Part shown: positions 1 through 64,000 of the stretch, in pieces
Layout of the letters: every line of letters starts with the position of its first letter
Numbering within the stretch: the stretch's first letter is position 1
IMG/VR virus record: IMGVR_UViG_3300024336_000005
Span: 140,009-204,008 of that record
Length of the DNA stretch: 64,000 nt
Strand: one strand, 5' to 3'
Notes under the pieces: model-generated
What the model was told of the DNA's origin: nothing
Seen by the model: only the letters and a program-made list of their open reading frames with translations
Database searches by the model: none
Translations under genes and position numbers: made by a program

Positions 1-1
1 G

Positions 2-349
2 GCGCGCGAGGTCGATCTTCTCTTGCAGAGGATTGAACTAAAGCTCCACCCACGTAAGGTAAAGCTTATGCCATACTATCAGAGACAGATTGTCACTGGC
101 ATTGTGGTAAATAATGAAAAATTGACGCTACCTAGATGGTACAAAGAGGAACTCTTCCTTGCTACAAAGGGAGAGGATCCGTCTACCTTCGATGAACAAT
201 TCAGGGGTGTTCTTGAGTATGTTCGTTCGGTAGATTCACAATTCTATAAAAAAATGTGCAACCATATGATTGCACCAAAGGAGAATGAAGATGGCAACAC
301 TTCCAGAGTGGATCACAGAGGTCCGATTTTATGCAACGACTCCCAGTAG
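2..349 (+). CDS. Retron-type reverse transcriptase, C-terminal fragment (5' end outside window)
   Basis: Frame open from base 2. LKLHPRKVKLM...RQIVTGIVVN..KLTLPR matches RT domain 7 with the retron VTG signature and start of the thumb. The YADD motif is not in the window. Confidence 0.75.
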   Translation, partial: AREVDLLLQRIELKLHPRKVKLMPYYQRQIVTGIVVNNEKLTLPRWYKEELFLATKGEDPSTFDEQFRGVLEYVRSVDSQFYKKMCNHMIAPKENEDGNTSRVDHRGPILCNDSQ

Positions 350-650
350 TGACCGCGCCCCTCAGGCACGCGGTTCAGTAACATTTGCTGGTGCTGTTTA
401 CTCACAGTTCACAGTCTGGCAGTCAAACGATGGCGCCCTTCAGGTTGTACTGCCGAGAGTAAAGAACCCAAAGTATAATCCTGACGAAGCTCACTCGAAG
501 ACCAACAAGATGTACTTCGAAGAGGTTGGTTGTACCAGCGGAGAGAAGAGGGAAGAGCTTGGCAAGGCTATCATTGGAAGCCTTCTCGAAGAGAGGAAGG
601 CGACTCCAGTCAAGGAGAGCAACACAGGTTCGGACGGCATTCCGTTTTAA
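291..650 (+). CDS. SpoVG-like (PC4/whirly-fold) nucleic-acid-binding protein with SSB-like tail
   Basis: ITEVRF...ARGSVTF...FTV..SNDGALQVVLPR...REELGKAII follows the SpoVG pattern. Ends GSDGIPF. SD AAGGAG at 278-283 before ATG 291. Confidence 0.6.
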   Translation: MATLPEWITEVRFYATTPSSDRAPQARGSVTFAGAVYSQFTVWQSNDGALQVVLPRVKNPKYNPDEAHSKTNKMYFEEVGCTSGEKREELGKAIIGSLLEERKATPVKESNTGSDGIPF

Positions 651-660
651 GGAGTAGCTC

Positions 661-963
661 ATGAAGATTGAAGACGTCAAGTTCCTCAAGAGTGACTGCA
701 CTGTCTCTGGCGCTATCGTAGATAACGTTGGACGTGGTGAAAATCGTTCGCCCCGTTGGGGCGGAGGAATTCAAGGAACAATTGTAGGGAATAATTTTCT
801 GGGGCAGGGAGTGAATGCTGTAACAATCATTCATCATCCCACTCAGATTACAACCACAGTGGACACCTTTACTCCGAAGAGGAACAAAGAGCTTGCCTTC
901 ATTAAGCTCGAGATGCTTGTCAACAAGTGGATCGAAGAAGTTAAGGCGCGGATGGGCTCCTGA
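661..963 (+). CDS. Peptide release factor (RF-1 domain)-like small protein, GGQ degenerate
   Basis: LGQGVNAVTIIHHPTQITTTV...KRNKELAFIKL resembles RF GGQxVN..SAVRITHLPTGI.V...QHKNKxxA. SD AAGGAG upstream. Confidence 0.5.
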   Translation: MKIEDVKFLKSDCTVSGAIVDNVGRGENRSPRWGGGIQGTIVGNNFLGQGVNAVTIIHHPTQITTTVDTFTPKRNKELAFIKLEMLVNKWIEEVKARMGS

Positions 964-1283
964 TGGGAGTCTTCAGCATGGCTCGCACTCAAGCCTTGGC
1001 AACTGCCTTCTCAAAGGCAATTGGAGAGACAGAAGGCTTGCATGATGTTGAGATTGCCTACGCCTTAGCAGCAACGATGCGTGGTCTTGGTGAAGTGCTA
1101 TACGATAAAGAAGACACCTCTAAGGAGGCTGTCCTCGAAGACTATGCAAGCTCACCAAGTTGGGCTGGAGCTTTAATGATACATGCAGATCAAATCCATG
1201 TAATCAGAGAGCTTTTCATTCGGACAAAAGAATCCAATATAGATGAAGGAGTTGAAACAGACTCCAAGGAGACAGACGAATAA
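963..1283 (+). CDS. Hypothetical protein
   Basis: ORF coupled to both neighbours (TGATG and TAATG overlaps). Confidence 0.7.
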   Translation: MGVFSMARTQALATAFSKAIGETEGLHDVEIAYALAATMRGLGEVLYDKEDTSKEAVLEDYASSPSWAGALMIHADQIHVIRELFIRTKESNIDEGVETDSKETDE

Positions 1284-1855
1284 TGGAGCAGGAACAGTTT
1301 GATACACTAGTTAGAGGGATCTCAGCGGTCCTTGATAATGTAAGGACCCCACAGTTTCGCCCTCCCTCAGTAAACTTCTTCATGCCTAATCGAGGCCAGC
1401 TGCAGTTTACAATCGCCGCTCCACGTTATCGTGAAGTTGAGCGAAAGAATCCTAAGGATGCTGGAGTTCGCTGGGCAGATAAGATGGGAGCGGTCTTCGT
1501 TGAGGCAGCTCCTGCCTTGCCGAACTCAGACAAGCTGGACTGGGACAATAAGAAGATGATCTTTGCCATGTCAGACAAGGACATCGGCCAGGTCCTTTGG
1601 GGCTTTGCTGCCAAGAAGGAAGACATCCGACTTGTTCACGCTCCTGATGAAAATGCAAAGCAAAACAATAAGACCTTCCGAATCCGAAAGGGAGATGACT
1701 TTAGAGGCGAGCCTCAGTGGATTCTATCTCTTACGGAAAAGAAGAATGGAGAGTCAAATGAAGTCTCTGTGTTCATCAAGGGACCGGATATGATGAGACT
1801 CAAGTCGCTGTTGGAGGGAGCAATTCCCTACATACTGGGCGCCCATCGAACTTAG
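1283..1855 (+). CDS. Whirly-family ssDNA-binding protein
   Basis: GAVFVEAAPA...DWDNKKMIFAMSDKDIG...LVHAP...IPYILG parallels plant Whirly G.VLLQFAPA...YDW.RKQVFSLSVTEIG...FFHDP...PYLLGW. Confidence 0.7.
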   Translation: MEQEQFDTLVRGISAVLDNVRTPQFRPPSVNFFMPNRGQLQFTIAAPRYREVERKNPKDAGVRWADKMGAVFVEAAPALPNSDKLDWDNKKMIFAMSDKDIGQVLWGFAAKKEDIRLVHAPDENAKQNNKTFRIRKGDDFRGEPQWILSLTEKKNGESNEVSVFIKGPDMMRLKSLLEGAIPYILGAHRT

Positions 1856-1864
1856 GAGAATCAG

Positions 1865-2380
1865 TTGCTATTGTGGCTGTACCTTTTGTCACTTCCCTTG
1901 ATGGCTTGCCAGCCATACTCAGACAGCTATTACTCACATCTTCCTGATGCAGAGCACAGAAGTGCGACCTGCCAAAAAGGTGTGAGTATAGGCATGCTGT
2001 ATGGTCTGGATCCTGAGATGGTTGCTGCTCTTCTAATGGAAGAGCAAAGGCATGCCGATAAAGATTATGAGGGCGGCATTCGCGGTCCTTTCCAAGTGTC
2101 AGCAAAAGATTGGTGTGAGGGCGGAACGTTTTCCACCTGTGCTGATCTAAACATTGCTGGTGCAAGAGCAATATCTCTTTTAAGAAATTGCTCAAAAATA
2201 AACTGGTCTAATTATGAATGCAAAAGGGAGAGGCGTAAGCCTCTTCCTTGGAGCAAGGTCCTCTGTCACTATGCCTCTGGCAACAAGTGCACAAAGAAGG
2301 GACTTGCTTACACCAAGCGTGTTATGAGATGGAGAAATAATGTCCGACGCTACAGTAGACTACGACTTGCTAGAAGGTAA
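1865..2380 (+). CDS. SLT/lytic transglycosylase-like protein with N-terminal hydrophobic signal
   Basis: YGLDPEMVAALLMEE (catalytic Glu region), GPFQV, NIAGARAI and HYASG motifs. Confidence 0.6.
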   Translation: MLLWLYLLSLPLMACQPYSDSYYSHLPDAEHRSATCQKGVSIGMLYGLDPEMVAALLMEEQRHADKDYEGGIRGPFQVSAKDWCEGGTFSTCADLNIAGARAISLLRNCSKINWSNYECKRERRKPLPWSKVLCHYASGNKCTKKGLAYTKRVMRWRNNVRRYSRLRLARR

Positions 2381-2846
2381 AGCCATTCGGCTCCTATTGG
2401 AGTCCAATGGAAAGCAGCTCAGCGTAAAGGAAGTCTTTGATGCAATGCTCGCAGAACAGGACGCACATGCTTTAGCCCAAAGGCTTCCTCAAGAGGAGAG
2501 CGCTGCAGCGCAACTTGTTGCTGCCTGCTATGCCTTGGTTCCCGGCCTGCATGTAGAGTCTATGTACTATGGGCTAATCTTAGCAGCCTATCTGAATAGA
2601 AATAATATTGAGCTAAGCGTTGAGTCTACTGATATGACACTTGAAGACTGTGCCATAAAGAGGAAGAGCCTGGCGATGGAGATTAACACCATCATGAAGA
2701 GGGCCTTTGATCGAACTCAAGAGCACTTCAAGGGTGCAGAAGCAATGCTATTTGAACTAGAAAGGGGACTGCGTGAAGATACTGATCTATGTGAAGAAGA
2801 ATCAACAGGAGCCTCTCTCGATAGTCTCGAAGGCTCTGAGGGATAG
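2340..2846 (+). CDS. Hypothetical protein
   Basis: 168-aa ORF with SD GGAG. Confidence 0.65.
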   Translation: MSDATVDYDLLEGKAIRLLLESNGKQLSVKEVFDAMLAEQDAHALAQRLPQEESAAAQLVAACYALVPGLHVESMYYGLILAAYLNRNNIELSVESTDMTLEDCAIKRKSLAMEINTIMKRAFDRTQEHFKGAEAMLFELERGLREDTDLCEEESTGASLDSLEGSEG

Positions 2847-3297
2847 CATCAAGGGAGGGTTTGAATGGGAGGTTGTCTCCTGTTGGGATGACTTCGCCGA
2901 TGCTCTTGGGGTGTTTAAGGTTTATGCAGAGGATGGTGCGCCAAGACCTGGTGTTCACATTGACCTTAAGTGGCCAAGTCCTACGACATTCATAAAGAAG
3001 CCCGCGCTAAAAGAAAAGGTGTGGGCAGACATAGAGACTAAGCTTGTCCCCTTGTTTCATAAGAAGGCTCCTGATAGGGAGCCTCTTGTCCTTACGGACC
3101 ATCAGCTTCAAACAATCCTAAAGCTCCTTGGGGAGGCAAAGATTCCATTTGAAGTAGACCATCCCAATGGATCAGTCATAGGGATAAATAAGAACCATGG
3201 GGTGGAGTACAGTTTAACTTCTGCAGACGTTGCCTCTATGGTGGCTGCTGCTTGGCTATTCAAGTCTGGCTCGGTACGCCTCGAACGAAAAGAGTAG
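2773..3297 (+). CDS. Hypothetical protein
   Basis: 174-aa ORF in the co-oriented gene run. Confidence 0.6.
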   Translation: MKILIYVKKNQQEPLSIVSKALRDSIKGGFEWEVVSCWDDFADALGVFKVYAEDGAPRPGVHIDLKWPSPTTFIKKPALKEKVWADIETKLVPLFHKKAPDREPLVLTDHQLQTILKLLGEAKIPFEVDHPNGSVIGINKNHGVEYSLTSADVASMVAAAWLFKSGSVRLERKE

Positions 3298-3311
3298 TCA
3301 AGGAAAGGTAG

Positions 3312-3470
3312 GTGCTGTTTAGCAAGTATGCTAAATTAGTAGTAGGTTACTTTGTATATGGTGCGGCGAGAGAGACGTCATTTAGAATTCATGGCGTCCT
3401 CAAAGAAATGGCTGAGCCAAACTTAACCTTAAATTCTGATTTTGAATATGTTATCTATAGCATTGATTGA
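3312..3470 (+). CDS. Small hypothetical protein (52 aa, below ORF-track cutoff)
   Basis: GTG at 3312 after purine-rich AGGAAAGG; reads MLFSKYAKLVVG...YSID* and fills the apparent gap. Confidence 0.5.
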   Translation: MLFSKYAKLVVGYFVYGAARETSFRIHGVLKEMAEPNLTLNSDFEYVIYSID

Positions 3471-3479
3471 AGAAGGCAG

Positions 3480-4220
3480 ATGGATTGGAAAGAAAGACCA
3501 GCAAAGCAGAAGGCAAGAGATTGGCTGCTGTCGCAGCTGGACCTAAAGAGGGTAGACACATACCTAGGCCTCCCCGCAGGAGAGGCCATCTTCGAGAGGC
3601 TCTTAGTAAAAGAACATCCCGTATCTTCAATGGAACTCTTTGAACGAGATTTGGACGTAGCTGAATATCTTAGGGAAAGCATCTTTGCTTATAACCTAAG
3701 AGGGACGACTCTTCCCGAATGGAAGCACGCTCGTAGCGTAATAGTGAATGAAACAGACGTAGACGTCTGGCTGGGTCTGGCGAGAGAATTCGCTCCGTCC
3801 TTCCCCTCTTACGATCTTGCTTGGTTGGACTACTGTGGTCCGATTACCTCTACGAGATTAGAGAACCTTCAAAACCTTGCCGAAGCCATGCCAGATGATG
3901 GAGTCCTTGCGGTCACATTTATGGCTTGCAGAGAAGGGGCTGAGGTGTTTGGCGAAATGGTAGAGGCCGACTCTTCTGTTGCTATCATTAGGAAGAACAG
4001 AAGGTCGGATGCAGAGACTCCAGAGAAGCATCTCAAAAGAATTAGAATTGTTACAAACGCTCTCCTTGAGAAGACCTTTCCCTTGAGGATAAAGGTACTT
4101 CCCTATCAAGATGGAGCTCCAATGTTGTTGTTTGTAATCAAGAAGTCAGACAGCAAAAGAGGGATTGTTTCTCTCGCACGAAGGACTTCTGTAGAGGTCC
4201 TTCCATCACTAAAGGATTAA
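3480..4220 (+). CDS. Class I SAM-dependent methyltransferase-like protein
   Basis: YLGLPAGEA (motif I-like), MELFERD (acidic end of strand 2), YDLAWLDYCG (motif IV-like), DGVLAVTF. Confidence 0.55.
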   Translation: MDWKERPAKQKARDWLLSQLDLKRVDTYLGLPAGEAIFERLLVKEHPVSSMELFERDLDVAEYLRESIFAYNLRGTTLPEWKHARSVIVNETDVDVWLGLAREFAPSFPSYDLAWLDYCGPITSTRLENLQNLAEAMPDDGVLAVTFMACREGAEVFGEMVEADSSVAIIRKNRRSDAETPEKHLKRIRIVTNALLEKTFPLRIKVLPYQDGAPMLLFVIKKSDSKRGIVSLARRTSVEVLPSLKD

Positions 4221-4222
4221 TC

Positions 4223-4498
4223 ATGAACGCAGAAACAGTAACAGTTGACGACCTTATCATTTACACAGCAAGCCTTGAGGCAGAGGTTACAGAACTGGAA
4301 GAGGATAGAGAGCTCTTGACTGTAGAGAACCGTGGCCTTCGTCGAAGTGTAGGGGCCTATAAGGCCAATGGAACACGTCGTCGCGCAGCTCAAACGGAAA
4401 CGCAGGAGCGGCTCCAGGAACTTGAGAGTGAGAACCTACGCTTGAGGCGTTCGGTGGCCGGCTATAAGGCAAATGCAACACGCCGCGCCAATCGATAA
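4223..4498 (+). CDS. Coiled-coil protein with internal duplication
   Basis: ENRGLRRSVGAYKANGTRRRA and ENLRLRRSVAGYKANATRRA. Confidence 0.65.
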   Translation: MNAETVTVDDLIIYTASLEAEVTELEEDRELLTVENRGLRRSVGAYKANGTRRRAAQTETQERLQELESENLRLRRSVAGYKANATRRANR

Positions 4499-5247
4499 TG
4501 GCCCTCTGGTTTGATGAGGAGGGCTGGCTTCATTCGGATGAAGCCGATCTCCTTGTGGAGCACAACAAGACTCATAAGTTCTCAAAGGGAATGCATTCCT
4601 ATATCAAAAAGAACTTTGGCAATCAGTTGCATGGAACCATTACGCACTATGACGCCTTGCCTTCCGCAAGGCGAACGATTCAGGGGATGACTTCACAGAG
4701 GAAGACCCCCTCAACTCACTTTATCATTGCGCGAGATGGAAGAATTCATCAGCTGGTTTCCATCCACGATAGAGCCTGGCATGCTGCCTTTAAGAGGCTC
4801 GGCGGTAAGGTTGTAGAATGGCCTAAGACCAATGGGCGTATGCCCATGGGCAATGGTCACACTACTGGAAGCCCCAACCAATGGTTCATCGGCATTGACC
4901 TTTCCAATTGGGGAAAGCTCGATGGACTAACACCTAGGATAGCAAGGTCTTGGACTGGTGAGCCTATCAATGAATCTGATGTCAGTATGGTTCGCGGTGT
5001 GTGCTGGGAGAGATACAGAAAGGAAGCAACCGACTCTTATGTTGAATTGCTGGCTGCTCTTATCTTAGAGTTGGACCTCAAGAAGAATATGCATTACAGA
5101 CATAGTGATACCTCTCCGACAAGGAAGGTAGATCCAGGTCCAGCCTTTGACTTCACAACATATCTCAATAATGCTTATCATTGTGTTGATACTCTAGATC
5201 GAATCTTTGATTTAGATAACTTAGATGAGGAAAACGAGGAGCCTTAA
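4498..5247 (+). CDS. N-acetylmuramoyl-L-alanine amidase (Amidase_2/AmpD-like)
   Basis: ITHY, STHFIIARDGRIHQLV..DRAWHA, IGIDL and HSD..P.RKVDPG motifs. Confidence 0.85.
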   Translation: MALWFDEEGWLHSDEADLLVEHNKTHKFSKGMHSYIKKNFGNQLHGTITHYDALPSARRTIQGMTSQRKTPSTHFIIARDGRIHQLVSIHDRAWHAAFKRLGGKVVEWPKTNGRMPMGNGHTTGSPNQWFIGIDLSNWGKLDGLTPRIARSWTGEPINESDVSMVRGVCWERYRKEATDSYVELLAALILELDLKKNMHYRHSDTSPTRKVDPGPAFDFTTYLNNAYHCVDTLDRIFDLDNLDEENEEP

Positions 5248-5861
5248 TGAGCGAACAAGTGCAACAGACCATTGATACGGCACATAAGCCTACGCTGAAC
5301 CCATCATCTGGGGCACTTAGAGACGCTTGGCTAAGGAGCTTCAGCGAGAATGCCGTCGTAGGCAGGCTCTATGGAGAGGGTGGCGCTGTCATTTCAAAGG
5401 GCATGTCACCCATGGCTTGGTTGACCAAGCTGAGGGTGTTAGACCCCGGCAAGAAGTTTCACACGCTCTCCCCAGAGGAGCTTCAAGCTGTTTGGATTGA
5501 ACTTGCCTACAACTACAACACCGCTGCCTCCTTCCATGCTAACTACACCCTTGTTGCCAAGGCTTTAGCAGGAGAGGTCGAGGGAGTTGAGAGCGAATTT
5601 ATCGGTAAGGAAATAAGTGAATATAAACCGGGCGGTAAGCATTGGGACGCAGTCCTAAAGAAGGCCCCTCGTGCACCCGGCAAGGAAGTCCTTGAGAGGT
5701 TAGCTCGAGTTCACACATCCACAGCTCGGAAAGAGCTTCGTTGGTATAACATCCAAGCTGAATTCTTTTACAATATCATGATGAACCTAGAGACACAGAG
5801 ACGGTGCCTTAAGGACTATAATGAAATGGCAAGGGCCGACCCCTCTAACAGAGGGTTCTAA
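5247..5861 (+). CDS. Hypothetical helical protein
   Basis: 204-aa ORF, TAATG-coupled, SD GAGGAG. Confidence 0.65.
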   Translation: MSEQVQQTIDTAHKPTLNPSSGALRDAWLRSFSENAVVGRLYGEGGAVISKGMSPMAWLTKLRVLDPGKKFHTLSPEELQAVWIELAYNYNTAASFHANYTLVAKALAGEVEGVESEFIGKEISEYKPGGKHWDAVLKKAPRAPGKEVLERLARVHTSTARKELRWYNIQAEFFYNIMMNLETQRRCLKDYNEMARADPSNRGF

Positions 5862-5869
5862 GGAATTAA

Positions 5870-6574
5870 ATGACAGACCAAAATTATACTGACGTTATCG
5901 TATTGCTTGATAAGAGTGGATCAATGAGATCCATTGCTGGTGCCACAGTCAAGGGCGTAGATGATCTTATCACTGAGCAGGCTGCCGTTGGTGGCAAGTG
6001 CCTTTTCACTTTGATTCAGTTCAATGTGAATATGGAAACCACTTATGATGCTATCCCCATCTGTGAAGCTGGGGAGTTTTCTAAGAGGGACTATCGTCCT
6101 GGTGGTGCGACGGCATTGATGGATGCCCTTGGGTATACCATCAACAATACAGGTGTCCGCTTTCAGATAATGAAAGAAGAAGAGCGCCCTAACAAGGTTT
6201 TGTTTGTCATTGTGTCAGACGGTCTTGAGAACCAGTCTCAAATGTTTAGAGCTGAGACAGTTGCACAAATGATTGCCCATCAAGAGAACTACTACAAGTG
6301 GGAGTTCGTCTTCATCGGAACAGATTTTGATGTCGCAGCAGAACAAGATAGGCTGAAGTTTAAGAGCGCCTACATATTCAATAAAGATGGCGCTGGCACT
6401 GATGGTATGTTTAAGGGTCTTTCTCGCAGCATTGCGCGAGCCCGTACAACTGGCGAGGACTACAACACGGCATACGTAGTTTCTTCGGCACAAGCCGTGG
6501 CGGCAGGAACAGCTGATGTAGAGAGTCTTGCGAAGGCCACAGAAGCCACAAAGGCCTCCGCCAATAAGCCCTAG
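5870..6574 (+). CDS. von Willebrand factor A (VWA) domain protein
   Basis: MIDAS DKSGSM, GATALMDA, IVSDGLEN, WEFVFIG. Confidence 0.85.
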   Translation: MTDQNYTDVIVLLDKSGSMRSIAGATVKGVDDLITEQAAVGGKCLFTLIQFNVNMETTYDAIPICEAGEFSKRDYRPGGATALMDALGYTINNTGVRFQIMKEEERPNKVLFVIVSDGLENQSQMFRAETVAQMIAHQENYYKWEFVFIGTDFDVAAEQDRLKFKSAYIFNKDGAGTDGMFKGLSRSIARARTTGEDYNTAYVVSSAQAVAAGTADVESLAKATEATKASANKP

Positions 6575-6595
6575 CATTCGCTAGGAGGAGCATGC

Positions 6596-8935
6596 ATGTC
6601 CAAGGTAAAGGGAAGCGGCCTGATGGCCGCTTACAACTTCAAAGAAAAGTACGCACGTTATAATGGAGAGGAAAGCAGGAGGGAAGAGTGGCCTGAGTCG
6701 GTCCGTCGCATGTTTTACATGCACGACAACGCTTACGCTCACCTCTTGTCACCTGAAGACCTTGCGGAGGTCAGTGATGCAGAAGATTCTGTAAGGGCGA
6801 AGCTCCTCCTTGGCTCTCAGCGTGCCTTACAATTTGGAGGCAAGGGTGTAGAAGCTCACAACATGAGAATCTACAACTGTGCTGTCTCTTACTGTGACAG
6901 ACCAAGGTTCTTTGCAGAAGCCTTTTACATGTTGCTCTGTGGATGCGGCGTAGGGTTCTCGGTGCAGCAGCATCACGTTGCTCAGCTGCCTAAGTTCCGT
7001 ACTCATCCCACACAGATTAGCAAGGTCGTTACGATAAAAGACAGCATCGAAGGATGGGCAGATGCGCTTGACTATCTTGTTAGCTACTATCTTCAGCTAG
7101 CTCCTATTGATCATGCACAAGAGATTTTTGCAAAGCCTGAATTTGACTACTCTGAGATCCGAGATCGAGGAGCTAAGCTTTCAGTAGGTGGTACCGCCCC
7201 AGGACCTGAGCCTCTCAGAAGAGCCTTAGAAAAGATTAAGGCAATCTTTGAGAGGGCCATTGCAAATGGACAGGCAGAACTTCGCTCCGTTGATGCCTAT
7301 GATATTGTTATGCATGCTTCTGATGCTGTACTTTCTGGCGGCGTGCGTCGTTCTGCTTCTATCGCGCTTTTCTCTCCTGATGATGAGCTCATGGCAGGAG
7401 CAAAGACTGGCAATTGGTTCATTGATAATCCTCAGCGTGGCAGGAGTAATAACTCTGCTGTTCTTGTAAGAGGAGTGGACAACCTAGAGAACTTCAAACG
7501 ACTCATGAGGTCTGTCCGAGAGTTTGGAGAGCCTGGGTTCATCTTTGTTGAATCTCTTGAATATATCTACAACCCTTGCGTAGAAGTTGGCATGTGTCCG
7601 GTTCTAATCTTGGATCCAAATGGAGATGTTGTAGAACAATATACATTAGACCTACTTAATTTCACGAAACGAAATGAATGGACCGCAGAGGGATATACAT
7701 TTCGGAGTGGATGGCAGTGCTGCAATCTTACGGAAATGAATGCTTCTGCCTGGACCTCTCAGCATGATGCATATAAATGTGCACGTCATGCAGCGATTAT
7801 TGGGACCCTTCAGGCTGGCTACACTGATCCTGGATATCTAACAGCAACTTCACAACTCATCATTGAAAGAGAGTCCCTCCTGGGTGTTTCCATGACAGGG
7901 ATGATGGATAATACGACGTTGTCGTTAGATCCAATTGTGCTTAGGAGGATGGCTGAGATTGTTCGTGAAACAAACGCAGAGTGGGCCGCAAAGATTGGTA
8001 TCAATCCTGCTGCTAGAACCACATGCGTAAAACCTGCTGGTAACAGTTCGGTCCTTCTGTCTGAAAGGTTCTTCGTAGCCTCTGGCTGTCACGCGCACCA
8101 CGCTAAGAGAATGATTCGTAGAGTCCAGGCACACAAGGATGGTCCCATCCTACAGTGGTTTAAGGAACATAATCCTCATATGATTGAGGAGAGTGTTTGG
8201 AGTGCAAACAAGACTGATGATGTGATTAGCTTCCCCATTGAGATTCAAGAGGGGGCTCTCACAAAGGATCACTTTACGGCAATTCAATTCTTAAGCACTG
8301 TCGCACTGATTCAAAAGAACTGGGTCATCCCTGGCACAGCTAGACCAATGTCCTGCGAAGGCTTAACGCATAATGTATCCAATACATGCACCGTTCAGCC
8401 TGATGAGTGGGGTGACGTCGGACGCTATATCTATGAGAACAAGAAGCTCTTCTCTGGGCTTTCTCTCTTGAGTAGCTCGGGAGATTTCATCTACAGGCAA
8501 GCCCCTATGCAGAGGATTGTCTTTGAGGATGAGCTTGCGGAACAGTTTGGTAGATCTAACGTTGGTGCAGCTAAGCATTTGAAGCGTCATATAGAAAGGC
8601 GCTACGGTAGCCTTCACGACGTCATGATGCCACTTAAGATGGTACTTGAGGGGTACACCACAGAAGAGGCTATAGAGGGCACCAAGGTGCATCCAGAGCT
8701 ACTGTGGGATACCTATAAGAGGATCCGTGCTGTCATCCATGTTGAAGACACAGATGACATCCTATTTCTACTGTCCGCTATAGGACATGAGGAACTATGG
8801 AAGAGCCTTACTGAAAATATGGTTGATGTAGATTACTCTCAGCTCTATGAGGGAGAGGATCTTACAAAGCTTGCAGACAATATTGCCTGTGGTGGTGGCT
8901 CTTGCGAGCTGGACTTTAGCATTCCAAAGGAATAA
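6596..8935 (+). CDS. nrdJ: Class II (adenosylcobalamin-dependent) ribonucleotide reductase
   Basis: YNCA, GGVRRSA, NPCVE (radical Cys), CNLTE, TTCVKPAG and C-terminal CGGGSC. No beta-subunit gene adjacent. Confidence 0.85.
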   Translation: MSKVKGSGLMAAYNFKEKYARYNGEESRREEWPESVRRMFYMHDNAYAHLLSPEDLAEVSDAEDSVRAKLLLGSQRALQFGGKGVEAHNMRIYNCAVSYCDRPRFFAEAFYMLLCGCGVGFSVQQHHVAQLPKFRTHPTQISKVVTIKDSIEGWADALDYLVSYYLQLAPIDHAQEIFAKPEFDYSEIRDRGAKLSVGGTAPGPEPLRRALEKIKAIFERAIANGQAELRSVDAYDIVMHASDAVLSGGVRRSASIALFSPDDELMAGAKTGNWFIDNPQRGRSNNSAVLVRGVDNLENFKRLMRSVREFGEPGFIFVESLEYIYNPCVEVGMCPVLILDPNGDVVEQYTLDLLNFTKRNEWTAEGYTFRSGWQCCNLTEMNASAWTSQHDAYKCARHAAIIGTLQAGYTDPGYLTATSQLIIERESLLGVSMTGMMDNTTLSLDPIVLRRMAEIVRETNAEWAAKIGINPAARTTCVKPAGNSSVLLSERFFVASGCHAHHAKRMIRRVQAHKDGPILQWFKEHNPHMIEESVWSANKTDDVISFPIEIQEGALTKDHFTAIQFLSTVALIQKNWVIPGTARPMSCEGLTHNVSNTCTVQPDEWGDVGRYIYENKKLFSGLSLLSSSGDFIYRQAPMQRIVFEDELAEQFGRSNVGAAKHLKRHIERRYGSLHDVMMPLKMVLEGYTTEEAIEGTKVHPELLWDTYKRIRAVIHVEDTDDILFLLSAIGHEELWKSLTENMVDVDYSQLYEGEDLTKLADNIACGGGSCELDFSIPKE

Positions 8936-9156
8936 TGATGAAGATTACGTACGAGAAGAGCAATGCAACTCCTATTGCTGATTGCAAGCCAGGCTCACTA
9001 TACCGCCTTGAGGGCGGTAGCACTCCATTGTTTTGTATCTTTACCTCAAATGGGGAGAGGTTCTTTTATATGAGCACTGGTGGGAGTAAGGAATTGTCGC
9101 CATCAGATACTCTTTATGAATTGGATGCTGAGCTTGTGATAAAGGGGGACCTATGA
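8935..9156 (+). CDS. Hypothetical protein
   Basis: Coupled ORF. Confidence 0.55.
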   Translation: MMKITYEKSNATPIADCKPGSLYRLEGGSTPLFCIFTSNGERFFYMSTGGSKELSPSDTLYELDAELVIKGDL

Positions 9157-9497
9157 GTAGGAAGCTTATTTCTTTTGATGAGGTCAGAAACAAGGGTTAC
9201 CTTCAAGAGGTGAACCGTCAGTTCTTTCATCCGCTAGGCATTGCCCTTGCTCTTATCTACGATGTAGATGAGGAAACAGGAGAGCGTACTGCCACTGATC
9301 AGGTTGAGTTCCTAGACTGTAGGAATGACCCTGAGGGCTACTGCTTTGATGAAGAGTATATGAGGGAGAATGCTGAGCGCTTTTGGGCCAGGTCTGAAAA
9401 CGTCCTTGAGGAGCTTGCGGCTAAAGCGCACGCAAGAAGTCACTTGTTTGGGTATATCGTCCAGTCGCTACCGAAGAAGCTGTCTGACGATGGGTAA
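9153..9497 (+). CDS. Hypothetical protein
   Basis: ATGA-coupled ORF; GYLQEVNRQFFHPLGIAL looks like a conserved phage motif. Confidence 0.65.
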   Translation: MSRKLISFDEVRNKGYLQEVNRQFFHPLGIALALIYDVDEETGERTATDQVEFLDCRNDPEGYCFDEEYMRENAERFWARSENVLEELAAKAHARSHLFGYIVQSLPKKLSDDG

Positions 9498-9813
9498 GCT
9501 AGTAAGGGATAAGATTCCTGAGATTATCGAGGCGTCTGGAAGGACGCCTCTGTTTTATGAAACTTCAGGACATAACTATTGGGAGTTCCTGATAGATAAG
9601 CTTCTTGAAGAGGCTCGTGAAGCCTCAGAGCACACTCCTTACAAGAAGGGCCGGGCTGGGATTGAATCTGAACTAGCTGACGTTCTGGAAGTCTTGTATG
9701 CCCTCTGTGATAATCTAGACGTTCCCTTTGCGTCCATCCAAGAGGCCAGGCTTCAAAAGAAGATGGAACGTGGTGGCTTTTCTAAGGGATATATACTAAC
9801 AGGAGTGGAATGA
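9490..9813 (+). CDS. MazG-like / PRA-PH family NTP pyrophosphohydrolase
   Basis: KLVRDKIPEII, KLLEEAxE, ELADVLEV, ERGGF. Confidence 0.85.
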   Translation: MGKLVRDKIPEIIEASGRTPLFYETSGHNYWEFLIDKLLEEAREASEHTPYKKGRAGIESELADVLEVLYALCDNLDVPFASIQEARLQKKMERGGFSKGYILTGVE

Positions 9814-10382
9814 TGGGTGACGGTAAGTCGTGGGCGGCCGATGAGGAGAAGCGAGCTGCGGACGAGGCGCGGATGGCGAAGCGCCTCGTGGAGACTCGCC
9901 ATGCGCTTCTAGCTCTAGCGGAGAGGGAAGCAGAACAGTATGTCCCTATCTTTAAGGCAGAAGACGCAACAACTGCTTCTGTTAGGAATACAGCATGCAA
10001 GACGGTCCTTCAGCTAGGCTCTTCTCTTGAGGGAGATGAATGTCCTAATTGCGAGAATGGCGTTCTAGACAAGGACCTTGCTGGCAATTTATGTTGCACG
10101 GGAGAGTGTGGCTGTATTTTCCCTGCGGGAACGACTAAGCTAGAAGATCCTGCCGAGAAAGATCTCATTGATGATGAGATGATTAATCATCCCAGCCACT
10201 ACAACAATGGTTCCATTGAGTGTATCGACTACATTGAAGACCAAGAGCTTAACTATCATGCAGGCTGTGCGGTCAAATATATTGCACGCTATCGCTTCAA
10301 GGGCACTCCCGTCAAAGACTTGCGCAAAGCCTCATGGTATCTCCTTAGGCTGGCTAATAGGCTAGAAGCAAAGGAAAAGTAA
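9810..10382 (+). CDS. DUF3310 (T7 gp1.7-like) domain protein with Cys-rich N-terminal part
   Basis: INHPSHYN.GSIECIDYI...KYIARY..KG...DLRKA.WYL; CPNC...CCTGECGC upstream. Confidence 0.75.
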   Translation: MMGDGKSWAADEEKRAADEARMAKRLVETRHALLALAEREAEQYVPIFKAEDATTASVRNTACKTVLQLGSSLEGDECPNCENGVLDKDLAGNLCCTGECGCIFPAGTTKLEDPAEKDLIDDEMINHPSHYNNGSIECIDYIEDQELNYHAGCAVKYIARYRFKGTPVKDLRKASWYLLRLANRLEAKEK

Positions 10383-10670
10383 ATGGCAGTTTATACAGGA
10401 GAGGTTAGGGGAGACTTTGATTCAAGGGTTGACCTGGTCAAATGGGACAACTACGGACTTGAATTTAAGTTTGCTGCCTTGAATGATGAGGCTTATGTTA
10501 TCAAGCAAGATGCAAAGGGGAAATGGGTGGCAGGCGAGTGGGTGGTAACAGAGGATAAGCTAAGCCAGCTCTTGCGTTCTCTTATCAGAGGCATGGGCTT
10601 TGGTAGATTTAGGATGGGCAAGGGTAGGAACACCACATTCATAGGAATAGTAGAAGTAGAAAATGTCTAA
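10383..10670 (+). CDS. Hypothetical protein
   Basis: ORF between the DUF3310 gene and recA. Confidence 0.6.
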
Positions 10671-11286
10671 AGATGATGCCCTCGGGCTCTTGATTAAGTC
10701 TTGCGAAAAGCAATTTGGTGAAGGTGCGGTCTTTGACCTCTCCTCATCTACTGTGCCCAAGGTTCCTAAGGTAAGCTTTGGGTCTATTAAGATAGACATT
10801 GCTGCAGGTGGTGGTGCCGGGAAGGGTCGTATCATTGAGGTCTATGGTCCTGAAAGCTCAGGTAAGACGACCCTGTGTTTGAATCTCCTTAGAGAGATTC
10901 AAAATGATCCAGATTATGTTGCTGAAGGCAGACGACCTCTATTTATTGATGCAGAGCATGCCCTTGACCTAGAGTATGCTACTAATTGCATTGGAGTAGA
11001 CCCTAATAATTTGTTGGTGGCCCAGCCCGATGTTGGTGAAGATGCGCTAGAGATAGCTGACATCTTCATTAGGAGTGGGAAGGTCTCGGCGGTCTTTGTC
11101 GACTCTGTTTCAGCACTACTCCCCAGAGCAGAGCTTGAGGGAGAGATGGGCAAGTCTCATGTTGGACTGCTTGCTAGGCTTATGTCGCAGGCTCTGCGTA
11201 AGTTGGTAGGACTTTGCCATAAGACTGGTACGATTCTTGTCTTTACTAACCAAATTCGTATGAAGATTGGTGTGATGTTTGGAAAT
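10663..11286 (+). CDS. recA: RecA recombinase, exon 1
   Basis: [16 protein letters not shown] (Walker A), [40 protein letters not shown]. Confidence 0.95.
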
Positions 11287-12217
11287 CAACTTTTAGCTGC
11301 ATAAACTAAGACTACATCAGTTATTGATCCGCTTAGGAGGATCTGCTGATGATTATAAATGGTTATAAATTCAATAAAATTGATGAATCTCATGTTGAGT
11401 ACTTAAAGGCTCACTATCAGGATAAACTAACGGATCTTTGTGAGGGCCTTGGCCTTTCCGATGAAACAGTTTATCGAATGATAAAAGCACTGGGCATCCA
11501 GCGAGAGAGGCATTGGAAGAGATCTATACCTCGGAATAAAGAGGCAGAAGATCTAATGAGAGATCCATATCTCTCACATGTAAAAATTGCAAAGAAGTAC
11601 AATTGTACACCGGAAGCAGTTGCAAAGCGACGGACTGACCTTGGCGTTACAGTCAGAAGGAATATGTGTTCCACTCAGCTAGAAGATAGGATTCAACTTA
11701 TCCTAGAAGAGATTGGGCTAGCATATATCCCACAACGAAACCTAGACAAATGGTCAATAGACTTTTATCTGGGTTGCAATTTTTACATAGACGTTCATGG
11801 TTCATGGGCACATTCAAAACCTAAGATTGTCGAAAGAGACAAGCGCAAGGCAAAATGGATGGAAGACAAGGGATTTAAATACCTTGTCATTCGTGAATCG
11901 GATATTGAAGAAGCCAAAAATAAGATCTTAGATTTTGCATCTGGGTTTCCCTTAGCGGTAACGTTAAGTAAAAAACCTTGTGAACTGCTACCCGCAGGTG
12001 TCGCCTCTAGGCGGCTAACGGTGAAACCCTTCATAATGGGCAATACCGTGCCAAGCCTCATAAATGAGGAAGGTGTAGAGACTATCGAAAGCACATCGAA
12101 AGATGGGAGTGAGTAGAGTAGGGATAGAGATAGGTACTATCCCCAAGCGCAAGGCTCCTCGTTTGAGGATGATGATATAGTCCGAGCCATAGAGATGATA
12201 AATCTATGGGAGTCTCG
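11287..12217 (+). mobile_element. Group I intron in recA
   Basis: Removal restores GVMFGN|PETTSGGNALKF. Exon ends in U and intron ends in G. P1: GGAAAU pairs with GUUUCC (11945-50). P10: UCUGG (11940-44) pairs with exon 2 CCAGA. P3: CCUUGUG/CGCAAGG. P7: GACUA (12080-84)/UAGUC (12178-82). S element GAUAUAGUCC. Confidence 0.93.
11349..12116 (+). CDS. Intron-encoded homing endonuclease, Vsr-like/EDxHD (I-Bth0305I-like) with N-terminal HTH repeats
   Basis: SD AGGAGG; two HTH-like segments; IDFY...YIDVHGSWAH...ERDKRK...GFKYLVIRESDI. The 3' end runs into the ribozyme core. Confidence 0.8.
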   Translation: MIINGYKFNKIDESHVEYLKAHYQDKLTDLCEGLGLSDETVYRMIKALGIQRERHWKRSIPRNKEAEDLMRDPYLSHVKIAKKYNCTPEAVAKRRTDLGVTVRRNMCSTQLEDRIQLILEEIGLAYIPQRNLDKWSIDFYLGCNFYIDVHGSWAHSKPKIVERDKRKAKWMEDKGFKYLVIRESDIEEAKNKILDFASGFPLAVTLSKKPCELLPAGVASRRLTVKPFIMGNTVPSLINEEGVETIESTSKDGSE

Positions 12218-12817
12218 CCAGAGACGACTAGTGGAGGCAACGCTCTGAAGTTTGCTGCCTCTCAGAGGATTGACATTCGTCGCAAGACAAGTGCAGCAGA
12301 TACTGAGAAGGATGCAGATGGAAATGTATTCCGCATCCCGACGACGGTCAAGTTCGTAAAGAACAAGCTGTTTCCTCCCTTCCGAGTTGCTCACATTGAT
12401 ATGGAAATGAATGTTGGCATCAACAGAACAGCAGAAATCTTGGACCTTGCCGCTGACAACGACATAATTCTTAAGTCAGGGGCATGGTACGAATACGTTG
12501 ACCCCTCCCGAACGGAACTCTTGTTAAAGCTTCGTCAGCATGAGGATGTAAAGGCTTTGATCCAAGAGATTAAAGCCGCTCCAAAGGATTTTAATGTCGT
12601 TCCGGAAAGTATCAAGGAAGGAGCTCGAAAGATAGGTCCCCTTCTTGATGCCTTGGAGTTCGATGACAAGGGCTGGAGGGTTCAAGGGCGTTCTTCTGCT
12701 ATAGAGGCCCTAGGAGAGAGACCAGAGTTATTGGAGGAGCTTAGAGTTCACATTCGTGAAATCTATTTCCCAACCAGTAGCCCACAAGCGGAAGTTTCAG
12801 ACGATATTCCGTTTTAA
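12218..12817 (+). CDS. recA: RecA recombinase, exon 2
   Basis: PETTSGGNALKFAASQRIDIR, VKNKLFPPFR, KSGAWY. Spliced protein is 407 aa and ends SDDIPF. Confidence 0.93.
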   Translation, partial: PETTSGGNALKFAASQRIDIRRKTSAADTEKDADGNVFRIPTTVKFVKNKLFPPFRVAHIDMEMNVGINRTAEILDLAADNDIILKSGAWYEYVDPSRTELLLKLRQHEDVKALIQEIKAAPKDFNVVPESIKEGARKIGPLLDALEFDDKGWRVQGRSSAIEALGERPELLEELRVHIREIYFPTSSPQAEVSDDIPF

Positions 12818-12831
12818 TTTCAGGAGCTTAA

Positions 12832-13785
12832 ATGCCCGATTCATACACCGGTGTGTACGTCCTCTATGTTGATGAGACCCTAATCGATAGGGTCTTTTCT
12901 GAACGATCCCTTTCCGTTGAGGAACTCTTAGACGGAACGTTGAGTGAAGATGCTTGCAAGGAGTTGAATGTTCCAGTTCAAAATACTTCTTGGACTGAGT
13001 ATCCAAATACAAACTTTGTTCTAAAGTCTGTCTTCAGACCTAAGAAGTCCGCTCTTGTGAGACTGTCAAAGGATTGCAAGAGAGTTGAAGTCCTTTGGGA
13101 CTACAACAAGACTCCACTGCAAGGCTTGAAGCCACGCAACAAGGAGCAGAACATGCTCCTCAATGCTTTGATGGATGATGAGATTGCATGTGTCGTTGTA
13201 GAAGGCAAGGCAGGAAGTGGGAAGACGCTCTGTGCTCTTGCCGTTGCCTTGGATTGCATTGGATCGCCCAGCTCCCCTTATAAGAAGATTGTTCTTACGA
13301 GACCAATGTCCTCTGTGGGAGCTCCTTTGGGAGCTCTACCTGGAGATCAAGCGGAGAAGTTCCTTCCTTATCTTGGGAACTACTTCTCGAACTTTGAGTT
13401 CCTGTTAGGGAAGCATGGTCTTGCCTATCTTAAGACCATGATGGAGAAGGGGGACATTGAGATTCTGCCATTGCAACTAATTGGTGGCATCTCATGGCAT
13501 GATACACTCGTGATTGCCGATGAGGTGCAGTCCTTGAATGCACAACAGATGTATGCACTGGGCACACGCCCTGCTGCAAACTCTAAGTTGATTCTTCTTG
13601 GTGACAGCGCCCAGAGATATGGTAGGTTCGAGGATGCTAGACACACAGGGCTTTGGAAGATTGCCCACAGTGAGCATGCTCTTCGCTCGCCTTTGGTGAG
13701 CTACATTAAGCTTCTCAAGCAGGAGAGACACCCGCTTGCTGATGTCTTCTATAATACATTCGTTAATAATGAGGTTGTTGAATGA
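12832..13785 (+). CDS. phoH: PhoH-family ATPase
   Basis: PRNKEQ, GKAGSGKT, LTRP, LGALPGD..EK..PYL, IADEVQ, LLGDSAQ. Confidence 0.9.
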   Translation: MPDSYTGVYVLYVDETLIDRVFSERSLSVEELLDGTLSEDACKELNVPVQNTSWTEYPNTNFVLKSVFRPKKSALVRLSKDCKRVEVLWDYNKTPLQGLKPRNKEQNMLLNALMDDEIACVVVEGKAGSGKTLCALAVALDCIGSPSSPYKKIVLTRPMSSVGAPLGALPGDQAEKFLPYLGNYFSNFEFLLGKHGLAYLKTMMEKGDIEILPLQLIGGISWHDTLVIADEVQSLNAQQMYALGTRPAANSKLILLGDSAQRYGRFEDARHTGLWKIAHSEHALRSPLVSYIKLLKQERHPLADVFYNTFVNNEVVE

Positions 13786-14276
13786 GAGTAAGTATTTATA
13801 ACAAGGGCGTTTCCTACAACGGGGAGACAGTTAAGTCTCCCCTTCCCAAGGAGAGCACCACAGAGGCGGCGGCAGTAGATGTTTCTACTCCCGTCCCCTT
13901 TGTTCTTGAGGTTGGTGCTAAGCATCTGGTTGACACAGGCTTGATTATCAAGGCTCCTCGAGGGTATTGCATCCAGGTCCTACCTCGTAGCGGACTGGCT
14001 TGCAAGAAGGGGATTACCATCCCTAACGCTCCTGGTCTAATTGATAGAGACTACTGTGGCCCAGATGATGTGATCAAGATCATGCTTGTGAATCAGGGGA
14101 AGGAGGCTGTGGAGTTTAAGGCGGGAGATAGGGTGGCGCAGCTGCTCTTCACGCCGTACATCACGGTTTCGTGGGATGAGGAAGAGAAGGCCACCTTTGC
14201 TAAGGTAACCTCCAGAGGAGGTTTTGGTAGCACTGGCGTAGATAGGAAGAGTGGACTTTGGAACAGAAGAACCTAG
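13782..14276 (+). CDS. dut: Trimeric dUTPase
   Basis: AAVD, PRSGLA, GLIDRDY, GDRVAQL, RGGFGSTG. Confidence 0.95.
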   Translation: MRVSIYNKGVSYNGETVKSPLPKESTTEAAAVDVSTPVPFVLEVGAKHLVDTGLIIKAPRGYCIQVLPRSGLACKKGITIPNAPGLIDRDYCGPDDVIKIMLVNQGKEAVEFKAGDRVAQLLFTPYITVSWDEEEKATFAKVTSRGGFGSTGVDRKSGLWNRRT

Positions 14277-14449
14277 ACGTTGAAACATTAAACATCTGTG
14301 TTAATGTCCTTGAGTCCCTATGTCATGGTCCAGCACTAGCATCTAGGAGTTCCTATTATGCTGTGCTGGACATGCAGTATCCTAATATTAAAGCCGTCTC
14401 CTTTGGAGACGTCGTAGAAGAGAGAAAACTAAGAAAAGGTTGGTTCTAA
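14258..14449 (+). CDS. Hypothetical protein
   Basis: Small ORF filling the gap. Confidence 0.45.
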   Translation: MEQKNLDVETLNICVNVLESLCHGPALASRSSYYAVLDMQYPNIKAVSFGDVVEERKLRKGWF

Positions 14450-14643
14450 TGAATAAGAACGCACGCATTGCCTTCTGGGCAGATGAGACTGGCTTCTGGA
14501 TGAGTGTTAATGAGGGTAGCTTGGAGCGTCCTAACTGGATTGTTCAGGACATCCCTTCGGGTCATCTTAATCTGGAAATGTCAGAAGATAAGATTCAGGT
14601 GAAGATTACTCCTGTGGTAGCTGAAGTGAAAATTGATCTTTAG
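14449..14643 (+). CDS. Hypothetical protein
   Basis: TAATG-coupled small ORF. Confidence 0.55.
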   Translation: MNKNARIAFWADETGFWMSVNEGSLERPNWIVQDIPSGHLNLEMSEDKIQVKITPVVAEVKIDL

Positions 14644-14807
14644 CTGATCTCCCTCCAGCCTAGATCCTCTCCACCCACCTGTGGACCCGCCCGCAACCTC
14701 AAAGGCCAGCAGGGCCTTCAGTCCCAGTAAAGCTCTTCCAAATTGGGAAGATAATCATTACCACTCCTTTATTAGTTATGTTAAGCAATAACAGCAGGAG
14801 CTCCTCC

Positions 14808-15203
14808 ATGAGTAGATGTAACAAGTGTGATATGCCTATCAATGGCACAATGATGGATAGATGCTTCTGTGAGCCAGCTGTTGGTAAGTCTAGTATGGCC
14901 AAATATATGCCCACATGTGGGGCAGACTATGACGATGATCGTCGTGATATGGCTCCCATCTATACCATGCCTCCCGTGGTAAAGAACATAGACCCTCTTT
15001 GGGCTCACTTAGTGGTGAATGAGACCAACATAAGGTTTGAATACCTTTCTCCTAGTCGTGGGGCAACCACCAGGAGCGTTAAGCTTCTGGGATGTTATAA
15101 GAGCTTTGGTAATACATATATAATTGGCTACTGCATGCTAAGAGATGCAAAGAGGACCTTTAGGGTCGATAGAATTCAGAAGGTGGTGGCCGTTGACGCT
15201 TAA
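14808..15203 (+). CDS. WYL-domain protein with N-terminal Cys-rich module
   Basis: IRFEY.....TTRSV......YIIGYC.LRDAKRTFRVDRI is the WYL pattern. N-terminal CNKC...CFC. SD AGGAG at 14796. Confidence 0.8.
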   Translation: MSRCNKCDMPINGTMMDRCFCEPAVGKSSMAKYMPTCGADYDDDRRDMAPIYTMPPVVKNIDPLWAHLVVNETNIRFEYLSPSRGATTRSVKLLGCYKSFGNTYIIGYCMLRDAKRTFRVDRIQKVVAVDA

Positions 15204-15471
15204 GAAAAGATTTGAAGCCCTTGGTGCTGTTCATTTAGGGATGTTTACTAAAGCAGAGTCCGCTGAACTGTATGCCTATGATGAGAACTGGTGGGTTTTT
15301 TCTCCCTCTTATCACAGCTATTACTCCAAGCCCTTTGAGCTGGAGCCACTTGGTGCGAGGATGAATCTTACCTGGGATCCAGGTGATGCTAAGAATCCTG
15401 GCGTCAAAAGAATGGTGGAAATTGTAGAGGCTTGGCTTACGGCCAATCCTCGTCCCAGAGGTGAAGAATGA
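15145..15471 (+). CDS. Hypothetical protein (true start probably near 15193)
   Basis: ORF in operon. Confidence 0.5.
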   Translation: MQRGPLGSIEFRRWWPLTLKKRFEALGAVHLGMFTKAESAELYAYDENWWVFSPSYHSYYSKPFELEPLGARMNLTWDPGDAKNPGVKRMVEIVEAWLTANPRPRGEE

Positions 15472-16145
15472 GATGCAACAAATGTAGCATGCCCTTGAAG
15501 GGCTTTGGTATTGATCAGTGTTTCTGTGAGCCAGAGGCTATCAAGTCCAAAAAGTGGACAGTAGTTCATGAAGAAGTTAATGCTTCAGGCATTGATCTAA
15601 AGACTGAGGTTTTTGGATCTCTTCTAGAGCAGCGTAAAGGAGAGTACGTGACTAAAGCATTGATTGTCTTTGAGGGGCAAGACTTTGTAAAGACTGTGCG
15701 TAAGAATAGGCGTGAATATGATGCTCGGTTTATTATCCAAGAGATTCCCGGCCACGGCTGGAAGATTCGTAAGAATACGCTGACAGAACACCATGGAGAA
15801 ATGGAAAGTCTAGAGCCAATATTTGAAGTCTATCTAGAGGACGTGGAATTCTATCATGAAGAGGCAGGGGAACTATCTTTCTTTGGCCTCTGGGATTCTG
15901 GAACCGAGAGGTTCCATTCAGATATTAATGAGCATCTGCTTGATGCTCCGGTTAAGCCTAGCATTGTATCTCCTCAAGAGGTGAAGCGGATAGAGGCATG
16001 GGCTAAAGTGAAGAATCGCAAGAAGCCTTTTGCTCCTATCGTTATGAATAGTACGGCTGTTTCTTTTGACGATATGGTCTGCACTCAGCCCATGACGGGA
16101 AGTGTTTCTGGAAAGTGGCTCAAATGGAAGTATGTCGATGAGTAG
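15468..16145 (+). CDS. Hypothetical protein with the same N-terminal CNKC..CFCEP module as the WYL protein
   Basis: MRCNKCSMPLKGFGIDQCFCEP. Confidence 0.65.
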   Translation: MRCNKCSMPLKGFGIDQCFCEPEAIKSKKWTVVHEEVNASGIDLKTEVFGSLLEQRKGEYVTKALIVFEGQDFVKTVRKNRREYDARFIIQEIPGHGWKIRKNTLTEHHGEMESLEPIFEVYLEDVEFYHEEAGELSFFGLWDSGTERFHSDINEHLLDAPVKPSIVSPQEVKRIEAWAKVKNRKKPFAPIVMNSTAVSFDDMVCTQPMTGSVSGKWLKWKYVDE

Positions 16146-16584
16146 ACTTTCTTTAATCATTGGAGACTGGTCTAACGATGGCCATGGTAAGACTGATACC
16201 GTTCTTGTGACCATGAATGTCAGTAGGGCTGAACTCCTTAAGGCTCATGAAAAGGGGCTGAAGCAGGTGCCCGCTTTCAAGGGTTCTTGCGAAAACTATG
16301 AGGAGTCTTATATTTCCTTAGGATTGGCTCACCAGCTTGTTAAAGCTGGTTTGGATCCAGAGGACTTTCTTACTGACCCTTGTTGTCGTTGGGATGAATC
16401 AACTAAAAGTTTAATTGAATGTTCTTGGGACCATCCTGAGAATGAAGAGCTTCTCTTTATAGATTCAGAAGGTTATGCCAAGTTGTATATGGAGATATGC
16501 AAATTAGGAGACCCTCTTATTGCCTACTCATTCAATAATAATAAGTCCGACGAGATTTGCATCGGCGGCTATGGAGTAACTTGA
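16102..16584 (+). CDS. Hypothetical phage protein (start probably 16132 or 16138)
   Basis: GDWSNDGHG motif; ends IGGYG. Confidence 0.65.
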   Translation: MFLESGSNGSMSMSRLSLIIGDWSNDGHGKTDTVLVTMNVSRAELLKAHEKGLKQVPAFKGSCENYEESYISLGLAHQLVKAGLDPEDFLTDPCCRWDESTKSLIECSWDHPENEELLFIDSEGYAKLYMEICKLGDPLIAYSFNNNKSDEICIGGYGVT

Positions 16585-16585
16585 G

Positions 16586-16642
16586 GTGAAGCAATACAAA
16601 GAGTTAGTACAAGATGTACTAGAGAATGGAACCAAGAGATGA
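16586..16642 (+). pseudogene. Orphaned thyA N-terminal mini-ORF (18 aa)
   Basis: GTG start with SD GGAG. MKQYKELVQDVLENGTKR* matches the ThyA N-terminus. Its TGA overlaps the HNH ATG. Confidence 0.75.
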
Positions 16643-17130
16643 AGTGGATTCCTGGGTTCGAGGATCGTTATGCAGTTTCGGCTAATGGTGAGATCTGGTC
16701 ATATGTAGGACACATCCCTAGAAAATTAAAGCCAGATCTTGTTAAAGGATATCATCGAGTCACATTGTTTGATTCAAACAAGCGAACTCGTATGCCTGTC
16801 CATAGAATTGTCGCATTAACTTATATTTTGAATCCAGAAAACAGACCGCAAGTTAACCATATAGATGGCAACAAAATTAACAATGCTGCAATAAATTTAG
16901 AGTGGATGACATCTAAAGAAAACTGCGCTCATGCTTTGGAAGAGGGTCTTTATAAAACTGCTGTTGGCGAACAATATAATAGATCGGATCTAACTGACAT
17001 GGAAGTATTACAAATACGATCTGTGTGGGAAGAGAATGCTCACACTCAAAAAGAACTCGCTAACATGTTTTCTACAACTAGGTCAAATATAAATAATATT
17101 GTTAATAGATACACTTGGAAACATATATGA
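16639..17130 (+). CDS. Free-standing NUMOD4-HNH homing endonuclease
   Basis: WIPGFEDRYAVSANGEI (NUMOD4), VHRIVA...VNHIDGNKINN...NLEW.T..EN..HA, C-terminal HTH. AT-richer than flanks. Confidence 0.9.
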   Translation: MKWIPGFEDRYAVSANGEIWSYVGHIPRKLKPDLVKGYHRVTLFDSNKRTRMPVHRIVALTYILNPENRPQVNHIDGNKINNAAINLEWMTSKENCAHALEEGLYKTAVGEQYNRSDLTDMEVLQIRSVWEENAHTQKELANMFSTTRSNINNIVNRYTWKHI

Positions 17131-17948
17131 TTCAATATATAGAACTCCTTCAACAAGTTTTAAGCGAAGGAGAATACCATCAAGATCGTACTGGCACCGG
17201 CCGTTGCTCTATCTTTGGTGTCCAAAAGCGATATGATTTGAACAATGGAGCCACCTTTCCTCTGGTCACAATCCGCAAATCTTTCTTTGCTAGTGCGGTC
17301 AAAGAAATCCTTTGGATGCTTAGGGGTGAGCGCAATGTTAAAACTTTGGGAGCAGGGTTCTGGAACCCTTGGGCTCGAGAGGGTGGAGACATTGGGCCCT
17401 TGTATGGACATCAACTAAGACATTGGCCGGATGGGACTGAGGGTGGGAACGATCAAATTGCTAACGTTCTAGAGTCTCTGCGACAAAACCCCAAATCGCG
17501 CCGCCACATCATAACAACGTTCAATCCCCTTGACGCTCCTAAAGGCGTCCTCTATCCGTGTCATGGGATAGTCATACAATTCTATCCCAGTGCAGATGGG
17601 CAATTCCTGGATCTTCACATGGTGCAGCGATCACAAGATTTGATTCTTGGGTATCCTGTGAATGTTGCTGAGTATGCTCTGCTTCTTATGATTTTTGCTA
17701 ATCGACTAGGCAGAAAAGCCAGAACCCTAATTCACACTATTTCCGACTGTCATCTTTACTCAAATCACATCGAGGGTGTTAAAGAGATGCTCTCTAGAGA
17801 GCCGCTGAAGCTCCCTAGAGTGACGATAGCTGATAAGCCTATGCCTTACCCTGGTTGTGCCAGGGACGGCTCTGTATTGGAGCCTGAGGATGTACAACTG
17901 ATAGGATATGAACACCATGGAAGAATCAAGTTCCCCATTGCAGTCTGA
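17127..17948 (+). CDS. thyA: Thymidylate synthase
   Basis: DRTGTG, GPLYGHQLR, SRRH, PCH, QRSxD.LGYPVN (Asn, dUMP-type), DCHLYSNH. ATG overlaps the HNH stop. Confidence 0.95.
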   Translation: MIQYIELLQQVLSEGEYHQDRTGTGRCSIFGVQKRYDLNNGATFPLVTIRKSFFASAVKEILWMLRGERNVKTLGAGFWNPWAREGGDIGPLYGHQLRHWPDGTEGGNDQIANVLESLRQNPKSRRHIITTFNPLDAPKGVLYPCHGIVIQFYPSADGQFLDLHMVQRSQDLILGYPVNVAEYALLLMIFANRLGRKARTLIHTISDCHLYSNHIEGVKEMLSREPLKLPRVTIADKPMPYPGCARDGSVLEPEDVQLIGYEHHGRIKFPIAV

Positions 17949-18189
17949 TCCTGAGCTGGTCATAAACCTTGAAGAAGCCATTGATCAAATAAAGTCTGAC
18001 CTTGTCAAGATACAAAAACGGATTAAAGATGAAGAAGAATTCTTTGGAGAGATGGATGATGATTGCCCCTTGTTCATTCTAGATGGAAGAAAAAGGGAGG
18101 CCTGGGATTATGGTGTTGATTACGGCTATATTATGGGCGTAGCTGCCGGCCTAAAGGTTGCCTTAACACAACTTAGGAGAGCAATATGA
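17908..18189 (+). CDS. Hypothetical protein
   Basis: ORF in operon. Confidence 0.55.
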   Translation: MNTMEESSSPLQSDPELVINLEEAIDQIKSDLVKIQKRIKDEEEFFGEMDDDCPLFILDGRKREAWDYGVDYGYIMGVAAGLKVALTQLRRAI

Positions 18190-18569
18190 GCCTCTTGACA
18201 GTAACTAAGACAGTAGTCGATTGTTTCAACTGGGACACCTTTGTACGAGAAGCATATGGAAGACCATATTGTTTTCAGCAACAAGGTGGTTGCAAGATGC
18301 GAGGTACATATCACTTAGAGGTCCACGGAGAGAAGGGGTATGACCCCTATGGATGCAAAGGCCTTCCTTTAGAGCTGGATAACAACCTCTTTGGAGTGGC
18401 CCTTGAGGAATGGCTCAGGAGGGACCCCAAGGAGGCCCCACCATCTATAGACTTCCTTGAGACATGGTGGGAGAGAAACTTTTATCCCAGCATTGAAGCT
18501 GTTGCAGAAGACCTGTGCCAGAGAGGGCTTCTTCCTGTTGGTGAATATATAATTATCATCGACTGGTAG
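18186..18569 (+). CDS. Hypothetical phage protein
   Basis: ATGA-coupled, SD AGGAG. Confidence 0.7.
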   Translation: MSLLTVTKTVVDCFNWDTFVREAYGRPYCFQQQGGCKMRGTYHLEVHGEKGYDPYGCKGLPLELDNNLFGVALEEWLRRDPKEAPPSIDFLETWWERNFYPSIEAVAEDLCQRGLLPVGEYIIIIDW

Positions 18570-18581
18570 TCCAAACAATAA

Positions 18582-19778
18582 GTGGAGAAAGAAATGAGTT
18601 GGAAAGAAAAGTTTACTCCTACATCTGATACGCTGACGCTTCATTTTGATTCAGTCAAAGAGGCGGAAGTATTTAAGACGTGGCTTTGTAACTCGGGGGA
18701 GCAATTCTATGATGACTTTCGAGAAGTCATGCGTTCTGATGGGGAGCTCCCCAAAGATAGCTCTGAGTATGTAGAAATTAATTATCAAGACTTGCCTAAC
18801 CATATCTTCTTTAAAGCGGAAGGCTAAGGAGAGACTATGACAGTAGCACAATTGATCAGCCGTCTAAGAGACTTCCCTTTAGATGCAGATGTCTTAGTAG
18901 AAGCGAGGGATAGCGGAGAGCCCTACAATTTCAGCGTAGAAGAAGGGACTTGGTATGCGGAGATGACAGAACAACTTGGCGGTGAGCCAAATGAATACTA
19001 TGCTCGAACTGATGTTAAAAGATTCAAAGAGTATTCTACTAAGTTCTGTGTCAGCATTAGTCCGAGCTGGTAGCATGAACCAATTTCAAGAATCAGATGG
19101 ATGTAAGATCCACCTAATGCAAGGTGAACTCCCTCTTGTTAAGGTCCTGTTCCTTAAAAAAGAAGGAGAGGACCAGCGTTTGGTTGTTAACAAGAGTGTG
19201 ATGTTGGACGGTCAGCCTCTAACTGTAGAGACATGGCTGCGTAATAAGCATGGCGTTTGGAACGGCACCTTTAATCAGATCCAACTTAATACCCCTCTTT
19301 TGAAGGCTGGAGATGCCTACCCATTTACTTGTGTGTTCTGGACCTCTCCAGTGATGAGTAAGGATAGAGTTCCAATGGTAGGTCAGTAAGCTATGAGCAG
19401 GGAAACAACTTGGTACTTTGTATACACTTGCTGTCCCGACGGACCAAGTGTCCTAAAGGCTGTGTTCTGGTCTATATCAGAAGCTGATGTCTACCGAGAT
19501 GGCAATGGCTATCTGGAGATTCGTCGAGCTCTCTGGGAGGGCTATGGCAGTGTTCCAGACTACAGTGAAACGGAGAAGGTATGACAATCTACAGAGACTC
19601 CTCCTCGGGGAAGCTTGTAACCATTTGTTACCTTACCGCTTGGATGGGTAAGTGTAGTCCCAGACATAGAGCCTATCGGTACCCAGCTCCCCACTGGGGA
19701 GTTGATCTTGGCAGGGAGGTTCGAGAAGAAGAGATAGGCCAGAGATATATCCCCGTGTCAGAAAGAAGCTACCCATGA
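18582..19778 (+). CDS. Run of five small hypothetical genes (18582-18827, 18837-19073, about 19075-19389, 19393-19584, 19581-19778)
   Basis: Tightly packed co-oriented ORFs with SD-like motifs; no recognisable domains. Confidence 0.55.
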
Positions 19779-20170
19779 AGAACAATACAAACTGCACCAT
19801 AGGCATCCTAGAAGAGGATCAAAGCGTTAGCGTTATCTATTGCCACTGGGATGGCTATCTTGATGCGAACGGTGAGCGTCTCTGGAGGTTCTACTATGAA
19901 GAAAGTCATATTAGAGACCTGCTTGAGGGAGGAGATATCACATCTCTTGGCGCTAGCCATAAGGTAAGCGTTTACTATCATAAGGACTTCCAAGAGCCAC
20001 TTAAGGTTGCTCGTGTTTATGATACTTCTCTTGAGATGGTTGAGGCTGAGGGACGTAGGTTTAATTATCTCTATTGCATTCGCTCTGGCGAATGGTTCTT
20101 TTCAATGTGGTCGTCTAATGAATGGAAGAATTTAAAAGATGCAAACTTCAAGACCTCTGGTCCATTATGA
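19775..20170 (+). CDS. Hypothetical phage protein
   Basis: IYCHWDGY...G..L motif typical of a common phage family. Confidence 0.65.
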   Translation: MKNNTNCTIGILEEDQSVSVIYCHWDGYLDANGERLWRFYYEESHIRDLLEGGDITSLGASHKVSVYYHKDFQEPLKVARVYDTSLEMVEAEGRRFNYLYCIRSGEWFFSMWSSNEWKNLKDANFKTSGPL

Positions 20171-20915
20171 TGGTCCCATTGAATGGATCAATGAAGGCCG
20201 TGTGATTCTGTATGGAATCCACGGGTCTCATCTTTATGGGACAAATATTGAGACCTCTGATGAGGACTATAAGGGTATTGTTGTCCCTCCTAGAGTGTAC
20301 CGCCAGGGCTTTTCTAAGACCTTTGAGCAGGTTATCCAAGAGGGATGTGAGCTTGAGTATGTCATTTATGATATCCGTAAGTTCTTTAAGCTTGGGGTTA
20401 AGTGTAACCCCAACATCTTAGAGCTTCTCTACTCTAAGTCCTTCTTGCACTCCACTGAGGGAGGAAGACTGCTGGCTGAGAACAGGGATGCGTTTCTTTC
20501 TCAGCGTGCAATCTCTTCATACAATGGATATGCTCTGTCTCAGTTGAAAAAGATGGAGACCTATAGGGCTGCCAATCCAGAGAGAGCTAGGTTGCGGGAG
20601 TTGTATGGATATGACACCAAGTTTGCCATGCATTTGATTCGACTGTTAAGGGTCTGCAACGAGATGTTGACAGAGGGAACCATTAACGTGTTCCGTAAGG
20701 ATGCAGAGCAGCTGATAGAGATCAGGAGGGGTGGATGGTCCTTGGCTCGTGTTCATAAGGTGGTCCAAGACCTTGAGGCCAGGAACTCTGCATTGGCGAC
20801 TACAACGTCTCTGCCTAAGGAGCCAGACATCGACTTCTTAGAGTCTTTGATGTCTGATATAATTGAGATTACGGAGTGCTCGGTTGCCTCCAAGGATGAG
20901 ATAAATGTTTTTTGA
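20139..20915 (+). CDS. Pol-beta superfamily nucleotidyltransferase (YcgL/RlaP-like)
   Basis: GSHLYG.NIETSDEDYKGI, NPNILELL, YDTKFAMHLIRLL, L..IRRG. Confidence 0.85.
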   Translation: MQTSRPLVHYDGPIEWINEGRVILYGIHGSHLYGTNIETSDEDYKGIVVPPRVYRQGFSKTFEQVIQEGCELEYVIYDIRKFFKLGVKCNPNILELLYSKSFLHSTEGGRLLAENRDAFLSQRAISSYNGYALSQLKKMETYRAANPERARLRELYGYDTKFAMHLIRLLRVCNEMLTEGTINVFRKDAEQLIEIRRGGWSLARVHKVVQDLEARNSALATTTSLPKEPDIDFLESLMSDIIEITECSVASKDEINVF

Positions 20916-21435
20916 TGTAGTGGTCGCTTGCGACCAGGCTGGTGGTATTGCCAAGGATGGAAAAATCCCCTGGCATCTCCCCGAGGAGCTTCAGTGGTTT
21001 AAGAAGGTAACTTCTCACACTCAAGACCCTGACAAGCAGAATGCTGTAATCATGGGACGCAAGACTTGGGAGTCTTTGCCCGAGAGGGCAAGACCTCTAA
21101 AGGGCAGAGTGAATGTGGTGCTTTCGAGGGATGAAAACTATGCGCCCGAAGGTGATGCTTGGGGAGCTCTCTCTTTTGAAGATGCACTGCAAGCCATGGA
21201 TCATGGGGACTTTGGGTGTGTAGAGACTGTCTTTGTCATCGGTGGAGGGCAAGTATATAAAGAAGCATTTGACCACCCCAGCTGCCGCCTCATCATCATG
21301 TCTGGGATTCCAGAGACTTTCGACTGTGACACCTTCATTCGTGTCCCAGACCGCTTTGAAACAGTAGAGACTAGGCCCCACCAAGGATTTAAGATCTGGT
21401 GGCTTACCCCTAAGGAACTAACACAGGATGATTGA
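20905..21435 (+). CDS. folA: Dihydrofolate reductase
   Basis: GIAKDGKIPWHLPEEL, VIMGRKTWESLP..RPLKGRVNVVLSR, VIGGGQVY, CDTF. Confidence 0.95.
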   Translation: MFFDVVVACDQAGGIAKDGKIPWHLPEELQWFKKVTSHTQDPDKQNAVIMGRKTWESLPERARPLKGRVNVVLSRDENYAPEGDAWGALSFEDALQAMDHGDFGCVETVFVIGGGQVYKEAFDHPSCRLIIMSGIPETFDCDTFIRVPDRFETVETRPHQGFKIWWLTPKELTQDD

Positions 21436-21604
21436 TTGGAATTTTGTCAAAGAGGAGATACTTGAGGTCTTGGACAACAATGGGGTGCATGATGGGACCC
21501 TTGCTGGACTAGAAAATAAGGTCCAGGTGTTCATCAATAAGCTCGAGAGGACCTTTAGGCCTGAAGCAGGAGAGCCAGATGACGACACTGACTCTGACTG
21601 GTAA
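21428..21604 (+). CDS. Small hypothetical protein (58 aa)
   Basis: ATG at 21428; MIDWNFVKEE...DDDTDSDW*; fills the gap. Confidence 0.5.
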   Translation: MIDWNFVKEEILEVLDNNGVHDGTLAGLENKVQVFINKLERTFRPEAGEPDDDTDSDW

Positions 21605-21815
21605 GGTCGCAAAGATAGAGAAGGCAGGAAAGTGGGTGGCTTTTGTTATAGCTGGCCGAACTGCTTGTAAAGTAATAATGAAGGATGCCTCTGCTAAGGA
21701 GGCACTAGAATCCATCAAAGTTGGGTCAGAAATTGTTGCAACATCTAGCAAGTTCGCGTGTGAAGGTCACACGGTAAAGCTTTGGACTGATCTATGCATG
21801 TTCTTACCAGATTAA
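21579..21815 (+). CDS. Small beta-rich (OB-like?) protein
   Basis: SD AGGAG; LTLTGKV.KIE...IKVGSEI pattern. Confidence 0.5.
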   Translation: MTTLTLTGKVAKIEKAGKWVAFVIAGRTACKVIMKDASAKEALESIKVGSEIVATSSKFACEGHTVKLWTDLCMFLPD

Positions 21816-21832
21816 CATAGTGAGTAGAATAA

Positions 21833-22834
21833 ATGTGGGATAGAGTTAAGACGTTAAAGTCTGCTCTCCTTGGTTTACCAGAGCCGATCCTCATCCTTGG
21901 AAATAGAATGCCAGATGGAGATAGTCTAGGCAGCGCAGCTGCAGTGTTGGACTATTTAAGGTACGAAGGATATGAGGCTTACATTCACTGCGTCCTCCCA
22001 CCGCCTCCAACGTTAAGTTGGATGCTTGATGAGGGGGATGAAGCCACCGCAGAGACGCTCGAAGAGTATGCGTCTCTGGTAGTAGTGGATGACCAAGTGA
22101 ATTCTGAACGACTTGGGTTTGAGTTTAGAAAAGTTCCTACTATTTGCATAGACCATCATATGACAGGATTCCCTGATGATGTGGCAGATAGTATAGCGAA
22201 GAAGGGGTCCCTTGGTGCCCCTACTGTTGTTGTTAATGACAATGTCATTAACTTCTGGAAGCTGTGCCCAGCAACAGCCTGCATCTTAATTGATGAAGAG
22301 ATATTTCACCCCTTTCTGTGGGTGTCTCTCTATACAGATTCAGTTGGTTTTACTGTCAACACCAGCACAGTCATTAGGTATGCTTCAATCCTTACAGAGG
22401 CTTCAGATATTTCTGATGAAGACGCTGAAGGTTACATAAAGAAGGTTTACCCCACCGCTCCTGTTTCTATCTTAGAATCTTTTGCTGAGGCAACAATCTA
22501 CACCCTCACAGGCACTCATAATGGAGAGCAGCTACAAATTGCTATGGCAATTGCTGATGCTCAAGATGATTTGTCCTATCGTAAGATCCTTTGGATCCTT
22601 CGACAGTTTGGACATGTGGCGTGTTTTGTGAATTCTGTGACAGGCAAGGCAAGTGTGCGTTCTGACCGCTATGAGTATAGCGCTCTTGACATAGCAAAGA
22701 AATTTGGTGGAGGTGGGCATGTGCGCGCAGCGGGCTTCCAGCTGAACACCAAAGAATTTGGTTCTCAGTGCGATAAACTAATCACCCTACTTGGAAGCGA
22801 TCTCGAAAGCGTTCGCTTAAGGATGTTAATGTAA
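21833..22834 (+). CDS. DHH/DHHA1 phosphoesterase (NrnA-like)
   Basis: PDGDSLGS, VVVD, IDHH, YTDS, SVRS, GGGGHVRAAG. Confidence 0.9.
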   Translation: MWDRVKTLKSALLGLPEPILILGNRMPDGDSLGSAAAVLDYLRYEGYEAYIHCVLPPPPTLSWMLDEGDEATAETLEEYASLVVVDDQVNSERLGFEFRKVPTICIDHHMTGFPDDVADSIAKKGSLGAPTVVVNDNVINFWKLCPATACILIDEEIFHPFLWVSLYTDSVGFTVNTSTVIRYASILTEASDISDEDAEGYIKKVYPTAPVSILESFAEATIYTLTGTHNGEQLQIAMAIADAQDDLSYRKILWILRQFGHVACFVNSVTGKASVRSDRYEYSALDIAKKFGGGGHVRAAGFQLNTKEFGSQCDKLITLLGSDLESVRLRMLM

Positions 22835-23064
22835 TGAGCAGTAAAAAGAAGACAATCAAAGAGCTGAGACTAGTTAATAAGGATCTTTATAAGACCCTAG
22901 AAGCCTCTGAGGCTGACCTTGCTGAGGCAGAAGAGGAGAACGAGCGCCTTCGTGAGTCTATCATGATCCTCTTAAGCGAGGCTGGGTTGGAAATCGAAGC
23001 CAATGATGGACTAGAGTTTCCAGTTGAGATTATGGCAGTTCCAGATGGAATCTTCCCTCTCTAA
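22834..23064 (+). CDS. Small coiled-coil protein
   Basis: TAATG-coupled. Confidence 0.55.
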   Translation: MSSKKKTIKELRLVNKDLYKTLEASEADLAEAEEENERLRESIMILLSEAGLEIEANDGLEFPVEIMAVPDGIFPL

Positions 23065-23083
23065 TAGATATGATTGGTAGTAT

Positions 23084-24076
23084 ATGAAAGACTTTGTACA
23101 TCTTCACCTGCACACTAAGTTCAGCCTACAAGATGGTACCACTGAGCCTGAAGGGCTCATGAAAAAGTGTGCCGATCATGGGATGAAGTCCGTTGGAGTG
23201 ACAGATCATGGGAATATGGCAGGGATGTGGGATTGTGCTAAGTACGCTAAGCAGTATGGCATTAATCTAATCCCTGGCAATGAATTCTATGTTGTTCCTG
23301 ATGCACAAAAGAGCAGGGGGAATGATTGGCGGAAGGGGAAGTCCTCTCATCTTGGACTTCTTGCTTATAGTCAGACCGGTTGGGATAATCTGTTGAGGCT
23401 TACTGCGTTATCGAATCTTGAGGGATTCTATAACGAACCTCGGATAGACTATAGGATGCTCAGAGAGAACTCCGAAGGATTGTGGTGTATGTCTGGCTGC
23501 CTCGGCGGCTTCATAAATACAGCCATTAAGAATAATCAATCCCCAAGGTTTGCGGTAGATATGCTGCATAGTATCTTTGGAGATAGGCTATCTCTTGAGA
23601 TACAGGTGAACCCAATACCTGACCAGCAGATTCTTAATGATGAAGTGATAGCAATTCATCATGCTACAAAGATTCCCCTCGTTGCTACCGTTGATGCTCA
23701 CTACTTAGATAAGACTGATAGCCACAACCAGGACATCCTGTTTGCAATGCAGTTAGGGAAATCCCTAGAGGACCCAGAGAGGCTGAAGATGCCTCCAGAA
23801 GAGCACTCTGTTGAAACCCCAGAGGAAGCCATCAAGAGGTTCACAGATAAGTATGGGAACCTTGGATTGGAGGCTTGTCGGAGGACGGTAGAGATTGGAG
23901 ACAACTCTCACTCAGAGATTACTTACCAAAGTAAGAGCTATAAAATTCCCACCCTTGATGTTGCAGCACAGCCAGACTTCCAAGAGTTTCTTAAATGGAA
24001 GACAGGCTGTGAATGTCACACCTCAGACAAAGGGGAGTGCTTAGTACATGGAAAAGCCTGTGGGCATAACCACTAG
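23084..24076 (+). CDS. dnaE: Stand-alone PHP domain of DNA polymerase III alpha
   Basis: FVHLHLHTKFSLQDG, TDHGNM, GNEFY, HLGLLA, GFY..PRID, SGCLGG, LVATVDAHY. Ends at the PHP-palm linker with a Cys/His tail. Confidence 0.9.
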   Translation: MKDFVHLHLHTKFSLQDGTTEPEGLMKKCADHGMKSVGVTDHGNMAGMWDCAKYAKQYGINLIPGNEFYVVPDAQKSRGNDWRKGKSSHLGLLAYSQTGWDNLLRLTALSNLEGFYNEPRIDYRMLRENSEGLWCMSGCLGGFINTAIKNNQSPRFAVDMLHSIFGDRLSLEIQVNPIPDQQILNDEVIAIHHATKIPLVATVDAHYLDKTDSHNQDILFAMQLGKSLEDPERLKMPPEEHSVETPEEAIKRFTDKYGNLGLEACRRTVEIGDNSHSEITYQSKSYKIPTLDVAAQPDFQEFLKWKTGCECHTSDKGECLVHGKACGHNH

Positions 24077-24099
24077 AAATAAAACTATAGGAGATTAGC

Positions 24100-24393
24100 A
24101 TGTTAGAAGTTACCCCCGCACCTGGATTCGCCATGGTGACACTTGAGAAGGACGCACAGACAAAGTCTGGACTTTTTGTTGCAGGCACACAGGACGGCCT
24201 AAAGAGAGGTCGCGTAGAAGGCCTTGGCCCTGAGTTTGTCACAGACCATGGTGTTTCAATCGCCTTCCCAGCAGATGTTGGAGATGTCGTTCTATTTGAC
24301 AAGGGAACTGAATTTTCAATCCCGGGGCAAGGAAGCTACTACTTCGTGTGGCGGAACAACACTGTTGGCAGGATCGTCGAGTCAGGAGAGTGA
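24100..24393 (+). CDS. groES: GroES-like co-chaperonin
   Basis: TKSGLFV, GRVEGLGP, VGDVVLFDK. Confidence 0.75.
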   Translation: MLEVTPAPGFAMVTLEKDAQTKSGLFVAGTQDGLKRGRVEGLGPEFVTDHGVSIAFPADVGDVVLFDKGTEFSIPGQGSYYFVWRNNTVGRIVESGE

Positions 24394-24719
24394 CAGATTC
24401 ACTTGGGAATGAATACAGAGTGGGAGATATACTCTTGTACGTCGCCGGGGGAGATCAGGCTCGGCCACAGATTGCCATGTTTGTTGAAGCTTATATGAAT
24501 GCAGATGGAGATCCTAAAAATAGGTTCCTTTTTGCGAACCGTAGAACGTGGAATCGAGATCAAAATAACGTGTCTGTCAGAACTATTGGACGGCCCTGGA
24601 GGGCCCGCTTGAAGCGGCTCTCTGATGTCCTTCCTCATGACAAGGCCCTCGAGGCAAGAGATTTCTTTGAGTATGCCCTGGAGCTAAAGGGATACGAGCT
24701 TGGGCTGCCTCTTCTTTGA
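24390..24719 (+). CDS. Hypothetical protein
   Basis: GTGA overlap with groES; TDSLGNEYRVGDIL motif. Confidence 0.6.
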   Translation: MTDSLGNEYRVGDILLYVAGGDQARPQIAMFVEAYMNADGDPKNRFLFANRRTWNRDQNNVSVRTIGRPWRARLKRLSDVLPHDKALEARDFFEYALELKGYELGLPLL

Positions 24720-24766
24720 GGTATGATGTCAGAATGGAGAGGTCTCAGAGAGAAGGAGAGGTTCAA

Positions 24767-25592
24767 ATGAAGAGTGATGATCAGAACTCCTACCTTTTAT
24801 TTTGGGCCCAGAAGGGGCTTAAGGCAAGAGGGCTCTGGGATGACCAGGTCTATAAGGATAGGGTAGATTACGAGTGGAAAGTTATCTCTCGTATGGGGTT
24901 TGCAGGATACTATCTTGTAGTCGCTGACTACGTGGCTTGGGCCCGTAGTCAAAGAATCCCAGTGGGGCCTGGACGTGGTTCAGGTGCTGGCTCTTTGATT
25001 GCCTATGCTGTAGGCATAACGGATGTGGATCCCATTAAGTGGGGCCTAATGTTTGAGAGGTTCTTGAACCCAGGTAGAGTCTCCATGCCTGACTTTGACA
25101 TTGACTTTGGAAAGAGAGATCGACTCAAGGTTTTTGACTACCTGTCAGAGAAATACGGACATCAGAACGTTTGTCAGATTGGTACTATTGGCACCATGAA
25201 GGCAAAGCTTGCGGTCAAAGATGTGGGGAGAACCCTTGGACTTGATCCCTCTGAGCTGGAAAGATTCTCTAGCTTAATTCCCGACGAAGAAAGAGGAGGA
25301 CAGGGCGATCATGCTATCACCTTGAGCCTCCTCTTGGATCCTCCCAGGGAGCTTGTTAAGGCTCACGGAGAGGCTCTTGCAAAGTTCAGAACTGCTTATG
25401 AATTCGACAAAGACTTTCATAGAGTTGTCAACCTTGCTGTAGAGCTGGAAGGAATCCCAAAGAGTTACGGGGTGCACGCAGCTGGAGTTGTCATCGGAAT
25501 TGATTCTCTATGGGGAGATATTCCTCTTAGGAAATCAAATGATGGAAGGCCTGTTAGTCAGTGGACTGACAAGCAGGTCGAAAAGATGGGGT
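24767..25592 (+). CDS. dnaE: DNA polymerase III alpha catalytic core, exon 1
   Basis: SD AGGAGAGG; GFAGYYLVV.D, GPGRGSGAGSL, FERFLNP.RVSMPDFDIDF, HAAGVVI. Confidence 0.93.
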
Positions 25593-25734
25593 TAGCTTAT
25601 TAGCCCCTGTATGGAGCAATCCGTACAGCAAACAAGGTGAACCCCAAAGCAAAGGGGGTGTGCTGCATCTGCAGCGCTAACAGGGGAACCTAAGTGAGCG
25701 AGTCTCATAAGGCAATCCTGTGCTAAGCTTTTGA

Positions 25735-25763
25735 TTGATTAGGTATTGCAAAATTGATATAAT
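25735..25763 (+). promoter_or_regulatory. Sigma70-type promoter for the intron HNH gene
   Basis: TTGATT-17 bp-TATAAT with extended -10 TG. Confidence 0.6.
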
Positions 25764-25790
25764 AGGAGCTCAACAAACAGGAGCTGCGTT

Positions 25791-26327
25791 ATGCAAAAGT
25801 TAGAAGGATTTGAGAAGGTAGAATCTGAAGGAATTTTGGGAGAGTATTATATTCATCCAGACGGAAGGATCTACAGAGATTACGGACATAGAATAAAATT
25901 TCTTTCCGAGAGGCCAAATGCTTATGGCTATAGTCGAATAAGCTTGCTTCATCAGGATGGACGTAGAGTGGATCGAATGATGCATCGATTATTGATGTTA
26001 ACATTTGTCCCAAATCCAGATAATAAGCCACAAGTCAATCATAAAGACGGAGATAAAAGCAACAATCAGCTTTCCAATTTGGAATGGGTTACAGATCGAG
26101 AAAATAAGCTTCATTCACATAGAGTGCTTGGAGCCAAATCTAGTGACAAAAGTTGTTTCTTATTTTATTTTGGGGGCTTTGTTCAAAGGTTTCCAAACAT
26201 CCAAGCTGCTTGTAACTATGCAGCTAAAAAATATGGGTGCTCCTCAAAGTCTTTATGTAAATATTACACATCTAATGGATGTGCAATTATTACAGAAGAA
26301 AGTGCAACGACTATCCTAACGGAGTAG
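25791..26327 (+). CDS. Intron-encoded HNH homing endonuclease (I-HmuI-like)
   Basis: HRLLM.TFVPNPDNKPQVNHKDGDKSNNQLSNLEWVT..EN..H; located in the P6 region of the intron. Confidence 0.9.
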   Translation: MQKLEGFEKVESEGILGEYYIHPDGRIYRDYGHRIKFLSERPNAYGYSRISLLHQDGRRVDRMMHRLLMLTFVPNPDNKPQVNHKDGDKSNNQLSNLEWVTDRENKLHSHRVLGAKSSDKSCFLFYFGGFVQRFPNIQAACNYAAKKYGCSSKSLCKYYTSNGCAIITEESATTILTE

Positions 26328-26420
26328 GGGGGGTATTGCTCCTCTCGAAGCGCCTTGATCTCTGAATCAATACAGAGAATATGATATAGTCTGTGCCACT
26401 AGAAATAGTGGAATAACACG

Positions 26421-28141
26421 TTGTAAAGTTCGACTTTCTGGGACTCCGCACACTTGATGTAATTGAAGACGCCTGTCGTAGCATAGAGAAAAGAACTGGA
26501 GTGACTATTGATTGGGAACAGACTCCCGAGGATGATGGTCCTACATTCGATATGCTCAGCAGAGGAGACACCTTTGGTGTCTTCCAGCTGGAGGCATCTG
26601 GTATCTCTGGGTTTACCAAGGGATATAAGCCAAGGTCTATCGATGACATCTCAATCATCTCAGCTCTATACAGACCTGGTCCGCTGGATAATGGGATGGT
26701 AGATGCCATTCTGTCTGTCCGCAAGGGGAAGAAGATTGAAGAGAGTCCTGTTGATGTCATTAAAGAAATCCTTAAGGATACGAATGGGGTTCTGACATAT
26801 CAGGAACAAGTATTAGCAATATCAAGGGAGATGGCTGGGTTTACCCTGTCGGGTGCTGATCTATTGAGGCGCGCGATTGGCAAGAAGCTGCCCGAAGAGA
26901 TGCAAGCGCAGGAGCAAAACTTTGTTGATGGCTCCGTAGAGAAGGGGTATCCAAAGCATCAAGCTTTGGAAGTATTTGAAATCATTAAGAAATTCGCTGA
27001 CTATTGTTTGTCATATGATACTAAGGTATTGACCGATAAGGGGCCTCTCTCAATTGGTCATATTGTAGAAAATCAGCTAGAGGTTTCTGTTTATTCTATT
27101 GATGAGCATGGGCTTGTCTACTCTCAGCCGGTGGCTCAGTGGCATGACAGGGGCATAAGAGAAGTCTTTGAATACAAGCTTGAGGATGGCTCTGTCATCC
27201 GAGCGACCGAAGATCATAAGTTTATGACCGTCGATGGAGATATGCTTGCTATTGAAACAATCTTCCTGCAGAATAGGGATATGCTTGTCATTGAAACAGG
27301 CAAGATTCAAATAGGGGAGATTGAAATGAAGCCTTATAATAAACTAAATGACCTGGACAAACAACTTGTCCAACGACTGTACTATGAAGGATTATCCTTT
27401 GAGGACATCTCAAAGGAAGCTGTGGTATCTCAACGTTCTGTTAGTCGTGTTTTGCAAGAGGCTAATATTAACACCAGAAGGAAAAACCGTTATACCCTTA
27501 ATGAAAGCTTCTTCTGTGGAGCATATGATCATTATGAATGTGCATATTTTTTAGGCCTACTGGCAGCAGATGGATGCGTTACTCATAAGGATTACATCGC
27601 CCTCCAGCTTATTGATGAAGAACTTGTCTTATGGTTTCGCAAAGCGATCGAATACTCAGGAGAAGTTCGGCTTATCCTTGGCGAGGAGCGAAAGCCCCCT
27701 GGCCAAGATGCCTATAGGGTGAACTTTAGCTCTGCCATAATGTCAGAGGAACTTCGTTCATATGGAATCATTGCCGGAAGACATCTTCAAGCAATTCCGA
27801 AGTTAGAAGATTCAATTGTGCCTCATTTTATTCGAGGGTATTTTGATGGAGATGGATGTGTTTACTTAAGGCCAGAGGGTTCTGGTGGAGTTGTTCATAT
27901 TGTAGCCTCCGAGGCGTTTTGCGAATCGCTTAAAGAATACTTTGGATTCGGAACAATTAGTTCACATCCCAGTGGTATGTATTATTGGAGGATCTTTGCA
28001 AAAAAACATGTGAATGTTTTTTATGAAGCCCTATATGATTCTGATGGTTCAGAGACCCTGTGCCTTAATCGCAAAAAGCAACTAATGGAAGCCTTCCTAC
28101 GGAGCTACAAGTATGAAAATTGTTGGAAAGCAAAGGATTGA
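26421..28141 (+). CDS. dnaE: DnaE exon 2 + N-intein + in-frame LAGLIDADG endonuclease
   Basis: KFDFLG, GVFQLE, ALYRPGP, YQEQV, ADLLRRAIGKK, FADY then CLSYDT (intein start 27005). The frame ends at stop 28141. Confidence 0.92.
27005..27300 (+). mobile_element. Split intein N-half, Npu/Ssp DnaE-type
   Basis: CLSYDTKVLT...QPVAQWHDRG..EVFEY.LEDGS.IRATEDHKFMTVDG.ML.I..IF (blocks A and B). Confidence 0.92.
27326..28141 (+). CDS. LAGLIDADG homing endonuclease with N-terminal HTH (own SD/ATG, in frame with IntN)
   Basis: SD AGGGGAG at 27313-19; YFLGLLAADGCV and FIRGYFDGDGCV; LNRKK. Confidence 0.85.
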   Translation: MKPYNKLNDLDKQLVQRLYYEGLSFEDISKEAVVSQRSVSRVLQEANINTRRKNRYTLNESFFCGAYDHYECAYFLGLLAADGCVTHKDYIALQLIDEELVLWFRKAIEYSGEVRLILGEERKPPGQDAYRVNFSSAIMSEELRSYGIIAGRHLQAIPKLEDSIVPHFIRGYFDGDGCVYLRPEGSGGVVHIVASEAFCESLKEYFGFGTISSHPSGMYYWRIFAKKHVNVFYEALYDSDGSETLCLNRKKQLMEAFLRSYKYENCWKAKD

Positions 28142-29351
28142 GGATCAATCAGTCTATGATATTGGAGTAGAAAAAGACCATAACTTTCTTCTTGCTGATG
28201 GACAGGTTGCTTCCAATTGCTTTAACAAAAGCCATAGTGTGGCCTATTCAATGCTTTCATATAGAACAGCTTATCTTAAGTGTCACTATCCTTCTGACTT
28301 CTATGCTGCAGAGCTTACGAGCCACGAAGGGGAAGTCAAGAAGCTTCTCCCAGCAATGGCAGATGCTCGAGCACACCACATGAAGATCAAGACTCCTGAT
28401 ATTAATCTTAGTGAGGAGTGCTTTACGGCGACCGCCAGACATGAAATAAGGTTTGGACTTGCTGGAATTAAGGGGCTTGGGACAAAGGCTCTTCAGTCTA
28501 TTATGAATGAAAGAGCCAATGGGAGTTTTGAGTCTATCACTGGCTTATGCAAGAGGCTCTCCTCTTCTGAGATTAAGTCGAATAATCTCACAGCCTTAGC
28601 AAGGTCTGGTGCATTTTCCCAAATAGAAACTGGAATGAACACAGCAGAGCTTGCAGAGTATGCCGTTAACACAGCGATTGCTCTTCGTAGCTATCATAAA
28701 GATGAGAAGAAAGGCCAGGTGTCTATCTTTTCTGTTATGACTGAAGCTCCAGAAAATGAGATTAATGTTCAGAGACCGTCAATTCATTTGGATGATGGAG
28801 ATGAACTGGAGCTAGAGAAGGAAGCCTTGGGCTTTTATATCTCAGGATCTCCTCTGGATAAGTACAATACTATTAAGGAAAGATCCCATATAGATGAAAT
28901 TGAAAGCTTAGAAGTTGATGGCATTTGGGTATCAGTTCTTGCCAGGATAACAGAGCTTAAGATTAGAAATGGAAAGAGGGGAAGCTTTGCAATACTACAG
29001 CTAGAAGATACTAGCGGCAGCATTGGAGCTAAGATTTGGTCTAACAATATGGCTGAAGCTCGTCCATACTTAGAAGAAGGTAAGAGTGTTGTTGTCAGAG
29101 GAAAGACAAACTCCTACAAAGGACTTGAAATTGTTGTGGATTCTATTGTAGACGCTGAATCAGAAGTGAAAAGACTTTTGAAGAGAGTGGTCATTCATAG
29201 ACTTGATTCCACGATTTTAAATACACTCTTGCAATTGCCTGCAGGAAATGTTCCTATAGATCTTGAGCTTTCAAATGGCCAGATCAAACAACGACTTGGA
29301 TTTTTTGAAATCCAACCCCACATGCTGAGGGAACTGAATGAGATGGACTGA
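28113..29351 (+). CDS. dnaE: Split intein C-half (35 aa, 28113-28217) + DnaE C-terminal extein (HhH, OB)
   Basis: SD GGAG at 28101; MKIVGKQ...VYDIGVEKDHNFLLADGQVASN|CFNKSHSVAY; PDINLS, IRFGLAGIKGLG, EKEALGFYISGSPL, LEDTSG. Confidence 0.93.
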   Translation: MKIVGKQRIEDQSVYDIGVEKDHNFLLADGQVASNCFNKSHSVAYSMLSYRTAYLKCHYPSDFYAAELTSHEGEVKKLLPAMADARAHHMKIKTPDINLSEECFTATARHEIRFGLAGIKGLGTKALQSIMNERANGSFESITGLCKRLSSSEIKSNNLTALARSGAFSQIETGMNTAELAEYAVNTAIALRSYHKDEKKGQVSIFSVMTEAPENEINVQRPSIHLDDGDELELEKEALGFYISGSPLDKYNTIKERSHIDEIESLEVDGIWVSVLARITELKIRNGKRGSFAILQLEDTSGSIGAKIWSNNMAEARPYLEEGKSVVVRGKTNSYKGLEIVVDSIVDAESEVKRLLKRVVIHRLDSTILNTLLQLPAGNVPIDLELSNGQIKQRLGFFEIQPHMLRELNEMD

Positions 29352-30438
29352 AAAGAATAAGAAGCTTGCGGATAGGATTATAAAGAGGCTAGGAGCCACA
29401 GTGTCTCCTGCTGCTTTGTCTCATATCCTACAGAGGCACCTCAAGGTGCCTGTGACTACAGCTGAGGCTCGAGAGCTCCTTACCGAGCTCAGGCCTGCTG
29501 TGCCACAGACCTCTACCAAGCTATTGCCTGTACCAGTCAGGCGTCAGAATATAAAGGAACAGTGTAGAGTCCTCGTCAATGAAGTAAAGACTGAAATTGC
29601 CGCAGAGAAGGTCCTTGCAATTCCATCAGCTCTTACTGCAGAAGGAATCTCTCCCATCCTTTGCCTTTCTGACCTTCACTTTGGTGAAGTAATAGAAGTG
29701 AATGGACTGCAAACTTTCAATGTAGAGATTGCGAAGGAGAGGTTTGACAGTGTCATCGACAAGGCAATTGAAACAAGAGAGCTTGACTGCTATGAGGTAG
29801 ATGAGTTCATTGTTCTCTTGGCCGGTGACATCATCGATGGAGAGCTCATCTACCCGGGTCATGCCTTCGAGACTGATGGAGATGCATACAAGCAGCTCCA
29901 GATTGCCATTAAGCATATCTGGAAGGGCCTTGTGCGCCTCTCAGAGGTGTTTGGAGTAGTCCGCGTTCACTGTGTTGCAGGGAACCACGGACGAGCCTCA
30001 CGCCTACACTCACAGATGTCTAACTGGGATAATGTTTTGTACTTATCCCTACAGCTAATGGCATCCATCCAGACCAAGTATGATATTGAAGTTCATGTCC
30101 CTCATCAGATGTGGACTGACTTCAACGTCAGAGACTGGAGGGTACACTCACGCCACATTGGTGTGACTCAGGCAGCTACTGCCGGGCCTGGCAGGAAGGT
30201 CATGACTTGGTTGGACCAGCATGATGCTCAGCTGTTCTTCTATGGTCACTATCACAACCCTGAAATGTATTCTAGTGGATACAGAAGGATCTTCAAGAAC
30301 GGCTCACTCCCTCCTGCTAACGATTTTGCAGAGAGGCTAGGATTCCAAAGCTCTTGTGGACAGTGGCTCATTGGTGTAACTGATGCTGAAAGCGTAGCCT
30401 TCAGTAAGATTCTAATACCGGATATAATCGATGTCTAA
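29338..30438 (+). CDS. Calcineurin-like metallophosphoesterase
   Basis: SDLHFG, GDIIDG, GNHGR, RH, GHYH. Confidence 0.85.
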   Translation: MRWTEKNKKLADRIIKRLGATVSPAALSHILQRHLKVPVTTAEARELLTELRPAVPQTSTKLLPVPVRRQNIKEQCRVLVNEVKTEIAAEKVLAIPSALTAEGISPILCLSDLHFGEVIEVNGLQTFNVEIAKERFDSVIDKAIETRELDCYEVDEFIVLLAGDIIDGELIYPGHAFETDGDAYKQLQIAIKHIWKGLVRLSEVFGVVRVHCVAGNHGRASRLHSQMSNWDNVLYLSLQLMASIQTKYDIEVHVPHQMWTDFNVRDWRVHSRHIGVTQAATAGPGRKVMTWLDQHDAQLFFYGHYHNPEMYSSGYRRIFKNGSLPPANDFAERLGFQSSCGQWLIGVTDAESVAFSKILIPDIIDV

Positions 30439-30986
30439 TTTCAAGAGAAAGATCAAGAGGGCCATGGCAAAGAGCAATGGCCTTCCAGTAGATTTCTTCC
30501 TGCCTGGTGGACTAAAGAAGCGCCAGGCAATGCAAGAAAAGATCAAAGCATTAACAGAACAGATCAATCAGTCTAAGAAGGATGCGGAGTTGGATCCGAT
30601 CCCTACATTTTTAGACGAGGATTTAAAAGATGGGGATGATAATTAAGCCAAACACAGGAAAAGCTACAAAGCCTGCCCTTGACCCTAACATTTTGGGTCA
30701 GGTGAATGCCTTAATGAAGTGGGCGCAGATTACAGATGATAGGAATGCACTCTTTCAGGAGGCGCATATCCGTGCTGAGTCTACGTTCTTGCAGATGATG
30801 GCCTCGTTAGAGGCTCTGTGTAAAATTCTTATCGAGAAGGATATTGTGGATAGGGCTGAATATGATGCCCATCGACAGGACTATTTCGATAAGGTCGAAC
30901 AGAGACGTAAGGCCGCAGAAGAAGAAATGGACAAAGCCGGCCCTCAGATTTGGGTGCCTGATAAGAAAATCGTACCAGCAAGGTAA
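30431..30986 (+). CDS. Two small hypothetical genes (30431-30646, 30630-30986)
   Basis: Overlapping co-oriented ORFs. Confidence 0.55.
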
Positions 30987-30993
30987 ATAAAAT

Positions 30994-33585
30994 ATGGATA
31001 CAAATTCTGTGGCAACTGCGCTCGAGCAGGTCAGACCCTTCTTGTTTGACTATCTCGTAGCGGAAGGTGTGATCACTACTGACAACCCAGCTCGTAATGA
31101 TCAGTTCATCTGTCCTAATCCCAACCATGAGGACACAGCTCCGTCTGCGAAAATCCTTAGAGGAGGAGTAAAGGCATTTTGTCATGGATGTAAGACTACC
31201 TTTGATTTGCTTCATGTAAATCATTGGATTAAGTCTGCTCCTATCTCTGGGTTCGGCTTCATCACAAACAACCTCATGCCATTGTGCGAGAGGTTTAAGG
31301 TTGATTTTGAACTTGGAGATTTGTCTGAAGAAGATAGGTTTAAGCTAGATTCCTTTCGTGTGATTCGCATGGCCTCTGATTATATGTCCGCTCAATTGTG
31401 GTCAGAAGAATTAAGAGACTATGTGGAAGCAAGAGGTGTTGACGTTGTGTCGGCGCAGGAGATGGGAATCAGTGTAATTCCGAACTACTCGAAGTTCTTT
31501 TCTCACCTTAGAACAGCCTTCTCAAACGTCTTCCTTAGGGAAGTTGGTTTGGCAAAGGAAGGGATGTTCTCCTCAAGCTCAATTATCTTTACGATTAAGG
31601 ATCATAACGGTACTCCCGTTGGATTCATAAGTAGAGACATGGAGCACGAGGCAAAGAAGGAGAGATGGAGAGCCGAGGGTAGCCGAGGGGCTCCTCCTCG
31701 TAAGTACGACTCGTCTCCCGAGAAGAATCGTATCTACTTCAAGAGGTCAGTTCTCTTTGGTTTCTCAGACGCTGTATCTAATGATTACAAGGACTTATAT
31801 GGCTTCGAAGGTCAGTTTGACTGGGCCATCGCTAAGAAGAATGGACTGGACAATAGCATTGCCCTTAGTGGTAGTTCTATAACACCAGACCAGATTTCAC
31901 TTCTCCGTAAGTATGGCATCGAGTCTTTGACTCTTGTTATGGATGGAGATAGCGCGGGGGAGGAAGCGCTGGAGAAGCTGCTGCTTGGGGATTCAAAAGA
32001 TCCAGGCATGCTTGCTTCTGCTTCCTTCTTGAACGTCTACGTAATCACAATACCTTCTGGGTATGACCCCAATTCCTATATCGTTGAAAACGGAATGGAA
32101 GCCTTTAAGGGATTGGAAAGAGTTAGCTCTTTCCAATGGGCCTTAAATAGGCAGGACCCTTCCGTTGATCCACTTAAGGCTTGTGAAGCAGTGCTTCCAT
32201 TCATCCTGGCGGAGGACAACTTCCTTCGCAGGGAGAGAATGGTTGACGGTCTATCAGAAGCAACCGGTCTCTCTACAGTTGCCATCAATGATGAGTTGCA
32301 CAGAAGAGAAGATGCTAATAAGCAGGTTGCAGAAAGAGAGATGCGTAACATTGCGGATGAAGCCTTAAGAGAGTTTCGATATGGAGATGGGGCGGGCACC
32401 CAGATTTTGAGGAATGCCTTAGACCGCATTGAAGCCATTGACAGCGTAACGGTTGATACGCTTAGTAGCGAAGAGACCATTGCAGCTCTTGATGCGCAGA
32501 TTCAAAAAGAGTTTGAACTTGAGGGGCCTCAAGGTCACAACTACGGGAAGTTAACTCACTTCACAGCAGACCTTAATGGTGAGTCCCAAGGTGTTGTCAT
32601 CGCAGTTGGAGGCGTGCCTAATACGGGCAAGACCGCCCTTCAGTCCCAGTTCACCAAGGAGCTTCTGGATAACAATCCGAATCTCATTATCATAGCCCAG
32701 ACCATTGATGACACCCGTGCCCAATTCAACAGAAGGATGGCAATTCAATGGGCTCAGGAGATGGCGACTGAACAGGGGCTTAAGCTTGCTGATGCCATCA
32801 CACTGAATAAGATTGCTAGTCCTAAGTACTGGCTAAATGAATACCCTCGTGAGAATGAGGGACTTATGGAGTGTCGAGAGGAAGGGTATAAGAGGTTGAG
32901 GGAGTATCTTAAGGATGGGCGTTTGCACATCAAGGATACCACTCATGGGGCCACCCTGGTGATGCTCGAGAAGCTTGTGAAGAAGGTCTACAAGGACCAT
33001 CCAGGTGCTGAGGTGGTTGTTATATTGGATAACTTCCATAAGGCACAGGACTTCTCAAATCTAGATGAGCGTTCAGCTGTGAAGAAGAAGTCCGCGTTCC
33101 TTAAGAGAAACATTGCACAGGCATATAACTGTAGTGCCATCTCTACATTTGAATACAAGAAGGTCGAGACTGGGAAGCGTCCGGTGAACAACGACCTTCG
33201 CGATGCCGTTAACATTGAGTACGATATCAACTACCTAATAAACCTGTTCAGCCCATTGAAGGCTGCCCAGGATACAGGAGAGGAAGAGGCGTGCGAAATG
33301 TGGCATGGAGATGAGTTCAACAAGTTGCCTATCATTGAGGGAGATGTGGGGAAGAATAAGATTACTGACCTTAAGGGGCGCAGGTTCTTTGGCTTCTATC
33401 CGGCTCAATCAAGGTATGAATGCTATGCTTCTACCGATGTCTCTGCCATTGTTGCAAACAATAGGGGCAGCAAAGCCATTGAAGCTGGGCATGAAGGCAC
33501 CTGGAAGAACGGTAGGTACTTCCCAGCTGACGTAGATGTAGGTAAGACTCGACTGGTAAAGGCTAAGACTGAGGTGCCCTTCTAA
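30994..33585 (+). CDS. Fused DnaG-type primase / DnaB-like helicase
   Basis: Zn finger CPNPNH..D..PS...CHGC; TOPRIM FEGQFD, DGDSAG, DPN; Walker A GVPNTGKT; ILDNFH; ends VPF. Confidence 0.9.
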   Translation: MDTNSVATALEQVRPFLFDYLVAEGVITTDNPARNDQFICPNPNHEDTAPSAKILRGGVKAFCHGCKTTFDLLHVNHWIKSAPISGFGFITNNLMPLCERFKVDFELGDLSEEDRFKLDSFRVIRMASDYMSAQLWSEELRDYVEARGVDVVSAQEMGISVIPNYSKFFSHLRTAFSNVFLREVGLAKEGMFSSSSIIFTIKDHNGTPVGFISRDMEHEAKKERWRAEGSRGAPPRKYDSSPEKNRIYFKRSVLFGFSDAVSNDYKDLYGFEGQFDWAIAKKNGLDNSIALSGSSITPDQISLLRKYGIESLTLVMDGDSAGEEALEKLLLGDSKDPGMLASASFLNVYVITIPSGYDPNSYIVENGMEAFKGLERVSSFQWALNRQDPSVDPLKACEAVLPFILAEDNFLRRERMVDGLSEATGLSTVAINDELHRREDANKQVAEREMRNIADEALREFRYGDGAGTQILRNALDRIEAIDSVTVDTLSSEETIAALDAQIQKEFELEGPQGHNYGKLTHFTADLNGESQGVVIAVGGVPNTGKTALQSQFTKELLDNNPNLIIIAQTIDDTRAQFNRRMAIQWAQEMATEQGLKLADAITLNKIASPKYWLNEYPRENEGLMECREEGYKRLREYLKDGRLHIKDTTHGATLVMLEKLVKKVYKDHPGAEVVVILDNFHKAQDFSNLDERSAVKKKSAFLKRNIAQAYNCSAISTFEYKKVETGKRPVNNDLRDAVNIEYDINYLINLFSPLKAAQDTGEEEACEMWHGDEFNKLPIIEGDVGKNKITDLKGRRFFGFYPAQSRYECYASTDVSAIVANNRGSKAIEAGHEGTWKNGRYFPADVDVGKTRLVKAKTEVPF

Positions 33586-34523
33586 TGAAAAATATACTTC
33601 CATGGGTTTTGATTGTTGTGCTAGCTGTAGCAGTAGGTCTTCAATGGATGCAGATGCGTGAGCTTACTTCATCCCTTAAGAAATCTGACTCGTTGATTGC
33701 CGAAAGATTAAATTCTTTCGACTCTAAGCTAGGTAGAGCTACTACAAAGATTGATGCTAATGGAAGTATGTTGGAGACATTGCGTAATGAAATTCCTCAA
33801 GACGTTCGTGCAGAGATTGAAGAACTGGGCGTTCAGGTTGAGGCAATTGGAAGAGCCACAGTGGTTCATCGAAGTTCAGGTGGTGGGCAAGCAAGGAGAG
33901 TTGCGACACCGCCTCTTCATGAAGCACCCAGAGTTCTTGACAATGACCCTGTCGGACGGCGAGGTAAGAGTTCGAGCAATTCTGAAGTAATAGAGTTCCA
34001 AGATTGGAGACTCAAGGCAAGGTTAACAGATGGTACGTTTTTTACTTATGAGCTTCACCAGCAGTTTGATTTCCTCCTTGTGGAGGGATCAAGAGGAGAA
34101 GGTTCTCCAACATATATACGCATGTGGGAGAAAGACGAAGACGGTAATCGTATCGAGCCCGCTCTTGAAGTCAGCTCATTCGAAATTGTTCGGAGAGAGA
34201 AAGAATCAGGGGGATGGGAAATCCTGAACCCCAAGTTGGAGATTGCTCTTCATTCGTTTCTTAGAATTAGAGATGCAAGCCTTGGGCTTGCTCCAGAGAT
34301 TGCATTATCAGTTGGATCATATGGTCTTACTGAGGACGACTTGACGTGGAGGTTGATGAGGGTTGGCGCGTTTGCCAATGAACAGACCATAGGCATTTCA
34401 ATATGCCCTGGGTCCTACAACCTCGGCAAAGACCTTCCTCTTGTTTCAAACGTTTGGATTAGCCCATGCTATAGTTACTCCGGTGAACACTCCGCAGGAC
34501 TAAGCGTAGGCGGGACTTTATAA
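33585..34523 (+). CDS. Membrane-anchored protein (N-terminal TM, coiled coil, beta-rich C-terminus)
   Basis: ILPWVLIVVLAVAVGL TM segment; heptad region; C-terminal amphipathic strands. Confidence 0.6.
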   Translation: MKNILPWVLIVVLAVAVGLQWMQMRELTSSLKKSDSLIAERLNSFDSKLGRATTKIDANGSMLETLRNEIPQDVRAEIEELGVQVEAIGRATVVHRSSGGGQARRVATPPLHEAPRVLDNDPVGRRGKSSSNSEVIEFQDWRLKARLTDGTFFTYELHQQFDFLLVEGSRGEGSPTYIRMWEKDEDGNRIEPALEVSSFEIVRREKESGGWEILNPKLEIALHSFLRIRDASLGLAPEIALSVGSYGLTEDDLTWRLMRVGAFANEQTIGISICPGSYNLGKDLPLVSNVWISPCYSYSGEHSAGLSVGGTL

Positions 34524-34660
34524 TGGAAAAGTACTCAGATATTTTTAGAGATGCTGCCCTTACTGCGGCCATAGATGTTCTTAAGGGGCTAAAGGATGCC
34601 AAAACAAAGGGCTATCCTTCTCCTAAGAAGCCGAAGAAGCCCAAGAGGCCGAAGAAGTGA
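34523..34660 (+). CDS. Small basic protein (45 aa) with PKK repeats
   Basis: TAATG-coupled; ends PSPKKPKKPKRPKK; stop overlaps the next GTG. Confidence 0.55.
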   Translation: MEKYSDIFRDAALTAAIDVLKGLKDAKTKGYPSPKKPKKPKRPKK

Positions 34661-34971
34661 ATTCTCTTCCTATGTTAACTGTTGATGGAACTGAGTATGA
34701 ATCTGACAAGTGTTCCATCAAATATACAAGACGCTTTATTTATGTAGAGCTTTTCTTTGAAAATGAATTCCCAGGCTATGCCCAATTATTGGATGCAGGA
34801 TCGATTAGTCTCTTAGGATGGTTCTTTTCTAATCCATTGCAGAAGGGTTTTAACGAAGGTCGAAGATATCTTAAGTTTGAAACTATAGATGTTGTCCCTG
34901 GTGAATACCCTGGGGAAGAAGAGAGAAAATGGATCTCTTTTATTGGCTTAAATGATTCTGAGGAAATTTAA
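34657..34971 (+). CDS. Hypothetical protein
   Basis: Coupled ORF. Confidence 0.55.
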   Translation: MNSLPMLTVDGTEYESDKCSIKYTRRFIYVELFFENEFPGYAQLLDAGSISLLGWFFSNPLQKGFNEGRRYLKFETIDVVPGEYPGEEERKWISFIGLNDSEEI

Positions 34972-35189
34972 TGATATATCAATTTGAGTGTGCAGTTTGC
35001 GAGAAGCCTCGTGAATTTAATATGGAGATGAAGGATGCTCCTAGAGTAGGAACTTCTAGTGGGCTCTCTCGTGAGGTTACCCCTGAGCAAGACTTTCTGT
35101 GCGCTTGTGGCGCAAACAATTGGACTCGTGTCTGGCCCTCCAAGAATGGTGGCTTCCGCTGGAATATGAGAAGGACCTCTATAGTTTGA
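34971..35189 (+). CDS. FmdB-like zinc-ribbon protein
   Basis: MIYQFECAVC...CACG....RV. Confidence 0.6.
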   Translation: MIYQFECAVCEKPREFNMEMKDAPRVGTSSGLSREVTPEQDFLCACGANNWTRVWPSKNGGFRWNMRRTSIV

Positions 35190-35704
35190 TGGAAGCTCTT
35201 ATTATTCTAGGAGTCATTGTTGGAACAATCTTTTTCTCTTGGCTTTTCCTTAAGCCCAAGGATGATAAGGAGGGTGGCTTAGAGCTTGCTCAAGACCTTG
35301 AGCCCGTGCTCGCTGCTCTCCGCACGGTGTACCAGAAAGTAGCAGAAGACACAGCGTCTGTTACTGGACGCCTGACCACCCTAGAAGCGACTGTAAAGGC
35401 TACCCCTGGTAAGACCCTACAAACCATTCAGGGAAGCGTTAACAACACCACTGGGAAGCTTGGAGAGATGATACAGCTCCTTGAGCTGCAAGCCACCTAT
35501 GATAGGCTTATGGTCATCGGAGATATTGTAGACTTCATTGGGATTAAGTTTGCCACTGAGACTGAGCCTGCGCATATCGACTTCATCGATATTAAGACTG
35601 GAAAGAAGGCTGCTCTTAGCTCTGACCAGAGGAAGCTTAGGGATCTTATCAAAAACAATCCTGCTTGCATTACATTCAAGACGGTGAAAGTACAAATTAC
35701 ATGA
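35189..35704 (+). CDS. Membrane-anchored PD-(D/E)XK nuclease related to archaeal Holliday junction resolvase
   Basis: N-terminal TM; GKLGE, GDIVDFI, FIDIKTG...LS.DQR..RD.I. Confidence 0.7.
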   Translation: MEALIILGVIVGTIFFSWLFLKPKDDKEGGLELAQDLEPVLAALRTVYQKVAEDTASVTGRLTTLEATVKATPGKTLQTIQGSVNNTTGKLGEMIQLLELQATYDRLMVIGDIVDFIGIKFATETEPAHIDFIDIKTGKKAALSSDQRKLRDLIKNNPACITFKTVKVQIT

Positions 35705-35898
35705 GCTGGGAATATGATCACTACTCTCTTCGTGCTGCCGTAGAGCTGCTCGCAAAGTTAGCTAATGTAGATGAGTGTTGGCTTGATCATTATGACTGGT
35801 GTCGGGCACATGGCCATCAGTCTCCATGTCCCAATAAAGAGGCCCTTGAGTTCGTCAAGAGGTTCAAGGAGCGTTACGAGATTGAAGGCAACGACTGA
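35701..35898 (+). CDS. Small Cys/His protein
   Basis: ECWLDHYDWCRAHGHQSPCP. Confidence 0.5.
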   Translation: MSWEYDHYSLRAAVELLAKLANVDECWLDHYDWCRAHGHQSPCPNKEALEFVKRFKERYEIEGND

Positions 35899-36583
35899 AG
35901 ATATTAGGAAGTACTCCTTCTGCCCGAAGTTCTTTGAACAGGGGGGAGAGTTTTCGGAGAGGCATCAAGGTGGAGTCGAGTTCACTCGGCTCCTTACTTA
36001 CTTGTTTCGGCGCGACCTTGAGTTGGACGTGAAGCAAAACTTTGATTCCCTTACGAGCAGATGGAAGAAGATCTTCTTTCAGGCTCACTCAGAGGACAGC
36101 CTGGACGACCTTCGATTGTATAATCAATCATTGGTCGCCTTGCATAGATTCCATAAGTGGTATCTTAAGCAGCCAACTTCTGCTGTTGGTATCAATCATG
36201 ATTTGTCTAGCCTCGTCTATGGCCATGAGCTGTCCTCTAATGTGCCAGTCCTGCTGATGGAACCAGATAAGTCTGTGACTCTAATCTTGACTGAGCCTTT
36301 GGTGGATGCTTCTTTAGTTAGACTTGACCCTGCCATCAGATATGTTTCGATGGCGTTAGGGGAAGAGTTCCAAATTAAGAAGGTCTGCAATGTGGCGCTC
36401 ATCGATTACAAGCTGTTCCACGCAGAGGAGTTTGAGCCAGACAACCGTTACTGGGAGTCTGCTATGCTAGACTATGTTGGCGTTATGCAATCTCTACAGC
36501 ATTCTATTACGTATCCAAATACTAGTGGATGCAACACATGTTCTATTCGTATGACATGTGAAGTGATGAAAGGTAATGATTAG
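35882..36583 (+). CDS. Cas4/AddB-like PD-(D/E)XK fold protein, probably catalytically inactive
   Basis: N-terminal YSFCPK and C-terminal CNTCSIRMTC (Fe-S-type Cys staple); no D...ExK core visible. Confidence 0.55.
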   Translation: MKATTEDIRKYSFCPKFFEQGGEFSERHQGGVEFTRLLTYLFRRDLELDVKQNFDSLTSRWKKIFFQAHSEDSLDDLRLYNQSLVALHRFHKWYLKQPTSAVGINHDLSSLVYGHELSSNVPVLLMEPDKSVTLILTEPLVDASLVRLDPAIRYVSMALGEEFQIKKVCNVALIDYKLFHAEEFEPDNRYWESAMLDYVGVMQSLQHSITYPNTSGCNTCSIRMTCEVMKGND

Positions 36584-36893
36584 ACCCGTAACGATTTCTC
36601 CCGGTGAGGGACTCTGGACCGAAGAGGAGATGTATGAACTTAAGGTCTACATCGAAGGAGTTCGGAACTTGACGTTCCGGAACTCCGCGCCGGGCGTAGC
36701 ATTAGATGAGGAGAGCGATACAATTCATACAGGAACCAAAAGTATGATATGGAAACTTAAGAAGAAGGGGTCGTTGGACTTCACTCTTCTTATCTTTGCT
36801 CATAATAAGGCTTACACCCCAACGTGGGAAATCCTACCTTCACCCTCAAGGCTTAGCGTGTGGACAAATGTCGAAAGGTGCAGAAAAGATTAA
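36576..36893 (+). CDS. Hypothetical protein
   Basis: ORF in operon. Confidence 0.55.
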   Translation: MIRPVTISPGEGLWTEEEMYELKVYIEGVRNLTFRNSAPGVALDEESDTIHTGTKSMIWKLKKKGSLDFTLLIFAHNKAYTPTWEILPSPSRLSVWTNVERCRKD

Positions 36894-37332
36894 GGCCCTC
36901 TTGTTTGAACTCTATGGGAAAGCAACTCATATTGTAGAAGAACATCAAGTGGGCTATAAGCTCAGATTGGATTACTATATCCCTTCACTTGGATTTGCAG
37001 TTGAGTATCATGGCCGCCAACATGAGGAGTTTGTTTCTCATTTTCATGGCGATGCTGAAGGCTTCGATGATGCAAAGAGAAGAGACAGAAAAAAGATTGA
37101 ACTCTGCGCAGAGCAAAACATTGCTCTGGTTGTGGTTTGGTATCATGAGACTCTGACAGTAGAACTACTTAAGAGTAAGATCAATGAAGCGCTAGACTCG
37201 TTTGTTCCAGTGGAAGCTCCCCCTCCAAAGAGGGATGAGTATCGAGAGAGGCGCTTGGCTAAAGCCAAAGAAGCTCGAAAGGAGCAATACAAATGGAAAC
37301 GAGAAAGATTGAAACAGTTCCGGTCGAAATAA
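36868..37332 (+). CDS. Vsr/DUF559-like endonuclease
   Basis: LRLDYYIP...AVEYHGRQH...RDRKK..LC..QNI.L. Confidence 0.75.
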   Translation: MSKGAEKIKALLFELYGKATHIVEEHQVGYKLRLDYYIPSLGFAVEYHGRQHEEFVSHFHGDAEGFDDAKRRDRKKIELCAEQNIALVVVWYHETLTVELLKSKINEALDSFVPVEAPPPKRDEYRERRLAKAKEARKEQYKWKRERLKQFRSK

Positions 37333-37550
37333 TGTTTACTGTCGCCGAGGGCATTAGCATGAGGAAGAGAAGTGCAGTCAATAAGATCTGCATAGACTTT
37401 GGACTTGTTGAAGACAGGCTTCAGTTTAAGACCATTTATGGCAACCCAGCAGCCTGGGTTGCCGAGCTTAAGTGCAGTCTTGATCGCGCACTTAAGACTG
37501 ATGAGTACACTCTTACTGCAGTCAAGTTTACTAGAGGTGAAGCGCTCTAA
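37332..37550 (+). CDS. Hypothetical protein
   Basis: TAATG-coupled on both sides. Confidence 0.5.
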   Translation: MFTVAEGISMRKRSAVNKICIDFGLVEDRLQFKTIYGNPAAWVAELKCSLDRALKTDEYTLTAVKFTRGEAL

Positions 37551-38050
37551 TGGGGGGGCTTAATGAAGGAATGCAGAAAGGAATAACCTTCTCTGTCAAC
37601 GAGGCTCCTATGGCTCAACCACGCCCCAAGGCAAGACGCATTGGGGCTGGCATCCAAATCTATACACCCAACAATAAGAAGGTCAAGGACCATAAGACTG
37701 CAATTGCTACCGCTTATGCAGAAGCTGCCGCCTTCGGGGGGTTCAATGAACTCCTTGAGGGGCCCCTTCGGGTTAGAATTGACTTCATTATGAAGCGCCC
37801 CGCCGATATGCTTTCTGTCTCTCCTGATGATCTTCCCCCTCATGTAAGAAAGCCTGATGTAGACAACTTGGCGAAAGCTGTCTTGGATGCTTTGTCTGGG
37901 GTTGCGTGGAAGGATGACTCTCAAGTTTGGGACCTTAGCATTCGTAAGTTCTATGAAGAGGTTGAGCTTGGAGGAAAGTCTGGACGAAAGAAGGTTTCCA
38001 AAGAGCCTCGTATTGAAATAGTCATAAACTTTCTTCAGCCAAAGACCTAG
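37550..38050 (+). CDS. rusA: RusA Holliday junction resolvase
   Basis: P.AQPRPK, KPDVDNLAKAVLDAL.GVAWKDDSQV. Confidence 0.9.
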   Translation: MGGLNEGMQKGITFSVNEAPMAQPRPKARRIGAGIQIYTPNNKKVKDHKTAIATAYAEAAAFGGFNELLEGPLRVRIDFIMKRPADMLSVSPDDLPPHVRKPDVDNLAKAVLDALSGVAWKDDSQVWDLSIRKFYEEVELGGKSGRKKVSKEPRIEIVINFLQPKT

Positions 38051-38076
38051 ACAAAAGTCAAATGATATCCTATAAT
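38048..38076 (+). promoter_or_regulatory. Sigma70-type promoter upstream of the phage sigma factor
   Basis: TAGACA-17 bp-TATAAT in a rare intergenic gap. Confidence 0.7.
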
Positions 38077-38108
38077 TAGAATCCCTTGGTGCGGCTAAGG
38101 ATGTAATT

Positions 38109-38894
38109 ATGGGTGATAAGAAAAATAAAGCTCTCGGACGTAAGGTCCGTAACAGGGACATTGCACGCATTGATGAATGCTGCTTGGCCCTCAAGACTGG
38201 TACCAAAAAAGAAGCCTACGATGCTCAAGAAAAGATCCTAGAATACTTTGACAGCTATCTGGAAAAGTATGTAAATCTATTCTCTGGGGCTAGCATAGAC
38301 TTAAGCAACTACGACACCAGAGGCTTCCTCGGGATGTTCCTAACAGGTCGTCCCAAAACTCCTGCCAATTTATCTCATCAACGTTTGTATATTGCAAAGG
38401 TAATGCAGCGCTTTACTCGCGACGACATCAAGTCTGAGCTAACAGTATTGTTCTTAAATGTATTATCAAAGTATAGAATCGTAGAAGGAGTGAACGCTTT
38501 AAATCCTCTGACGAAGATTTTCAGATGGAGAGTTAAGGATTGGTTCAATAGAGTTGTGAAAGATCCTCTCTTCAAGACAGTAGAGCCCAGAGGCATTAGT
38601 GCCAGCGGGCAGAGGATTAGTCTTGAGGAGTTCATTGATTTGAATTGGCACGTAGAGCCTAACGTAGAAGAGATGGACTTGAGCATGGATCTGATTTGGA
38701 CATTGAGTCCTCGTCAGTCTTTCTATGCTGTCCTGAGTAGATATGAGAGATACCTCATCTCCCTTATCTTTGAGAAGAGACTTCCTATTGTCAAGGTGGC
38801 AGACAAGCTGCAGAGAGATAAGGATACGATTAAACGTCACCTACGCGCAGCTCTTAAAAAGCTGGAGGAAAAGATAACGGATGGGGAACGCTGA
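38109..38894 (+). CDS. Phage RNA polymerase sigma factor-like protein
   Basis: Region 2-like DDIKSEL.VLFL.VL.KY; region 4 HTH LSRYERYLI.LIF...IVKVADKL.....TIKRHLRAALKKL. Confidence 0.7.
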   Translation: MGDKKNKALGRKVRNRDIARIDECCLALKTGTKKEAYDAQEKILEYFDSYLEKYVNLFSGASIDLSNYDTRGFLGMFLTGRPKTPANLSHQRLYIAKVMQRFTRDDIKSELTVLFLNVLSKYRIVEGVNALNPLTKIFRWRVKDWFNRVVKDPLFKTVEPRGISASGQRISLEEFIDLNWHVEPNVEEMDLSMDLIWTLSPRQSFYAVLSRYERYLISLIFEKRLPIVKVADKLQRDKDTIKRHLRAALKKLEEKITDGER

Positions 38895-39822
38895 AGCACC
38901 AGAAGTCGGCTCGCTAGTTCAAGTAGAAAAGAATCTTAGGCTTCGTCATGTCGTTGGACAAGAGGAGGCCGTAAGGAGACTAGCGGGTCTTGTTGATCGA
39001 ATCTTGAATGATGATCACTTCTCTGACTGGGCTCTCGATAAGCCAAAGGCCATAGCCTTGACTGGGCCGCCTGGCTGTGGGAAGACCCACTCAATTAGAG
39101 CATTAGCAAATGAAGTTGAATGTCCTTTGATTGAACTGTGCTATGAAGACTTGGCGTCTCATCTGTATGATGAATCGATTGAAAAGTTGGCGGCGTTTAA
39201 GGCTCAGGTGGACGAAGTCTCAAGAGAGCATGGACATGTATTAATTCTTATAGACGAAGCAGACAGCTTCTTTCTATCTAGGTTCGATAGCAATGTCCAT
39301 GCGTCTGACAAGAAGAAGACAAACTTCTTCCTTCGTTGGATTGATGGAGACATGGAGGGCAGCCAGAACTTTACAATGGTTGTCACCTCTAATGCGTGGG
39401 ACTTAATTGACCCTGCCCTTAAGAGGTCTGGGCGCTTTACTGAGATCAAGTATCACAAGCTAAAGCCCGAGCATATAAAAGAAGCCCTGCAAGTTCATAT
39501 TGAACTCGCTGAGTCTAAGGCTGGTAGGAAGATGTTCGCTCCCTTGGAGGGAGACTTCGCATTGCCGGCAACAGTTACTGGGGCTGACATCAAAGAGATC
39601 GTGGCAGAAGTGCTACTGCAGAAGGCCAATGAGTTTCTTCCTCTGTATAGACTGAAGATGGATGGTCAAGACGTTAATATTACATACGGAAAGGATTCGT
39701 TAATTCATCCTGATGATGTGTACGCTGCGGCATTTAAAATTGCCAATAGTATGAATCAGGAGAAGAGGAGTGTGGGGTTTGGACGGAGCAGAACTGAATG
39801 TGCTGAACATTATAAAGCGTGA
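38881..39822 (+). CDS. AAA+ ATPase (classic AAA clade)
   Basis: GPPGCGKT, LILIDEAD, TSN...IDPALKRSGRF, TGADI. Confidence 0.9.
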   Translation: MGNAEAPEVGSLVQVEKNLRLRHVVGQEEAVRRLAGLVDRILNDDHFSDWALDKPKAIALTGPPGCGKTHSIRALANEVECPLIELCYEDLASHLYDESIEKLAAFKAQVDEVSREHGHVLILIDEADSFFLSRFDSNVHASDKKKTNFFLRWIDGDMEGSQNFTMVVTSNAWDLIDPALKRSGRFTEIKYHKLKPEHIKEALQVHIELAESKAGRKMFAPLEGDFALPATVTGADIKEIVAEVLLQKANEFLPLYRLKMDGQDVNITYGKDSLIHPDDVYAAAFKIANSMNQEKRSVGFGRSRTECAEHYKA

Positions 39823-40855
39823 GATTACTCGCCCTAGGCATCCTAGAGCTAGAAGAAATCCTACGTTTTATCCTTCATCAGCCTCGGCAGTAACACCAGA
39901 GGGACATGTCCTTGGTGGTTGCTGGAGATCAGATTGGTATAGAATCCACAACGTGGTTCCTACCAATGAATCTGAATTGTACATGCATATGATTTGGCAC
40001 TTGGGTCGCGCCATAGAGAGCAAGCTCATTGATGCAATGAAGTGTGCTGGCATCTATGAAAATGATGGAGTCAAGTTCTACGACCCTAAGCATAATGTTT
40101 CTGGCGAGCTAGATATCGTTGGGCGATATCGTCGCAAGGACCAATCAATTGGCTACTATGGAATAGAGGTCAAGAGTGTTTATGGCATTGGTGTTAGCAA
40201 GACTATCATGGGGAGGTCCCGTGCATGGCGTGGGCAGAAGGCGTTTGATCCCTTTCCGAAAGAGTCAAACATCATGCAGACCATGGTCTATTTAGACCAG
40301 TTCTCCAAGGAGCATGGCGACGGCTACCACCTAGAGTTCTTTAAGCTTGTGTACATGCCAAGAGATAAGCCTAATGATGGACGAGAGTATACTGTTCGCC
40401 TAGTTACAAAGGCTGATCTTGACAGTGTGCTGCTTGCAAAGTATGGCCCTAAGATGAAGGACGGGGAAAGGTACGCTCAGGTTGAGACCGATGGCTTCTC
40501 TACTAAGATAGAGGTAAGATTCAGTCTCGAAGATATGTACTCTCGTTGGCTGGAAGAGAAGGAGATGTTCAAGCAGAATGTTATTCCCGTGCGACCATAC
40601 AAGAAGTTCTACTCACCGGAAGAGATTGACAGCTATAAGGCAGCAGGAATGGTTTCCAAAACCATGTTCGAAGCCTGGGAGAAAGCAGGTAAGCCCAAGT
40701 CTTCATTGGATAAAACTCCTGGACATTTCCTATGTAAAAGTTATTGTGACTACAGAGATTTCTGTTATGACAGACTTGGACAGCCAAGGAAAGAAGCTGA
40801 CATGGTCGGACTAGTTCAAATTGCCGACCCCAAAGAGGAGGTAGAAAATGCCTGA
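39770..40855 (+). CDS. Cas4-like PD-(D/E)XK exonuclease
   Basis: YPSSAS...GGCWR, SGELDIV, IEVKS, Q..VY, C-terminal CKSYCDYRDFC. Confidence 0.75.
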   Translation: MWGLDGAELNVLNIIKREITRPRHPRARRNPTFYPSSASAVTPEGHVLGGCWRSDWYRIHNVVPTNESELYMHMIWHLGRAIESKLIDAMKCAGIYENDGVKFYDPKHNVSGELDIVGRYRRKDQSIGYYGIEVKSVYGIGVSKTIMGRSRAWRGQKAFDPFPKESNIMQTMVYLDQFSKEHGDGYHLEFFKLVYMPRDKPNDGREYTVRLVTKADLDSVLLAKYGPKMKDGERYAQVETDGFSTKIEVRFSLEDMYSRWLEEKEMFKQNVIPVRPYKKFYSPEEIDSYKAAGMVSKTMFEAWEKAGKPKSSLDKTPGHFLCKSYCDYRDFCYDRLGQPRKEADMVGLVQIADPKEEVENA

Positions 40856-41441
40856 AGAGAAGAAGGCGCCCCGTAGAGGACGCCCCAAGAAGACTGAAGA
40901 AGTTGTTGAGCCTGTAGTCGTACAGTCCGAAGAGTCCGCTGATGAAGTTGATAAGAGGATGGTGCCCAGAGATAGGGAGGAGGATAGGGTTGCCCCTATT
41001 AACTTCGGACCTGTTGGTCCTCGTATGGGCGTCGAGGTGTTTCTTCCGAAGGGAGATGTTGGCTTTAAGTTTACCAACTCCTCAAGCGATCAGGTTGTAT
41101 CCTTCGAACCTCCTGTTGCCGTTAGGGTAACTAAAGAGGGAGGCACCTATAATAAGCTCGAGTTCTTTTACGAGACTGCCGCAGTGCCTTATAGTCGCTT
41201 CGACAATAAGAACTTCCTCTTGATCACTCACAAGAATCCAGAGACTGGAAATCCTGTTGGACGCATCTATCGTAAGATAGTTTGCTCTGGGCGATTCTAC
41301 ACTTCTCTGAAGCAGATTCCTAATGTGAGACTAGTTAAGTTTGTGTGCTACACACAAGCTAAAGAACACTTTAACGATGGGACAGACAAGAATACCCCTA
41401 AGCATATGCCGGGGCTTGCTGCTCCCTACGTAAGGAGATAG
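40848..41441 (+). CDS. Hypothetical protein with N-terminal AT-hook-like RRGRPKK
   Basis: SD GAGGAGG. Confidence 0.65.
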   Translation: MPEEKKAPRRGRPKKTEEVVEPVVVQSEESADEVDKRMVPRDREEDRVAPINFGPVGPRMGVEVFLPKGDVGFKFTNSSSDQVVSFEPPVAVRVTKEGGTYNKLEFFYETAAVPYSRFDNKNFLLITHKNPETGNPVGRIYRKIVCSGRFYTSLKQIPNVRLVKFVCYTQAKEHFNDGTDKNTPKHMPGLAAPYVRR

Positions 41442-41443
41442 CC

Positions 41444-41647
41444 ATGAAGAAAGTTGTTGGCTACTATACCTTGGCTCGAAACGAAAGTATCGATCTTCCT
41501 CACGATGCACACATCATTGAATCTCGGGTAGACCATAATGGTGTTGCTACGGTCCTTGTTTCATATATGGAATATGAGACCGAAGCTGAGATTCCTGTGC
41601 CAGGTGGATGGGGAGCCCCACCTCTTATCCCTGTCTCCTCTACTTAA
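41444..41647 (+). CDS. Hypothetical protein
   Basis: SD AAGGAG; last gene of the + arm. Confidence 0.6.
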   Translation: MKKVVGYYTLARNESIDLPHDAHIIESRVDHNGVATVLVSYMEYETEAEIPVPGGWGAPPLIPVSST

Positions 41648-41859
41648 ACAATAGCCGCCAACGCGGCTTCCGCGACTGTAAGCCTTGCTTTAGTCGTTAC
41701 CATCTCCGCCTCCACGGCGTTGAGATCGGTTTCCAAAAGAAGAGTAGCTGCATTAAACTGTGTTGTGCTGATACTGTTCCTGACCAGCTTTTCTAGCTGG
41801 TCTATGCGTACTAACGCCGCATTCAATGCGGTTTCCAATTCTGTGTTAGTTAGTGCCAT
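41644..41859 (-). CDS. Small coiled-coil protein
   Basis: Heptad pattern; coupled to the upstream holin-like gene. Confidence 0.6.
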   Translation of the reverse strand: MALTNTELETALNAALVRIDQLEKLVRNSISTTQFNAATLLLETDLNAVEAEMVTTKARLTVAEAALAAIV

Positions 41860-42161
41860 TACACCCCCTCCCCTTTATCAATAGCTTTGTCTGATTCCTG
41901 GTCTGATGTTGTATCCCCTATATTCCCTTTTAATTTTAGAGCAGTCCTTGGGATTGCGACACGGGCTACTGATATACCTATATAGCCTAGGGCTATGGTT
42001 ACAATCGAAGATGCGATTGTTTCAAAAATTCCCACACCCCAACCGAAAATAGAATACGAAATTCCTATTGTACTGATAAGTACTATTCCTATTAGAGCTA
42101 ACAAAAACTTACGACTTAAGTATCCATTGTCATTATGGTAGTCTTTTTCGGTGAGGGCCAT
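41859..42161 (-). CDS. Holin-like two-TM membrane protein
   Basis: SRKFLLALIG.. TM1, second TM ending YIG, charged C-terminus. Confidence 0.6.
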   Translation of the reverse strand: MALTEKDYHNDNGYLSRKFLLALIGIVLISTIGISYSIFGWGVGIFETIASSIVTIALGYIGISVARVAIPRTALKLKGNIGDTTSDQESDKAIDKGEGV

Positions 42162-42167
42162 TTTTAT

Positions 42168-42521
42168 TTATTCCTCGGACGCCGGGGTATCCTCAGCTTT
42201 GGCTGGGTGTTCTACCTTTGGCTTGCGGGTTCTTCTCTTGGGAGCCTTCTCTTCGAGAGGCTCTTTCTCAACAGGGGGTAATGGTTTAGGTGCTTCTTTG
42301 AGAGGCTCCTCTCTTTCGTGCTCAGGCTTTGGCCGCAGTTCCTTGTCGTCTGGAATGGGGCGTTCGAGCTTAGGTTCTGGGGCGGGCGCTGCCGGTGCAG
42401 GCGCCGCTTCCACAGGTAGGGCTGGCTCTACTGCCCATGTACCACGTCTCCATTTTCTTTGCTTCTGTGGTGACCTGGGGGCAAATCCTCTGCCAACTCT
42501 GCTTACATTTTTAGTACTCAT
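42168..42521 (-). CDS. Pro/Glu/Lys-rich low-complexity protein
   Basis: PAPAAPAPEPK and EEPLKEAPK/KEPLEEKAPK repeats; SD AAGGAG. Confidence 0.6.
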   Translation of the reverse strand: MSTKNVSRVGRGFAPRSPQKQRKWRRGTWAVEPALPVEAAPAPAAPAPEPKLERPIPDDKELRPKPEHEREEPLKEAPKPLPPVEKEPLEEKAPKRRTRKPKVEHPAKAEDTPASEE

Positions 42522-42530
42522 CTTTTCTCC

Positions 42531-44813
42531 TTAAATTACTTGAAAGTCGATTACAATTATTGGGTCGGCTCCATCGATGATGTCAAATGCAGGTGTGACC
42601 GCATTGAAGATGCTCGGCTCTATGTCGAATCCAGTCGTCAGCTTATTCCTGACCTTTAGTGTATAGGTTGCAGTTGAATCGTAACCAGTGGTCACTGTGT
42701 AGTTGGCGTGACCCAAGGCAGTCTCAAAGACTACCTTCAGGATGCCCGTTCCCACAGTCCAAGTAGAACCTGCAGTTACGTCAACGTTGAAGAGGTCTGA
42801 AGTATCAATTGCGGAAATGTTGTGAGTGCCCTTTGATGGATCAACCGAGATCATCCCCTTTGACTTAACAACGTTATCCTTGTAAACCCTATATGGGTCA
42901 GGTCCTCCTACGCCGCCGTATGTAACACCATCATCATGAGGCGCCCAACCGGTTGGGGAGAAGGCTGCTGCCGTGCAAACAAGCCCATCAGCGTCTGCTG
43001 TTGCTGGGCCCTGCCATGTATTGTCAGCGAAAAGGCTTTCAAGGTACTTGAATGAACCAATCTCTCCATCACCGCCAATGGTCACATTCGCTGTATAAGT
43101 CCCGGCGCCTTCTGCGCTTGTGATGCTAGGACCATGATTGAAGGTCAGGCCTGTAATCCAAGCTGCATTGGTTGCATGGAACTCAATCCCTCCCCCGCCA
43201 GAAATAATCTTTGCAGCATCTACCCCATATAAATAAGCATCATTAGTTGCCTTTACGAGCGCAGAAGAATTAGACCCCTGAGCATCCACAAGGATGCTGT
43301 TGGCAGCCCCGATGGTTTTGATTCTTGAATTGGCACCAGTTCCTGATGCCGTCCGAGTGAAGATTCCTAAAGCTGTAGGATCACTAATCGTCTCAACCAA
43401 AGAGCCTAGCGTCAGGTCTACAGTCATGCCATTGCCGGCGTTGATGTCGACAACGCCTGAGCCAGAGCTTATTCTTGCAAATGTTCCAGCATCTAGTGTA
43501 ATGAAGTCCCCTCCCGTTGTATCAATCAGGAAGTCATCTGTCGTTATGCTAGAGCCTGCTGCGCCAACCATGAGCAATGAAGCCCATGCATCGATGGTCA
43601 GGTTTCCACTAATGGTATTGCTGATGGTAAGTTGGTGTGGGGCTGTCAGAAATGAATGAGCCCCAACGGAATCCTCTGAATATAGAGAGACGTGAGGCAG
43701 CCCGCCATTTGCTATGGTCTGCCTGCCTATAAAGATGCCTCCATATCTGGGGTCTGCCGTTGCAGTCTGCTTGCCAATGAAGAGCTCGTCCGTCTCGTCT
43801 TGACCTGACCCTCTGGTCATACGAAGCTCTAGCAGATCTGTCGCAGGGGCTGCTCCACCTGTCGCGAATAGGCTCTGCGTATACTCCGTCCCACTGACCT
43901 CATCATTCTCATACCACATGGACATGAAGTTGAGAGTTCCCGCATCTCCTGTTCCTGCAAATACAGGTCCAGTCCAGGTGAGTAGTCCGTCGATATTTAT
44001 TGCTGGGTCAACAGATTGGACAGGCACTGAAATTTGTACGGGGTTTATTGCTACCGTGCTTATGGTGTTCCCATTGTTATAGGCAGTCTGAAGGGTAGCT
44101 ACTCCTCCTAGTCCAAGCATCGCTGTATCCAGCGCCCCTAGCGCTGTGAGGATATCGGTGCTACCTACCATGTAAGTAGAGCCAGATATCTCTAGCCTTG
44201 TGGAGATGTCCCTGAAGGTGTTTATCTCTGCTTCTGTTCCTATCTGATGCTTAACGTCTAGGATTCTTTCTGCGAGAGAGTAGGTAGATGCAACTGGAGC
44301 GCCAGCAAAGTGCACCGTGTTGAACGTTCCACCTGCTCCTATGTTGTCTGGGTCCCAAGTCTCACCGGCCAATTGAATGATCCAGTTCCTTAGCTGTGTG
44401 TCATCATAGGCTGCGTTGTTCGCGTTGACCTCGTTCAAGAGGTCCTCTACTCTCCCCACCCTACCGAATAGACTCTGATATGAGTCCAGTACTACTTCCT
44501 TAATTGTTCTAGGACGTGTACCGTTATGAAGCAATCCCCCAAACTCTTGTGGTCGTGAAGTCTGGTCCATGTATACCTGTGAACCATCTAGTCCGTTAGT
44601 GATAGGATCTATCTTAGCGTTCCTATCTCCTATGGATCTTTGTTCCCTTCCTTGGGGAAGTGATGCTAGCAGGGGGTATAGTGCGCCGTTCCACTGAGCG
44701 GTAATCTCGTTCAGGTCGGTTATGATCTCTTGGAAGGACTCTTGTAGAGCCTCCCTGTCCTCAAGGTCTGCCCTGACGACACCTACTGGACGAAGTTCTC
44801 TTAGTTCGCTCAT
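42531..44813 (-). CDS. Virion structural protein, tail fibre/spike-like
   Basis: Helical N-terminus, TLQTAYNNG motif, long G/A/T-rich beta-strand region, C-terminal G..KV.F...ANY.V...TTGF fibre-type domain. Confidence 0.6.
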   Translation of the reverse strand: MSELRELRPVGVVRADLEDREALQESFQEIITDLNEITAQWNGALYPLLASLPQGREQRSIGDRNAKIDPITNGLDGSQVYMDQTSRPQEFGGLLHNGTRPRTIKEVVLDSYQSLFGRVGRVEDLLNEVNANNAAYDDTQLRNWIIQLAGETWDPDNIGAGGTFNTVHFAGAPVASTYSLAERILDVKHQIGTEAEINTFRDISTRLEISGSTYMVGSTDILTALGALDTAMLGLGGVATLQTAYNNGNTISTVAINPVQISVPVQSVDPAINIDGLLTWTGPVFAGTGDAGTLNFMSMWYENDEVSGTEYTQSLFATGGAAPATDLLELRMTRGSGQDETDELFIGKQTATADPRYGGIFIGRQTIANGGLPHVSLYSEDSVGAHSFLTAPHQLTISNTISGNLTIDAWASLLMVGAAGSSITTDDFLIDTTGGDFITLDAGTFARISSGSGVVDINAGNGMTVDLTLGSLVETISDPTALGIFTRTASGTGANSRIKTIGAANSILVDAQGSNSSALVKATNDAYLYGVDAAKIISGGGGIEFHATNAAWITGLTFNHGPSITSAEGAGTYTANVTIGGDGEIGSFKYLESLFADNTWQGPATADADGLVCTAAAFSPTGWAPHDDGVTYGGVGGPDPYRVYKDNVVKSKGMISVDPSKGTHNISAIDTSDLFNVDVTAGSTWTVGTGILKVVFETALGHANYTVTTGYDSTATYTLKVRNKLTTGFDIEPSIFNAVTPAFDIIDGADPIIVIDFQVI

Positions 44814-44816
44814 TTG

Positions 44817-46970
44817 TTACTCCGCGATCTTGATTTCATAACCATCCAATGAAGCACTTCTTCTTGGGTTGGTTGTTCTAAAAATTGCTTTGAAGACAAG
44901 ACCTTCAGCAAAGGCTGCGGTCTTTGAGACTAGCTCAAACTGTTCTCTAGGTAGCTCTGCGTTTAGCTGTGCCCACTTGACTGCCACTCTGTTGACTACA
45001 CCACCTATGCCGTCGTCTCCTCGGACGATTGCAAACTTTAAGTAGTCCTGGCTGTCTGCAGCTTCAAGGTCTGTGTTCCCAACTCTTTGTACAAGTTGTC
45101 CTGCATACCTTGCGACACCACGGTACTGCTGTCTTGCTACATCTTGATCGAAATTAGTATTGTAGTCAAGGCCTTCAATCAAAAGCTTATGATTGTAAGG
45201 ATACAGTGGATCAATAACATTGTACCCGGCTGTAACCGTTGGTGCTCCTGTTAGAGCTACGGTAAATCCATTGGTTCCATATACTGTTGAAGTCCCACCA
45301 AACTGTCCTGTAAGTTCGTCAAAGGTCGAGACTCCCATTAGTCCCTCAAGAGAATGCCAGTTCTCTCCTAGGACCTTGACGTAATGAATCCCCTCCGAAA
45401 GCCTTGCTCTCCCCGTTAGCCTAACTCCATCAACCCAGATTGGACGTGGGCCAAAATCAAACTCCTGCCCTCCCACCTGATCGATGTAAGCATAAGTATT
45501 GTAGTGAGTCCCATCGAAGTTCCATCCGTCCTCTACGACTGTATTGTCTGCCTGCCTGATGGAGTAGTATCTATTGTTCTTCCCTACGTTCCTCCATACC
45601 TCAACCATGTCACTTGCCACTGCATCTTCTAATACATAGGTAGCAGCTATATCATCGCCAGGGAATGCTGGCGCTGTTGTATCTATAAGGGTCTCAGTGG
45701 TGGCTCTAGAGACGGCGTCCACCTCTGCGATCAGTGCGCCTGAGTTCTCTTCTCTGCTTAGAGGGATGATCCTTTGGAAGTCACCCTCTGTGAGGGTGTT
45801 ATCTAAGAAGGCAATAAAGTATTCAATGTCCGTGTCAGGCTCGCGGTGCTCACATGCTATCGAAAGGGAGGCCTTGGTGAACTGCTTTCTGGTTCCATCT
45901 TCCTTGAGGACGATGTGTTGTTCTGATACGAGCTCACTCTCTGCGAGGTAGACGTTGCCTACCTCTGCAATCATAAGAGTCTTGATTCCAAACTGGTGGA
46001 TGAAGTTATCTTCTTGGTCCAGGTTGATGTGAGTATCTCTTGTGAGGATGATCCTTAGGAATCTGAACTCTAGTCCCTCTACCATATAGATGGTTGGGCC
46101 ATTGACTCTTCGGGTTGGGTCAGCTACCGGGATGTCGTTCCAGGTGATGCCATCCTTAGAAGATTGGATTAAAACCAGGAGGGAGTTGTTTGTGATGTGC
46201 GGGTCGAGGATGAGCTTGTATGTCTTGAGAAATTCCCTCGTTGGAGGGATGACGCTCTGGAAGTCGATCCTTACTTCGATCCCTACCTGTCCTGGAACGG
46301 TGGAGGTCAGCTGGTACATCCATGGTCTATCTGATGGAGTTAGCATGTCCACGAGCCTTGAGTCTCTCGTGGCCGATGCTGCAGTAGTCTGTGGGCTCAG
46401 GGGTGTAACAGTGATTCCCCCGACGTCTATGTCCTCGAAGTCCAGTGCATCTACTACCTCTAGCTCATCATTCCTAAAGTACTTTGAGTGCACAGAGTGA
46501 CCGTCTAGGTCAACGAATGCTGTGGTCCTATCCATGTCAATTAGAGTTGTCTCTTCGAAGTTGTCGCTTACTATGTTAAGTAGGCCGCCTGTCTTTTCTG
46601 TTGTCAGAAGGAGACGGTTGGCGCGGGAGACGAGGCTCTTTGTCTTCCTCGAGAGCCTATCTAGCTCAAATAGGGCTCGCTCCGTTGAGTCACCCAGACC
46701 TCGCTCTGCCTCTAAGTAGCTGTTGTATAAGACAAAAAGGTCTCCGACCATCTTCATTGATAGGTCATTAAACTTTGAAGCAGAGGCCTCCTCTCCGTAT
46801 TCTACGGACGGCTCAGCTTGAGAGAACTCAGGCAGCGCAAGGTCAAGGTCCTTTGTTCTCAGGTCTATGATACGAAGTATGTCTGACGCTGATGGAACTA
46901 TGCCTTCATGGAGGATCCGAATGATTACCTCTTTCGCTATTGCTCTGATGTGTACATCTGAAATTGTCAC
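44817..46970 (-). CDS. Virion structural protein (baseplate-associated)
   Basis: 717 aa; N-terminal SKFN...GDL coiled coil then beta-rich region. Confidence 0.55.
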   Translation of the reverse strand: MTISDVHIRAIAKEVIIRILHEGIVPSASDILRIIDLRTKDLDLALPEFSQAEPSVEYGEEASASKFNDLSMKMVGDLFVLYNSYLEAERGLGDSTERALFELDRLSRKTKSLVSRANRLLLTTEKTGGLLNIVSDNFEETTLIDMDRTTAFVDLDGHSVHSKYFRNDELEVVDALDFEDIDVGGITVTPLSPQTTAASATRDSRLVDMLTPSDRPWMYQLTSTVPGQVGIEVRIDFQSVIPPTREFLKTYKLILDPHITNNSLLVLIQSSKDGITWNDIPVADPTRRVNGPTIYMVEGLEFRFLRIILTRDTHINLDQEDNFIHQFGIKTLMIAEVGNVYLAESELVSEQHIVLKEDGTRKQFTKASLSIACEHREPDTDIEYFIAFLDNTLTEGDFQRIIPLSREENSGALIAEVDAVSRATTETLIDTTAPAFPGDDIAATYVLEDAVASDMVEVWRNVGKNNRYYSIRQADNTVVEDGWNFDGTHYNTYAYIDQVGGQEFDFGPRPIWVDGVRLTGRARLSEGIHYVKVLGENWHSLEGLMGVSTFDELTGQFGGTSTVYGTNGFTVALTGAPTVTAGYNVIDPLYPYNHKLLIEGLDYNTNFDQDVARQQYRGVARYAGQLVQRVGNTDLEAADSQDYLKFAIVRGDDGIGGVVNRVAVKWAQLNAELPREQFELVSKTAAFAEGLVFKAIFRTTNPRRSASLDGYEIKIAE

Positions 46971-49799
46971 TTATAGACTCTCTAGTGTTCCTAGACGCGG
47001 GTCTAGTCCAATCCCTATGATGGCAAGGTCTCTTAGTACGGGAGTATAGAATCTTTCTACAAGAGTTCCATCAATCTCCCCGGTATCAATTATGTTATAT
47101 CTTACGTGAAGATCAATTCCTCTCTTTATTCTCCTAGAAAGTCCAGAGACTCTGTCAGCAAAGAAGGCTGTTGTCTCGATTGCGTTCCCTTCTGTCGTAT
47201 AGTCTGCGCCTTCCTTCAAGACTCTTCCTAGGTCATAGTGAAGTTCGAAAGAAATATAGGAGAACTGAATCCTTCCCGGGAGGAATCCTTGATCCGCTGC
47301 TGCAATTCCATCTGTCGGAGGAAGGTGAAGTACATTGTCTTCGTAGTCTACTGAGAAGTATCCGAGAAGGCTGCCAACACTTGATCTAATCTTCTGGAAC
47401 TCTGCGGCTCCATTGATGAAAGTTATCTCTGTCTCTAGAGTCTTTGAGATTCCTATTGTACCACCAAGGTCGATGCCTTTGATAGAGCCCCTTACTATGC
47501 TGAAGGGTTTTGCTTCTAAGCTCACTCCATCCAGGTCCAAGGTCCTCCCAGGTGTTGCTGCGACAATCTTATGGCTGGTCTTTGCAACTGCAAGGTCAGA
47601 CCTTACTTCAATGGCTGCTTCCCTATCTGAGAACTTCCAGTCTGACGTAGGAATAATCTTACGAGTCGTATGGGTGTATGTAAAGGTCAGATCGCCTCCT
47701 ACATTCGGGATCGCCTCACTCAGCCATAGTCTGTTGTTGTCAAAATCAATTGAGAATCTGCCGACTCCAAGGCCTTCGAACTCAAGCTGTCCGTTCTGAA
47801 AAACATCCTCGAATCCATTTAAAATGTAATCAAACTCTGGAGTGCTCAGTGCAGTCTTTGTGATATTTGTGTGTTCCCACGGGATGTCTATATAGTTAGC
47901 ACCTGGGCCGGCCTTCAACGTGTTCTGCTTTAGGGTTAAGTCTCTGAACATTACCCTTGTGCTGTCCTTAACCTTACTTGACTCATACTTGAGCCACAGC
48001 TTGTGGCCTCCTTCAATCGCACTAATATTTGGGTTCTCTAGCTTAGCTACCTTTAGATAGATCTCAGAGCCTGCCTGTGGCACGGCTCCTCCTAGTCCTG
48101 TTGAGGGCAGTACCGGGTCGATGCCATCTCCTAGGACTATCCTCGGTTGGTCTCCTGTCTGATCATACAAGAAGCCCTTTTCCGTTTCGCTTGCAAAGGA
48201 CACAACTCTGGACCACTCCTCTCCATTGACTAGAATAGATAGGTCATCCTTATCAAAGACAATAGGAAGCTCGAATACCTGTGAAGCGCCAAGGCCACCT
48301 GAAGATCTTCCAAGGAAGAGCTTGTTTCCATAGTCTCCTTGTGCGCCATAGCGAGTCTCTATCACCTCTAGATATGTCTCAGGCTGAGCCTCTAATGTAA
48401 TGCCAGATGTAACAGCACCACCGGTAACGACCAGGCTCCTTTCCAGCAGAACATCTTCCCCCTGGTCAATGGCCCTCTGGAAGCCTTCAGAGATTCTCTC
48501 TAGCTTTCCTCTAACCATTACATCCTGAGTAGGGGTCTCAAGTATCAAGGCTTCTGTCTTTGCAGAATCCTTGTTGTCCAAAGGGGAGACCTCTTTCCAT
48601 GTAGCTCCTCCGTCTGTACTAACTGAGAACTGTGCCTTAGATAGTCTTGGATCAGCTGGACTGATGCTCTGGATGAAACCAAGGGAGGTTGCTGGGCGCG
48701 GGAATCTTGCTGGGGCCAAAGCGAACTCACCTTCTGATCCAAACTCAACCTGCATCAACTCCACTTCGCGCAGTGCTATAGCATAGCGCACCTTGGCTCC
48801 GTTGAGGATGTTGTATGGTTCGTCTTGAATTAGGGTAACCGTTACCGCTCGAGCCATCCTTGGAGCAAAGGTGTAGAGACCTTCACCAGCAAACTTTGCC
48901 GCTGCAGGAGATAGCTTGAATGGATTCTCTGACTCGTCCCAAGATGCTGAGGCGATATCAGACTTGATTGATACAACACCTCTTTCAGTCTCAATCTCAA
49001 TGTCTTCAATCTCAACCCAGTTCGATGTTCCTAGGTTGGCAGGCACAACTCTAATCCTATTGATTACAGCGGGCTCTTCAAGAGTGAGCTTTAAGATTAG
49101 TTTGAGCTGCCCTTCCCTTCGGTCGGTCACCCTTTCATATTCGAACCAGGTCTGCGCAGCCCCGTCTGTGATCTGATTGACTGAACCATTCCTGGCCCTG
49201 TCTCTTTCAAAGTTGTTTCCTGGTGCTCCGTTGCTGCCCTCTTGAATGGCTATGTCACGTATGGTCTGAACGGAAGTGCTAAGCACTGGCAAGACGATAG
49301 CGCCTTCGGCCTCCACGTATGTGGCCTGTGTTCCCTCTGCTTGTCCTATCTCAGTTCCATCTGTGAATGTGTATGCGACATACTGGTCATCATCGGTGAT
49401 GTCTCTTGCGTATAGCTTCAGGGAGGAGATCTTATCTCTGAGGGTCTTTAGCTCTCCGATGAGATCGTTCTCTTTTGTTGCGACTGCGTTGTAGCTTTCC
49501 TTTAGGGCGATGCCCATAGCATCGCTGATTCTATCTAGGGTCTCCAAATCTTCTTTGGTTGCCTTAAATAGTTTCGACAGAGGGCGGGGGTCTGCCACCT
49601 GTCCAGGCCTGACCGATAGAGGAATTGCTATTGGATTTACAAAATCGCCAGCAAGGGCCTTAGAAGCCCTTCTACTGGGATTGAACTCTGTCCCTATAGT
49701 GCTCCTCTCGTCTGCGCTTAAGGGGCGCCTAGCGAGGCTCTCAGCTCGTTCTAGGACTACTCTTGAATTCTCTACCGGCTTGTTCTTTGGAATCTTCAT
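46971..49799 (-). CDS. Baseplate wedge-like structural protein
   Basis: 942 aa; LVNGEEWSRV..F...IVLGDG....G.VP..GSEI motif of T4 gp6/baseplate-type proteins. Confidence 0.6.
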   Translation of the reverse strand: MKIPKNKPVENSRVVLERAESLARRPLSADERSTIGTEFNPSRRASKALAGDFVNPIAIPLSVRPGQVADPRPLSKLFKATKEDLETLDRISDAMGIALKESYNAVATKENDLIGELKTLRDKISSLKLYARDITDDDQYVAYTFTDGTEIGQAEGTQATYVEAEGAIVLPVLSTSVQTIRDIAIQEGSNGAPGNNFERDRARNGSVNQITDGAAQTWFEYERVTDRREGQLKLILKLTLEEPAVINRIRVVPANLGTSNWVEIEDIEIETERGVVSIKSDIASASWDESENPFKLSPAAAKFAGEGLYTFAPRMARAVTVTLIQDEPYNILNGAKVRYAIALREVELMQVEFGSEGEFALAPARFPRPATSLGFIQSISPADPRLSKAQFSVSTDGGATWKEVSPLDNKDSAKTEALILETPTQDVMVRGKLERISEGFQRAIDQGEDVLLERSLVVTGGAVTSGITLEAQPETYLEVIETRYGAQGDYGNKLFLGRSSGGLGASQVFELPIVFDKDDLSILVNGEEWSRVVSFASETEKGFLYDQTGDQPRIVLGDGIDPVLPSTGLGGAVPQAGSEIYLKVAKLENPNISAIEGGHKLWLKYESSKVKDSTRVMFRDLTLKQNTLKAGPGANYIDIPWEHTNITKTALSTPEFDYILNGFEDVFQNGQLEFEGLGVGRFSIDFDNNRLWLSEAIPNVGGDLTFTYTHTTRKIIPTSDWKFSDREAAIEVRSDLAVAKTSHKIVAATPGRTLDLDGVSLEAKPFSIVRGSIKGIDLGGTIGISKTLETEITFINGAAEFQKIRSSVGSLLGYFSVDYEDNVLHLPPTDGIAAADQGFLPGRIQFSYISFELHYDLGRVLKEGADYTTEGNAIETTAFFADRVSGLSRRIKRGIDLHVRYNIIDTGEIDGTLVERFYTPVLRDLAIIGIGLDPRLGTLESL

Positions 49800-49800
49800 T

Positions 49801-51615
49801 TTATCCTACTGCGAACGTGAATTCGTCTACGATAGATGTTCGAGTGCCGTTGCCTGTGCCTCTCATTACAATGATGAGGTTCGCCTCTGAGCGAACGGCT
49901 CCTGAAGATTCAGGCCTTCTGATAGAGATTGAGTTGTCCGTGTCGTATCTTACGAGGCCGGTTGCGTCAACAAATGGAATGGGTACCGTTCCCTCTTCTG
50001 TATGGAAGGGAGTATAGACAGCAACGTACTCGCCTTCTTGGCGGTAGCCCTGAGGGATGTTTAGCTTTGCCCTGTCCACTAGGTTCGTCGCAGCAGGCTC
50101 AAATTGATAGTCCACCGGTCTTGTGATTAGAGTTCCATTCTTGTATAGGAGGAGATCTCCTGATGCATCCAGCAGAGCCGGATCCAATGCAAATGAAAGG
50201 TAGCCCTTATTGAAGCTGTTGATCTCTATCTTCTCTGTGACTGTTGTTCTCCCTACTGGAAGGATAGGCAGATAAAGAGAAGCTACGACCGTCTCTGAAT
50301 CATCTATCTCTCTATAGGATACCCAATACTCTACTGGAGGTAAGGGGTCTGTCACTGGGGAGATGGGGTCTCCTGGAGCTACTCCAATGAAGGAGTTCTC
50401 AGTTGCTGCAAGGAAGAGCTTTGAGATGTTAGGCAGTGAGAGTGTCTTTGAAACGTAATGGCCTACTGGGAGATACTTGACCTTGCCTGTTAGGATATTG
50501 TCTAGAGCAAACGTGTACCTTCTATGGAGACCTCTCTGGGTGGGCGCTATGCCCTGACCAAGACCTTCTCCTAGCCCGACCATTATAGAGTTCTCTTGCT
50601 TGAGCACGCAGACTATATGCTTGGCCTCTATGTTCTTGAAGAAGATCCTTACTGGCTCCACTAGTGAAACAGGGGTGGTCTGTAGCTCGATCTCGATGAC
50701 GGTTCCCGTGGGGTCGACATAGTAGAGCTCTGACAGAGACTGATCGAAGTTTCCGATTGGGTGAATCTCGATGTAGTTAATCTCTGTTGACGCGCCGAGG
50801 TTCAAGCTTAGGTTCAGCTTGGCCCCTCCGGGGACTAGCTCTCTTGTGTCGACATCCTTCTTCCAGAATGTGCCTCTCTGTCTGTCGATTAGATTTGAGA
50901 TGCGGCCTGTGATAGCAACGTCGCCATCAGTGGAAGGAGAGACTGCACGAGGGAGAGCAAACCTAAGAGTGTCGTCTCTGATATCTGATGTCTGGATATC
51001 CTTGATGCTTGAGACTCTGGACGACTCATCGATGTCTGTTGGCAGGACGAGCCCCCCGACATTAACGCCGACTGGCATGTCCAGGCCGTGGGTGAACGCT
51101 TGGTTTCCCTTTGGGTCTACATATGCAAAGCCAGCCATGGGACCGTTGCGGGGCATTCTATTTGCTCCGCTGGTGAACTTCTCTACTATCGCATCCTTTA
51201 GTCCTGAGACATTCCCCCTTAGGAGTTCAAGCCTAAGGATCTCTGCTTCGGCTTCGTCCACTGCCTTGTGCAGCTTGTCTAGGATCTCTTCCTTGAAGAG
51301 TCTTTCCTGCTGTGCTTCTAGCTGTAGGATGTTATCCGTCTCTGCAAAGAGCGACTCTAAGTCTGAGGCTATTGTCTTAAGCATGTGATCGAGAGGCTCT
51401 GAGAGTCTCAGGTCATTTTCTATAAGTCCAATCTCTTGGAAGCGAATTAAGGTATCGTTGTCTAGTAGCTCTCTGAGCTGGTCCTGGAGCGCCGTTCTGA
51501 ATGCTTGGGATGTTGGGTAGAGAAGCTTTGCCTTCTCTGTCTGAAGCTCCTTCTCTATCTTTCTAGCCTGGAGGCGGGGGAGCGTCTTGATGAACTTGTC
51601 TAATAGCTTTGACAT
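49801..51615 (-). CDS. Virion structural protein
   Basis: 604 aa; architecture similar to the two downstream genes; discoidin-like NLID...TFW segment. Confidence 0.55.
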   Translation of the reverse strand: MSKLLDKFIKTLPRLQARKIEKELQTEKAKLLYPTSQAFRTALQDQLRELLDNDTLIRFQEIGLIENDLRLSEPLDHMLKTIASDLESLFAETDNILQLEAQQERLFKEEILDKLHKAVDEAEAEILRLELLRGNVSGLKDAIVEKFTSGANRMPRNGPMAGFAYVDPKGNQAFTHGLDMPVGVNVGGLVLPTDIDESSRVSSIKDIQTSDIRDDTLRFALPRAVSPSTDGDVAITGRISNLIDRQRGTFWKKDVDTRELVPGGAKLNLSLNLGASTEINYIEIHPIGNFDQSLSELYYVDPTGTVIEIELQTTPVSLVEPVRIFFKNIEAKHIVCVLKQENSIMVGLGEGLGQGIAPTQRGLHRRYTFALDNILTGKVKYLPVGHYVSKTLSLPNISKLFLAATENSFIGVAPGDPISPVTDPLPPVEYWVSYREIDDSETVVASLYLPILPVGRTTVTEKIEINSFNKGYLSFALDPALLDASGDLLLYKNGTLITRPVDYQFEPAATNLVDRAKLNIPQGYRQEGEYVAVYTPFHTEEGTVPIPFVDATGLVRYDTDNSISIRRPESSGAVRSEANLIIVMRGTGNGTRTSIVDEFTFAVG

Positions 51616-52262
51616 TAGCAGCCAGCTCCTGGATCGACTAGGTTAATGGGGACCTCAAGGAATGAGATGTCGATTCCAAAATGGAATCTCCCTGCTTCTA
51701 TGACCTGTCTCAGGGCGGCGCTCGGGGCTGTGATTCTAAAGTTAACAAGCATCTGATCGTCTCTTGTAAGATAGCTTTCATGTCCGACATAGGGAATGGC
51801 ATTGTCTTCCACATCGCCAGCTCCAGAAACAAACTGTGTGGTTTCTGGAAGTCCTGTGTTCCAATGAACCTGTGTGATCTCCAGGCCTGGGTTGCCAACT
51901 GCAAGGGGGGCAGCCAAGGTGAAGTCATCAGCCCACTTAATCATGGTGCTGCTATCTACCTCTGGAGTTTTATCTCCATCATAGAAGGGACTCTCGAATG
52001 CTTTTACATAAAAGCCATATACCTTGATGGGTCTGTATCCTCTGTATTGAATCTTTACATTGGCCTGCAGGCTATTCCCAGGGAGGACGCTGGTTCCAAA
52101 CTCTAGCTGAGTTATAACTTGATCAGTTGAGTCTTTGTATACCCACAGGTCCCCCTCACTCAGACCTGGATAGACAGAGTCAGTGCCAGATGCAACACCG
52201 GCCCAAGAGCCAATGAACCAGCTGCCACCTACGAAGAGTGAAGGTGAACCAATGAAAGCCAT
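51615..52262 (-). CDS. Putative structural protein
   Basis: Coupled ORF in the structural operon. Confidence 0.55.
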   Translation of the reverse strand: MAFIGSPSLFVGGSWFIGSWAGVASGTDSVYPGLSEGDLWVYKDSTDQVITQLEFGTSVLPGNSLQANVKIQYRGYRPIKVYGFYVKAFESPFYDGDKTPEVDSSTMIKWADDFTLAAPLAVGNPGLEITQVHWNTGLPETTQFVSGAGDVEDNAIPYVGHESYLTRDDQMLVNFRITAPSAALRQVIEAGRFHFGIDISFLEVPINLVDPGAGC

Positions 52263-52263
52263 C

Positions 52264-52914
52264 TTAGGTGAATGCTCCGACGTCTACGAATCTAATCTTG
52301 ATCTCAAAAGTTCCAGGAAAGGTAGCGTCCTCATTGTAGACCTTGAGATATAGCTTCTGCGTTCCCTCCAGATCGTGGAAGGGCACAGCCGCATGTGGGA
52401 AAGGGCTTGAGAATCCAATCTGTGGACCGTAGACTACGGCGGTAGCAATGGTAAGACCCAAGAAGTTCTCTCCAAAGAATGGCATCAGCTTGGCTGGTGT
52501 CCCACCAGTTACTGCTGGGTTTGCCCCCCAGTCGCTGACCCCATCGATGTTCCAGATTTCTGCTGAAACCCCTGTAGATCCACCTGCGCCAACCTCTTGG
52601 ATTGTCGCTTGAAGGATTAGGATGTTGTCAGAAGGAAGCCCCGTGATCTCGACTTCGTCGCTGCTCATGGCAGCGATGGAACCTGTGGTTACACTCAGCT
52701 GAGAAATGCTTAAGCCTCCGCCTCCACCAACGTCTGCCATGGTGGCAAAGACATTCCCACCAGCCGGCGCTGCGGCTCCATCAATAGCTGCCTGCACATC
52801 AGTAGTCTGATGCACATGGGTGTTGTACTTAGTTGCTGCCGCTCGGGCTGTATCGCCATCGGCGCCTTCTAGGGCTGCTGTTCCTAGGTCCATCTGCAGG
52901 TCGGGTGCTGCCAT
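52264..52914 (-). CDS. Putative structural/fibre protein
   Basis: Ala/Gly-rich N-terminus with HxH, GGGGG linker, beta-sandwich C-terminus. Confidence 0.55.
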   Translation of the reverse strand: MAAPDLQMDLGTAALEGADGDTARAAATKYNTHVHQTTDVQAAIDGAAAPAGGNVFATMADVGGGGGLSISQLSVTTGSIAAMSSDEVEITGLPSDNILILQATIQEVGAGGSTGVSAEIWNIDGVSDWGANPAVTGGTPAKLMPFFGENFLGLTIATAVVYGPQIGFSSPFPHAAVPFHDLEGTQKLYLKVYNEDATFPGTFEIKIRFVDVGAFT

Positions 52915-52926
52915 TACTTACTCCGG

Positions 52927-55122
52927 CTATGCTACTATGTTCGCATTAAGTGGGTTCATTTCTGTTGGAGGAGAGACAAGGTTTGCGTTCAGTGGGTTTA
53001 TCTCTGCTCCGCCTTGACCTAGCAGGTCAATGAATCCAGGATCTCCTTCTGGCCATTCCACTGCATCCTTAAGAGGTGCAATGTAAATGTATAACTCATC
53101 GCTAGGCTCTATTGTAATATCACCTGCTGCGGACAATGTTATCGTCTTTGTTAGTGAATTGTCAACAGCTCCTGCCGTTGCATCTGTCACATCCAAAGAT
53201 AGATAGGGGCCCTCTGCTCTTTCTGCTACATAGATTCTGTAGCTGTCTGCATGAGAGACCGTTGTCCATGTGATGGCTAGCGTTGCTGCTACTGTATCAT
53301 ATACCATGCTAACTAGCTCAGGCTTGTCTGCGTAGTATCTAATAATAGGAGCGGTGCCCAGGGCTGCATGTCTTGTGACTGCCCCATGAACTTCCTCTTC
53401 TGAGAAGTTCCCACCAGCTCTCTCTAGGACTGAGAAGGGGAGGTCCACTACAACCGCGCCATGTGCTGGGATGCCCCTTCCGTGCAATGACTCATCATCG
53501 ACCCATTGTAGCTCAGGGAATTCTTCCAGGTACGCTGATATGTTTCTCTTGACGTCATCTGTTAAGACCCCGCCACGTTCTCTTATGTCAATGTAAGTCA
53601 GCTGCTCTGCTGATGTATTTCTTGAGATGGAGACTGTCCCTAGGATTAAGAACGTTGGGTGCACGGTCTTGAATAGACCCAGGCCTGTCTGGCCTGGTCC
53701 TGGGACCAATGCTCCATCTAGAACGCCGCCGGCTCCTAGCCTATCGTCATTCCAATCGATGATACTGTTGTCTTCATCCAAGATGAAGTGATACAGGCTT
53801 CTTAACTCTTGGTTTACTTCTGAGTTGGGGATGCAGTAAACGACAGCTCTCCCAGACTTCAAGTTTCTATTATGAAGCGGGTTGAGGTTGAGGCCTCTGT
53901 ACTTGTACCTCTTCTCTTCATACCTTGCTCTAATGAAGACCTTGTCTTCTGGGTCTAGAACAGTAGGAATATGGACTAGGCCGAATGCCTTCTGGACCGA
54001 GGCGCCTCTTCCTGTGAAGCTCACTAGGGGGAACCTTACTATGACTGCCTCTGCCCTCTGCCTTGAGAACCTATCCACCCAGTAAGGGGTGGGACTGGTA
54101 CTTCCTGTAGTGAAGCCATACTTTGGATTGAAGGACTTGTCTGTAACGAGGATGTCTATCTTATTGTTGTCATCTAGGACAACGTTCTCAAACGGTAGCT
54201 TGACTAGGTGTTCACTTAGGATTAGCCCCTCGAGGGAACCTGAGTACTTGATGGGTTCAACAGGGGAGAAGGACTGGAAGTGGTACTCGGGGATATGGAA
54301 TCTTTCTGCGGCGGCGATGCCGTCGCCCGCAAAGAGCTCTCCATCTGTGACTTCGAGGTTCCAAGATTCGTTCCCTCTGACGAAGAGAGGTCGAGTCAGC
54401 TTTAGCTGGTCTGCTTCATCAATCTGAACGTAGAAGGGCCCGCCACCTTGATATAGAATCCTAAACTGATATGTGGTCCCCCTCTCTCTTACTGAATAGG
54501 TTCTCTTGAGAGGGTCTAGGCCATCAAGGATGTTCGCCTTGCTGTAGGCTCGCTGAGAATCTAAGAGTGAGAAGATCTGTTCACCAGATGTATTTGTGTA
54601 TCGGATGTAGAATGCTTCTGTTCTAAGGTTCTCGAAGTTCACCTTAGGCCTTAAGTTGTGGAAGACGTTGATGTTCCCGCCTTCAACCAAGAGCTTGAAC
54701 CTATCCCCTGATACTGGGCGAAGCTCTTGGTCCACTACTGACGGTACGTTGGCCAATCCATCTGTGATCTCATGACGCCAGAAGAGAGGGATAGGCTCTC
54801 CCCTTGTGTCTGTGTTTGTCACGTCTGTGATGTCGGCCGACCTAACGGGGAGGTCGAATATCTTAGCTGTCTGCACCTGTCTGAATCTAATCAGATGGGA
54901 GTTCTCTATCATCTCTAGTGCTGTTGGAGATTCGTTGGAGTCGATGATTTTGATTGAGAGTGAGGTTGGCTCCGGCATTCCAATAAAGGATATAGGTATC
55001 TGGTGCGGCAAGGGCTTGCCGATGTACACGAGATTTCTATATTCGTCTTTATTGTTTACTCTGATGTCAGCCACTGATCTAACAGAGGTGACACCAGAGA
55101 GGTTGAATCTTATTGGAAGCAT
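52927..55122 (-). CDS. Virion structural protein with FN3-like C-terminus
   Basis: IDIRERGG motif; ITWTTVSHADSYRIY FN3-like; terminal repeat E(I/M)NPLNAN(L/I)V twice. Confidence 0.55.
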   Translation of the reverse strand: MLPIRFNLSGVTSVRSVADIRVNNKDEYRNLVYIGKPLPHQIPISFIGMPEPTSLSIKIIDSNESPTALEMIENSHLIRFRQVQTAKIFDLPVRSADITDVTNTDTRGEPIPLFWRHEITDGLANVPSVVDQELRPVSGDRFKLLVEGGNINVFHNLRPKVNFENLRTEAFYIRYTNTSGEQIFSLLDSQRAYSKANILDGLDPLKRTYSVRERGTTYQFRILYQGGGPFYVQIDEADQLKLTRPLFVRGNESWNLEVTDGELFAGDGIAAAERFHIPEYHFQSFSPVEPIKYSGSLEGLILSEHLVKLPFENVVLDDNNKIDILVTDKSFNPKYGFTTGSTSPTPYWVDRFSRQRAEAVIVRFPLVSFTGRGASVQKAFGLVHIPTVLDPEDKVFIRARYEEKRYKYRGLNLNPLHNRNLKSGRAVVYCIPNSEVNQELRSLYHFILDEDNSIIDWNDDRLGAGGVLDGALVPGPGQTGLGLFKTVHPTFLILGTVSISRNTSAEQLTYIDIRERGGVLTDDVKRNISAYLEEFPELQWVDDESLHGRGIPAHGAVVVDLPFSVLERAGGNFSEEEVHGAVTRHAALGTAPIIRYYADKPELVSMVYDTVAATLAITWTTVSHADSYRIYVAERAEGPYLSLDVTDATAGAVDNSLTKTITLSAAGDITIEPSDELYIYIAPLKDAVEWPEGDPGFIDLLGQGGAEINPLNANLVSPPTEMNPLNANIVA

Positions 55123-57668
55123 TAAATGTTATCCGCTTCACAGACAAGAGTTATCCCCTCCAGGAGGAAGGGAGAGCCAAGGAGTCCTGCATTGGTCATG
55201 TCAATTGTTACCGCGACATAGTACTGATAGTCATGGTCAACTGTGTGGTCTGCTGGGTCAATTGTTGTGTAGACAATGTTGTCTGGGTCTGCAGCTACGC
55301 CAGGAATGGCTGCGCTTGTAAAGCCGGCAATCGGCAGGGTTCCTGGGTTCGCAACCGGGTCTAGGTCTGCGCCTGGGCGCCGTCCCATTTGTATATTGAA
55401 TGCCGATGGGTCTTCAGTTCCAGATACTCTATAGTGCATCGACTTGATCCTAAGACCCGAGGCAGCCTGAATAGGGGAGTTGATGGAAGGGAATCTTACT
55501 GGAGCTATGATTCTAATTTGAGGAGATCCTGTTGTACCAGCTCCATCATCGAGAGCGTTCGACTTGGAGCCTCCAGTTGGGTTCGTTGCGACTCCATGTC
55601 GATCTCCGCCAGCATCGATTGGAGACTCTAAGTACCAATCTTGGCGGGGAATGACGCTATCAATATTAGAATCGGCTGCAGGAGTGGAGCCCAGCGTTGC
55701 TCCAGTCCCACCTCCGCCAAAATTGTATGATGCAGTTAGGTCTATCATATTTTTGTATGTTGAGACCGTCATATCTTCGGGGCCAATGTGAATCTTGAAG
55801 TCAGAGGGAGCCTGCAGGGAATAGCTGTTCGCACTTACCTCTGCTACTACTACTCGAGTAGTAGCCGCTCCTGTGTGTCCATTGAAGATGTACTCTGTAT
55901 CTACTCCGCTTGTTACGTTGAGTATCGCATCTGTCCACCCGACAACTGTGTCTGCTTCTGGCACTGTTGAGCCAAAGTAGATTCTTGCGCCACGAGCTCT
56001 AAGCATATGAGAGCTAACAATCGATAGGGCTGGGTCTAATCCTATGGGATCCGGCTGGGCTGAAATTATGGTCCTCATTGCCCCACCGCCGAGGTCCGTG
56101 CGGTATGCTGTAAGCCGCATCGTATTCGCTGTATCTCCTAGGTACAGGTCGCTGAGGATCCTCAGGGGATACTGATCCAACTGAAGCTTGCCTACATTAT
56201 GAGCCCCTGAGACGTCCCCAAAGTTAAACCAGATTCGTGGACCCAAAGCATGGTCGCCGAATGTTAGCTTCCAGCTATTCACCGTAACGTTATCAGGATC
56301 AATCCCTACCGCAGATGGGGTTGCATTCACATGTGAAATGTGAAGGTCGCCCAGCATTGAGTTCAATCTGTTTAGAACGTCCCCAGAGTCGTATCCCGCC
56401 CTTCCAAGATACTGAGGGAAGGGATGATATGGAGTCTGCGAGTGGAAGAAGTCGCCTGGATCGAATGCGTCCTTAAGGTGCTGAGCGCTTACTAGGCTGC
56501 CGTCCTGTCCGTCGTGACCGTGGTGTAGACTTCTGGCGCGCTCATGGTTGAGCGCTTCGGCTACTGAGGTGCCAGCAAAGGCGACGATCCATCTTTGATA
56601 GTCTGCTCCAGCCGGGTTGACTCCATCGTTGTCTCCCAGGGCGGGGATTGTATATCCAACTGGGAATGTGATCCTAACTGCATGGGGTTCACCAGGGAGT
56701 AGATCAAACTGAATGTCCCCAAGAGAGGCCGCCGGACGGATTCTTGTTATCGCCCCGCCTGTCTGCAGCCAAAGGCTTGCCATCCCATTCGGAATGCGCA
56801 GGGCCGCTGCACTTGCTATGTCAACTATGTATTGAGGGATCCTATAGAGAGGAGCCGTGCGACCTCCAGTTGTGTCCCAGTAGACAGGGCTTGGGGCTCC
56901 AATCGGATTGTCTAGATTGATCGTGTCTGTCTCAACGATAGAAAACGGCTTGGCCGGGTTCATAATACGTCTTACTTCTGGAAAGCTAATCCTTCTCTCT
57001 TGGAGGCCATATCCTCCCGGCCTGTCTAGGGTGCACAGATTTACCAAGGTCGATCCAATCTCATAGATGGATGGGACTAGGTTTGCTCCAGTGGAGCTCC
57101 CATAGGAGTCCTTCCATAGGTCCGAGGTTGGGTCTATTGGATAGCTGACCATGTCGCCTGCTGCAATAGCAGTCGCAGACATAACCTTCTTTCCATCCAG
57201 AACCCAATCGCCTGCAGCGGTAAGGGTAGTTGATCTCTGGATAACTCCACCGGCCTTGGCTGTGGTAAGGCTTGGGCCGGCAGCTGTGATCTCAGCATTG
57301 GTTGCTTCGATCCAGTATGGCAGGAAGGTTAGCTCAGCTAACTTCTCCCCTGTGAATGCACTATCTAGCTCTTCTGTAATAAAGGGAAGGGTGCCTCCTG
57401 CCCCACCGCCAGTGGGTGTGGGGATCGATAGGTCTGCGGGAAGGCGTGTGTTGATCCAACCCATCACTCCGATTGCACGGAGAATGTTTGTTGAATACGT
57501 ATCCGCAGCATCACCGGTGCCGTCGAAGTCGCCGACCATCTGGCTTAGCAGAACGAAGGCTAGGTCTATTTGTTCAGCCCAAGCATTAAGGAATGCAGCC
57601 GTTGGCTGTTGTCCATCGGTGAACTCTACCGGGATTGGGTATAGATCTGAAAAAGCGTCAGCAGCCAT
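55122..57668 (-). CDS. Tail fibre-like structural protein
   Basis: 848 aa; FTDGQQPTAAFLN start; HGHDG and HPFPQYL fibre-type motifs. Confidence 0.55.
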   Translation of the reverse strand: MAADAFSDLYPIPVEFTDGQQPTAAFLNAWAEQIDLAFVLLSQMVGDFDGTGDAADTYSTNILRAIGVMGWINTRLPADLSIPTPTGGGAGGTLPFITEELDSAFTGEKLAELTFLPYWIEATNAEITAAGPSLTTAKAGGVIQRSTTLTAAGDWVLDGKKVMSATAIAAGDMVSYPIDPTSDLWKDSYGSSTGANLVPSIYEIGSTLVNLCTLDRPGGYGLQERRISFPEVRRIMNPAKPFSIVETDTINLDNPIGAPSPVYWDTTGGRTAPLYRIPQYIVDIASAAALRIPNGMASLWLQTGGAITRIRPAASLGDIQFDLLPGEPHAVRITFPVGYTIPALGDNDGVNPAGADYQRWIVAFAGTSVAEALNHERARSLHHGHDGQDGSLVSAQHLKDAFDPGDFFHSQTPYHPFPQYLGRAGYDSGDVLNRLNSMLGDLHISHVNATPSAVGIDPDNVTVNSWKLTFGDHALGPRIWFNFGDVSGAHNVGKLQLDQYPLRILSDLYLGDTANTMRLTAYRTDLGGGAMRTIISAQPDPIGLDPALSIVSSHMLRARGARIYFGSTVPEADTVVGWTDAILNVTSGVDTEYIFNGHTGAATTRVVVAEVSANSYSLQAPSDFKIHIGPEDMTVSTYKNMIDLTASYNFGGGGTGATLGSTPAADSNIDSVIPRQDWYLESPIDAGGDRHGVATNPTGGSKSNALDDGAGTTGSPQIRIIAPVRFPSINSPIQAASGLRIKSMHYRVSGTEDPSAFNIQMGRRPGADLDPVANPGTLPIAGFTSAAIPGVAADPDNIVYTTIDPADHTVDHDYQYYVAVTIDMTNAGLLGSPFLLEGITLVCEADNI

Positions 57669-57680
57669 TAGCGATCCTCA

Positions 57681-60332
57681 TTAAACATTGATTGTAATTA
57701 GTGTTGCTGTCTTTCTCACACCAGCTCCATCATCGGGATGGAAGCCTGCAACCGCAACCCAGTAAGGTATACCATACACTAAGGTGGGTGGGGTTGGAAA
57801 GCTCTGGATTCTAATTGTTGTAGCATCTATGTAAGTGACGTCAGCTGTGATGTCCTTTACTGCTGTGATCTTATCGTCTGTGTCTACCTTAATTATGTAG
57901 ACTGACATCTCTAGTTCTGCTGTAGTTGGAAAGCTGAGTCCATTTATTATAACATCGGTTCCAACTGTAACCGCCGCAATTGGCACCCCGGGCGCAGCCG
58001 AAGTGCGCATGTCTGTGACAGTAAGATCATTCGGACTCATGTACACAGCTGACGTGAGTCTTGACCCATCGTCATTAAGTACAGCAGCGGGATTCTCTAA
58101 GAACTCAACCTCATCTGGAGAGGGGAGGTTTGGAAGCTTCCACTGTCCCTTCATGGAGTCATTCAGCTGAAGGCATATCTCTACCTGGTTGCTGACCAGG
58201 ATTGGATCTTCAATTGTGTACGCCACTATCTGAGCACTTCTCTCAATAACTAACTTGTACGCTACTATGAGTTGGCCCGTCGGGATGGGGTCAGGAAATT
58301 GGAATTCTGTCCATGCTGGGTTTGCCCCGGCAGCAAAGGCAATTGGGTGGACAACCTCTTCGGCTCCAGCAACGGTCCTGTGCCAGACGGCCGTCAGTCC
58401 ACCTCTTCTAGTTCTGCTATCGTATGGTTCTGGCCAGTCCTCTGCAAGGACGGGGCCATTAGCATAGATCTCAAAGTCAGCCCCAAGACTTGGGATGCTT
58501 TGGATAAGCATGTAGACGTCAGCAATGTTTCCATCAAATCTTTCCTTAACCAGGATCGTATCTGGAGCGCCACCTACTATTGGCGTTGGCAGCGCGACCA
58601 GGTCGCCTGCTGCTGGGTCTGGGTTTAGATAGTCTGGAACGGCAGGGTCCATTGGGTCGTACAACCACTCTGATGCAATGAACTCATTGATGGTGCTTAC
58701 ACCTTGAGCTTCTGTATATGCATAGCCTTCTCCGTCTGTGACAGAGAAGTTCTGAGAGAAGATGATTAGACCATCTAGAGATCTGAACTCGACTGGAACA
58801 TTAGGAACGCCAACCCTGGGAACTCCATTGGCGGTGACTCTAGCTCTCACTACTAGAAGATCACTCTCATCTGCTACTGGTACATTCAATGGACCATAGC
58901 ATGTTGAGCCATCTGTCCTTGTTGTGATGGGACCATTTGCACACAGTTCTATCTTACTTGCTACTACACGCCTGTTGTCTAGAACCAAGAAGCCTTGCTT
59001 GAGAGAGTTAACAAGGGGGTCAAGGTCTTCGCGCGGGTCGTCAAAGAGCTCTCGCGCATCTACAGTGTCGTATTGAATTAGCGGGACCTGAGTCCAGTCG
59101 ACTTGAATATCTGCAGCTGGAGTGGCGCCCTTGACGCCATCTCCAAATGTAATGGTCCCGTACAGAGGATCAAGTTCGTAGTGTGTATCCGCAGGGAGGG
59201 AGGCTGTAAGGTCAGCTACTCTGTCCCACACGGTGGCGGCTCCTCCTGGGTCGACTGTAACTATTGTGCTGGATGGATCTAACACTAGCGGGCCAGCCAG
59301 ATCGCCGTCCTGGTAAGAACTTAGGTCAAGGACTGGGAAGCTAGGAAGATAGAATACTGTGGCGTTTGCAGTGTTGGGGAAGTTCACGGTCTGTGTGACT
59401 CGAACGTCCTTGTTGAATGTGACGTTGGCGTCACATGTTGGCTTGTAGGATATTGTCCCATAGTCTGCATAGGCCACTGGTAGGTATGCGCGGACTCCCA
59501 TGCCTTCGGTCCAGTGCCCTTTGTATCCCACTGCATAGTCACCTTCCACAAGCGTAGCCGCTCCCAGCCTCGCTAGGAAAGTCTCAAAAGACAGCTCTGT
59601 TCTAAAGATGTCTGGCCTGGAGAATGTAACCTTCCACCATCTGACTGGCGAATCAAGAATAGTAATGGCCCATATATCTTGAACCGGTTCGATCTCTGTG
59701 AAGTTTGTTCCAACTGCAATGTCCACGTTGAGCTTTGGCTCTGAGTCATATGCCTCAATCTTAAACTGATTCACTGTTGTATCTGTGTTGGCAAACACAT
59801 CTCCGTCCATCTCTCTTCCGTTCAATGAGGCCACGCCCTTAAACTTTACCACCTTACTAAAGAGCCCCGAAGACTCTACCGCTAAGGTGTTGACGTCTCT
59901 CTGCAGGTACTCAACTGTGATGGGGAGAAAGGGAGAGGGTCTCTGGTCGAGGTCAAGAGTGGACCTGCCCCCGGAGAGCTCATCTTTGCAAAGCTCGATG
60001 ATGCTCTGTGTTCCGTGGAGGTTGGCTGATGTTGCATGAGAGAAATACTTCCCTCTCTTTACTGCAGGGGTCCAGCCTTCCTGGAGCCTTTGGTCTTCGA
60101 AGTTGATCTCCTCGAACTCAAGATCCTGTTGCTCTGTTACGCCGCTCTTATAGTATGCCTCTGGGATTGAGGTAAGATCGATGTCTGAACGCAGAGGTAG
60201 CCTGAAGTCCTTGTTCTCTAAGGACCTTGCATTCCAGACGCCTTCATCAAACTTCCATCCGGGGAGGTTCCTGAAGACGGCCTTCCCTTCAGGCTTTACT
60301 GCTAGCTCGAACTTTTCAATTATTGCCATCAC
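57681..60332 (-). CDS. Baseplate structural protein with Ig-like (Big-1) domain
   Basis: YELDPLYGTITFGDGVKGATP; VPNVPVEF...SVTDGEGYA. Confidence 0.6.
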   Translation of the reverse strand: MMAIIEKFELAVKPEGKAVFRNLPGWKFDEGVWNARSLENKDFRLPLRSDIDLTSIPEAYYKSGVTEQQDLEFEEINFEDQRLQEGWTPAVKRGKYFSHATSANLHGTQSIIELCKDELSGGRSTLDLDQRPSPFLPITVEYLQRDVNTLAVESSGLFSKVVKFKGVASLNGREMDGDVFANTDTTVNQFKIEAYDSEPKLNVDIAVGTNFTEIEPVQDIWAITILDSPVRWWKVTFSRPDIFRTELSFETFLARLGAATLVEGDYAVGYKGHWTEGMGVRAYLPVAYADYGTISYKPTCDANVTFNKDVRVTQTVNFPNTANATVFYLPSFPVLDLSSYQDGDLAGPLVLDPSSTIVTVDPGGAATVWDRVADLTASLPADTHYELDPLYGTITFGDGVKGATPAADIQVDWTQVPLIQYDTVDARELFDDPREDLDPLVNSLKQGFLVLDNRRVVASKIELCANGPITTRTDGSTCYGPLNVPVADESDLLVVRARVTANGVPRVGVPNVPVEFRSLDGLIIFSQNFSVTDGEGYAYTEAQGVSTINEFIASEWLYDPMDPAVPDYLNPDPAAGDLVALPTPIVGGAPDTILVKERFDGNIADVYMLIQSIPSLGADFEIYANGPVLAEDWPEPYDSRTRRGGLTAVWHRTVAGAEEVVHPIAFAAGANPAWTEFQFPDPIPTGQLIVAYKLVIERSAQIVAYTIEDPILVSNQVEICLQLNDSMKGQWKLPNLPSPDEVEFLENPAAVLNDDGSRLTSAVYMSPNDLTVTDMRTSAAPGVPIAAVTVGTDVIINGLSFPTTAELEMSVYIIKVDTDDKITAVKDITADVTYIDATTIRIQSFPTPPTLVYGIPYWVAVAGFHPDDGAGVRKTATLITINV

Positions 60333-61639
60333 TCACCCCAGAACTGGGGGAACTCCCCAGCAGTTAATATGTCTCGGATGATACCATACCCCTCATTATT
60401 TGGTAAGCCATTAACATAATGGTTGACTTCGTTCGTGTAGAACTCTCTCGTCACTTGGTTGAAGTAGATGTCCTGTCCGCCTTCTGAGGTTATGTCAATG
60501 ACCTTTACTGGTGAATGCCAGATGTAGAACTCATCTCTATTAGAGGTATATGTGAATTCTATTCTTCTTCCTGGCTGAGTGAAGGCAGTGATCTTACCAT
60601 TGGTGTAGTCTACTTGGTACTCACCTCGAGCTACAGGGGTAACACCTACCTCTACTCTTAGTTCTGGAGAGGGGTTAAATGATAGTGAACCTTCGACTAT
60701 CTTATCATACTCTAGTTCCATTACTTCTTGAGAGGGGAGTGTCTCTGTGTGAAGGAGTCTGGAGTCTGTAACCAGGAGGTGTCGTGCGGCGGAGGTGGCT
60801 TCTGATGCTAGAGTCGCCTCGTAGTTGTCGCTCAGGTTGATCCAATCTATGAGGGCGCCTATGGTCATGTCGCCGTACTCTATGGTCTGTTCTACGACTG
60901 GAGTCGCTCCTGCCTCTTGAATGAGCTGAGGGACCCACTCTGTATAGATGGTCGCCTCCTTCTCATTTAAGAAGAGCCTCATCTTCAGGGGGTCTGCCAG
61001 AGGAGATGCCTTAGTTGTTATCTTGATGGCCTTTGCTGGGGCAAGACCAAGCTCTCTGTTGATCCCATTCGTGAGTCCGACGTAGGTTGAGTTTGACGGA
61101 CGGCCTGCTACGGAAAGAATGCGGCTTAGATAAGCCTTGTTCTTTTCCTCTGGCAACCTTGGGGTTGACAGAAGGCTTCCGAAGTGGTCGAACTGATTGC
61201 CTACCTCATTGATTCTAATGGGCTCGAGCGAGCGGAGCGTAGCTGGAGAGATCTCCTCGTCTTCGTCAACGAATCCAATAGACGAGGTATCTGCCACTTC
61301 GTCTATGTTCATATCCATTGTGTCTGGAACTGCGTTGATCTCTATTGGGGTGGCCACCAGATCCATAGCGGTGAAGGCGGTGTCGATGGCAGAGTCGGCA
61401 ATTAGGATGGGGTCTATGCGTACCGTGTCACCATTGGGATCTAGGAAGAACTGATTGGCGGGAGTTGTGAATGAGGTCCCAAGGGAATCAATGAAGACAT
61501 TGATGGGCATGACCCTTACAGGGTCTGCCGTGAAGACAAGTGTCCCCTGGACGCGGAGGCCCTGCTTAATTAGGGTTCCTGTGACATTGAATACATTTAC
61601 CCCGATGGTTACTGTGCCCGCAAAACTCTTACGACTCAT
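60329..61639 (-). CDS. Baseplate wedge protein (tail protein I/gp48-like motif)
   Basis: FDHFGSLL..PRLPEEKNKAYLSRI; YQVDYTNGKI. Confidence 0.6.
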   Translation of the reverse strand: MSRKSFAGTVTIGVNVFNVTGTLIKQGLRVQGTLVFTADPVRVMPINVFIDSLGTSFTTPANQFFLDPNGDTVRIDPILIADSAIDTAFTAMDLVATPIEINAVPDTMDMNIDEVADTSSIGFVDEDEEISPATLRSLEPIRINEVGNQFDHFGSLLSTPRLPEEKNKAYLSRILSVAGRPSNSTYVGLTNGINRELGLAPAKAIKITTKASPLADPLKMRLFLNEKEATIYTEWVPQLIQEAGATPVVEQTIEYGDMTIGALIDWINLSDNYEATLASEATSAARHLLVTDSRLLHTETLPSQEVMELEYDKIVEGSLSFNPSPELRVEVGVTPVARGEYQVDYTNGKITAFTQPGRRIEFTYTSNRDEFYIWHSPVKVIDITSEGGQDIYFNQVTREFYTNEVNHYVNGLPNNEGYGIIRDILTAGEFPQFWGE

Positions 61640-63557
61640 TGAACTTTACCTCGATGAAATCAAAGTCCTCTCTGAAGAAGAGAGCACTGCCAGCAAAGTC
61701 TGCGATGAAGGAGTCATACATAGGAGTTAGAATCCAAGAGCTGCCTTTGTTTATTACTACCACCCTGCCATCTTCCAGGGCCGCAACTCTGTTGGGGCCC
61801 GAGACTGTAACCAGATGATCGATCTTATACTCTGCCAGGGCGTTATCGACCTGGTTGATGAAGACCTTCTTTACTGTCTCCGTCCCGCCACCCATGAACT
61901 CTGTGTTCATCTCTAGGATGAAGGACCCCTCAACTGTTGATGTAAGCTCTCGTGTCCTTGGTGTAATGCCATAGTAAATCAAGGGGAGGGTATTATACTT
62001 CCACTGAGGGGCCGTATGAACTGTGTTGAACTCTAGGTCCAGGTAGGTTCTGGTTCCGCTGGGCAGCACCATGCTCCAATACCATCTGCGGATAGTGTTT
62101 GCGCCGCGAGGTGTGTCCATCTCAATGGGGATCACCCTCTCTCTCCCAGCTCCAGTGTCCTCTATGAAGTTGTATCCCTCCATGAAGAAGCTCTGCTCTG
62201 GAGTATTGGTGGCTGTGTTGAGTTCCTCTAGTCCTGTTGGTAGGACTTCCCTTCTGTCATAGACGTACAGCTTGGTTGCATCAACTGCATATAACCAGTT
62301 GCTGGTAGGGTCAAGTGAGAAGTCCGTTATGGTCACATTTGTGCCAGCCACATCCCTTAGAGGCCTGCGTGCTACGGTCTGGAATGTATCCTCTAGCTTC
62401 ACAAGGTCGGACAGATATCCCTGACCTGAGCTCTGCTGGTCCAAGTAGGACCCAGCTAAATCTTCTCCGTAGGCCCACTGCATGGGCTCTTCGTCTGGAG
62501 ATCGAAATAAAGGATCCATCTTGTTTGAGATCCTCATGGGGAAGTTAAGAATGACAATCTCTCCAGTGGTATTCTCTAGGCCGTCTAAGAAGGAGATCTC
62601 TTCTACTCTCCCCCATGCTTTCATTGTGGGGATAGTTCCATTCCTTAGGAGGATGACCCTCTCTGTTTGGGCTAGGCCCTCAGGGCCTTCTCCCTTCAAG
62701 AGGATTGAAGATGTGATCAGTACATCCCCAGCCTGAATCGCATTGGCGAGACTGTGTGTCCAGATGTAAAGAATCCCTGGAACAGGGACGTCGAAGGCTG
62801 GGATGATTGAGACGTCGTGGAGTGAGGTTGATGCTGTTAGCTGAGTGTTTATTGTGCCCTGGTCTTCAGACGTGTATCGACTTGGCAAGGCGCCTCTCCA
62901 GAAGTCTACAAATGTATCCGTTCCAGTTAGAGCAAGCTTGTTCCAATCTTTGATTCCCCATACGCTGGGCAGTTCGTAGACCTCTTCTCCTCCCTCATCT
63001 ATCCTTGTCGTGAACGCCTCCCCTGTGGAAAGGTAATACTGATACAACCAATCTGGATCTTTATAATCTGCCTTCTCTGCGTTTAGACTCACGTTCCTTA
63101 AGTGTAGCTTTAGTCTTGTGTTGTCAAGCTGGTCGCCGAGTGGGTTCATGAACTGTCTATAAAGAGAGTTCATCTCTCCTCGGGCCTTTGTGTGAGAAGG
63201 GAAGTATCCTGCCAATACCTCTGTGTAGGGTGCGCGTCTTTGTAGGATTGTTGAGAAGGTTAGTGCTTCAGTCGTGACACTGAACGCCCAGTTCTTTGAT
63301 ACTGTCTCGTCCAGGTCTGTTGCTGTTGCTGTAACCTTTACATCTTGAGGTCCCATTAGGCTGACATCTAAATCAATTGTCCAAGTCCCTAGTGCGGTAG
63401 ATGCACCAAAGCCTGTGAATTCAATATCATTAATCCAAACCTGGAAGCTATCCTCGAAGGACGCAGGCTCATTGTTGCTTATAATATCTATTGTGATATT
63501 AATTGTACCAGGTGCCTGCGGGGCTAGTGGTGCTGTTATGTCAAAGGTTGTAATCAT
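61629..63557 (-). CDS. Baseplate-associated structural protein
   Basis: 642 aa; Ig-like N-terminus; lies next to the baseplate J-like gene. Confidence 0.55.
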   Translation of the reverse strand: MITTFDITAPLAPQAPGTINITIDIISNNEPASFEDSFQVWINDIEFTGFGASTALGTWTIDLDVSLMGPQDVKVTATATDLDETVSKNWAFSVTTEALTFSTILQRRAPYTEVLAGYFPSHTKARGEMNSLYRQFMNPLGDQLDNTRLKLHLRNVSLNAEKADYKDPDWLYQYYLSTGEAFTTRIDEGGEEVYELPSVWGIKDWNKLALTGTDTFVDFWRGALPSRYTSEDQGTINTQLTASTSLHDVSIIPAFDVPVPGILYIWTHSLANAIQAGDVLITSSILLKGEGPEGLAQTERVILLRNGTIPTMKAWGRVEEISFLDGLENTTGEIVILNFPMRISNKMDPLFRSPDEEPMQWAYGEDLAGSYLDQQSSGQGYLSDLVKLEDTFQTVARRPLRDVAGTNVTITDFSLDPTSNWLYAVDATKLYVYDRREVLPTGLEELNTATNTPEQSFFMEGYNFIEDTGAGRERVIPIEMDTPRGANTIRRWYWSMVLPSGTRTYLDLEFNTVHTAPQWKYNTLPLIYYGITPRTRELTSTVEGSFILEMNTEFMGGGTETVKKVFINQVDNALAEYKIDHLVTVSGPNRVAALEDGRVVVINKGSSWILTPMYDSFIADFAGSALFFREDFDFIEVKFNES

Positions 63558-64000
63558 TCTACAAACTTCACTGCATCAGTCAGACTTCCTTCCATCGTTA
63601 GGCGCTGATCGATCTTTAGTTCGATGTCCTTGTTCTGCTGAAGGCGCAGGGGAGCCCTCCCGCTAAGCTCACTGTCTCTCCATATAACCACCTCTTCAAG
63701 AGGTCTGTTTGGGCGGCCGATGTCAAGGATTGCCTCGTGTGCTGAGGTGGCAGCGAAGGCTATGTCGTTGACTAGCATGACACCACCAATCTCTATCTCT
63801 GCGACAAGTCTTGCGATAGCATTTCTGACTGCACTTCTTGACTGGCTCTTTAGAGCTTCCGAAGTCCCGGAGGCGAACTTCAACTTAATGACAACCTCAA
63901 GGCCAATCAAACGAGGAGCTCTTATCTGAATGTTCATGCCTACCGCAGACAGCCTAGAGATTTTGTCTTGCGCTTGGATGAGTGTAGTGTTTGAGACCTC
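63554..64000 (-). CDS. Baseplate J-like protein, C-terminal fragment
   Basis: Frame open to the window edge: LIQAQDKISRLSAVGMNIQIRAP...VRNAIARLVAEIEIGGVMLVNDI. Confidence 0.65.
   Translation of the reverse strand, partial: EVSNTTLIQAQDKISRLSAVGMNIQIRAPRLIGLEVVIKLKFASGTSEALKSQSRSAVRNAIARLVAEIEIGGVMLVNDIAFAATSAHEAILDIGRPNRPLEEVVIWRDSELSGRAPLRLQQNKDIELKIDQRLTMEGSLTDAVKFVE

What the first reader, a model, noticed from the sequence alone, without database searches (positions are those of the whole stretch)
2..1855. Phage retron-type RT directly upstream of SpoVG-like, RF-like and Whirly-like genes
Seen: the RT C-terminus has the VTG motif and overlaps the SpoVG-like gene by about 60 nt; the following genes are closely packed or translationally coupled. 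Known: retron RTs make branched ssDNA (msDNA) and normally partner an effector in bacterial anti-phage defence. Inference: a phage-borne retron-like RT next to two putative ssDNA-binding proteins and a release-factor-like protein could be a counter-defence decoy, a phage-competition system or an ssDNA-producing module. It could also be a chance insertion in a core operon.
Basis: partly seen in the sequence, partly recalled or inferred. Interest (0 to 1): 0.65.

Follow-up and report, generated by a model that had tools for sequence, protein, structure and literature searches.

The report
Retron-type RT core to marine phages
The window opens inside an intact retron-family reverse transcriptase that is a fixed core gene of an uncultured group of about 204-kb marine phages, wedged between a ubiquitin-like conjugation cassette and unusual nucleic-acid-binding proteins, with no retron RNA or toxin partner found.

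Summary
Window 2-349 is the C-terminal third of a reverse transcriptase (RT) cut by the contig end. A near-identical 204-kb contig supplies the whole 284-aa gene, with the NAxxH, YADD and VTG motifs. It aligns end to end with solved retron RTs (Ec86, E 9e-49).

- a SpoVG-fold protein, which also ends in a bacterial SSB-type tip (D-x-I-P-F);
- a release-factor domain-3 fold without the GGQ motif;
- a true Whirly protein.

The RT is neither a chance insertion nor a relic. All 14 genomic contexts examined carry the same gene string, down to 36% RT identity. The catalytic and retron motifs are kept in 37-39 of 39 clade members.

That gene closes a PRTRC-like cassette of ubiquitin-like protein, JAB peptidase and E1.

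No msr-msd RNA and no known retron effector was found. Retron membership is therefore shown for the enzyme only.

SpoVG proteins with an SSB tip are far more widespread than this RT, and the phage has no OB-fold SSB. The downstream binders are therefore probably general phage proteins.

My best reading is an active retron-lineage RT tied to the ubiquitin-like cassette. Its template and role are unknown.

The parts
2..349 (+). C-terminal 115 codons of the retron-family RT. The full gene is 284 aa at L003:5788-6642 on the near-identical 204-kb contig. About 505 nt of it lie before the window's first base.
92..100 (+). VTG motif of RT motif 7 (in ...RQIVTGIVVN...).
   Evidence: VTG is kept in 39 of 39 clade members.
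278..349 (+). Lineage-specific C-terminal extension of the RT (about 24 aa). It overlaps the ribosome-binding site and the start of the next gene.
   Evidence: The RT alignment shows that relatives end about 24 residues earlier. Junction sequence.
291..650 (+). pA: a 119-aa SpoVG-fold protein with a disordered linker and an SSB-type C-terminal tip.
   Evidence: Model pLDDT 80.5. The ten best Foldseek hits are SpoVG 2ia9/2i9z/2i9x. Atlas result. No Pfam hit.
633..647 (+). C-terminal tip D-G-I-P-F of pA. It resembles the D-D-D-I-P-F tip of bacterial SSB (the E. coli motif is from my own knowledge).
   Evidence: All 7 orthologues end this way. So do 21 of 23 family members and 64 of 114 representative clusters by a strict pattern.
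661..963 (+). pB: a 100-aa protein with the fold of class-I release factor domain 3. The GGQ loop is replaced by a variable, low-confidence loop.
963..1283 (+). pC: a 106-aa conserved helical protein of unknown function.
   Evidence: Conserved in 7 orthologues, with a distant copy in L017 by the family HMM. The L011 copy rests only on my reading of its translation. No family or fold match.
1283..1855 (+). Whirly-family ssDNA-binding protein, 190 aa.
   Evidence: Pfam PF08536, 30.2 bits against a cut-off of 23. Profile against StWhy2 3n1h, 3.5e-6.
1865..2380 (+). Next gene of the string, 171 aa. Its orthologue has a weak lytic-transglycosylase (SLT) hit. Listed as context, not as part of the module.

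Best explanation
SHOWN.
The window begins inside an intact retron-family reverse transcriptase. It is a vertically inherited core gene of an uncultured clade of about 204-208-kb marine phages.

The gene sits in one tightly packed, same-strand string:
- a PRTRC-C-like ubiquitin-like protein ending in Gly;
- two unknown proteins;
- a PRTRC-B-like protein;
- a JAB peptidase;
- a ThiF/E1 enzyme;
- the RT;
- a SpoVG-fold protein with an SSB-type tip;
- a GGQ-less release-factor domain-3 protein;
- a helical unknown;
- a Whirly protein.

INFERRED.
1. The enzyme is active. It has kept the retron-specific NAxxH and VTG motifs, so it probably still primes cDNA synthesis on an RNA as retron RTs do, and makes a small single-stranded DNA during infection.
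2. Its functional partner is the upstream ubiquitin-like conjugation cassette. This cassette takes the place that a toxin effector holds in bacterial retrons. The RT start overlaps or abuts the E1 stop. Two unrelated viral retron-type RTs also lie within a few kb of JAB/ThiF genes.
3. The downstream SpoVG-SSB-tip and Whirly proteins are mainly the phage's own general single-strand binders, since the genome has no OB-fold SSB. The RF-like protein belongs with the phage's translation toolkit (about 28 tRNAs and a tmRNA). They may handle the cDNA, but they are not dedicated to it.

The template RNA and the biological role (counter-defence, phage competition or genome establishment) are not identified.
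For: RT identity:
- The full 284-aa gene was recovered from a near-identical 204-kb contig; the 213 aa held in the window's contig match it 100%.
- PADLOC retron RT models score 1e-58.
- NCBIfam retron_St85_RT scores 1.8e-56, against group II 6e-20 and Drt2 7e-16.
- The profile aligns over positions 2-259 of 263 with solved Ec86 RT residues 48-304, E 8.9e-49. Ec83, Ec78, Kva2, Ec67 and Eco8 follow.

Activity:
- Of 39 clade members, YADD is kept in 38, NAxxH in 37 (the two without it are fragments) and VTG in 39, at 36-55% identity to the window's RT.

Core gene:
- A starred (99) set of 33 RTs plus two sisters, 35 tips in all.
- The same string is found in all 14 contexts.
- Genomes are 204-208 kb and come from seawater.

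The cassette:
- ThiF matches PRTRC_ThiF at 7.9e-29 and the JAB protein matches PRTRC_A at 8e-13.
- The Ubl matches PRTRC_C in 4 of 8 members.
- p232 matches PRTRC_B in 1 of 8 members.
- The Ubl ends in K-G in all members, and two carry short extensions after it.

Link between RT and E1:
- The stop and start overlap or abut in most loci.
- JAB and ThiF lie near unrelated RTs in L021 and L077. ThiF itself is rare in phages: 13 of 50,697 records.

Downstream genes are general:
- The complete genome has no PF00436 SSB.
- There are 114 representative clusters of SpoVG-like proteins, most with the tip.
- The genome carries a tmRNA and many tRNAs.

Expression:
- Identical short contigs across the string occur in a seawater RNA library.
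Against: - No msr-msd was found. Rfam gave nothing. No conserved intergenic sequence exists among 9 loci. RNAalifold found no shared structure at the ThiF/RT junction. The RT-pA spacers are not conserved.
- All full-module contexts belong to one syntenic phage lineage, so co-occurrence is confounded with common descent.
- L017 has an extra 207-aa gene between ThiF and the RT.
- The L024 and L075 JAB/ThiF hits are weak, and deep FastTree placements are unsure.
- A co-fold of ThiF with the RT gave no verdict. This counts neither way.
- RNA-library contigs cannot exclude carried-over DNA.
- No retron is known to use a ubiquitin-like effector. This rests on my own knowledge and on one literature search with a single irrelevant hit.
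Confidence: 0.4

Rival explanations
1. The RT and the three downstream proteins form one ssDNA-producing module: the RT makes msDNA-like ssDNA, the SpoVG-SSB-tip and Whirly proteins coat it, and the complex acts as a decoy or sensor in phage-host or phage-phage conflict.
For: - RT, pA, pC and Whirly stay adjacent even in the most distant relatives, L011 and L017.
- pA and Whirly homologues reached independently of the RT always had the RT beside them.
- Junctions are tightly coupled.
- pA carries an SSB-type tip that could engage host SSB-interacting proteins.
Against: - All these contexts come from one syntenic lineage.
- The SpoVG-plus-tip class is far larger than the RT clade.
- The phage has no OB-fold SSB, so it needs these binders for replication anyway.
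- pB is replaced by, or absent beside, a tmRNA gene in L011 and L017.
- Many relatives have a non-conserved spacer or small ORF between the RT and pA.
Confidence: 0.2
2. Synteny only. The RT works alone, or with an unlinked RNA elsewhere in the 204-kb genome. Every neighbour, including the ubiquitin-like cassette, is functionally unrelated.
For: - Gene order in this phage lineage is conserved over tens of kb, from ClpP to the ribonucleotide reductase.
- No ncRNA lies next to the RT.
- The co-fold of ThiF with the RT gave no support (not evidence either way).
- A long unexplained hairpin lies in a 1.3-kb ORF-free stretch 52 kb away.
Against: - The E1 stop and RT start overlap in many members.
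- JAB/ThiF lie near RTs of other lineages in L021 and L077.
- Characterised retrons have the RT, RNA and effector adjacent (my own knowledge).
Confidence: 0.3
3. Replication role. The RT supplies primers or cDNA intermediates for phage genome replication or repair, together with the non-canonical single-strand binders.
For: - It is a core gene of the clade.
- It lies in a region rich in DNA-metabolism genes: dCMP deaminase, ribonucleotide reductase, RecA-like, dUTPase.
- SpoVG domains occur fused to protein-primed family-B polymerases.
Against: - The phage encodes its own DNA polymerase, primase-helicase and exonuclease.
- No retron RT is known to serve replication (my own knowledge).
Confidence: 0.08
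4. The RT is an inactive relic or an assembly artefact.
For: In the window and its contig the gene is cut at the 5' end.
Against: - The complete gene is present on the 204-kb contig and in a 203,906-nt contig of an independent run.
- The motifs are conserved across 39 homologues.
Confidence: 0.02

Closest known systems
Bacterial retrons (for example Ec86/Eco1, St85/Sen2, Ec83, Ec78)
   Same: - The RT is colinear with solved retron RTs from motif 1 to the end of the thumb.
- It has NAxxH, YADD and VTG.
- It scores far above group II intron and DRT models.
   Different: - No msr-msd was found beside it.
- None of the five downstream ORFs or four upstream ORFs scanned matches a PADLOC retron-effector model; the only PADLOC hits are ThiF's weak E1-E2 matches.
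- It fits no single retron type: types III-A, XI, XIII, XII and II-A all score 184-197 bits. It is below NCBIfam's cut-off for the St85 family (191.5 against 235).
- It lacks the roughly 47-residue N-terminal lead of Ec86.
- It is a core gene of a lytic-looking 204-kb phage, not part of a defence island.
PRTRC (ParB-related, ThiF-related cassette) of plasmids and integrative elements
   Same: The ThiF, JAB (protein A), Ubl (protein C) and protein-B-like components are present in cassette order. A plasmid example is shown.
   Different: - All scores are below NCBIfam's curated cut-offs.
- No ParB-related gene was seen in the locus.
- It is followed by an RT, which the plasmid cassette lacks.
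- The function of PRTRC itself is unknown.
Retron-like RTs noted in other viruses (clusters RTC3 and RTC5 of PMC13681634; MarsHill-like Staphylococcus jumbo phages, bioRxiv 10.1101/2020.12.14.422802)
   Same: A retron-lineage RT in a large phage, with no DGR features and no known role.
   Different: - The Staphylococcus enzyme is 501 aa with an N-terminal extra domain.
- The best match of my RT fragment in a Staphylococcus phage record is about 30% identical.
- Neither paper, in the passages I read, describes the ubiquitin-like cassette or these neighbours.
SpoVG (PF04026), bacterial SSB, class-I release factors/ArfB/PrfH, plant Whirly
   Same: The folds of pA, pB and the Whirly protein match these families, and pA has an SSB-type C-terminal tip.
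   Different: - pA is not an OB fold and is below Pfam's SpoVG threshold.
- pB lacks GGQ and the codon-reading domains.
- The Whirly protein is viral and only distantly related to the plant proteins.

Membership tests
Retron (RT component) | RT of the retron clade with motifs 1-7 and a YxDD catalytic site | tested here: met
   PADLOC 1e-58. Ec86 structure sequence 8.9e-49, end to end. YADD in 38 of 39 members.
Retron (RT component) | Retron-specific NAxxH and VTG motifs | tested here: met
   NALPH and VTG are present in the full gene. N56, A57, H60, V200, T201 and G202 are invariant in 8 orthologues. NAxxH is in 37 of 39 and VTG in 39 of 39 members.
Retron (whole system) | An adjacent msr-msd non-coding RNA with a1/a2 inverted repeats and a priming G | tested here: inconclusive
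   - There is no intergenic space next to the RT.
- No Rfam match.
- Inverted repeats near the RT are short and no better than chance.
- No conserved non-coding sequence in 9 loci.
- No shared structure at the ThiF/RT junction.
- The hairpin at L003:1965-2155 is strong (z -5.7) but lies in a coding frame and is not conserved.
Retron RNAs evolve fast, so this absence is not proof.
Retron (whole system) | Production of branched msDNA | not testable with these tools
   Only assembled contigs of public runs were available, with no raw reads.
Retron (whole system) | An accessory effector of a known retron type | tested here: not met
   PADLOC found nothing for the five downstream proteins scanned or for three of the four upstream ones. 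ThiF gave only weak matches to CBASS-type E1-E2 models.
PRTRC system | ThiF-family E1, JAB (protein A), Ubl (protein C) and protein B in one cassette | tested here: inconclusive
   Each is the best NCBIfam hit but below the curated cut-off. ThiF scores 100.7 against 144.75 and protein A 48.4 against 101.8. Protein C matches in 4 of 8 members at 3e-5. Protein B matches in 1 of 8 at 4.5e-5.
PRTRC system | A ParB-related component | not tested
   None of the ORFs scanned in L003 matched ParB in Pfam. The wider genome was not searched for it.
SpoVG (PF04026) | SpoVG fold | tested here: met
   Foldseek ranks 1-10 are all SpoVG structures, probability 1.00. Atlas structure TM 0.66.
SpoVG (PF04026) | A match to the Pfam model above its threshold | tested here: not met
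   No Pfam hit at E 0.1. No PDB sequence-profile hit.
Bacterial SSB | OB-fold DNA-binding domain | tested here: not met
   pA has a SpoVG fold. The whole 204-kb genome has no PF00436 match.
Bacterial SSB | A disordered linker and an acidic C-terminal tip ending I-P-F | tested here: met
   Residues 106-117 have pLDDT below 50. The tip is present in 21 of 23 family members.
Class-I release factor / RF-1 domain (PF00472) | Domain-3 fold | tested here: met
   The profile hits RF2, PrfH and RF1. All Foldseek hits listed are release-factor-family chains.
Class-I release factor / RF-1 domain (PF00472) | The catalytic GGQ motif | tested here: not met
   The loop is variable and has no GGQ in any of 7 orthologues. 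Residues 19-49 have pLDDT below 50.
Whirly (PF08536) | A match to the family model above its threshold | tested here: met
   30.2 bits against 23. Six distinct plant Whirly chains (about a dozen PDB entries) match at 3.5e-6 to 5e-3.

The most novel reading that the evidence does not exclude
A phage-borne 'retron' whose effector is a ubiquitin-like conjugation machine rather than a toxin. The RT and its cDNA would gate or guide the PRTRC-like Ubl/E2-like/JAB/E1 cassette, which tags host defence proteins or competing-phage proteins. The SSB-tip SpoVG and Whirly proteins would protect the cDNA. This would be the first functional link between reverse transcription and ubiquitin-like conjugation, and the first role for a retron-type RT on the virus side.
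Probability: 0.15. Interest if true: 0.9.

Novelty: new variant of a known kind. Interest (0 to 1): 0.62.

Why it matters
Retron RTs are understood as bacterial anti-phage devices made of an RT, a non-coding RNA and a toxin. Here the same enzyme lineage, with its retron-specific motifs intact, has been kept as a core gene by a whole clade of large marine phages. It has no recognisable RNA or toxin, and it is welded to a ubiquitin-like conjugation cassette whose own function is unknown.

If the two work together, three things become testable at once:
- what viral retron-like RTs do;
- what PRTRC cassettes do;
- whether reverse transcription can be coupled to protein tagging.

Separately, the SpoVG-fold proteins with a bacterial SSB tip appear to be a widespread, undescribed class of phage single-strand binders.

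Tried and rejected
Search for the retron RNA, all negative:
- Rfam at permissive E-values on the 12.6-kb locus found only chance hits. At gathering score on the 143-kb contig plus the other 55 kb of the complete genome it found only tRNAs, a tmRNA and a twister ribozyme.
- An inverted-repeat search gave short pairs only.
- The 'gap b' at window 3297-3480 turned out to hold a small conserved ORF.
- The spacer between the Ubl gene and p96 holds only differing terminator-like hairpins.
- The RT-pA spacers are not conserved and partly encode a variable small protein.
- An all-against-all blastn of 53 intergenic pieces from 9 loci found only tRNA and tmRNA.
- RNAalifold on the ThiF/RT junction of 10 loci predicted 0 pairs.
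- A sliding-window z-score scan showed strong local structure almost everywhere, with mean z of -0.6 to -1.7 across the nine loci, so it did not discriminate. An earlier version of the scan timed out.
- The strong hairpin at L003:1965-2155 (z -5.7) was rejected as an msd. It lies in a conserved though fast-evolving ORF, and L004 and L010 show no such structure.

Other attempts:
- The idea that the RF-like pB replaces a tmRNA was weakened. The window phage has its own tmRNA elsewhere.
- The co-fold of ThiF with the RT gave no verdict (score 0.22, mark 0.32). I do not count it either way.
- pC and p196 remain unidentified. The p232 and Ubl profiles found nothing in the PDB.
- No cultured relative of the phage was found by DNA, primase-helicase or Whirly searches.
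- The sigma-70 promoter and terminator scan was no better than shuffles.
- Literature searches for an RT with ThiF/JAB, and for PRTRC function, found nothing relevant.

Procedure:
- It ran.
Full report
1. WHAT IS IN THE WINDOW

Window 2-349 (+) is a frame open at its 5' end. It encodes 115 residues with VTG at 92-100 and a stop at 347-349.

The window is bases 296-64,295 of a 143,154-bp viral contig estimated 70% complete. The same frame runs on to that contig's first base, giving 213 residues with the LPQG...SP and YADD motifs. This piece matches Pfam RVT_1 at 1e-13 and many PADLOC retron RT models at about 1e-36. The contig's other end does not hold the missing start.

A scan of IMG/VR found a 204,008-bp contig that encodes these 213 residues identically. 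CheckV rates it 100% complete. On it the gene is whole: L003:5788-6642, 284 aa, starting at RT motif 1 and containing NALPH, the retron NAxxH motif. An independent run holds the stretch in a 203,906-nt contig.

2. THE ENZYME IS A RETRON-FAMILY RT AND LOOKS ACTIVE

- The full protein scores 1e-58 against PADLOC retron RT models. Types III-A, XI, XIII, XII, Ec107-like and II-A all fall within 184-197 bits, so no type stands out.
- In NCBIfam the best model is retron_St85_RT (191.5 bits, below its cut-off of 235). Next come Ec67 and the TIR-retron. Group II intron RT scores 72 bits and Drt2 58 bits.
- A profile of eight orthologues aligns over positions 2-259 of 263 with residues 48-304 of the solved Ec86 RT (8.9e-49). 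Ec83, Kva2, Ec78, Ec67 and Eco8 follow, well ahead of group II and DRT enzymes.
- Of 39 members of its clade, YADD is kept in 38 (one has YCDD), NAxxH in 37 (the two exceptions are fragments) and VTG in all 39, although identity to the window's RT falls to about 36%.

This pattern indicates an enzyme under purifying selection, not a relic.

3. IT IS A CORE GENE OF ONE PHAGE LINEAGE

A search of 5.8 billion proteins found about 30 short relatives (252-269 aa, 38-54% identical). There is then a drop to ordinary bacterial retron RTs at 35-40% identity over three quarters of the length.

In a FastTree of 198 RTs, 33 of the short relatives form a starred set (support 99). Together with two more distant sisters, L011 and L017, they make 35 tips under one node.

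I looked at 14 genomic contexts. Ten were reached through the RT and four through the SpoVG-like or Whirly protein. All carry the same string:

ClpP ... Ubl (60-70 aa) - p96 - p196 - p232 - JAB (about 375-620 aa) - ThiF (about 340-390 aa) - RT - [optional small ORF] - pA - pB - pC - Whirly - ... - amidase - ... - ribonucleotide reductase

The phages are 204-208 kb and come from seawater metagenomes. They have no cultured relative in GenBank. The phage has its own DNA polymerase, primase-helicase and exonuclease. 'Chance insertion' is therefore excluded.

All these contexts are still one syntenic lineage. Even L011 and L017 share distant downstream genes with the window phage. Co-occurrence alone therefore cannot prove functional coupling.

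4. THE DOWNSTREAM GENES

pA (window 291-650)
- The model has pLDDT 80.5. Its ten best Foldseek matches are all SpoVG crystal structures, and the Atlas agrees. Pfam and PDB sequence profiles see nothing.
- After a low-confidence Gly/Ser-rich linker, every orthologue ends in D-x-I-P-F or a close variant. So do 21 of 23 family members. This is the form of the bacterial SSB C-terminal tip; the E. coli motif D-D-D-I-P-F is from my own knowledge.
- An exhaustive profile search found 114 representative clusters of this SpoVG-like family. By a strict pattern, 64 end in such a tip. That is far more than the RT clade could account for.

pB (661-963)
- Its profile hits RF2, PrfH and RF1 over the strand-helix part of domain 3. 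All Foldseek hits listed are chains of the class-I release-factor family.
- The GGQ loop is variable and is modelled with low confidence.

pC (963-1283)
- It is conserved but unidentifiable.

The 190-aa protein (1283-1855)
- It is a Whirly-family member.

Genome background
- The complete genome has no OB-fold SSB, and a gp32 search was silent (its control was silent too).
- It carries about 28 tRNAs and a tmRNA.

I read pA and Whirly as the phage's general single-strand binders, and pB as part of a translation toolkit. In L017, and probably L011, a tmRNA gene lies between pA and pC where pB would be. Because the window phage has a tmRNA elsewhere, I give this little weight.

- The gene before the RT is a ThiF-family E1 (Pfam 2e-12). 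Its best NCBIfam model is PRTRC_ThiF (7.9e-29).
- The gene before that has a JAB motif and matches PRTRC protein A (8e-13).
- The 60-70-aa protein at the head of the string ends in Lys-Gly in every member, two with short extensions. Four of eight members match PRTRC protein C.
- One p232 orthologue matches PRTRC protein B.

All these scores are below the curated cut-offs, so I call the cassette PRTRC-like. A plasmid PRTRC cassette has no RT.

The E1 stop and the RT start overlap or abut in most loci. L017 has an inserted gene between them.

Among 78 other viral retron-type RT loci, two have clear JAB and ThiF genes within 1.5-6 kb of an RT that lies outside the core clade: L021 and L077. Two more have weak hits. 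ThiF is found in only 13 of 50,697 GenBank phage records. This is the only signal of linkage that does not rest on the clade's own synteny, and it is why I favour the cassette as the RT's partner. A co-fold of ThiF and the RT gave no verdict.

6. THE MISSING RNA

Every test for an msr-msd was negative or inconclusive:
- Rfam;
- inverted repeats;
- conserved non-coding sequence;
- a shared structure at the ThiF/RT junction;
- the RT-pA spacers.

Two strong hairpins were seen. One, at L003:1965-2155 (z -5.7), lies inside the p96 frame and is not conserved. The other lies in a 1.3-kb ORF-free stretch after the tmRNA, 52 kb from the RT, and its conservation could not be tested.

Retron membership is therefore shown for the enzyme and not for a system.

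7. EXPRESSION

A seawater metatranscriptome holds twelve short contigs, all at least 99% alike to the reference, spread from the Ubl gene to pC. This is compatible with transcription. It does not exclude carried-over DNA, and it shows no dominant small RNA.

8. VERDICT

The finding is a new variant of a known kind: a retron-lineage RT fixed in a clade of large marine phages, coupled to a ubiquitin-like conjugation cassette, with template and role unknown. The literature held here notes retron-like RTs in viruses without assigning a function. It holds nothing on an RT with ThiF/JAB.

Noticed in passing
L003:1742-5788 (upstream of the window, on the 204-kb contig): A PRTRC-like cassette in a phage: a 60-aa ubiquitin-like protein ending K-G, two unknown proteins, a PRTRC-B-like protein, a JAB peptidase and a ThiF E1. 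The E1 stop overlaps the RT start.
   Followed up: partly
window 291-650, and 114 representative protein clusters elsewhere: SpoVG-fold proteins of about 100-125 aa, with a disordered linker and a bacterial SSB-type C-terminal tip (D-x-I/L/V-P-F), appear to be a widespread class. By the Atlas they are mostly viral. 64 of 114 clusters carry the tip by a strict pattern.
   Followed up: partly
L017:7513-7966 and L011 about 3655-4066: A tmRNA gene (71 bits in L017, with a tag ending VAVAA; a partial hit in L011) sits between the SpoVG-like and pC genes, in the slot where the window phage has the RF-like gene. ARAGORN missed both.
   Followed up: partly
G001:85,869-86,490, and tRNAs between about 84.3 and 132 kb (L108-L110): The complete version of the window phage carries a 622-nt tmRNA (83.5 bits, with a long insertion) and about 28 tRNA genes. 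These lie in the 60 kb that the window's contig lacks.
   Followed up: partly
L108:8013-8148 (G001:86,812-86,947), within an ORF-free stretch L108:7700-9000: A near-perfect long hairpin (arms of 16 bp perfect plus 27 bp at 89%). The region has z -5.5 and matches no Rfam family. It resembles an msd in shape, but it is 52 kb from the RT and its conservation is untested.
   Followed up: partly
L003:1965-2155: A very stable structure (-73.9 kcal/mol, z -5.7) inside the p96 reading frame. It is not conserved in L004 or L010.
   Followed up: yes
G000:C1:119,684-119,751 (+), outside the window: A Twister-P5 ribozyme match, 50.7 bits against a gathering score of 37.6.
   Followed up: no
window 26501-28141 and 28113-29351: The DNA polymerase is split over two ORFs. 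The first also carries an endonuclease-like C-terminal half (phrog_4645), which suggests a homing-endonuclease or intein-type interruption.
   Followed up: no
window 3312-3470: A small conserved ORF (52 aa, motif G-Y-F-[VI]-[YF]-G-A-A-R-E) fills what looks like an intergenic gap. It is present in most relatives.
   Followed up: partly
L021:9494-9569: A tRNA with anticodon CTA (an amber suppressor, called tRNA-Pyl by ARAGORN) lies 3 kb downstream of another retron-type RT in a 177-kb viral contig that also has JAB and ThiF genes nearby.
   Followed up: no
window about 42,000: AT skew changes sign and coding switches from the + strand to the - strand. The - strand part holds long genes, only one of which gave a (structural) PHROG match.
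   Followed up: no

What the first reader, a model, noticed from the sequence alone, without database searches (positions are those of the whole stretch)
1283..1855. Whirly-like (plant organellar ssDNA-binding) protein in a phage
Seen: collinear matches to recalled plant Whirly motifs across the whole domain (G-x-V-x-x-x-x-APA, DW-x-x-K-x-x-F-x-(L/M)S-x-x-(D/E)IG, H-x-P, PY(I/L)LG). The KGKAAL motif appears replaced by NRGQL. Known: Whirly proteins are characterised mainly in plant plastids and mitochondria, whose replication machinery includes phage-derived parts. Inference: this may be a phage relative or source of the Whirly family, acting in phage replication or recombination.
Basis: partly seen in the sequence, partly recalled or inferred. 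Interest (0 to 1): 0.75.

Follow-up and report, generated by a model that had tools for sequence, protein, structure and literature searches.

The report
Whirly-family protein in marine jumbo phage
A 204-kb marine phage encodes a true relative of the plant organelle "Whirly" single-stranded-DNA-binding proteins, always paired with a small unknown partner gene, in a genome where no ordinary SSB was found, which shows that this supposedly plant-specific family has a large, unstudied branch in phages.

Summary
The ORF at 1283..1855 (+, 190 aa) is real and is a Whirly-family protein. It passes Pfam PF08536 (30.2 bits, cut-off 23). Profile comparison with plant Whirlies gives 96.5% probability. Its AlphaFold model (pLDDT 95.6) matches only plant Whirly crystal structures at the top (TM 0.63-0.84).

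It belongs to a large, unnamed radiation: 131 clusters at 50% identity, and 113 of 121 scanned members hit PF08536. Every genomic context I inspected looked like a large phage. None of the family matched PHROGs, and four members tried found nothing in 50,697 GenBank phage genomes.

New here: a ~100-135-aa helical gene sits directly upstream of Whirly, overlapping its start by one base in the window, in 14 of 20 distinct loci from several lineages. In this lineage the pair follows a retron-type reverse transcriptase and a SpoVG-like protein ending in an SSB-like "IPF" tip.

[quoted passage not shown] No OB-fold SSB, gp32 or gp2.5 family was detected.

Best reading: a non-OB single-stranded DNA binder or protector used in phage replication and recombination. 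The function is inferred, not shown. Whether phages gave plants this family cannot be decided, because the tree is unrooted.

The parts
1283..1855 (+). Whirly-family gene (190 aa). N-terminal helix 3-20, two four-stranded beta-sheet/helix repeats, C-terminal helix 167-184. pI 9.3.
   Evidence: ORF and translation. Pfam PF08536 30.2 bits, above the cut-off of 23. AF2 pLDDT 95.6. Foldseek top 16 PDB hits are all plant Whirly. Top 6 Swiss-Prot hits are WHY1/2/3. pI.
963..1283 (+). Conserved partner gene (106 aa, predicted helical, no known family). Its stop codon overlaps the Whirly ATG by one base.
   Evidence: hhalign of the window-clade family (A7) against the gene directly upstream of Whirly in distant loci (A8): probability 91.9%, E 7e-7. 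A merged HMM finds it directly upstream of Whirly in further non-seed loci: L019, L022, L011, L012, L028, L024, L033, L034. No Pfam, PDB or Atlas identity. The overlap is seen.
661..963 (+). Small ORF (100 aa) between the SpoVG-like gene and the partner. Conserved only in the closest relatives and replaced in L033/L034.
291..650 (+). SpoVG-like protein (about 119 aa from the ATG at 291) with a disordered linker and a conserved C-terminal ...IPF tip that resembles the bacterial SSB C-terminal tip. This is context and a possible functional neighbour.
   Evidence: Alignment A5: 6 of 6 homologues end in IP[FW]. The PDB profile's top hit is SpoVG 2i9z, E 0.043. hhalign against phage SpoVG: E 1.9e-4, probability 48%. 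AF2 pLDDT 67, tail below 50. Foldseek top 10 are all SpoVG.
23..349 (+). C-terminal part of a retron-type reverse transcriptase, cut by the window start. The full 284-aa gene is at L001:8213-9067. This is lineage-specific context.
   Evidence: Pfam RVT_1 3.9e-21. PADLOC retron RT models score down to 1.2e-58. L001 is identical to the window over 11,852 nt.
10663..12817 (+). RecA-like recombinase in two pieces (10663..11304 and 12206..12817) with a 255-aa ORF between them, 9.4 kb downstream of Whirly. This is context.
   Evidence: PF00154 matches at G001:150689-151297 (2.8e-74) and 152214-152432 (2.2e-15). The intervening ORF has no Pfam hit.

Best explanation
The gene encodes a genuine, divergent member of the Whirly family (PF08536).

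Shown: family membership by sequence profile and predicted fold; phage origin; a conserved, start/stop-overlapping upstream partner gene; and presence of the region in seawater metatranscriptome libraries, which is not proof of transcription.

Inferred from the solved plant proteins: it forms a homotetramer through its C-terminal helices. It binds single-stranded nucleic acid, without sequence specificity, across and between its basic beta-sheets.

Inferred from gene context: together with the small helical partner it coats and protects single-stranded DNA made during replication, resection and RecA-mediated recombination of this 204-kb phage. On this reading it stands in for, or supplements, the OB-fold SSB that the phage appears to lack. 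The neighbouring SpoVG-like protein with an SSB-like IPF tip may supply the protein-recruiting tail that Whirly itself lacks.
For: Identity:
- Pfam Whirly E 4.5e-7, above the gathering score.
- 113 of 121 homologues hit PF08536, best 1.4e-43.
- hhalign against plant and algal Whirlies: 96.5% for the window clade and 99.8% (E 6.7e-28) for a central phage group.
- AF2 pLDDT 95.6.
- The top 16 PDB hits are all Whirly, E 1e-9 to 1e-7, TM 0.63-0.84. Pur-alpha and MRP1/2 appear only at E > 1e-3.
- Residues conserved across the phage homologues (H119 in 121/121, W87, G69, K91, D86) match columns invariant or nearly invariant in the plant and algal alignment.
- Basic pI of about 9.

Phage origin:
- The same sequence lies in a 204,008-bp virus record rated 100% complete.
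- It carries replication and virion genes.

Function by context:
- Whirly lies directly after a RecA-like gene in L027.
- RecA lies within 10 kb in L013, L025 and the window clade.
- A 3'-5' exonuclease and a HIRAN-like gene lie downstream in L018.
- A DprA/YpsA-like gene is adjacent in L015.
- No PF00436 SSB, gp32, gp2.5-like or UvsY family was found in the complete genome.
- None was found among the >=150-aa plus-strand ORFs of window 1-41 kb that were scanned.

Partner:
-.

RNA libraries:
- Contigs at 883-1418 and 1512-1693 in a metatranscriptome run.
Against: No binding, oligomer or genetic data exist.

The negative SSB searches are weak. Phage SSBs are diverse, the gp32 and gp2.5 controls rang nowhere, and the same tool's first look missed Whirly itself in the window's genome.

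The whole region is one long co-directional gene array with no promoter or terminator signal above shuffles. Adjacency alone therefore proves little.

The window clade has lost several residues that are consensus in the family: K34 to M, HDP to HAP, GW to GA.

Plant Whirlies and the Whirly-fold phage protein ChmC also bind RNA (PMC11077065).

Contigs in RNA libraries can be DNA carry-over.
Confidence: 0.6

Rival explanations
1. It is mainly an RNA-binding protein, for example handling or protecting phage mRNA. This would resemble the Whirly-fold protein ChmC of nucleus-forming jumbo phages, the MRP1/2 guide-RNA matchmakers, or the RNA roles of maize WHY1.
For: ChmC is a homotetrameric Whirly-fold protein that prefers ssRNA (Kd 58 nM) over ssDNA and is needed for infection (PMC11077065). 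MRP1/2 appear among the weaker structural matches. SpoVG-family genes, known nucleic-acid binders, recur near phage Whirlies.
Against: ChmC has beta-beta-beta-alpha repeats, a disordered N/G-rich tail and no detectable sequence similarity to known proteins. This protein has four-strand repeats, no tail, and sequence-level membership in PF08536. Its best structural matches are the ssDNA-binding plant proteins. Four family members gave no tblastn hit in any GenBank phage, chimalliviruses included. The neighbours are DNA-metabolism genes.
Confidence: 0.15
2. In this lineage Whirly is the single-strand binder of a reverse-transcriptase cassette (E1-like, JAB-like, retron-type RT, SpoVG-like, partner, Whirly). 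It would bind or protect the cDNA that the RT makes, as part of a phage counter-defence or superinfection-exclusion device.
For: A retron-type RT (PADLOC 1.2e-58) lies 1 kb upstream on the same strand. The block is syntenic in L003, L006, L010, L033 and L034 at only 22-51% protein identity. A related RT lies 4-6 kb upstream of Whirly in a second, very different group: L018, L020, L021.
Against: Whirly occurs without any RT within 7-8 kb in L013, L015, L023-L028. Of the 79 best RT-related viral loci, only the window's own genome and two relatives carry Whirly. No retron msr/msd or other RNA family was found, and no DGR-type repeats. There is no intergenic room next to the RT. Synteny within one phage lineage can be simple descent.
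Confidence: 0.12
3. It acts as a transcription factor or nucleoid-organising protein on phage or host DNA. This is the original plant 'Whirly transcription factor' and nucleoid-compaction roles.
For: Plant Whirlies were first described as ssDNA-binding transcription activators, and barley WHY1 compacts nucleoids (PMC9070903). The protein is basic.
Against: There is no helix-turn-helix or other specificity element. Nucleoid compaction by plant WHY1 depends on a monocot-specific PRAPP motif, which was not seen here. The context is replication and repair rather than regulation.
Confidence: 0.08
4. The similarity is spurious or the ORF is not a gene.
For: Single-sequence phmmer against the PDB found no Whirly. 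Identity to plant proteins is only about 19-21%.
Against: Several lines agree: Pfam, profile-profile comparison, fold, 131 homologous clusters, a conserved ORF with 53-60% identical orthologues, and presence in at least 9 seawater runs.
Confidence: 0.01

Closest known systems
Plant Whirly proteins (StWHY1/PBF-2 p24, StWHY2, AtWHY1/2/3; Pfam PF08536)
   Same: Same Pfam family. Same fold over about 170 residues (TM 0.63-0.84, rmsd 2.6-3.5 A). Shared core residues: G..F.E.A, (Y/L)DW..K, DIG, H(D/A)P, PY(I/L)LG. A basic residue (R37) aligns with the second lysine of KGKAAL, which plants need for 24-mer assembly and cooperative ssDNA binding (PMC3245945).
   Different: Only about 19-21% identity. 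No transit peptide and no acidic/aromatic C-terminal tail. An extra N-terminal helix (residues 3-20). KGKAAL is replaced by MPNRGQL, HDP by HAP, and the GW of the C-terminal (L/M)GW motif by GA. Encoded by a phage and paired with a partner gene that is not known in plants.
Automatically annotated phage entry A0A6J5NR37 'Whirly transcription factor [uncultured Caudovirales phage]', and two unnamed Uroviricota clusters in the ESM Atlas
   Same: Best viral structural match (E 1.1e-8, 25% identity). Atlas clusters of 69 and 71 viral members share the fold at TM 0.63-0.74.
   Different: These are database labels only. I found no paper that describes them. PHROGs has no such family.
ChmC (PhiPA3 gp61, PhiKZ gp67, Goslar gp176) of Chimalliviridae
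   Same: A jumbo-phage protein of the wider Whirly/PUR fold class. It is a homotetramer and a single-stranded nucleic-acid binder (PMC11077065).
   Different: ChmC has three-strand repeats, a disordered condensate-forming tail, RNA preference and no sequence similarity to Whirly. The protein here is a sequence-level Whirly, in a phage with a DnaE-type polymerase. Whether the phage forms a nucleus was not tested.
OB-fold phage and bacterial SSBs (E. coli SSB, T4 gp32, T7 gp2.5)
   Same: The proposed job is the same: coat ssDNA in replication and recombination and work with a RecA/UvsX-type recombinase. Plant WHY2 binds long ssDNA cooperatively, as SSB does.
   Different: An unrelated fold. No acidic C-terminal tip on Whirly; in this phage an IPF-tipped tail sits on the neighbouring SpoVG-like protein instead.
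sPC4/Whirly-fold relatives: Pur-alpha, T. brucei MRP1/2, and the Shedu and Menshen sensor domains
   Same: The same broad fold class of beta-sheet plus helix repeats that bind single strands.
   Different: Only weak structural matches (E > 1e-3, TM below 0.62). Not the same sequence family.

Membership tests
Whirly (Pfam PF08536) | Scores above the family's curated profile cut-off | tested here: met
   30.2 bits against a cut-off of 23, E 4.5e-7, covering profile positions 8-123 of 136. 113 of 121 homologues also match.
Whirly (Pfam PF08536) | Whirly fold: two four-stranded antiparallel sheets, each followed by a helix, plus a C-terminal helix-loop-helix | tested here: met
   AF2 model with pLDDT 95.6 has the expected element order. 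The top 16 PDB and top 6 Swiss-Prot matches are all Whirly.
Whirly (Pfam PF08536) | Conserved core motifs: (Y)DW..K, DIG/EIG, HDP, PY(L/I)(L/M)GW | tested here: met
   Present as LDW...K, DIG, HAP and PYILGA. H119, W87, K91, D86 and G69 are invariant or nearly so across 121 homologues, and the matching plant columns are conserved too.
Whirly (higher-plant subgroup) | KGKAAL motif, with a second lysine needed for 24-mer assembly | tested here: not met
   The literal motif is absent. MPNRGQL aligns there, with R37 at the second-lysine position. The review PMC9070903 says green-algal and liverwort Whirlies also lack the motif, so it defines higher-plant Whirlies, not the family.
Whirly (Pfam PF08536) | Homotetramer with a central pore | not testable with these tools
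   Only monomer prediction was available. The C-terminal helices that make the plant tetramer are predicted.
Whirly (Pfam PF08536) | Sequence-unspecific binding of single-stranded DNA or RNA | not testable with these tools
   Needs EMSA or fluorescence polarisation. Only the basic pI of 9.3 was computed.
ChmC (chimallivirus Whirly-fold RNA binder) | beta-beta-beta-alpha repeats, a C-terminal disordered N/G- and S/D/E-rich tail, and no similarity to PF08536 | tested here: not met
   Four-strand repeats, no residue with pLDDT below 50, and the protein ends seven residues after the main C-terminal helix (167-184). It is a Pfam Whirly member. ChmC features are from PMC11077065.
OB-fold SSB (PF00436), gp32, gp2.5 | OB-fold profile match | tested here: not met
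   The protein matches only Whirly. The genome shows no match to PF00436, PF08804 or PF10991. The controls for the last two were silent, so that part is inconclusive for the genome.
Retron system (considered for the upstream cassette) | Retron-type RT, plus an msr/msd non-coding RNA, plus an effector | tested here: inconclusive
   The RT matches retron RT models at 1e-58. No Rfam RNA family other than tRNA was found. There is no intergenic space beside the RT. Whirly matches no PADLOC effector model.

The most novel reading that the evidence does not exclude
Whirly plus its conserved helical partner is a previously unrecognised, non-OB single-strand-DNA system of large uncultured phages. It would replace SSB and its mediator. 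In this lineage it would work with an IPF-tipped SpoVG-like adaptor and perhaps with a retron-type reverse transcriptase. The Whirly proteins of green plants would descend from such a viral gene, like the phage-type RNA polymerase and Twinkle helicase of organelles.
Probability: 0.2. Interest if true: 0.8.

Novelty: new variant of a known kind. Interest (0 to 1): 0.55.

Why it matters
Plant biologists describe Whirly proteins as plant-specific, and as having arisen as a eukaryotic component of green-algal chloroplast nucleoids (PMC9070903, PMC4758235). Here the family is seen to have a much more diverse branch in tailed phages. The eukaryotic clan possibly lies inside that branch. This makes the origin of an important organelle genome-maintenance factor directly testable.

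For phage biology, it points to a candidate non-OB SSB system (Whirly plus partner) in abundant marine jumbo phages that have bacterial-type replisomes but no recognisable SSB. It also offers small, soluble, confidently modelled proteins for biochemical study.

Tried and rejected
- PHROGs: no family for the protein or for any of 121 homologues.
- Single-sequence PDB search: only a chance cystatin-like hit.
- GenBank phages: megablast of window 1-8000 and tblastn with four different family members found nothing.
- PF08536 six-frame search of the window's own genome: silent, because the tool's first look missed it. I do not count this as evidence.
- Diversity-generating retroelement idea for the RT: no template/variable-type repeats.
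- Retron RNA or group I/II intron: only tRNAs at Rfam gathering scores.
- My by-eye SpoVG guess for ORF 270..650: it failed pairwise BLAST. It was later supported by profile and fold evidence.
- Partner gene: no identity from Pfam, PDB profile or Atlas. The Atlas 'Rubis-subs-bind' feature hits at 0.89-0.90 are within chance range.
- UvsY-like mediator idea for the partner: no PF11056 match in the genome.
- Promoter and terminator scan: nothing above shuffles.
- Two structural papers on Whirly-DNA contacts are not held, so DNA-contact residues could not be mapped.
- A broad alignment was too diverse for locus finding.

Full report
**Observation.** The window has an ATG-started ORF at 1283..1855 on the plus strand, encoding 190 residues. 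A good AAGGAG ribosome-binding site lies 11 nt upstream. The TAA stop of the preceding ORF (963..1283) shares its last base with the ATG.

The DW motif is present but has one residue more than written (DWDNKKMIFAMSDKDIG at 86).

**Identity.**
- Against Pfam the protein matches only Whirly (PF08536): E 4.5e-7, 30.2 bits against a curated cut-off of 23, over profile positions 8-123 of 136.
- A word-indexed search of 5.8 billion proteins gave the window's own sequence and four orthologues at 53-60% identity.
- A profile of these five sequences hits only plant Whirly structures in the PDB: 1l3a E 0.019 and 4koo E 0.61.
- An exhaustive HMMER pass over 1.84 billion cluster representatives gave 131 families at E <= 1e-3.
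- Of 121 near-full-length members, 113 match PF08536 on their own, best 1.4e-43.
- Profile-profile comparison with ten plant and green-algal Whirlies gives 96.5% probability (E 7e-10) for the window's clade. For a central phage group it gives 99.8% (E 6.7e-28).

**Structure.**
- An AlphaFold2 model built on the 121-sequence alignment has pLDDT 95.6 and pTM 0.86. It has the expected beta4-alpha-beta4-alpha order, plus an extra N-terminal helix.
- With Foldseek the 16 best PDB chains are all StWHY1, StWHY2 and AtWHY1-3 (E 1e-9 to 1e-7, TM 0.63-0.84).
- Pur-alpha and MRP1/2 follow only at E > 1e-3.
- Swiss-Prot models give the same picture.
- H119 is invariant in all 121 homologues. W87, G69, K91 and D86 are nearly invariant, and the same positions are conserved in plants.
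- The window's clade is a divergent branch: K34 to M, HDP to HAP, GW to GA.
- R37 aligns with the second lysine of the plant KGKAAL motif. [quoted passage not shown]

**Where it lives.**
- The window is bases 296-64295 of a 143-kb IMG/VR virus record.
- An identical copy (0 mismatches over 11,852 nt) lies in a 204,008-bp record rated 100% complete.
- A 203,906-nt contig from a seawater run holds the same stretch at a different coordinate. This suggests a circularly permuted or circular assembly.
- At least nine seawater DNA runs hold the region completely. Three metatranscriptome runs hold parts of it, including contigs at 883-1418 and 1512-1693. DNA carry-over is not excluded.
- The phage encodes:
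  - RNR, a primase-helicase, an exonuclease and virion proteins;
  - a DnaE-type polymerase broken up by HNH genes;
  - PhoH, dUTPase, ThyA, DHFR and a DHH phosphoesterase;
  - a resolvase-like nuclease and an AAA ATPase;
  - a RecA in two pieces.
- It has no close cultured relative.

**Distribution of the family.**
- Every context I inspected is a large phage-like contig.
- A motif scan found nine true relatives in IMG/VR. It found only one in 185,579 prokaryotic species genomes: a 25.7-kb contig of a Thermoplasmata MAG that shares several neighbour genes with the phage contigs.
- The ESM Atlas has two Uroviricota clusters with this fold and no Pfam label, one Chlorophyta cluster labelled Whirly, and one Pseudomonadota cluster of longer proteins.
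- AlphaFold DB clusters show green-algal Whirlies first, then further entries (organism names withheld) at lower similarity.
- BFVD's best hit is an entry auto-named 'Whirly transcription factor [uncultured Caudovirales phage]'.
- PHROGs has no such family. Four family members find nothing in 50,697 GenBank phage records.
- I found no paper that describes phage Whirlies. Plant reviews call the family plant-specific.

**Neighbourhood.** I called ORFs in 16 loci and clustered them.

The most consistent neighbour is the gene directly upstream of Whirly:
- The window-clade family (A7) and the family upstream of Whirly in distant loci (A8) are homologous by hhalign: 91.9%, E 7e-7.
- A merged HMM recovers non-seed members directly upstream of Whirly in L019, L022, L011, L012, L028 and L024, and later in L033 and L034.
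- In all, 14 of the 20 distinct loci gathered up to that have upstream sequence carry it adjacent. One carries it 2 kb away, and five lack it (L013, L015, L025, L026, L027). L033 and L034, found later, also carry it adjacent.
- It is about 100-135 aa, predicted helical, and has no detectable relatives.

Other recurrent neighbours are DNA-metabolism genes:
- RecA-like genes, directly adjacent in L027.
- A PolA-type 3'-5' exonuclease, a HIRAN-like gene and an AAA ATPase.
- A DprA/YpsA-like gene, RNR and ThyX.
- SpoVG.
- ClpP, in 10 loci.

**The lineage-specific cassette.**
- Upstream of the pair, the window's lineage has a JAB-like gene, a ThiF/E1-like gene and a 284-aa reverse transcriptase. 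The RT matches retron RT models at 1e-58.
- Next comes a protein whose profile, hhalign comparison and modelled fold all point weakly but consistently to SpoVG.
- All six homologues of that protein end in a disordered linker plus IP[FW]. That resembles the DDDIPF tip of bacterial SSB; this resemblance rests on my own knowledge.
- The block is syntenic in L003, L006, L010, L033 and L034 at 22-51% protein identity.
- A related RT lies 4-6 kb from Whirly in a second, very different group.
- Whirly also occurs without any RT in at least six other contexts.
- Among the 79 best RT-related viral loci, only the window's own genome and two relatives carry Whirly.
- No retron RNA, intron or DGR repeat was detected.
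- I therefore treat the RT link as a minority hypothesis.

**Missing SSB.**
- The complete genome shows no match to PF00436 at E <= 0.1, while the control rang in 11 of 14 genomes.
- It shows no match to gp32, gp2.5-like or UvsY families. Those controls were mostly silent.
- None of the >=150-aa plus-strand ORFs scanned in window 1-41 kb hits an SSB family.
- Whirly is single-copy.
- This is suggestive, not conclusive.

**Mechanism.**
- Shown: family membership, fold, phage origin, the conserved partner and the DNA-metabolism context.
- Inferred from the plant structures: tetramerisation through the C-terminal helices, and sequence-unspecific single-strand binding on the basic sheets.
- Inferred from context: a role as ssDNA coat or protector in replication-coupled recombination. 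The partner may act as a mediator or regulator, and the IPF-tipped SpoVG-like protein as a possible recruiting adaptor.
- Rivals are an RNA-binding role like ChmC (PMC11077065), a role tied to the RT's cDNA product, and a regulatory or nucleoid role.

**Evolution.**
- I built a quick IQ-TREE (LG+C20+F+G4, 134 rows, 161 columns). I left out fragments and rows with partial matches: P0009, P0014, P0027, P0030, P0039, P0067, P0069, P0081, P0092, P0106, P0108, P0117, P0119, P0135, P0136, P0148 and P0151.
- The tree puts the eight eukaryotic sequences in one clan (SH-aLRT 98) and the window's clade in another (98).
- With midpoint rooting the eukaryotes lie inside the phage-type diversity, next to a group that includes P0104 and P0129. 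Both of those were shown to sit in phage-like contigs. The joining branches have only 88-89 support.
- The tree is unrooted, and the phage rows were collected with a query-centred profile. The direction of transfer therefore cannot be told.

**Verdict.** The Whirly assignment is secure. The replication and recombination role is the best-supported inference, and the 'source of the plant family' idea remains open. The finding is a new, phage-borne variant of a known family with a newly noticed partner gene. It is of moderate to good interest.

Noticed in passing
window 23..349 (full gene L001:8213-9067); L001:5951-8213: A retron-type reverse transcriptase (PADLOC RT_III-A 1.2e-58) in a lytic-looking 204-kb marine phage. 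It is directly preceded by a ThiF/E1-like gene and a weakly JAB-like gene. No retron RNA was found. The block is conserved in related phages at 22-51% identity.
   Followed up: partly
window 291..650: A divergent SpoVG-like protein whose six homologues all end in a disordered linker plus IP[FW], like the protein-recruiting tip of bacterial SSB. Phage SpoVG genes near other Whirlies (L013:5617-6033, L028:6157-6486) end in acidic/aromatic tails.
   Followed up: partly
window 10663..11304, 11349..12116, 12206..12817: The RecA-like recombinase is split into two ORFs (profile positions 3-199 and 195-262) by a 255-aa ORF with no Pfam match. No group I intron was detected at Rfam gathering score. In relative L006 the gene is intact (364 aa).
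   Followed up: partly
window 23084..29351: The DnaE-type (Pol III alpha) polymerase lies in several ORFs: PHP 23084..24076, DNA_pol3_alpha 24716..25603, and further pieces at 26501..28141 and 28113..29351. These are interleaved with HNH or other endonuclease genes (25791..26327, and the C-terminal half of 26501..28141).
   Followed up: no
proteins P0029, P0036, P0058, P0094, P0125, P0131: Some phage Whirlies carry a CxxC...CxxC (zinc-ribbon-like) insert between the second and third strands of the first sheet.
   Followed up: no
L001:183-831 (about 9-10 kb upstream of the Whirly gene at L001:10001, beyond the window's start): Three phage-encoded tRNA genes in a row. None lies in the 64-kb window itself.
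   Followed up: no
window 1865..2380, 4498..5247 and 5870..6574: Cell-wall and other genes sit just downstream of Whirly. ORF 1865..2380 has an orthologue with a weak SLT (lytic transglycosylase) hit. ORF 4498..5247 is an Amidase_2 endolysin-like protein. ORF 5870..6574 is a VWA-like protein of phrog_7371.
   Followed up: no
window 1-6000 against run X1 and G001: The same stretch sits at 192.6-198.6 kb of a 203,906-nt contig, but at about 140-146 kb of the 204,008-bp IMG/VR record. This implies a circularly permuted or circular genome assembly.
   Followed up: no
L013:16438-16456 and neighbours: One distant Whirly-bearing contig (84 kb, filed in an NCBI MAG) carries a Kyano_Gp96 domain gene, PhoH, DHFR, UDG and a RecA-like gene. 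This hints at a cyanophage-like background for some Whirly phages.
   Followed up: no
protein P0009 (103 aa): A 96%-identical truncated form of the window's Whirly with a different N-terminus is seen on a 1.5-kb contig. It is probably a frameshifted or mis-called copy in another sample.
   Followed up: no

What the first reader, a model, noticed from the sequence alone, without database searches (positions are those of the whole stretch)
12495..12817. RecA with an approximately 55-aa C-terminal-domain insertion and a DDIPF SSB-like tail
Seen: between GAWYEY and QG, where bacterial RecA has about 6 residues, there is a long helical insert (VDPSRTELLLK...DDKGWRV). The protein ends EVSDDIPF, essentially the E. 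coli SSB C-terminal motif. The primase-helicase ends TEVPF and the SpoVG-like protein ends DGIPF. Inference: the phage may put SSB-Ct-like docking tails on several replisome and recombination proteins, to recruit host SSB-interacting enzymes or a shared phage hub.
Basis: partly seen in the sequence, partly recalled or inferred. Interest (0 to 1): 0.6.

Follow-up and report, generated by a model that had tools for sequence, protein, structure and literature searches.

The report
Phage RecA with SSB-like tail
A marine jumbo-phage recA gene, itself split by a mobile self-splicing intron, encodes a RecA with a rare 57-residue helical insert and a tail ending in the same DDIPF tip that bacterial SSB uses to recruit repair enzymes. 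Three other proteins of this phage end the same way, so the tails look like real docking motifs, but binding is untested.

Summary
The stretch 12495-12817 is the end of exon 2 of a phage recA. Between GAWYEY and QGR lie 62 residues where E. coli RecA has 6. The protein ends SDDIPF.

Exon 1 is 10663-11286. A 931-nt group I intron (11287-12217) carries an I-Bth0305I-type homing endonuclease. A seawater metatranscriptome holds the circular intron RNA.

The insert models as three helices. Among 1.84 billion representative proteins it recurs only in one 402-aa, intron-less phage RecA, and that RecA does not end in IPF.

In the complete 204-kb genome exactly four ORFs end in [IV]PF:
- RecA
- the primase-helicase
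- a SpoVG-fold protein
- a Cys-rich orphan

About 0.07 are expected by chance (P about 7e-7). All three known SpoVG-like homologues keep a terminal IPF after a variable linker. No canonical SSB or beta clamp was detected in the phage.

Best reading: these are SSB-Ct-type docking tips. This is well supported for the SpoVG-like protein, plausible for RecA and weak for the helicase, whose tail is basic. No binding evidence was obtained. I rate it a new variant of a known kind, of moderate interest.

The parts
10663..11286 (+). recA exon 1 (208 aa; Walker A/B, L1, first half of L2; ends ...GVMFGN)
   Evidence: Pfam RecA, 247 bits, profile 3-198. The boundary is set by the intron-less orthologue P0124 / L085, which reads ...tttggcaat|ccagaa..., and by a U before the splice site.
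11287..12217 (+). Mobile group I intron (931 nt) in the L2-loop codons of recA
   Evidence: Rfam Intron_gpI, 30.7 bits, E=1e-5, at 11939-12209, below the gathering score. A 137-nt stretch of the core is 84.6% identical to the annotated recA intron of Bacillus phage 0305phi8-36. It ends in G. RNA run X12 holds a 956-nt contig joining 12217 back to 11292, that is a 926-nt circle plus a 30-nt overlap. The joint is absent from DNA runs X1 and X10.
11349..12116 (+). Homing endonuclease ORF, I-Bth0305I-type (EDxHD / Vsr-like nuclease with HTH N-terminal region); its 3' end overlaps the ribozyme core
   Evidence: BLASTP to 0305phi8-36 gp29, E=3e-23. PDB 3R3P, E=3.6e-12. PMC3239194. Residues D138, D148, H155 and D164 align with that enzyme's catalytic positions. 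An AGGAGG lies upstream.
11945..11950 (+). Internal guide sequence GUUUCC, pairing with the exon-1 end GGAAAU (P1)
   Evidence: Compensatory change against 0305phi8-36: GGUGAU pairs with GUCACC there. The pairing is read from the sequences.
12218..12817 (+). recA exon 2 (199 aa plus stop; PETTSGGN...SDDIPF)
   Evidence: The exact exon-2 ORF is on record on 10 contigs.
12497..12682 (+). 62-residue segment (net +56 aa) replacing the beta-hairpin turn of the RecA C-terminal domain
   Evidence: Gap in the alignments to PDB RecAs and to 32 bacterial RecAs. It is homologous only to P0124. AF2 models three helices at residues 96-106, 109-120 and 130-144, with block pLDDT 71-79.
12776..12814 (+). Disordered C-terminal tail of RecA; the tip DDIPF is 12800-12814
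   Evidence: pLDDT is below 50 for residues 187-199. Sequence. Identical to the last 5 residues of E. coli SSB.
291..650 (+). SpoVG-fold protein (119 aa) with a linker and the tip DGIPF (633-647)
   Evidence: Atlas feature score 0.94 and TM 0.66 to SpoVG clusters. The three family members end DGIPF, DVIPF and EPIPF. Pfam and PHROGs find nothing.
30994..33585 (+). DnaG-type primase / DnaB-type helicase fusion (863 aa) ending TEVPF (33568-33582)
   Evidence: Pfam Toprim_2, DNAG_N and DnaB_C. Sequence. The tail is basic and absent from relatives at 27-32% identity.
1283..1855 (+). Whirly-like protein, a candidate ssDNA-binding protein of the phage. It has no acidic tail.
   Evidence: Pfam Whirly, 30.2 bits against a cut-off of 23. 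It is conserved in the same gene order in relative L085.

Best explanation
Window 12495-12817 is the 3' end of exon 2 of a phage recA gene. The gene is interrupted in its L2-loop codons by an active, endonuclease-carrying group I intron. After splicing it should give a bacterial-type RecA of about 407 aa with two additions.

(1) A three-helix module of about 57 aa replaces the turn of the C-terminal-domain beta-hairpin. From the solved RecA structures (my knowledge, not tested here) that hairpin should lie on the outside of the filament, next to the surface that captures duplex DNA.

(2) A disordered acidic tail ends in SDDIPF, the tip of bacterial SSB.

I think the tip, with the IPF/VPF ends of the SpoVG-fold protein, a Cys-rich orphan and perhaps the primase-helicase, is most likely an SSB-Ct-type docking peptide. 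The terminal Pro-Phe, its carboxylate and the neighbouring acidic residues would plug into the hydrophobic, basic-rimmed pockets that SSB-interacting proteins use. Host RecO, RecJ, ExoI, PriA and RecQ-type enzymes are the most likely receptors.

No canonical SSB was detected in the phage. It may therefore have moved the SSB hub function onto its own recombinase and onto an unconventional nucleic-acid-binding protein. That would give these proteins access to the host SSB interactome, or let them compete for it. On RecA the same acidic tail probably also acts as the usual autoregulatory flap.

Shown: the sequence features, the enrichment, the conservation of the SpoVG-like tip, the predicted disorder of the tails, the failure to detect a canonical SSB, and the activity of the intron.
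Inferred: any binding, the identity of the receptors, and the role of the insert.
For: - Insert and tail are verified.
- Four [IV]PF ends against 0.066 expected, P about 7e-7.
- IPF is invariant in 3 of 3 SpoVG-like homologues despite 36-39% identity and variable low-complexity linkers.
- The tails are predicted disordered, as is the linker and tip of SSB.
- In SSB the last Pro-Phe sits in a hydrophobic pocket of RecO, and more than 17 partners use the tip (PMC7913777).
- No PF00436, gp32 or gp2.5-type SSB and no beta clamp turned up in the complete genome.
- None of 174 other RecAs ends in PF, so the RecA tip is not a family habit.
- Precedent: a non-canonical phage SSB-like protein carries a conserved DDIPF tip (bioRxiv 10.64898/2026.10.27.754916).
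Against: - The only orthologous RecA with the insert ends DFDDSVKE, so the RecA tip is not conserved.
- The helicase tail is basic, and its only relatives found, which are distant, lack it.
- Some ordinary RecAs already end in acidic residues plus Phe: 7 of 99 here.
- The host and the receptors are unknown.
- Only two or three relatives exist, so conservation statistics are thin.
- The AF2 monomer model shows no docking of the tail.
Confidence: 0.45

Rival explanations
1. The RecA tail is only the ordinary acidic autoregulatory C-terminal flap of RecA. The IPF ending is drift with no docking role. Only the SpoVG-like protein carries a functional tip.
For: - E. coli RecA has an acidic, disordered regulatory tail whose deletion (deltaC17) changes dsDNA binding and Mg dependence (PMC6547424).
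- 7 of 99 bacterial RecAs here end in acidic residues plus Phe.
- Orthologue P0124 has an acidic tail without IPF.
Against: - None of 174 RecAs ends in PF.
- The five-residue identity to the SSB tip occurs in a genome where three other proteins carry the same rare ending.
Confidence: 0.3
2. The tails dock on a phage-encoded hub rather than on host proteins. This would resemble T7, where the acidic, Phe-terminated tail of the SSB gp2.5 binds the phage DNA polymerase. From my own knowledge, not checked here, the T7 helicase-primase gp4 tail does the same. Candidate hubs are the fragmented DnaE polymerase, the Whirly-like protein, and the DHH or SbcD-like nucleases.
For: - For T7, the acidic tail and terminal Phe of gp2.5 interact with the polymerase (PMC12339929 and its references 41 and 42).
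- Here both the helicase-primase and an ssDNA-binding-like protein carry the ending.
- The phage encodes its own DnaE, clamp-loader-like AAA protein and nucleases.
Against: - The tips copy the bacterial SSB consensus exactly, which a private phage interface would not need.
- No receptor was identified.
Confidence: 0.2
3. The insert is not protein. It would be a second small intron, an intein remnant or mis-assembled DNA read through in frame.
For: A 62-codon open frame could arise by chance about 5% of the time (my estimate).
Against: - No Rfam match lies there at the gathering threshold.
- There are no intein-type ends.
- A homologous in-frame segment with conserved residues (DP.RT, R.IGP, L.F.D.GW) is present in the independently assembled P0124.
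- AF2 models three helices.
- DNA contigs from several seawater runs carry it unchanged.
Confidence: 0.02

Closest known systems
Bacterial SSB C-terminal acidic tip (E. coli MDFDDDIPF) and its network of SSB-interacting proteins
   Same: Position at the extreme C-terminus. An [I/V]-P-F ending preceded by acidic residues. It sits at the end of a disordered segment. The RecA tip is identical over the last 5 residues.
   Different: It is attached to RecA, a SpoVG-fold protein, a primase-helicase and an orphan, not to an OB-fold SSB. Binding is untested. The helicase tail is basic.
T7 gp2.5 (and, from memory, gp4) acidic tails with a terminal Phe that bind the T7 DNA polymerase
   Same: Several replisome proteins of one phage share a Phe-terminated tail, which implies one shared receptor.
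   Different: The T7 tails are not IPF-type. The proteins here include a recombinase. The receptor is unknown.
E. coli RecA C-terminal autoregulatory flap (deltaC17)
   Same: A disordered, acidic tail after the C-terminal domain.
   Different: This one ends in the SSB tip IPF, which none of 174 compared RecAs does.
Bacillus phage 0305phi8-36 RecA (ORF241) with its mobile intron and I-Bth0305I
   Same: The same intron insertion site, a homologous ribozyme core (84.6% identity over 137 nt) and a homologous EDxHD endonuclease. It also has extra residues, about 27, at the same C-terminal-domain hairpin.
   Different: Its insert is shorter and not clearly homologous. Its tail is long and lysine-rich, without IPF.
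Phage SSB-like protein 0087 of Bas phages, which has a conserved DDIPF tip
   Same: A non-canonical phage ssDNA-binding protein carrying the bacterial SSB tip.
   Different: 0087 still contains an OB fold. Here the tip sits on a SpoVG fold and on enzymes.
SpoVG (PF04026) nucleic-acid-binding proteins
   Same: Predicted fold and language-model features. Strands followed by a helix in the AF2 model.
   Different: No Pfam match even at E<=5. It has an added low-complexity linker and an IPF tip.

Membership tests
Bacterial-type RecA (PF00154 plus RecA_C PF21096) | The ATPase core matches the family profile above its cut-off | tested here: met
   Exon 1 scores 247 bits and exon 2 scores 53.7 bits, against a cut-off of 27. 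PDB RecAs match at E down to 1e-21. GPESSGKT and the L2 motif GN|PETTSGGNALKF are read from the sequence.
Bacterial-type RecA (PF00154 plus RecA_C PF21096) | Contiguous C-terminal domain | tested here: inconclusive
   RecA_C matches only profile positions 2-24 of 57. The remainder is found after the 62-residue insert. The domain is present but interrupted.
Bacterial-type RecA (PF00154 plus RecA_C PF21096) | Uninterrupted reading frame | tested here: not met
   The gene is split by a 931-nt group I intron. An intact protein requires splicing. No exon-exon junction read was seen, as RNA coverage was low.
SSB-Ct acidic tip (docking motif) | Extreme C-terminal [I/L]-P-F preceded by acidic residues | tested here: met
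   RecA has SDDIPF (net -3 over its last 12 residues). The orphan has EGPIPF (-3). The SpoVG-like protein has SDGIPF (-1). The feature is not met by the helicase, KTEVPF (+2).
SSB-Ct acidic tip (docking motif) | Tip at the end of an intrinsically disordered linker | tested here: met
   pLDDT is below 50 for RecA residues 187-199 and for SpoVG-like residues 104-119. This is a prediction only.
SSB-Ct acidic tip (docking motif) | Carried by an OB-fold ssDNA-binding protein | tested here: not met
   The carriers are RecA, a SpoVG-fold protein, a primase-helicase and an orphan. No PF00436, PF08804 or PF10991 match exists in the genome.
SSB-Ct acidic tip (docking motif) | Conserved among orthologues | tested here: inconclusive
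   SpoVG-like protein: 3 of 3. RecA: 0 of 1. Helicase: 0 of 3 distinct distant relatives. Orphan: no relatives found.
SSB-Ct acidic tip (docking motif) | Binds the pockets of SSB-interacting proteins | not testable with these tools
   The host and the receptors are unknown. This needs peptide-binding assays.
Group I intron with an EDxHD (I-Bth0305I-type) homing endonuclease | Group I catalytic core | tested here: inconclusive
   Rfam gives 30.7 bits against a gathering score of 50 (E=1e-5). However, the core is 84.6% identical over 137 nt to an annotated recA intron. Folding gives z = -4.1.
Group I intron with an EDxHD (I-Bth0305I-type) homing endonuclease | U before the 5' splice site, terminal G, and P1 pairing with a guide sequence | tested here: met
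   Exon 1 ends in U at 11286 and the intron ends in G at 12217. GGAAAU pairs with GUUUCC, with compensatory changes against 0305phi8-36.
Group I intron with an EDxHD (I-Bth0305I-type) homing endonuclease | Ribozyme activity in nature | tested here: met
   A circular intron RNA (11292-12217, with G12217 joined 5 nt inside the 5' end) is present in a metatranscriptome contig and absent from the DNA runs.
Group I intron with an EDxHD (I-Bth0305I-type) homing endonuclease | Vsr-like nuclease domain with the catalytic residues | tested here: met
   PDB 3R3P, E=3.6e-12. The aligned positions D138, D148 (Glu in I-Bth0305I), H155 and D164 are conserved (PMC3239194).
SpoVG (PF04026) | Match to the family profile | tested here: not met
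   No Pfam hit at E<=5 and no PHROG hit.
SpoVG (PF04026) | SpoVG fold | tested here: inconclusive
   Atlas feature score 0.94 with 221 shared features. TM 0.66 to SpoVG clusters. My own AF2 model is of low confidence, pLDDT 51.

The most novel reading that the evidence does not exclude
The phage has done without an OB-fold SSB and has spread the SSB hub function over several proteins. A SpoVG-fold protein built like SSB (fold, low-complexity linker, IPF tip) would coat or mark nucleic acid. The recombinase, the primase-helicase and an orphan would carry the same tip. All of them would then plug directly into, or compete for, the host's SSB-interactome pockets. RecA would thereby recruit itself without a mediator.
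Probability: 0.22. Interest if true: 0.75.

Novelty: new variant of a known kind. Interest (0 to 1): 0.5.

Why it matters
SSB-Ct tips are the universal address label of bacterial genome maintenance. Finding that label on a recombinase would be new. So would finding it on a SpoVG-fold protein in a phage in which no canonical SSB was detected. It would show a new way in which phages rewire or hijack the host SSB interactome, and it would give SpoVG-like phage proteins a testable role. The insert marks the RecA C-terminal-domain hairpin as an evolvable site. The intron adds a natural, expressed member of the I-Bth0305I family.

Tried and rejected
- One complex prediction was run: the RecA C-terminal domain with its insert and without its tail, against the SpoVG-like protein. 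It gave no support (score 0.00). This is no evidence either way.
- Pfam and PHROGs gave nothing for the SpoVG-like protein, the orphan or the insert.
- AF2 of the SpoVG-like protein from 3 sequences was of low confidence.
- tblastn of the SpoVG-like protein against 50,697 phage records found no match.
- IMG/VR scans for the SpoVG-like protein and the orphan found only the same phage.
- The Atlas found nothing for the orphan.
- The metagenome scan for the helicase found only relatives at 27-30% identity, and they lack the tail.
- Foldseek of the exon-2 model returned only RecAs, so the insert's fold could not be searched on its own.
- A beta-clamp-binding motif was considered and rejected. The tails lack the Q-L-x-L-F pattern (my knowledge) and the phage has no clamp.
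- An intein or second intron as the origin of the insert was rejected; see the rival explanations.
- No exon-exon junction was seen in the RNA contigs, where exon depth was at most 5.
- The spliced RecA was deliberately not joined. The exons were searched apart by reference, and the natural intron-less orthologue P0124 served as the full-length view.

Full report
CONTEXT. The window is positions 296-64295 of a 143-kb IMG/VR virus record. A 204,008-bp record rated 100% complete carries the same phage in circular permutation. Near-identical DNA occurs in many seawater metagenomes. The plus-strand half of the window is a replication, recombination and nucleotide-metabolism module. It holds a class II RNR, recA, phoH, dUTPase, thyA, DHFR, a fragmented dnaE, an SbcD-like nuclease, a primase-helicase, two resolvases and a clamp-loader-like AAA protein.

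THE GENE IS SPLIT. RecA is encoded by two ORFs in different frames, 10663-11304 and 12206-12817.
- The natural intron-less orthologue P0124 reads ...IGVMFGNPETTSGGNALKF.... Its DNA reads ...ggcaat|ccagaa.... This fixes exon 1 at 10663-11286 and exon 2 at 12218-12817.
- The 931 nt between them are a group I intron. Rfam Intron_gpI gives E=1e-5, below the gathering score.
- A 137-nt stretch of the core is 84.6% identical to the annotated mobile intron in recA of Bacillus phage 0305phi8-36.
- A U precedes the 5' splice site and the intron ends in G.
- The exon end GGAAAU pairs with GUUUCC at 11945-11950. In 0305phi8-36 the pair is GGUGAU with GUCACC, a compensatory change.
- The intron ORF (11349-12116) is a homologue of I-Bth0305I, the EDxHD / Vsr-like homing endonuclease.
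- A seawater metatranscriptome holds a 956-nt contig in which 12217 is joined back to 11292. That is a 926-nt circle plus a 30-nt assembly overlap. The DNA runs lack this joint. It is what cyclisation of an excised group I intron by its terminal G, 5 nt inside its 5' end, would give.
They were searched apart by reference, and P0124 served as the full-length view.

THE INSERT.
- Pfam RecA_C stops at profile position 24.
- phmmer against solved RecAs aligns exon-2 residues 1-94 and resumes at residue 156.
- Alignments with 32 bacterial RecAs show 62 residues where they have about 6.
- AF2 (34 sequences, mean pLDDT 72) models the segment as three helices that leave and re-enter the C-terminal-domain beta-hairpin.
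- An exhaustive HMMER search with the C-terminal domain plus insert over 1.84 billion representatives found four proteins at E<=0.001. They are the protein itself, P0124, a 2,417-aa protein (P0125, five matched stretches) that I did not retrieve, and a 100-aa RecA C-terminal fragment with no insert.
- P0124 is 402 aa and 45% identical over exon 2, with a homologous insert. It lies on a syntenic 25.5-kb phage contig.
- The word search found no other carrier among proteins of 112-355 aa. The nearest cellular RecAs that carry a name are from Saprospiraceae.
- 0305phi8-36 RecA has a shorter addition of about 27 aa at the same hairpin. The site therefore tolerates insertions in phage RecAs.
- From my knowledge of the RecA structures, this hairpin borders the duplex-DNA gateway surface of the C-terminal domain. 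That was not tested here.

THE TAILS.
- RecA ends SDDIPF, the E. coli SSB tip. The last 13 residues are predicted disordered.
- In the assembled 204-kb genome exactly four ORFs of at least 50 aa end in [IVL]PF. They are RecA, the primase-helicase (TEVPF), the small protein at 291-650 (DGIPF) and a Cys-rich orphan outside the window (G000 124067-124951, GPIPF).
- Shuffling the C-terminal 20 residues gives 0.066 expected, and no shuffle in 20,000 reached 3.
- None of 99 bacterial RecAs, and none of the 75 phage RecAs whose gene end was captured, ends in PF. Seven bacterial ones end in acidic residues plus Phe.
- The small protein has only two homologues in 5.8 billion proteins. All three end in IPF after linkers of different length and composition.
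- The ESM Atlas places the small protein with SpoVG by features (0.94) and by structure (TM 0.66).
- Against the idea, P0124 ends DFDDSVKE. The helicase tail is basic and is missing from the only relatives found, at 27-32% identity.
- The complete genome gives no match to the OB-fold SSB, gp32, gp2.5-type SSB or beta-clamp profiles. It does encode a Whirly-like protein.

INTERPRETATION. The tips most likely act as SSB-Ct-type docking peptides. The case is strongest for the SpoVG-fold protein, which copies the SSB plan of fold, linker and tip. It is plausible for RecA and the orphan, and weak for the helicase. Whether the receptors are host SSB-interacting proteins or a phage hub, as in T7, is open. 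I favour the host because the tips copy the bacterial consensus. On RecA the tail may also be the usual autoregulatory flap. A phage SSB-like protein with a DDIPF tip has been described. I found no report of such a tip on a RecA or on a SpoVG-like protein.

Noticed in passing
window 11287-12217: recA is interrupted by a 931-nt group I intron carrying an I-Bth0305I-type (EDxHD) homing endonuclease. The circular intron RNA (926 nt) is assembled in a seawater metatranscriptome, at higher depth than the exons.
   Followed up: yes
window 23084-29351: The dnaE (Pol III alpha) gene is in pieces. PHP domain: 23084-24076. Palm: 24716-25603. A second group-I-intron-like stretch: Rfam 27.6 bits at 26063-26412, plus a partial hit at 25680-25774, with an HNH_3 endonuclease ORF at 25791-26327. 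Fingers fused to a LAGLIDADG intein: 26501-28141. HhH plus OB: 28113-29351.
   Followed up: partly
window 24100-24393: A GroES/Cpn10-like ORF (Pfam E=1e-5) lies between the PHP and palm pieces of dnaE.
   Followed up: no
window 1283-1855: A Whirly-like protein (PF08536) lies in a conserved four-gene cluster with the SpoVG-like gene. The complete genome gives no match to the three SSB families tested, so this may be the phage's ssDNA-binding protein.
   Followed up: partly
G000:C1:124067-124951 (outside the window; L083 4068-4952): A fourth protein ends in IPF (EGPIPF). It is a Cys-rich orphan with no relatives or family hits.
   Followed up: partly
window 16639-17130: An HNH_3/NUMOD4 endonuclease ORF ends inside the start of thyA (17115-17948). 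It looks like a free-standing homing endonuclease.
   Followed up: no
window 35099-35704 and 37550-38050: Two different Holliday-junction resolvase-like genes are present, one archaeal Hjc-like and one RusA-like. An RlaP-like nucleotidyltransferase (20139-20915) and a WYL-domain protein (14778-15203) are also present.
   Followed up: no
L085 1002-4185: The related phage contig carries JAB-like, ThiF and reverse-transcriptase (RVT_1) genes upstream of the SpoVG-like / Whirly cluster.
   Followed up: no
G000 versus G001: The 143-kb record is a part of the 204-kb record in circular permutation. G001 78,987-139,713 is missing from G000.
   Followed up: yes
window 11240-11287: Many contigs from other organisms in the seawater runs match this 40-48-nt recA stretch and then continue as intron-less recA. 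Hafnia phage yong2 recA is 100% identical over 41 nt here. This is the conserved L2-loop target that the homing endonuclease exploits.
   Followed up: partly
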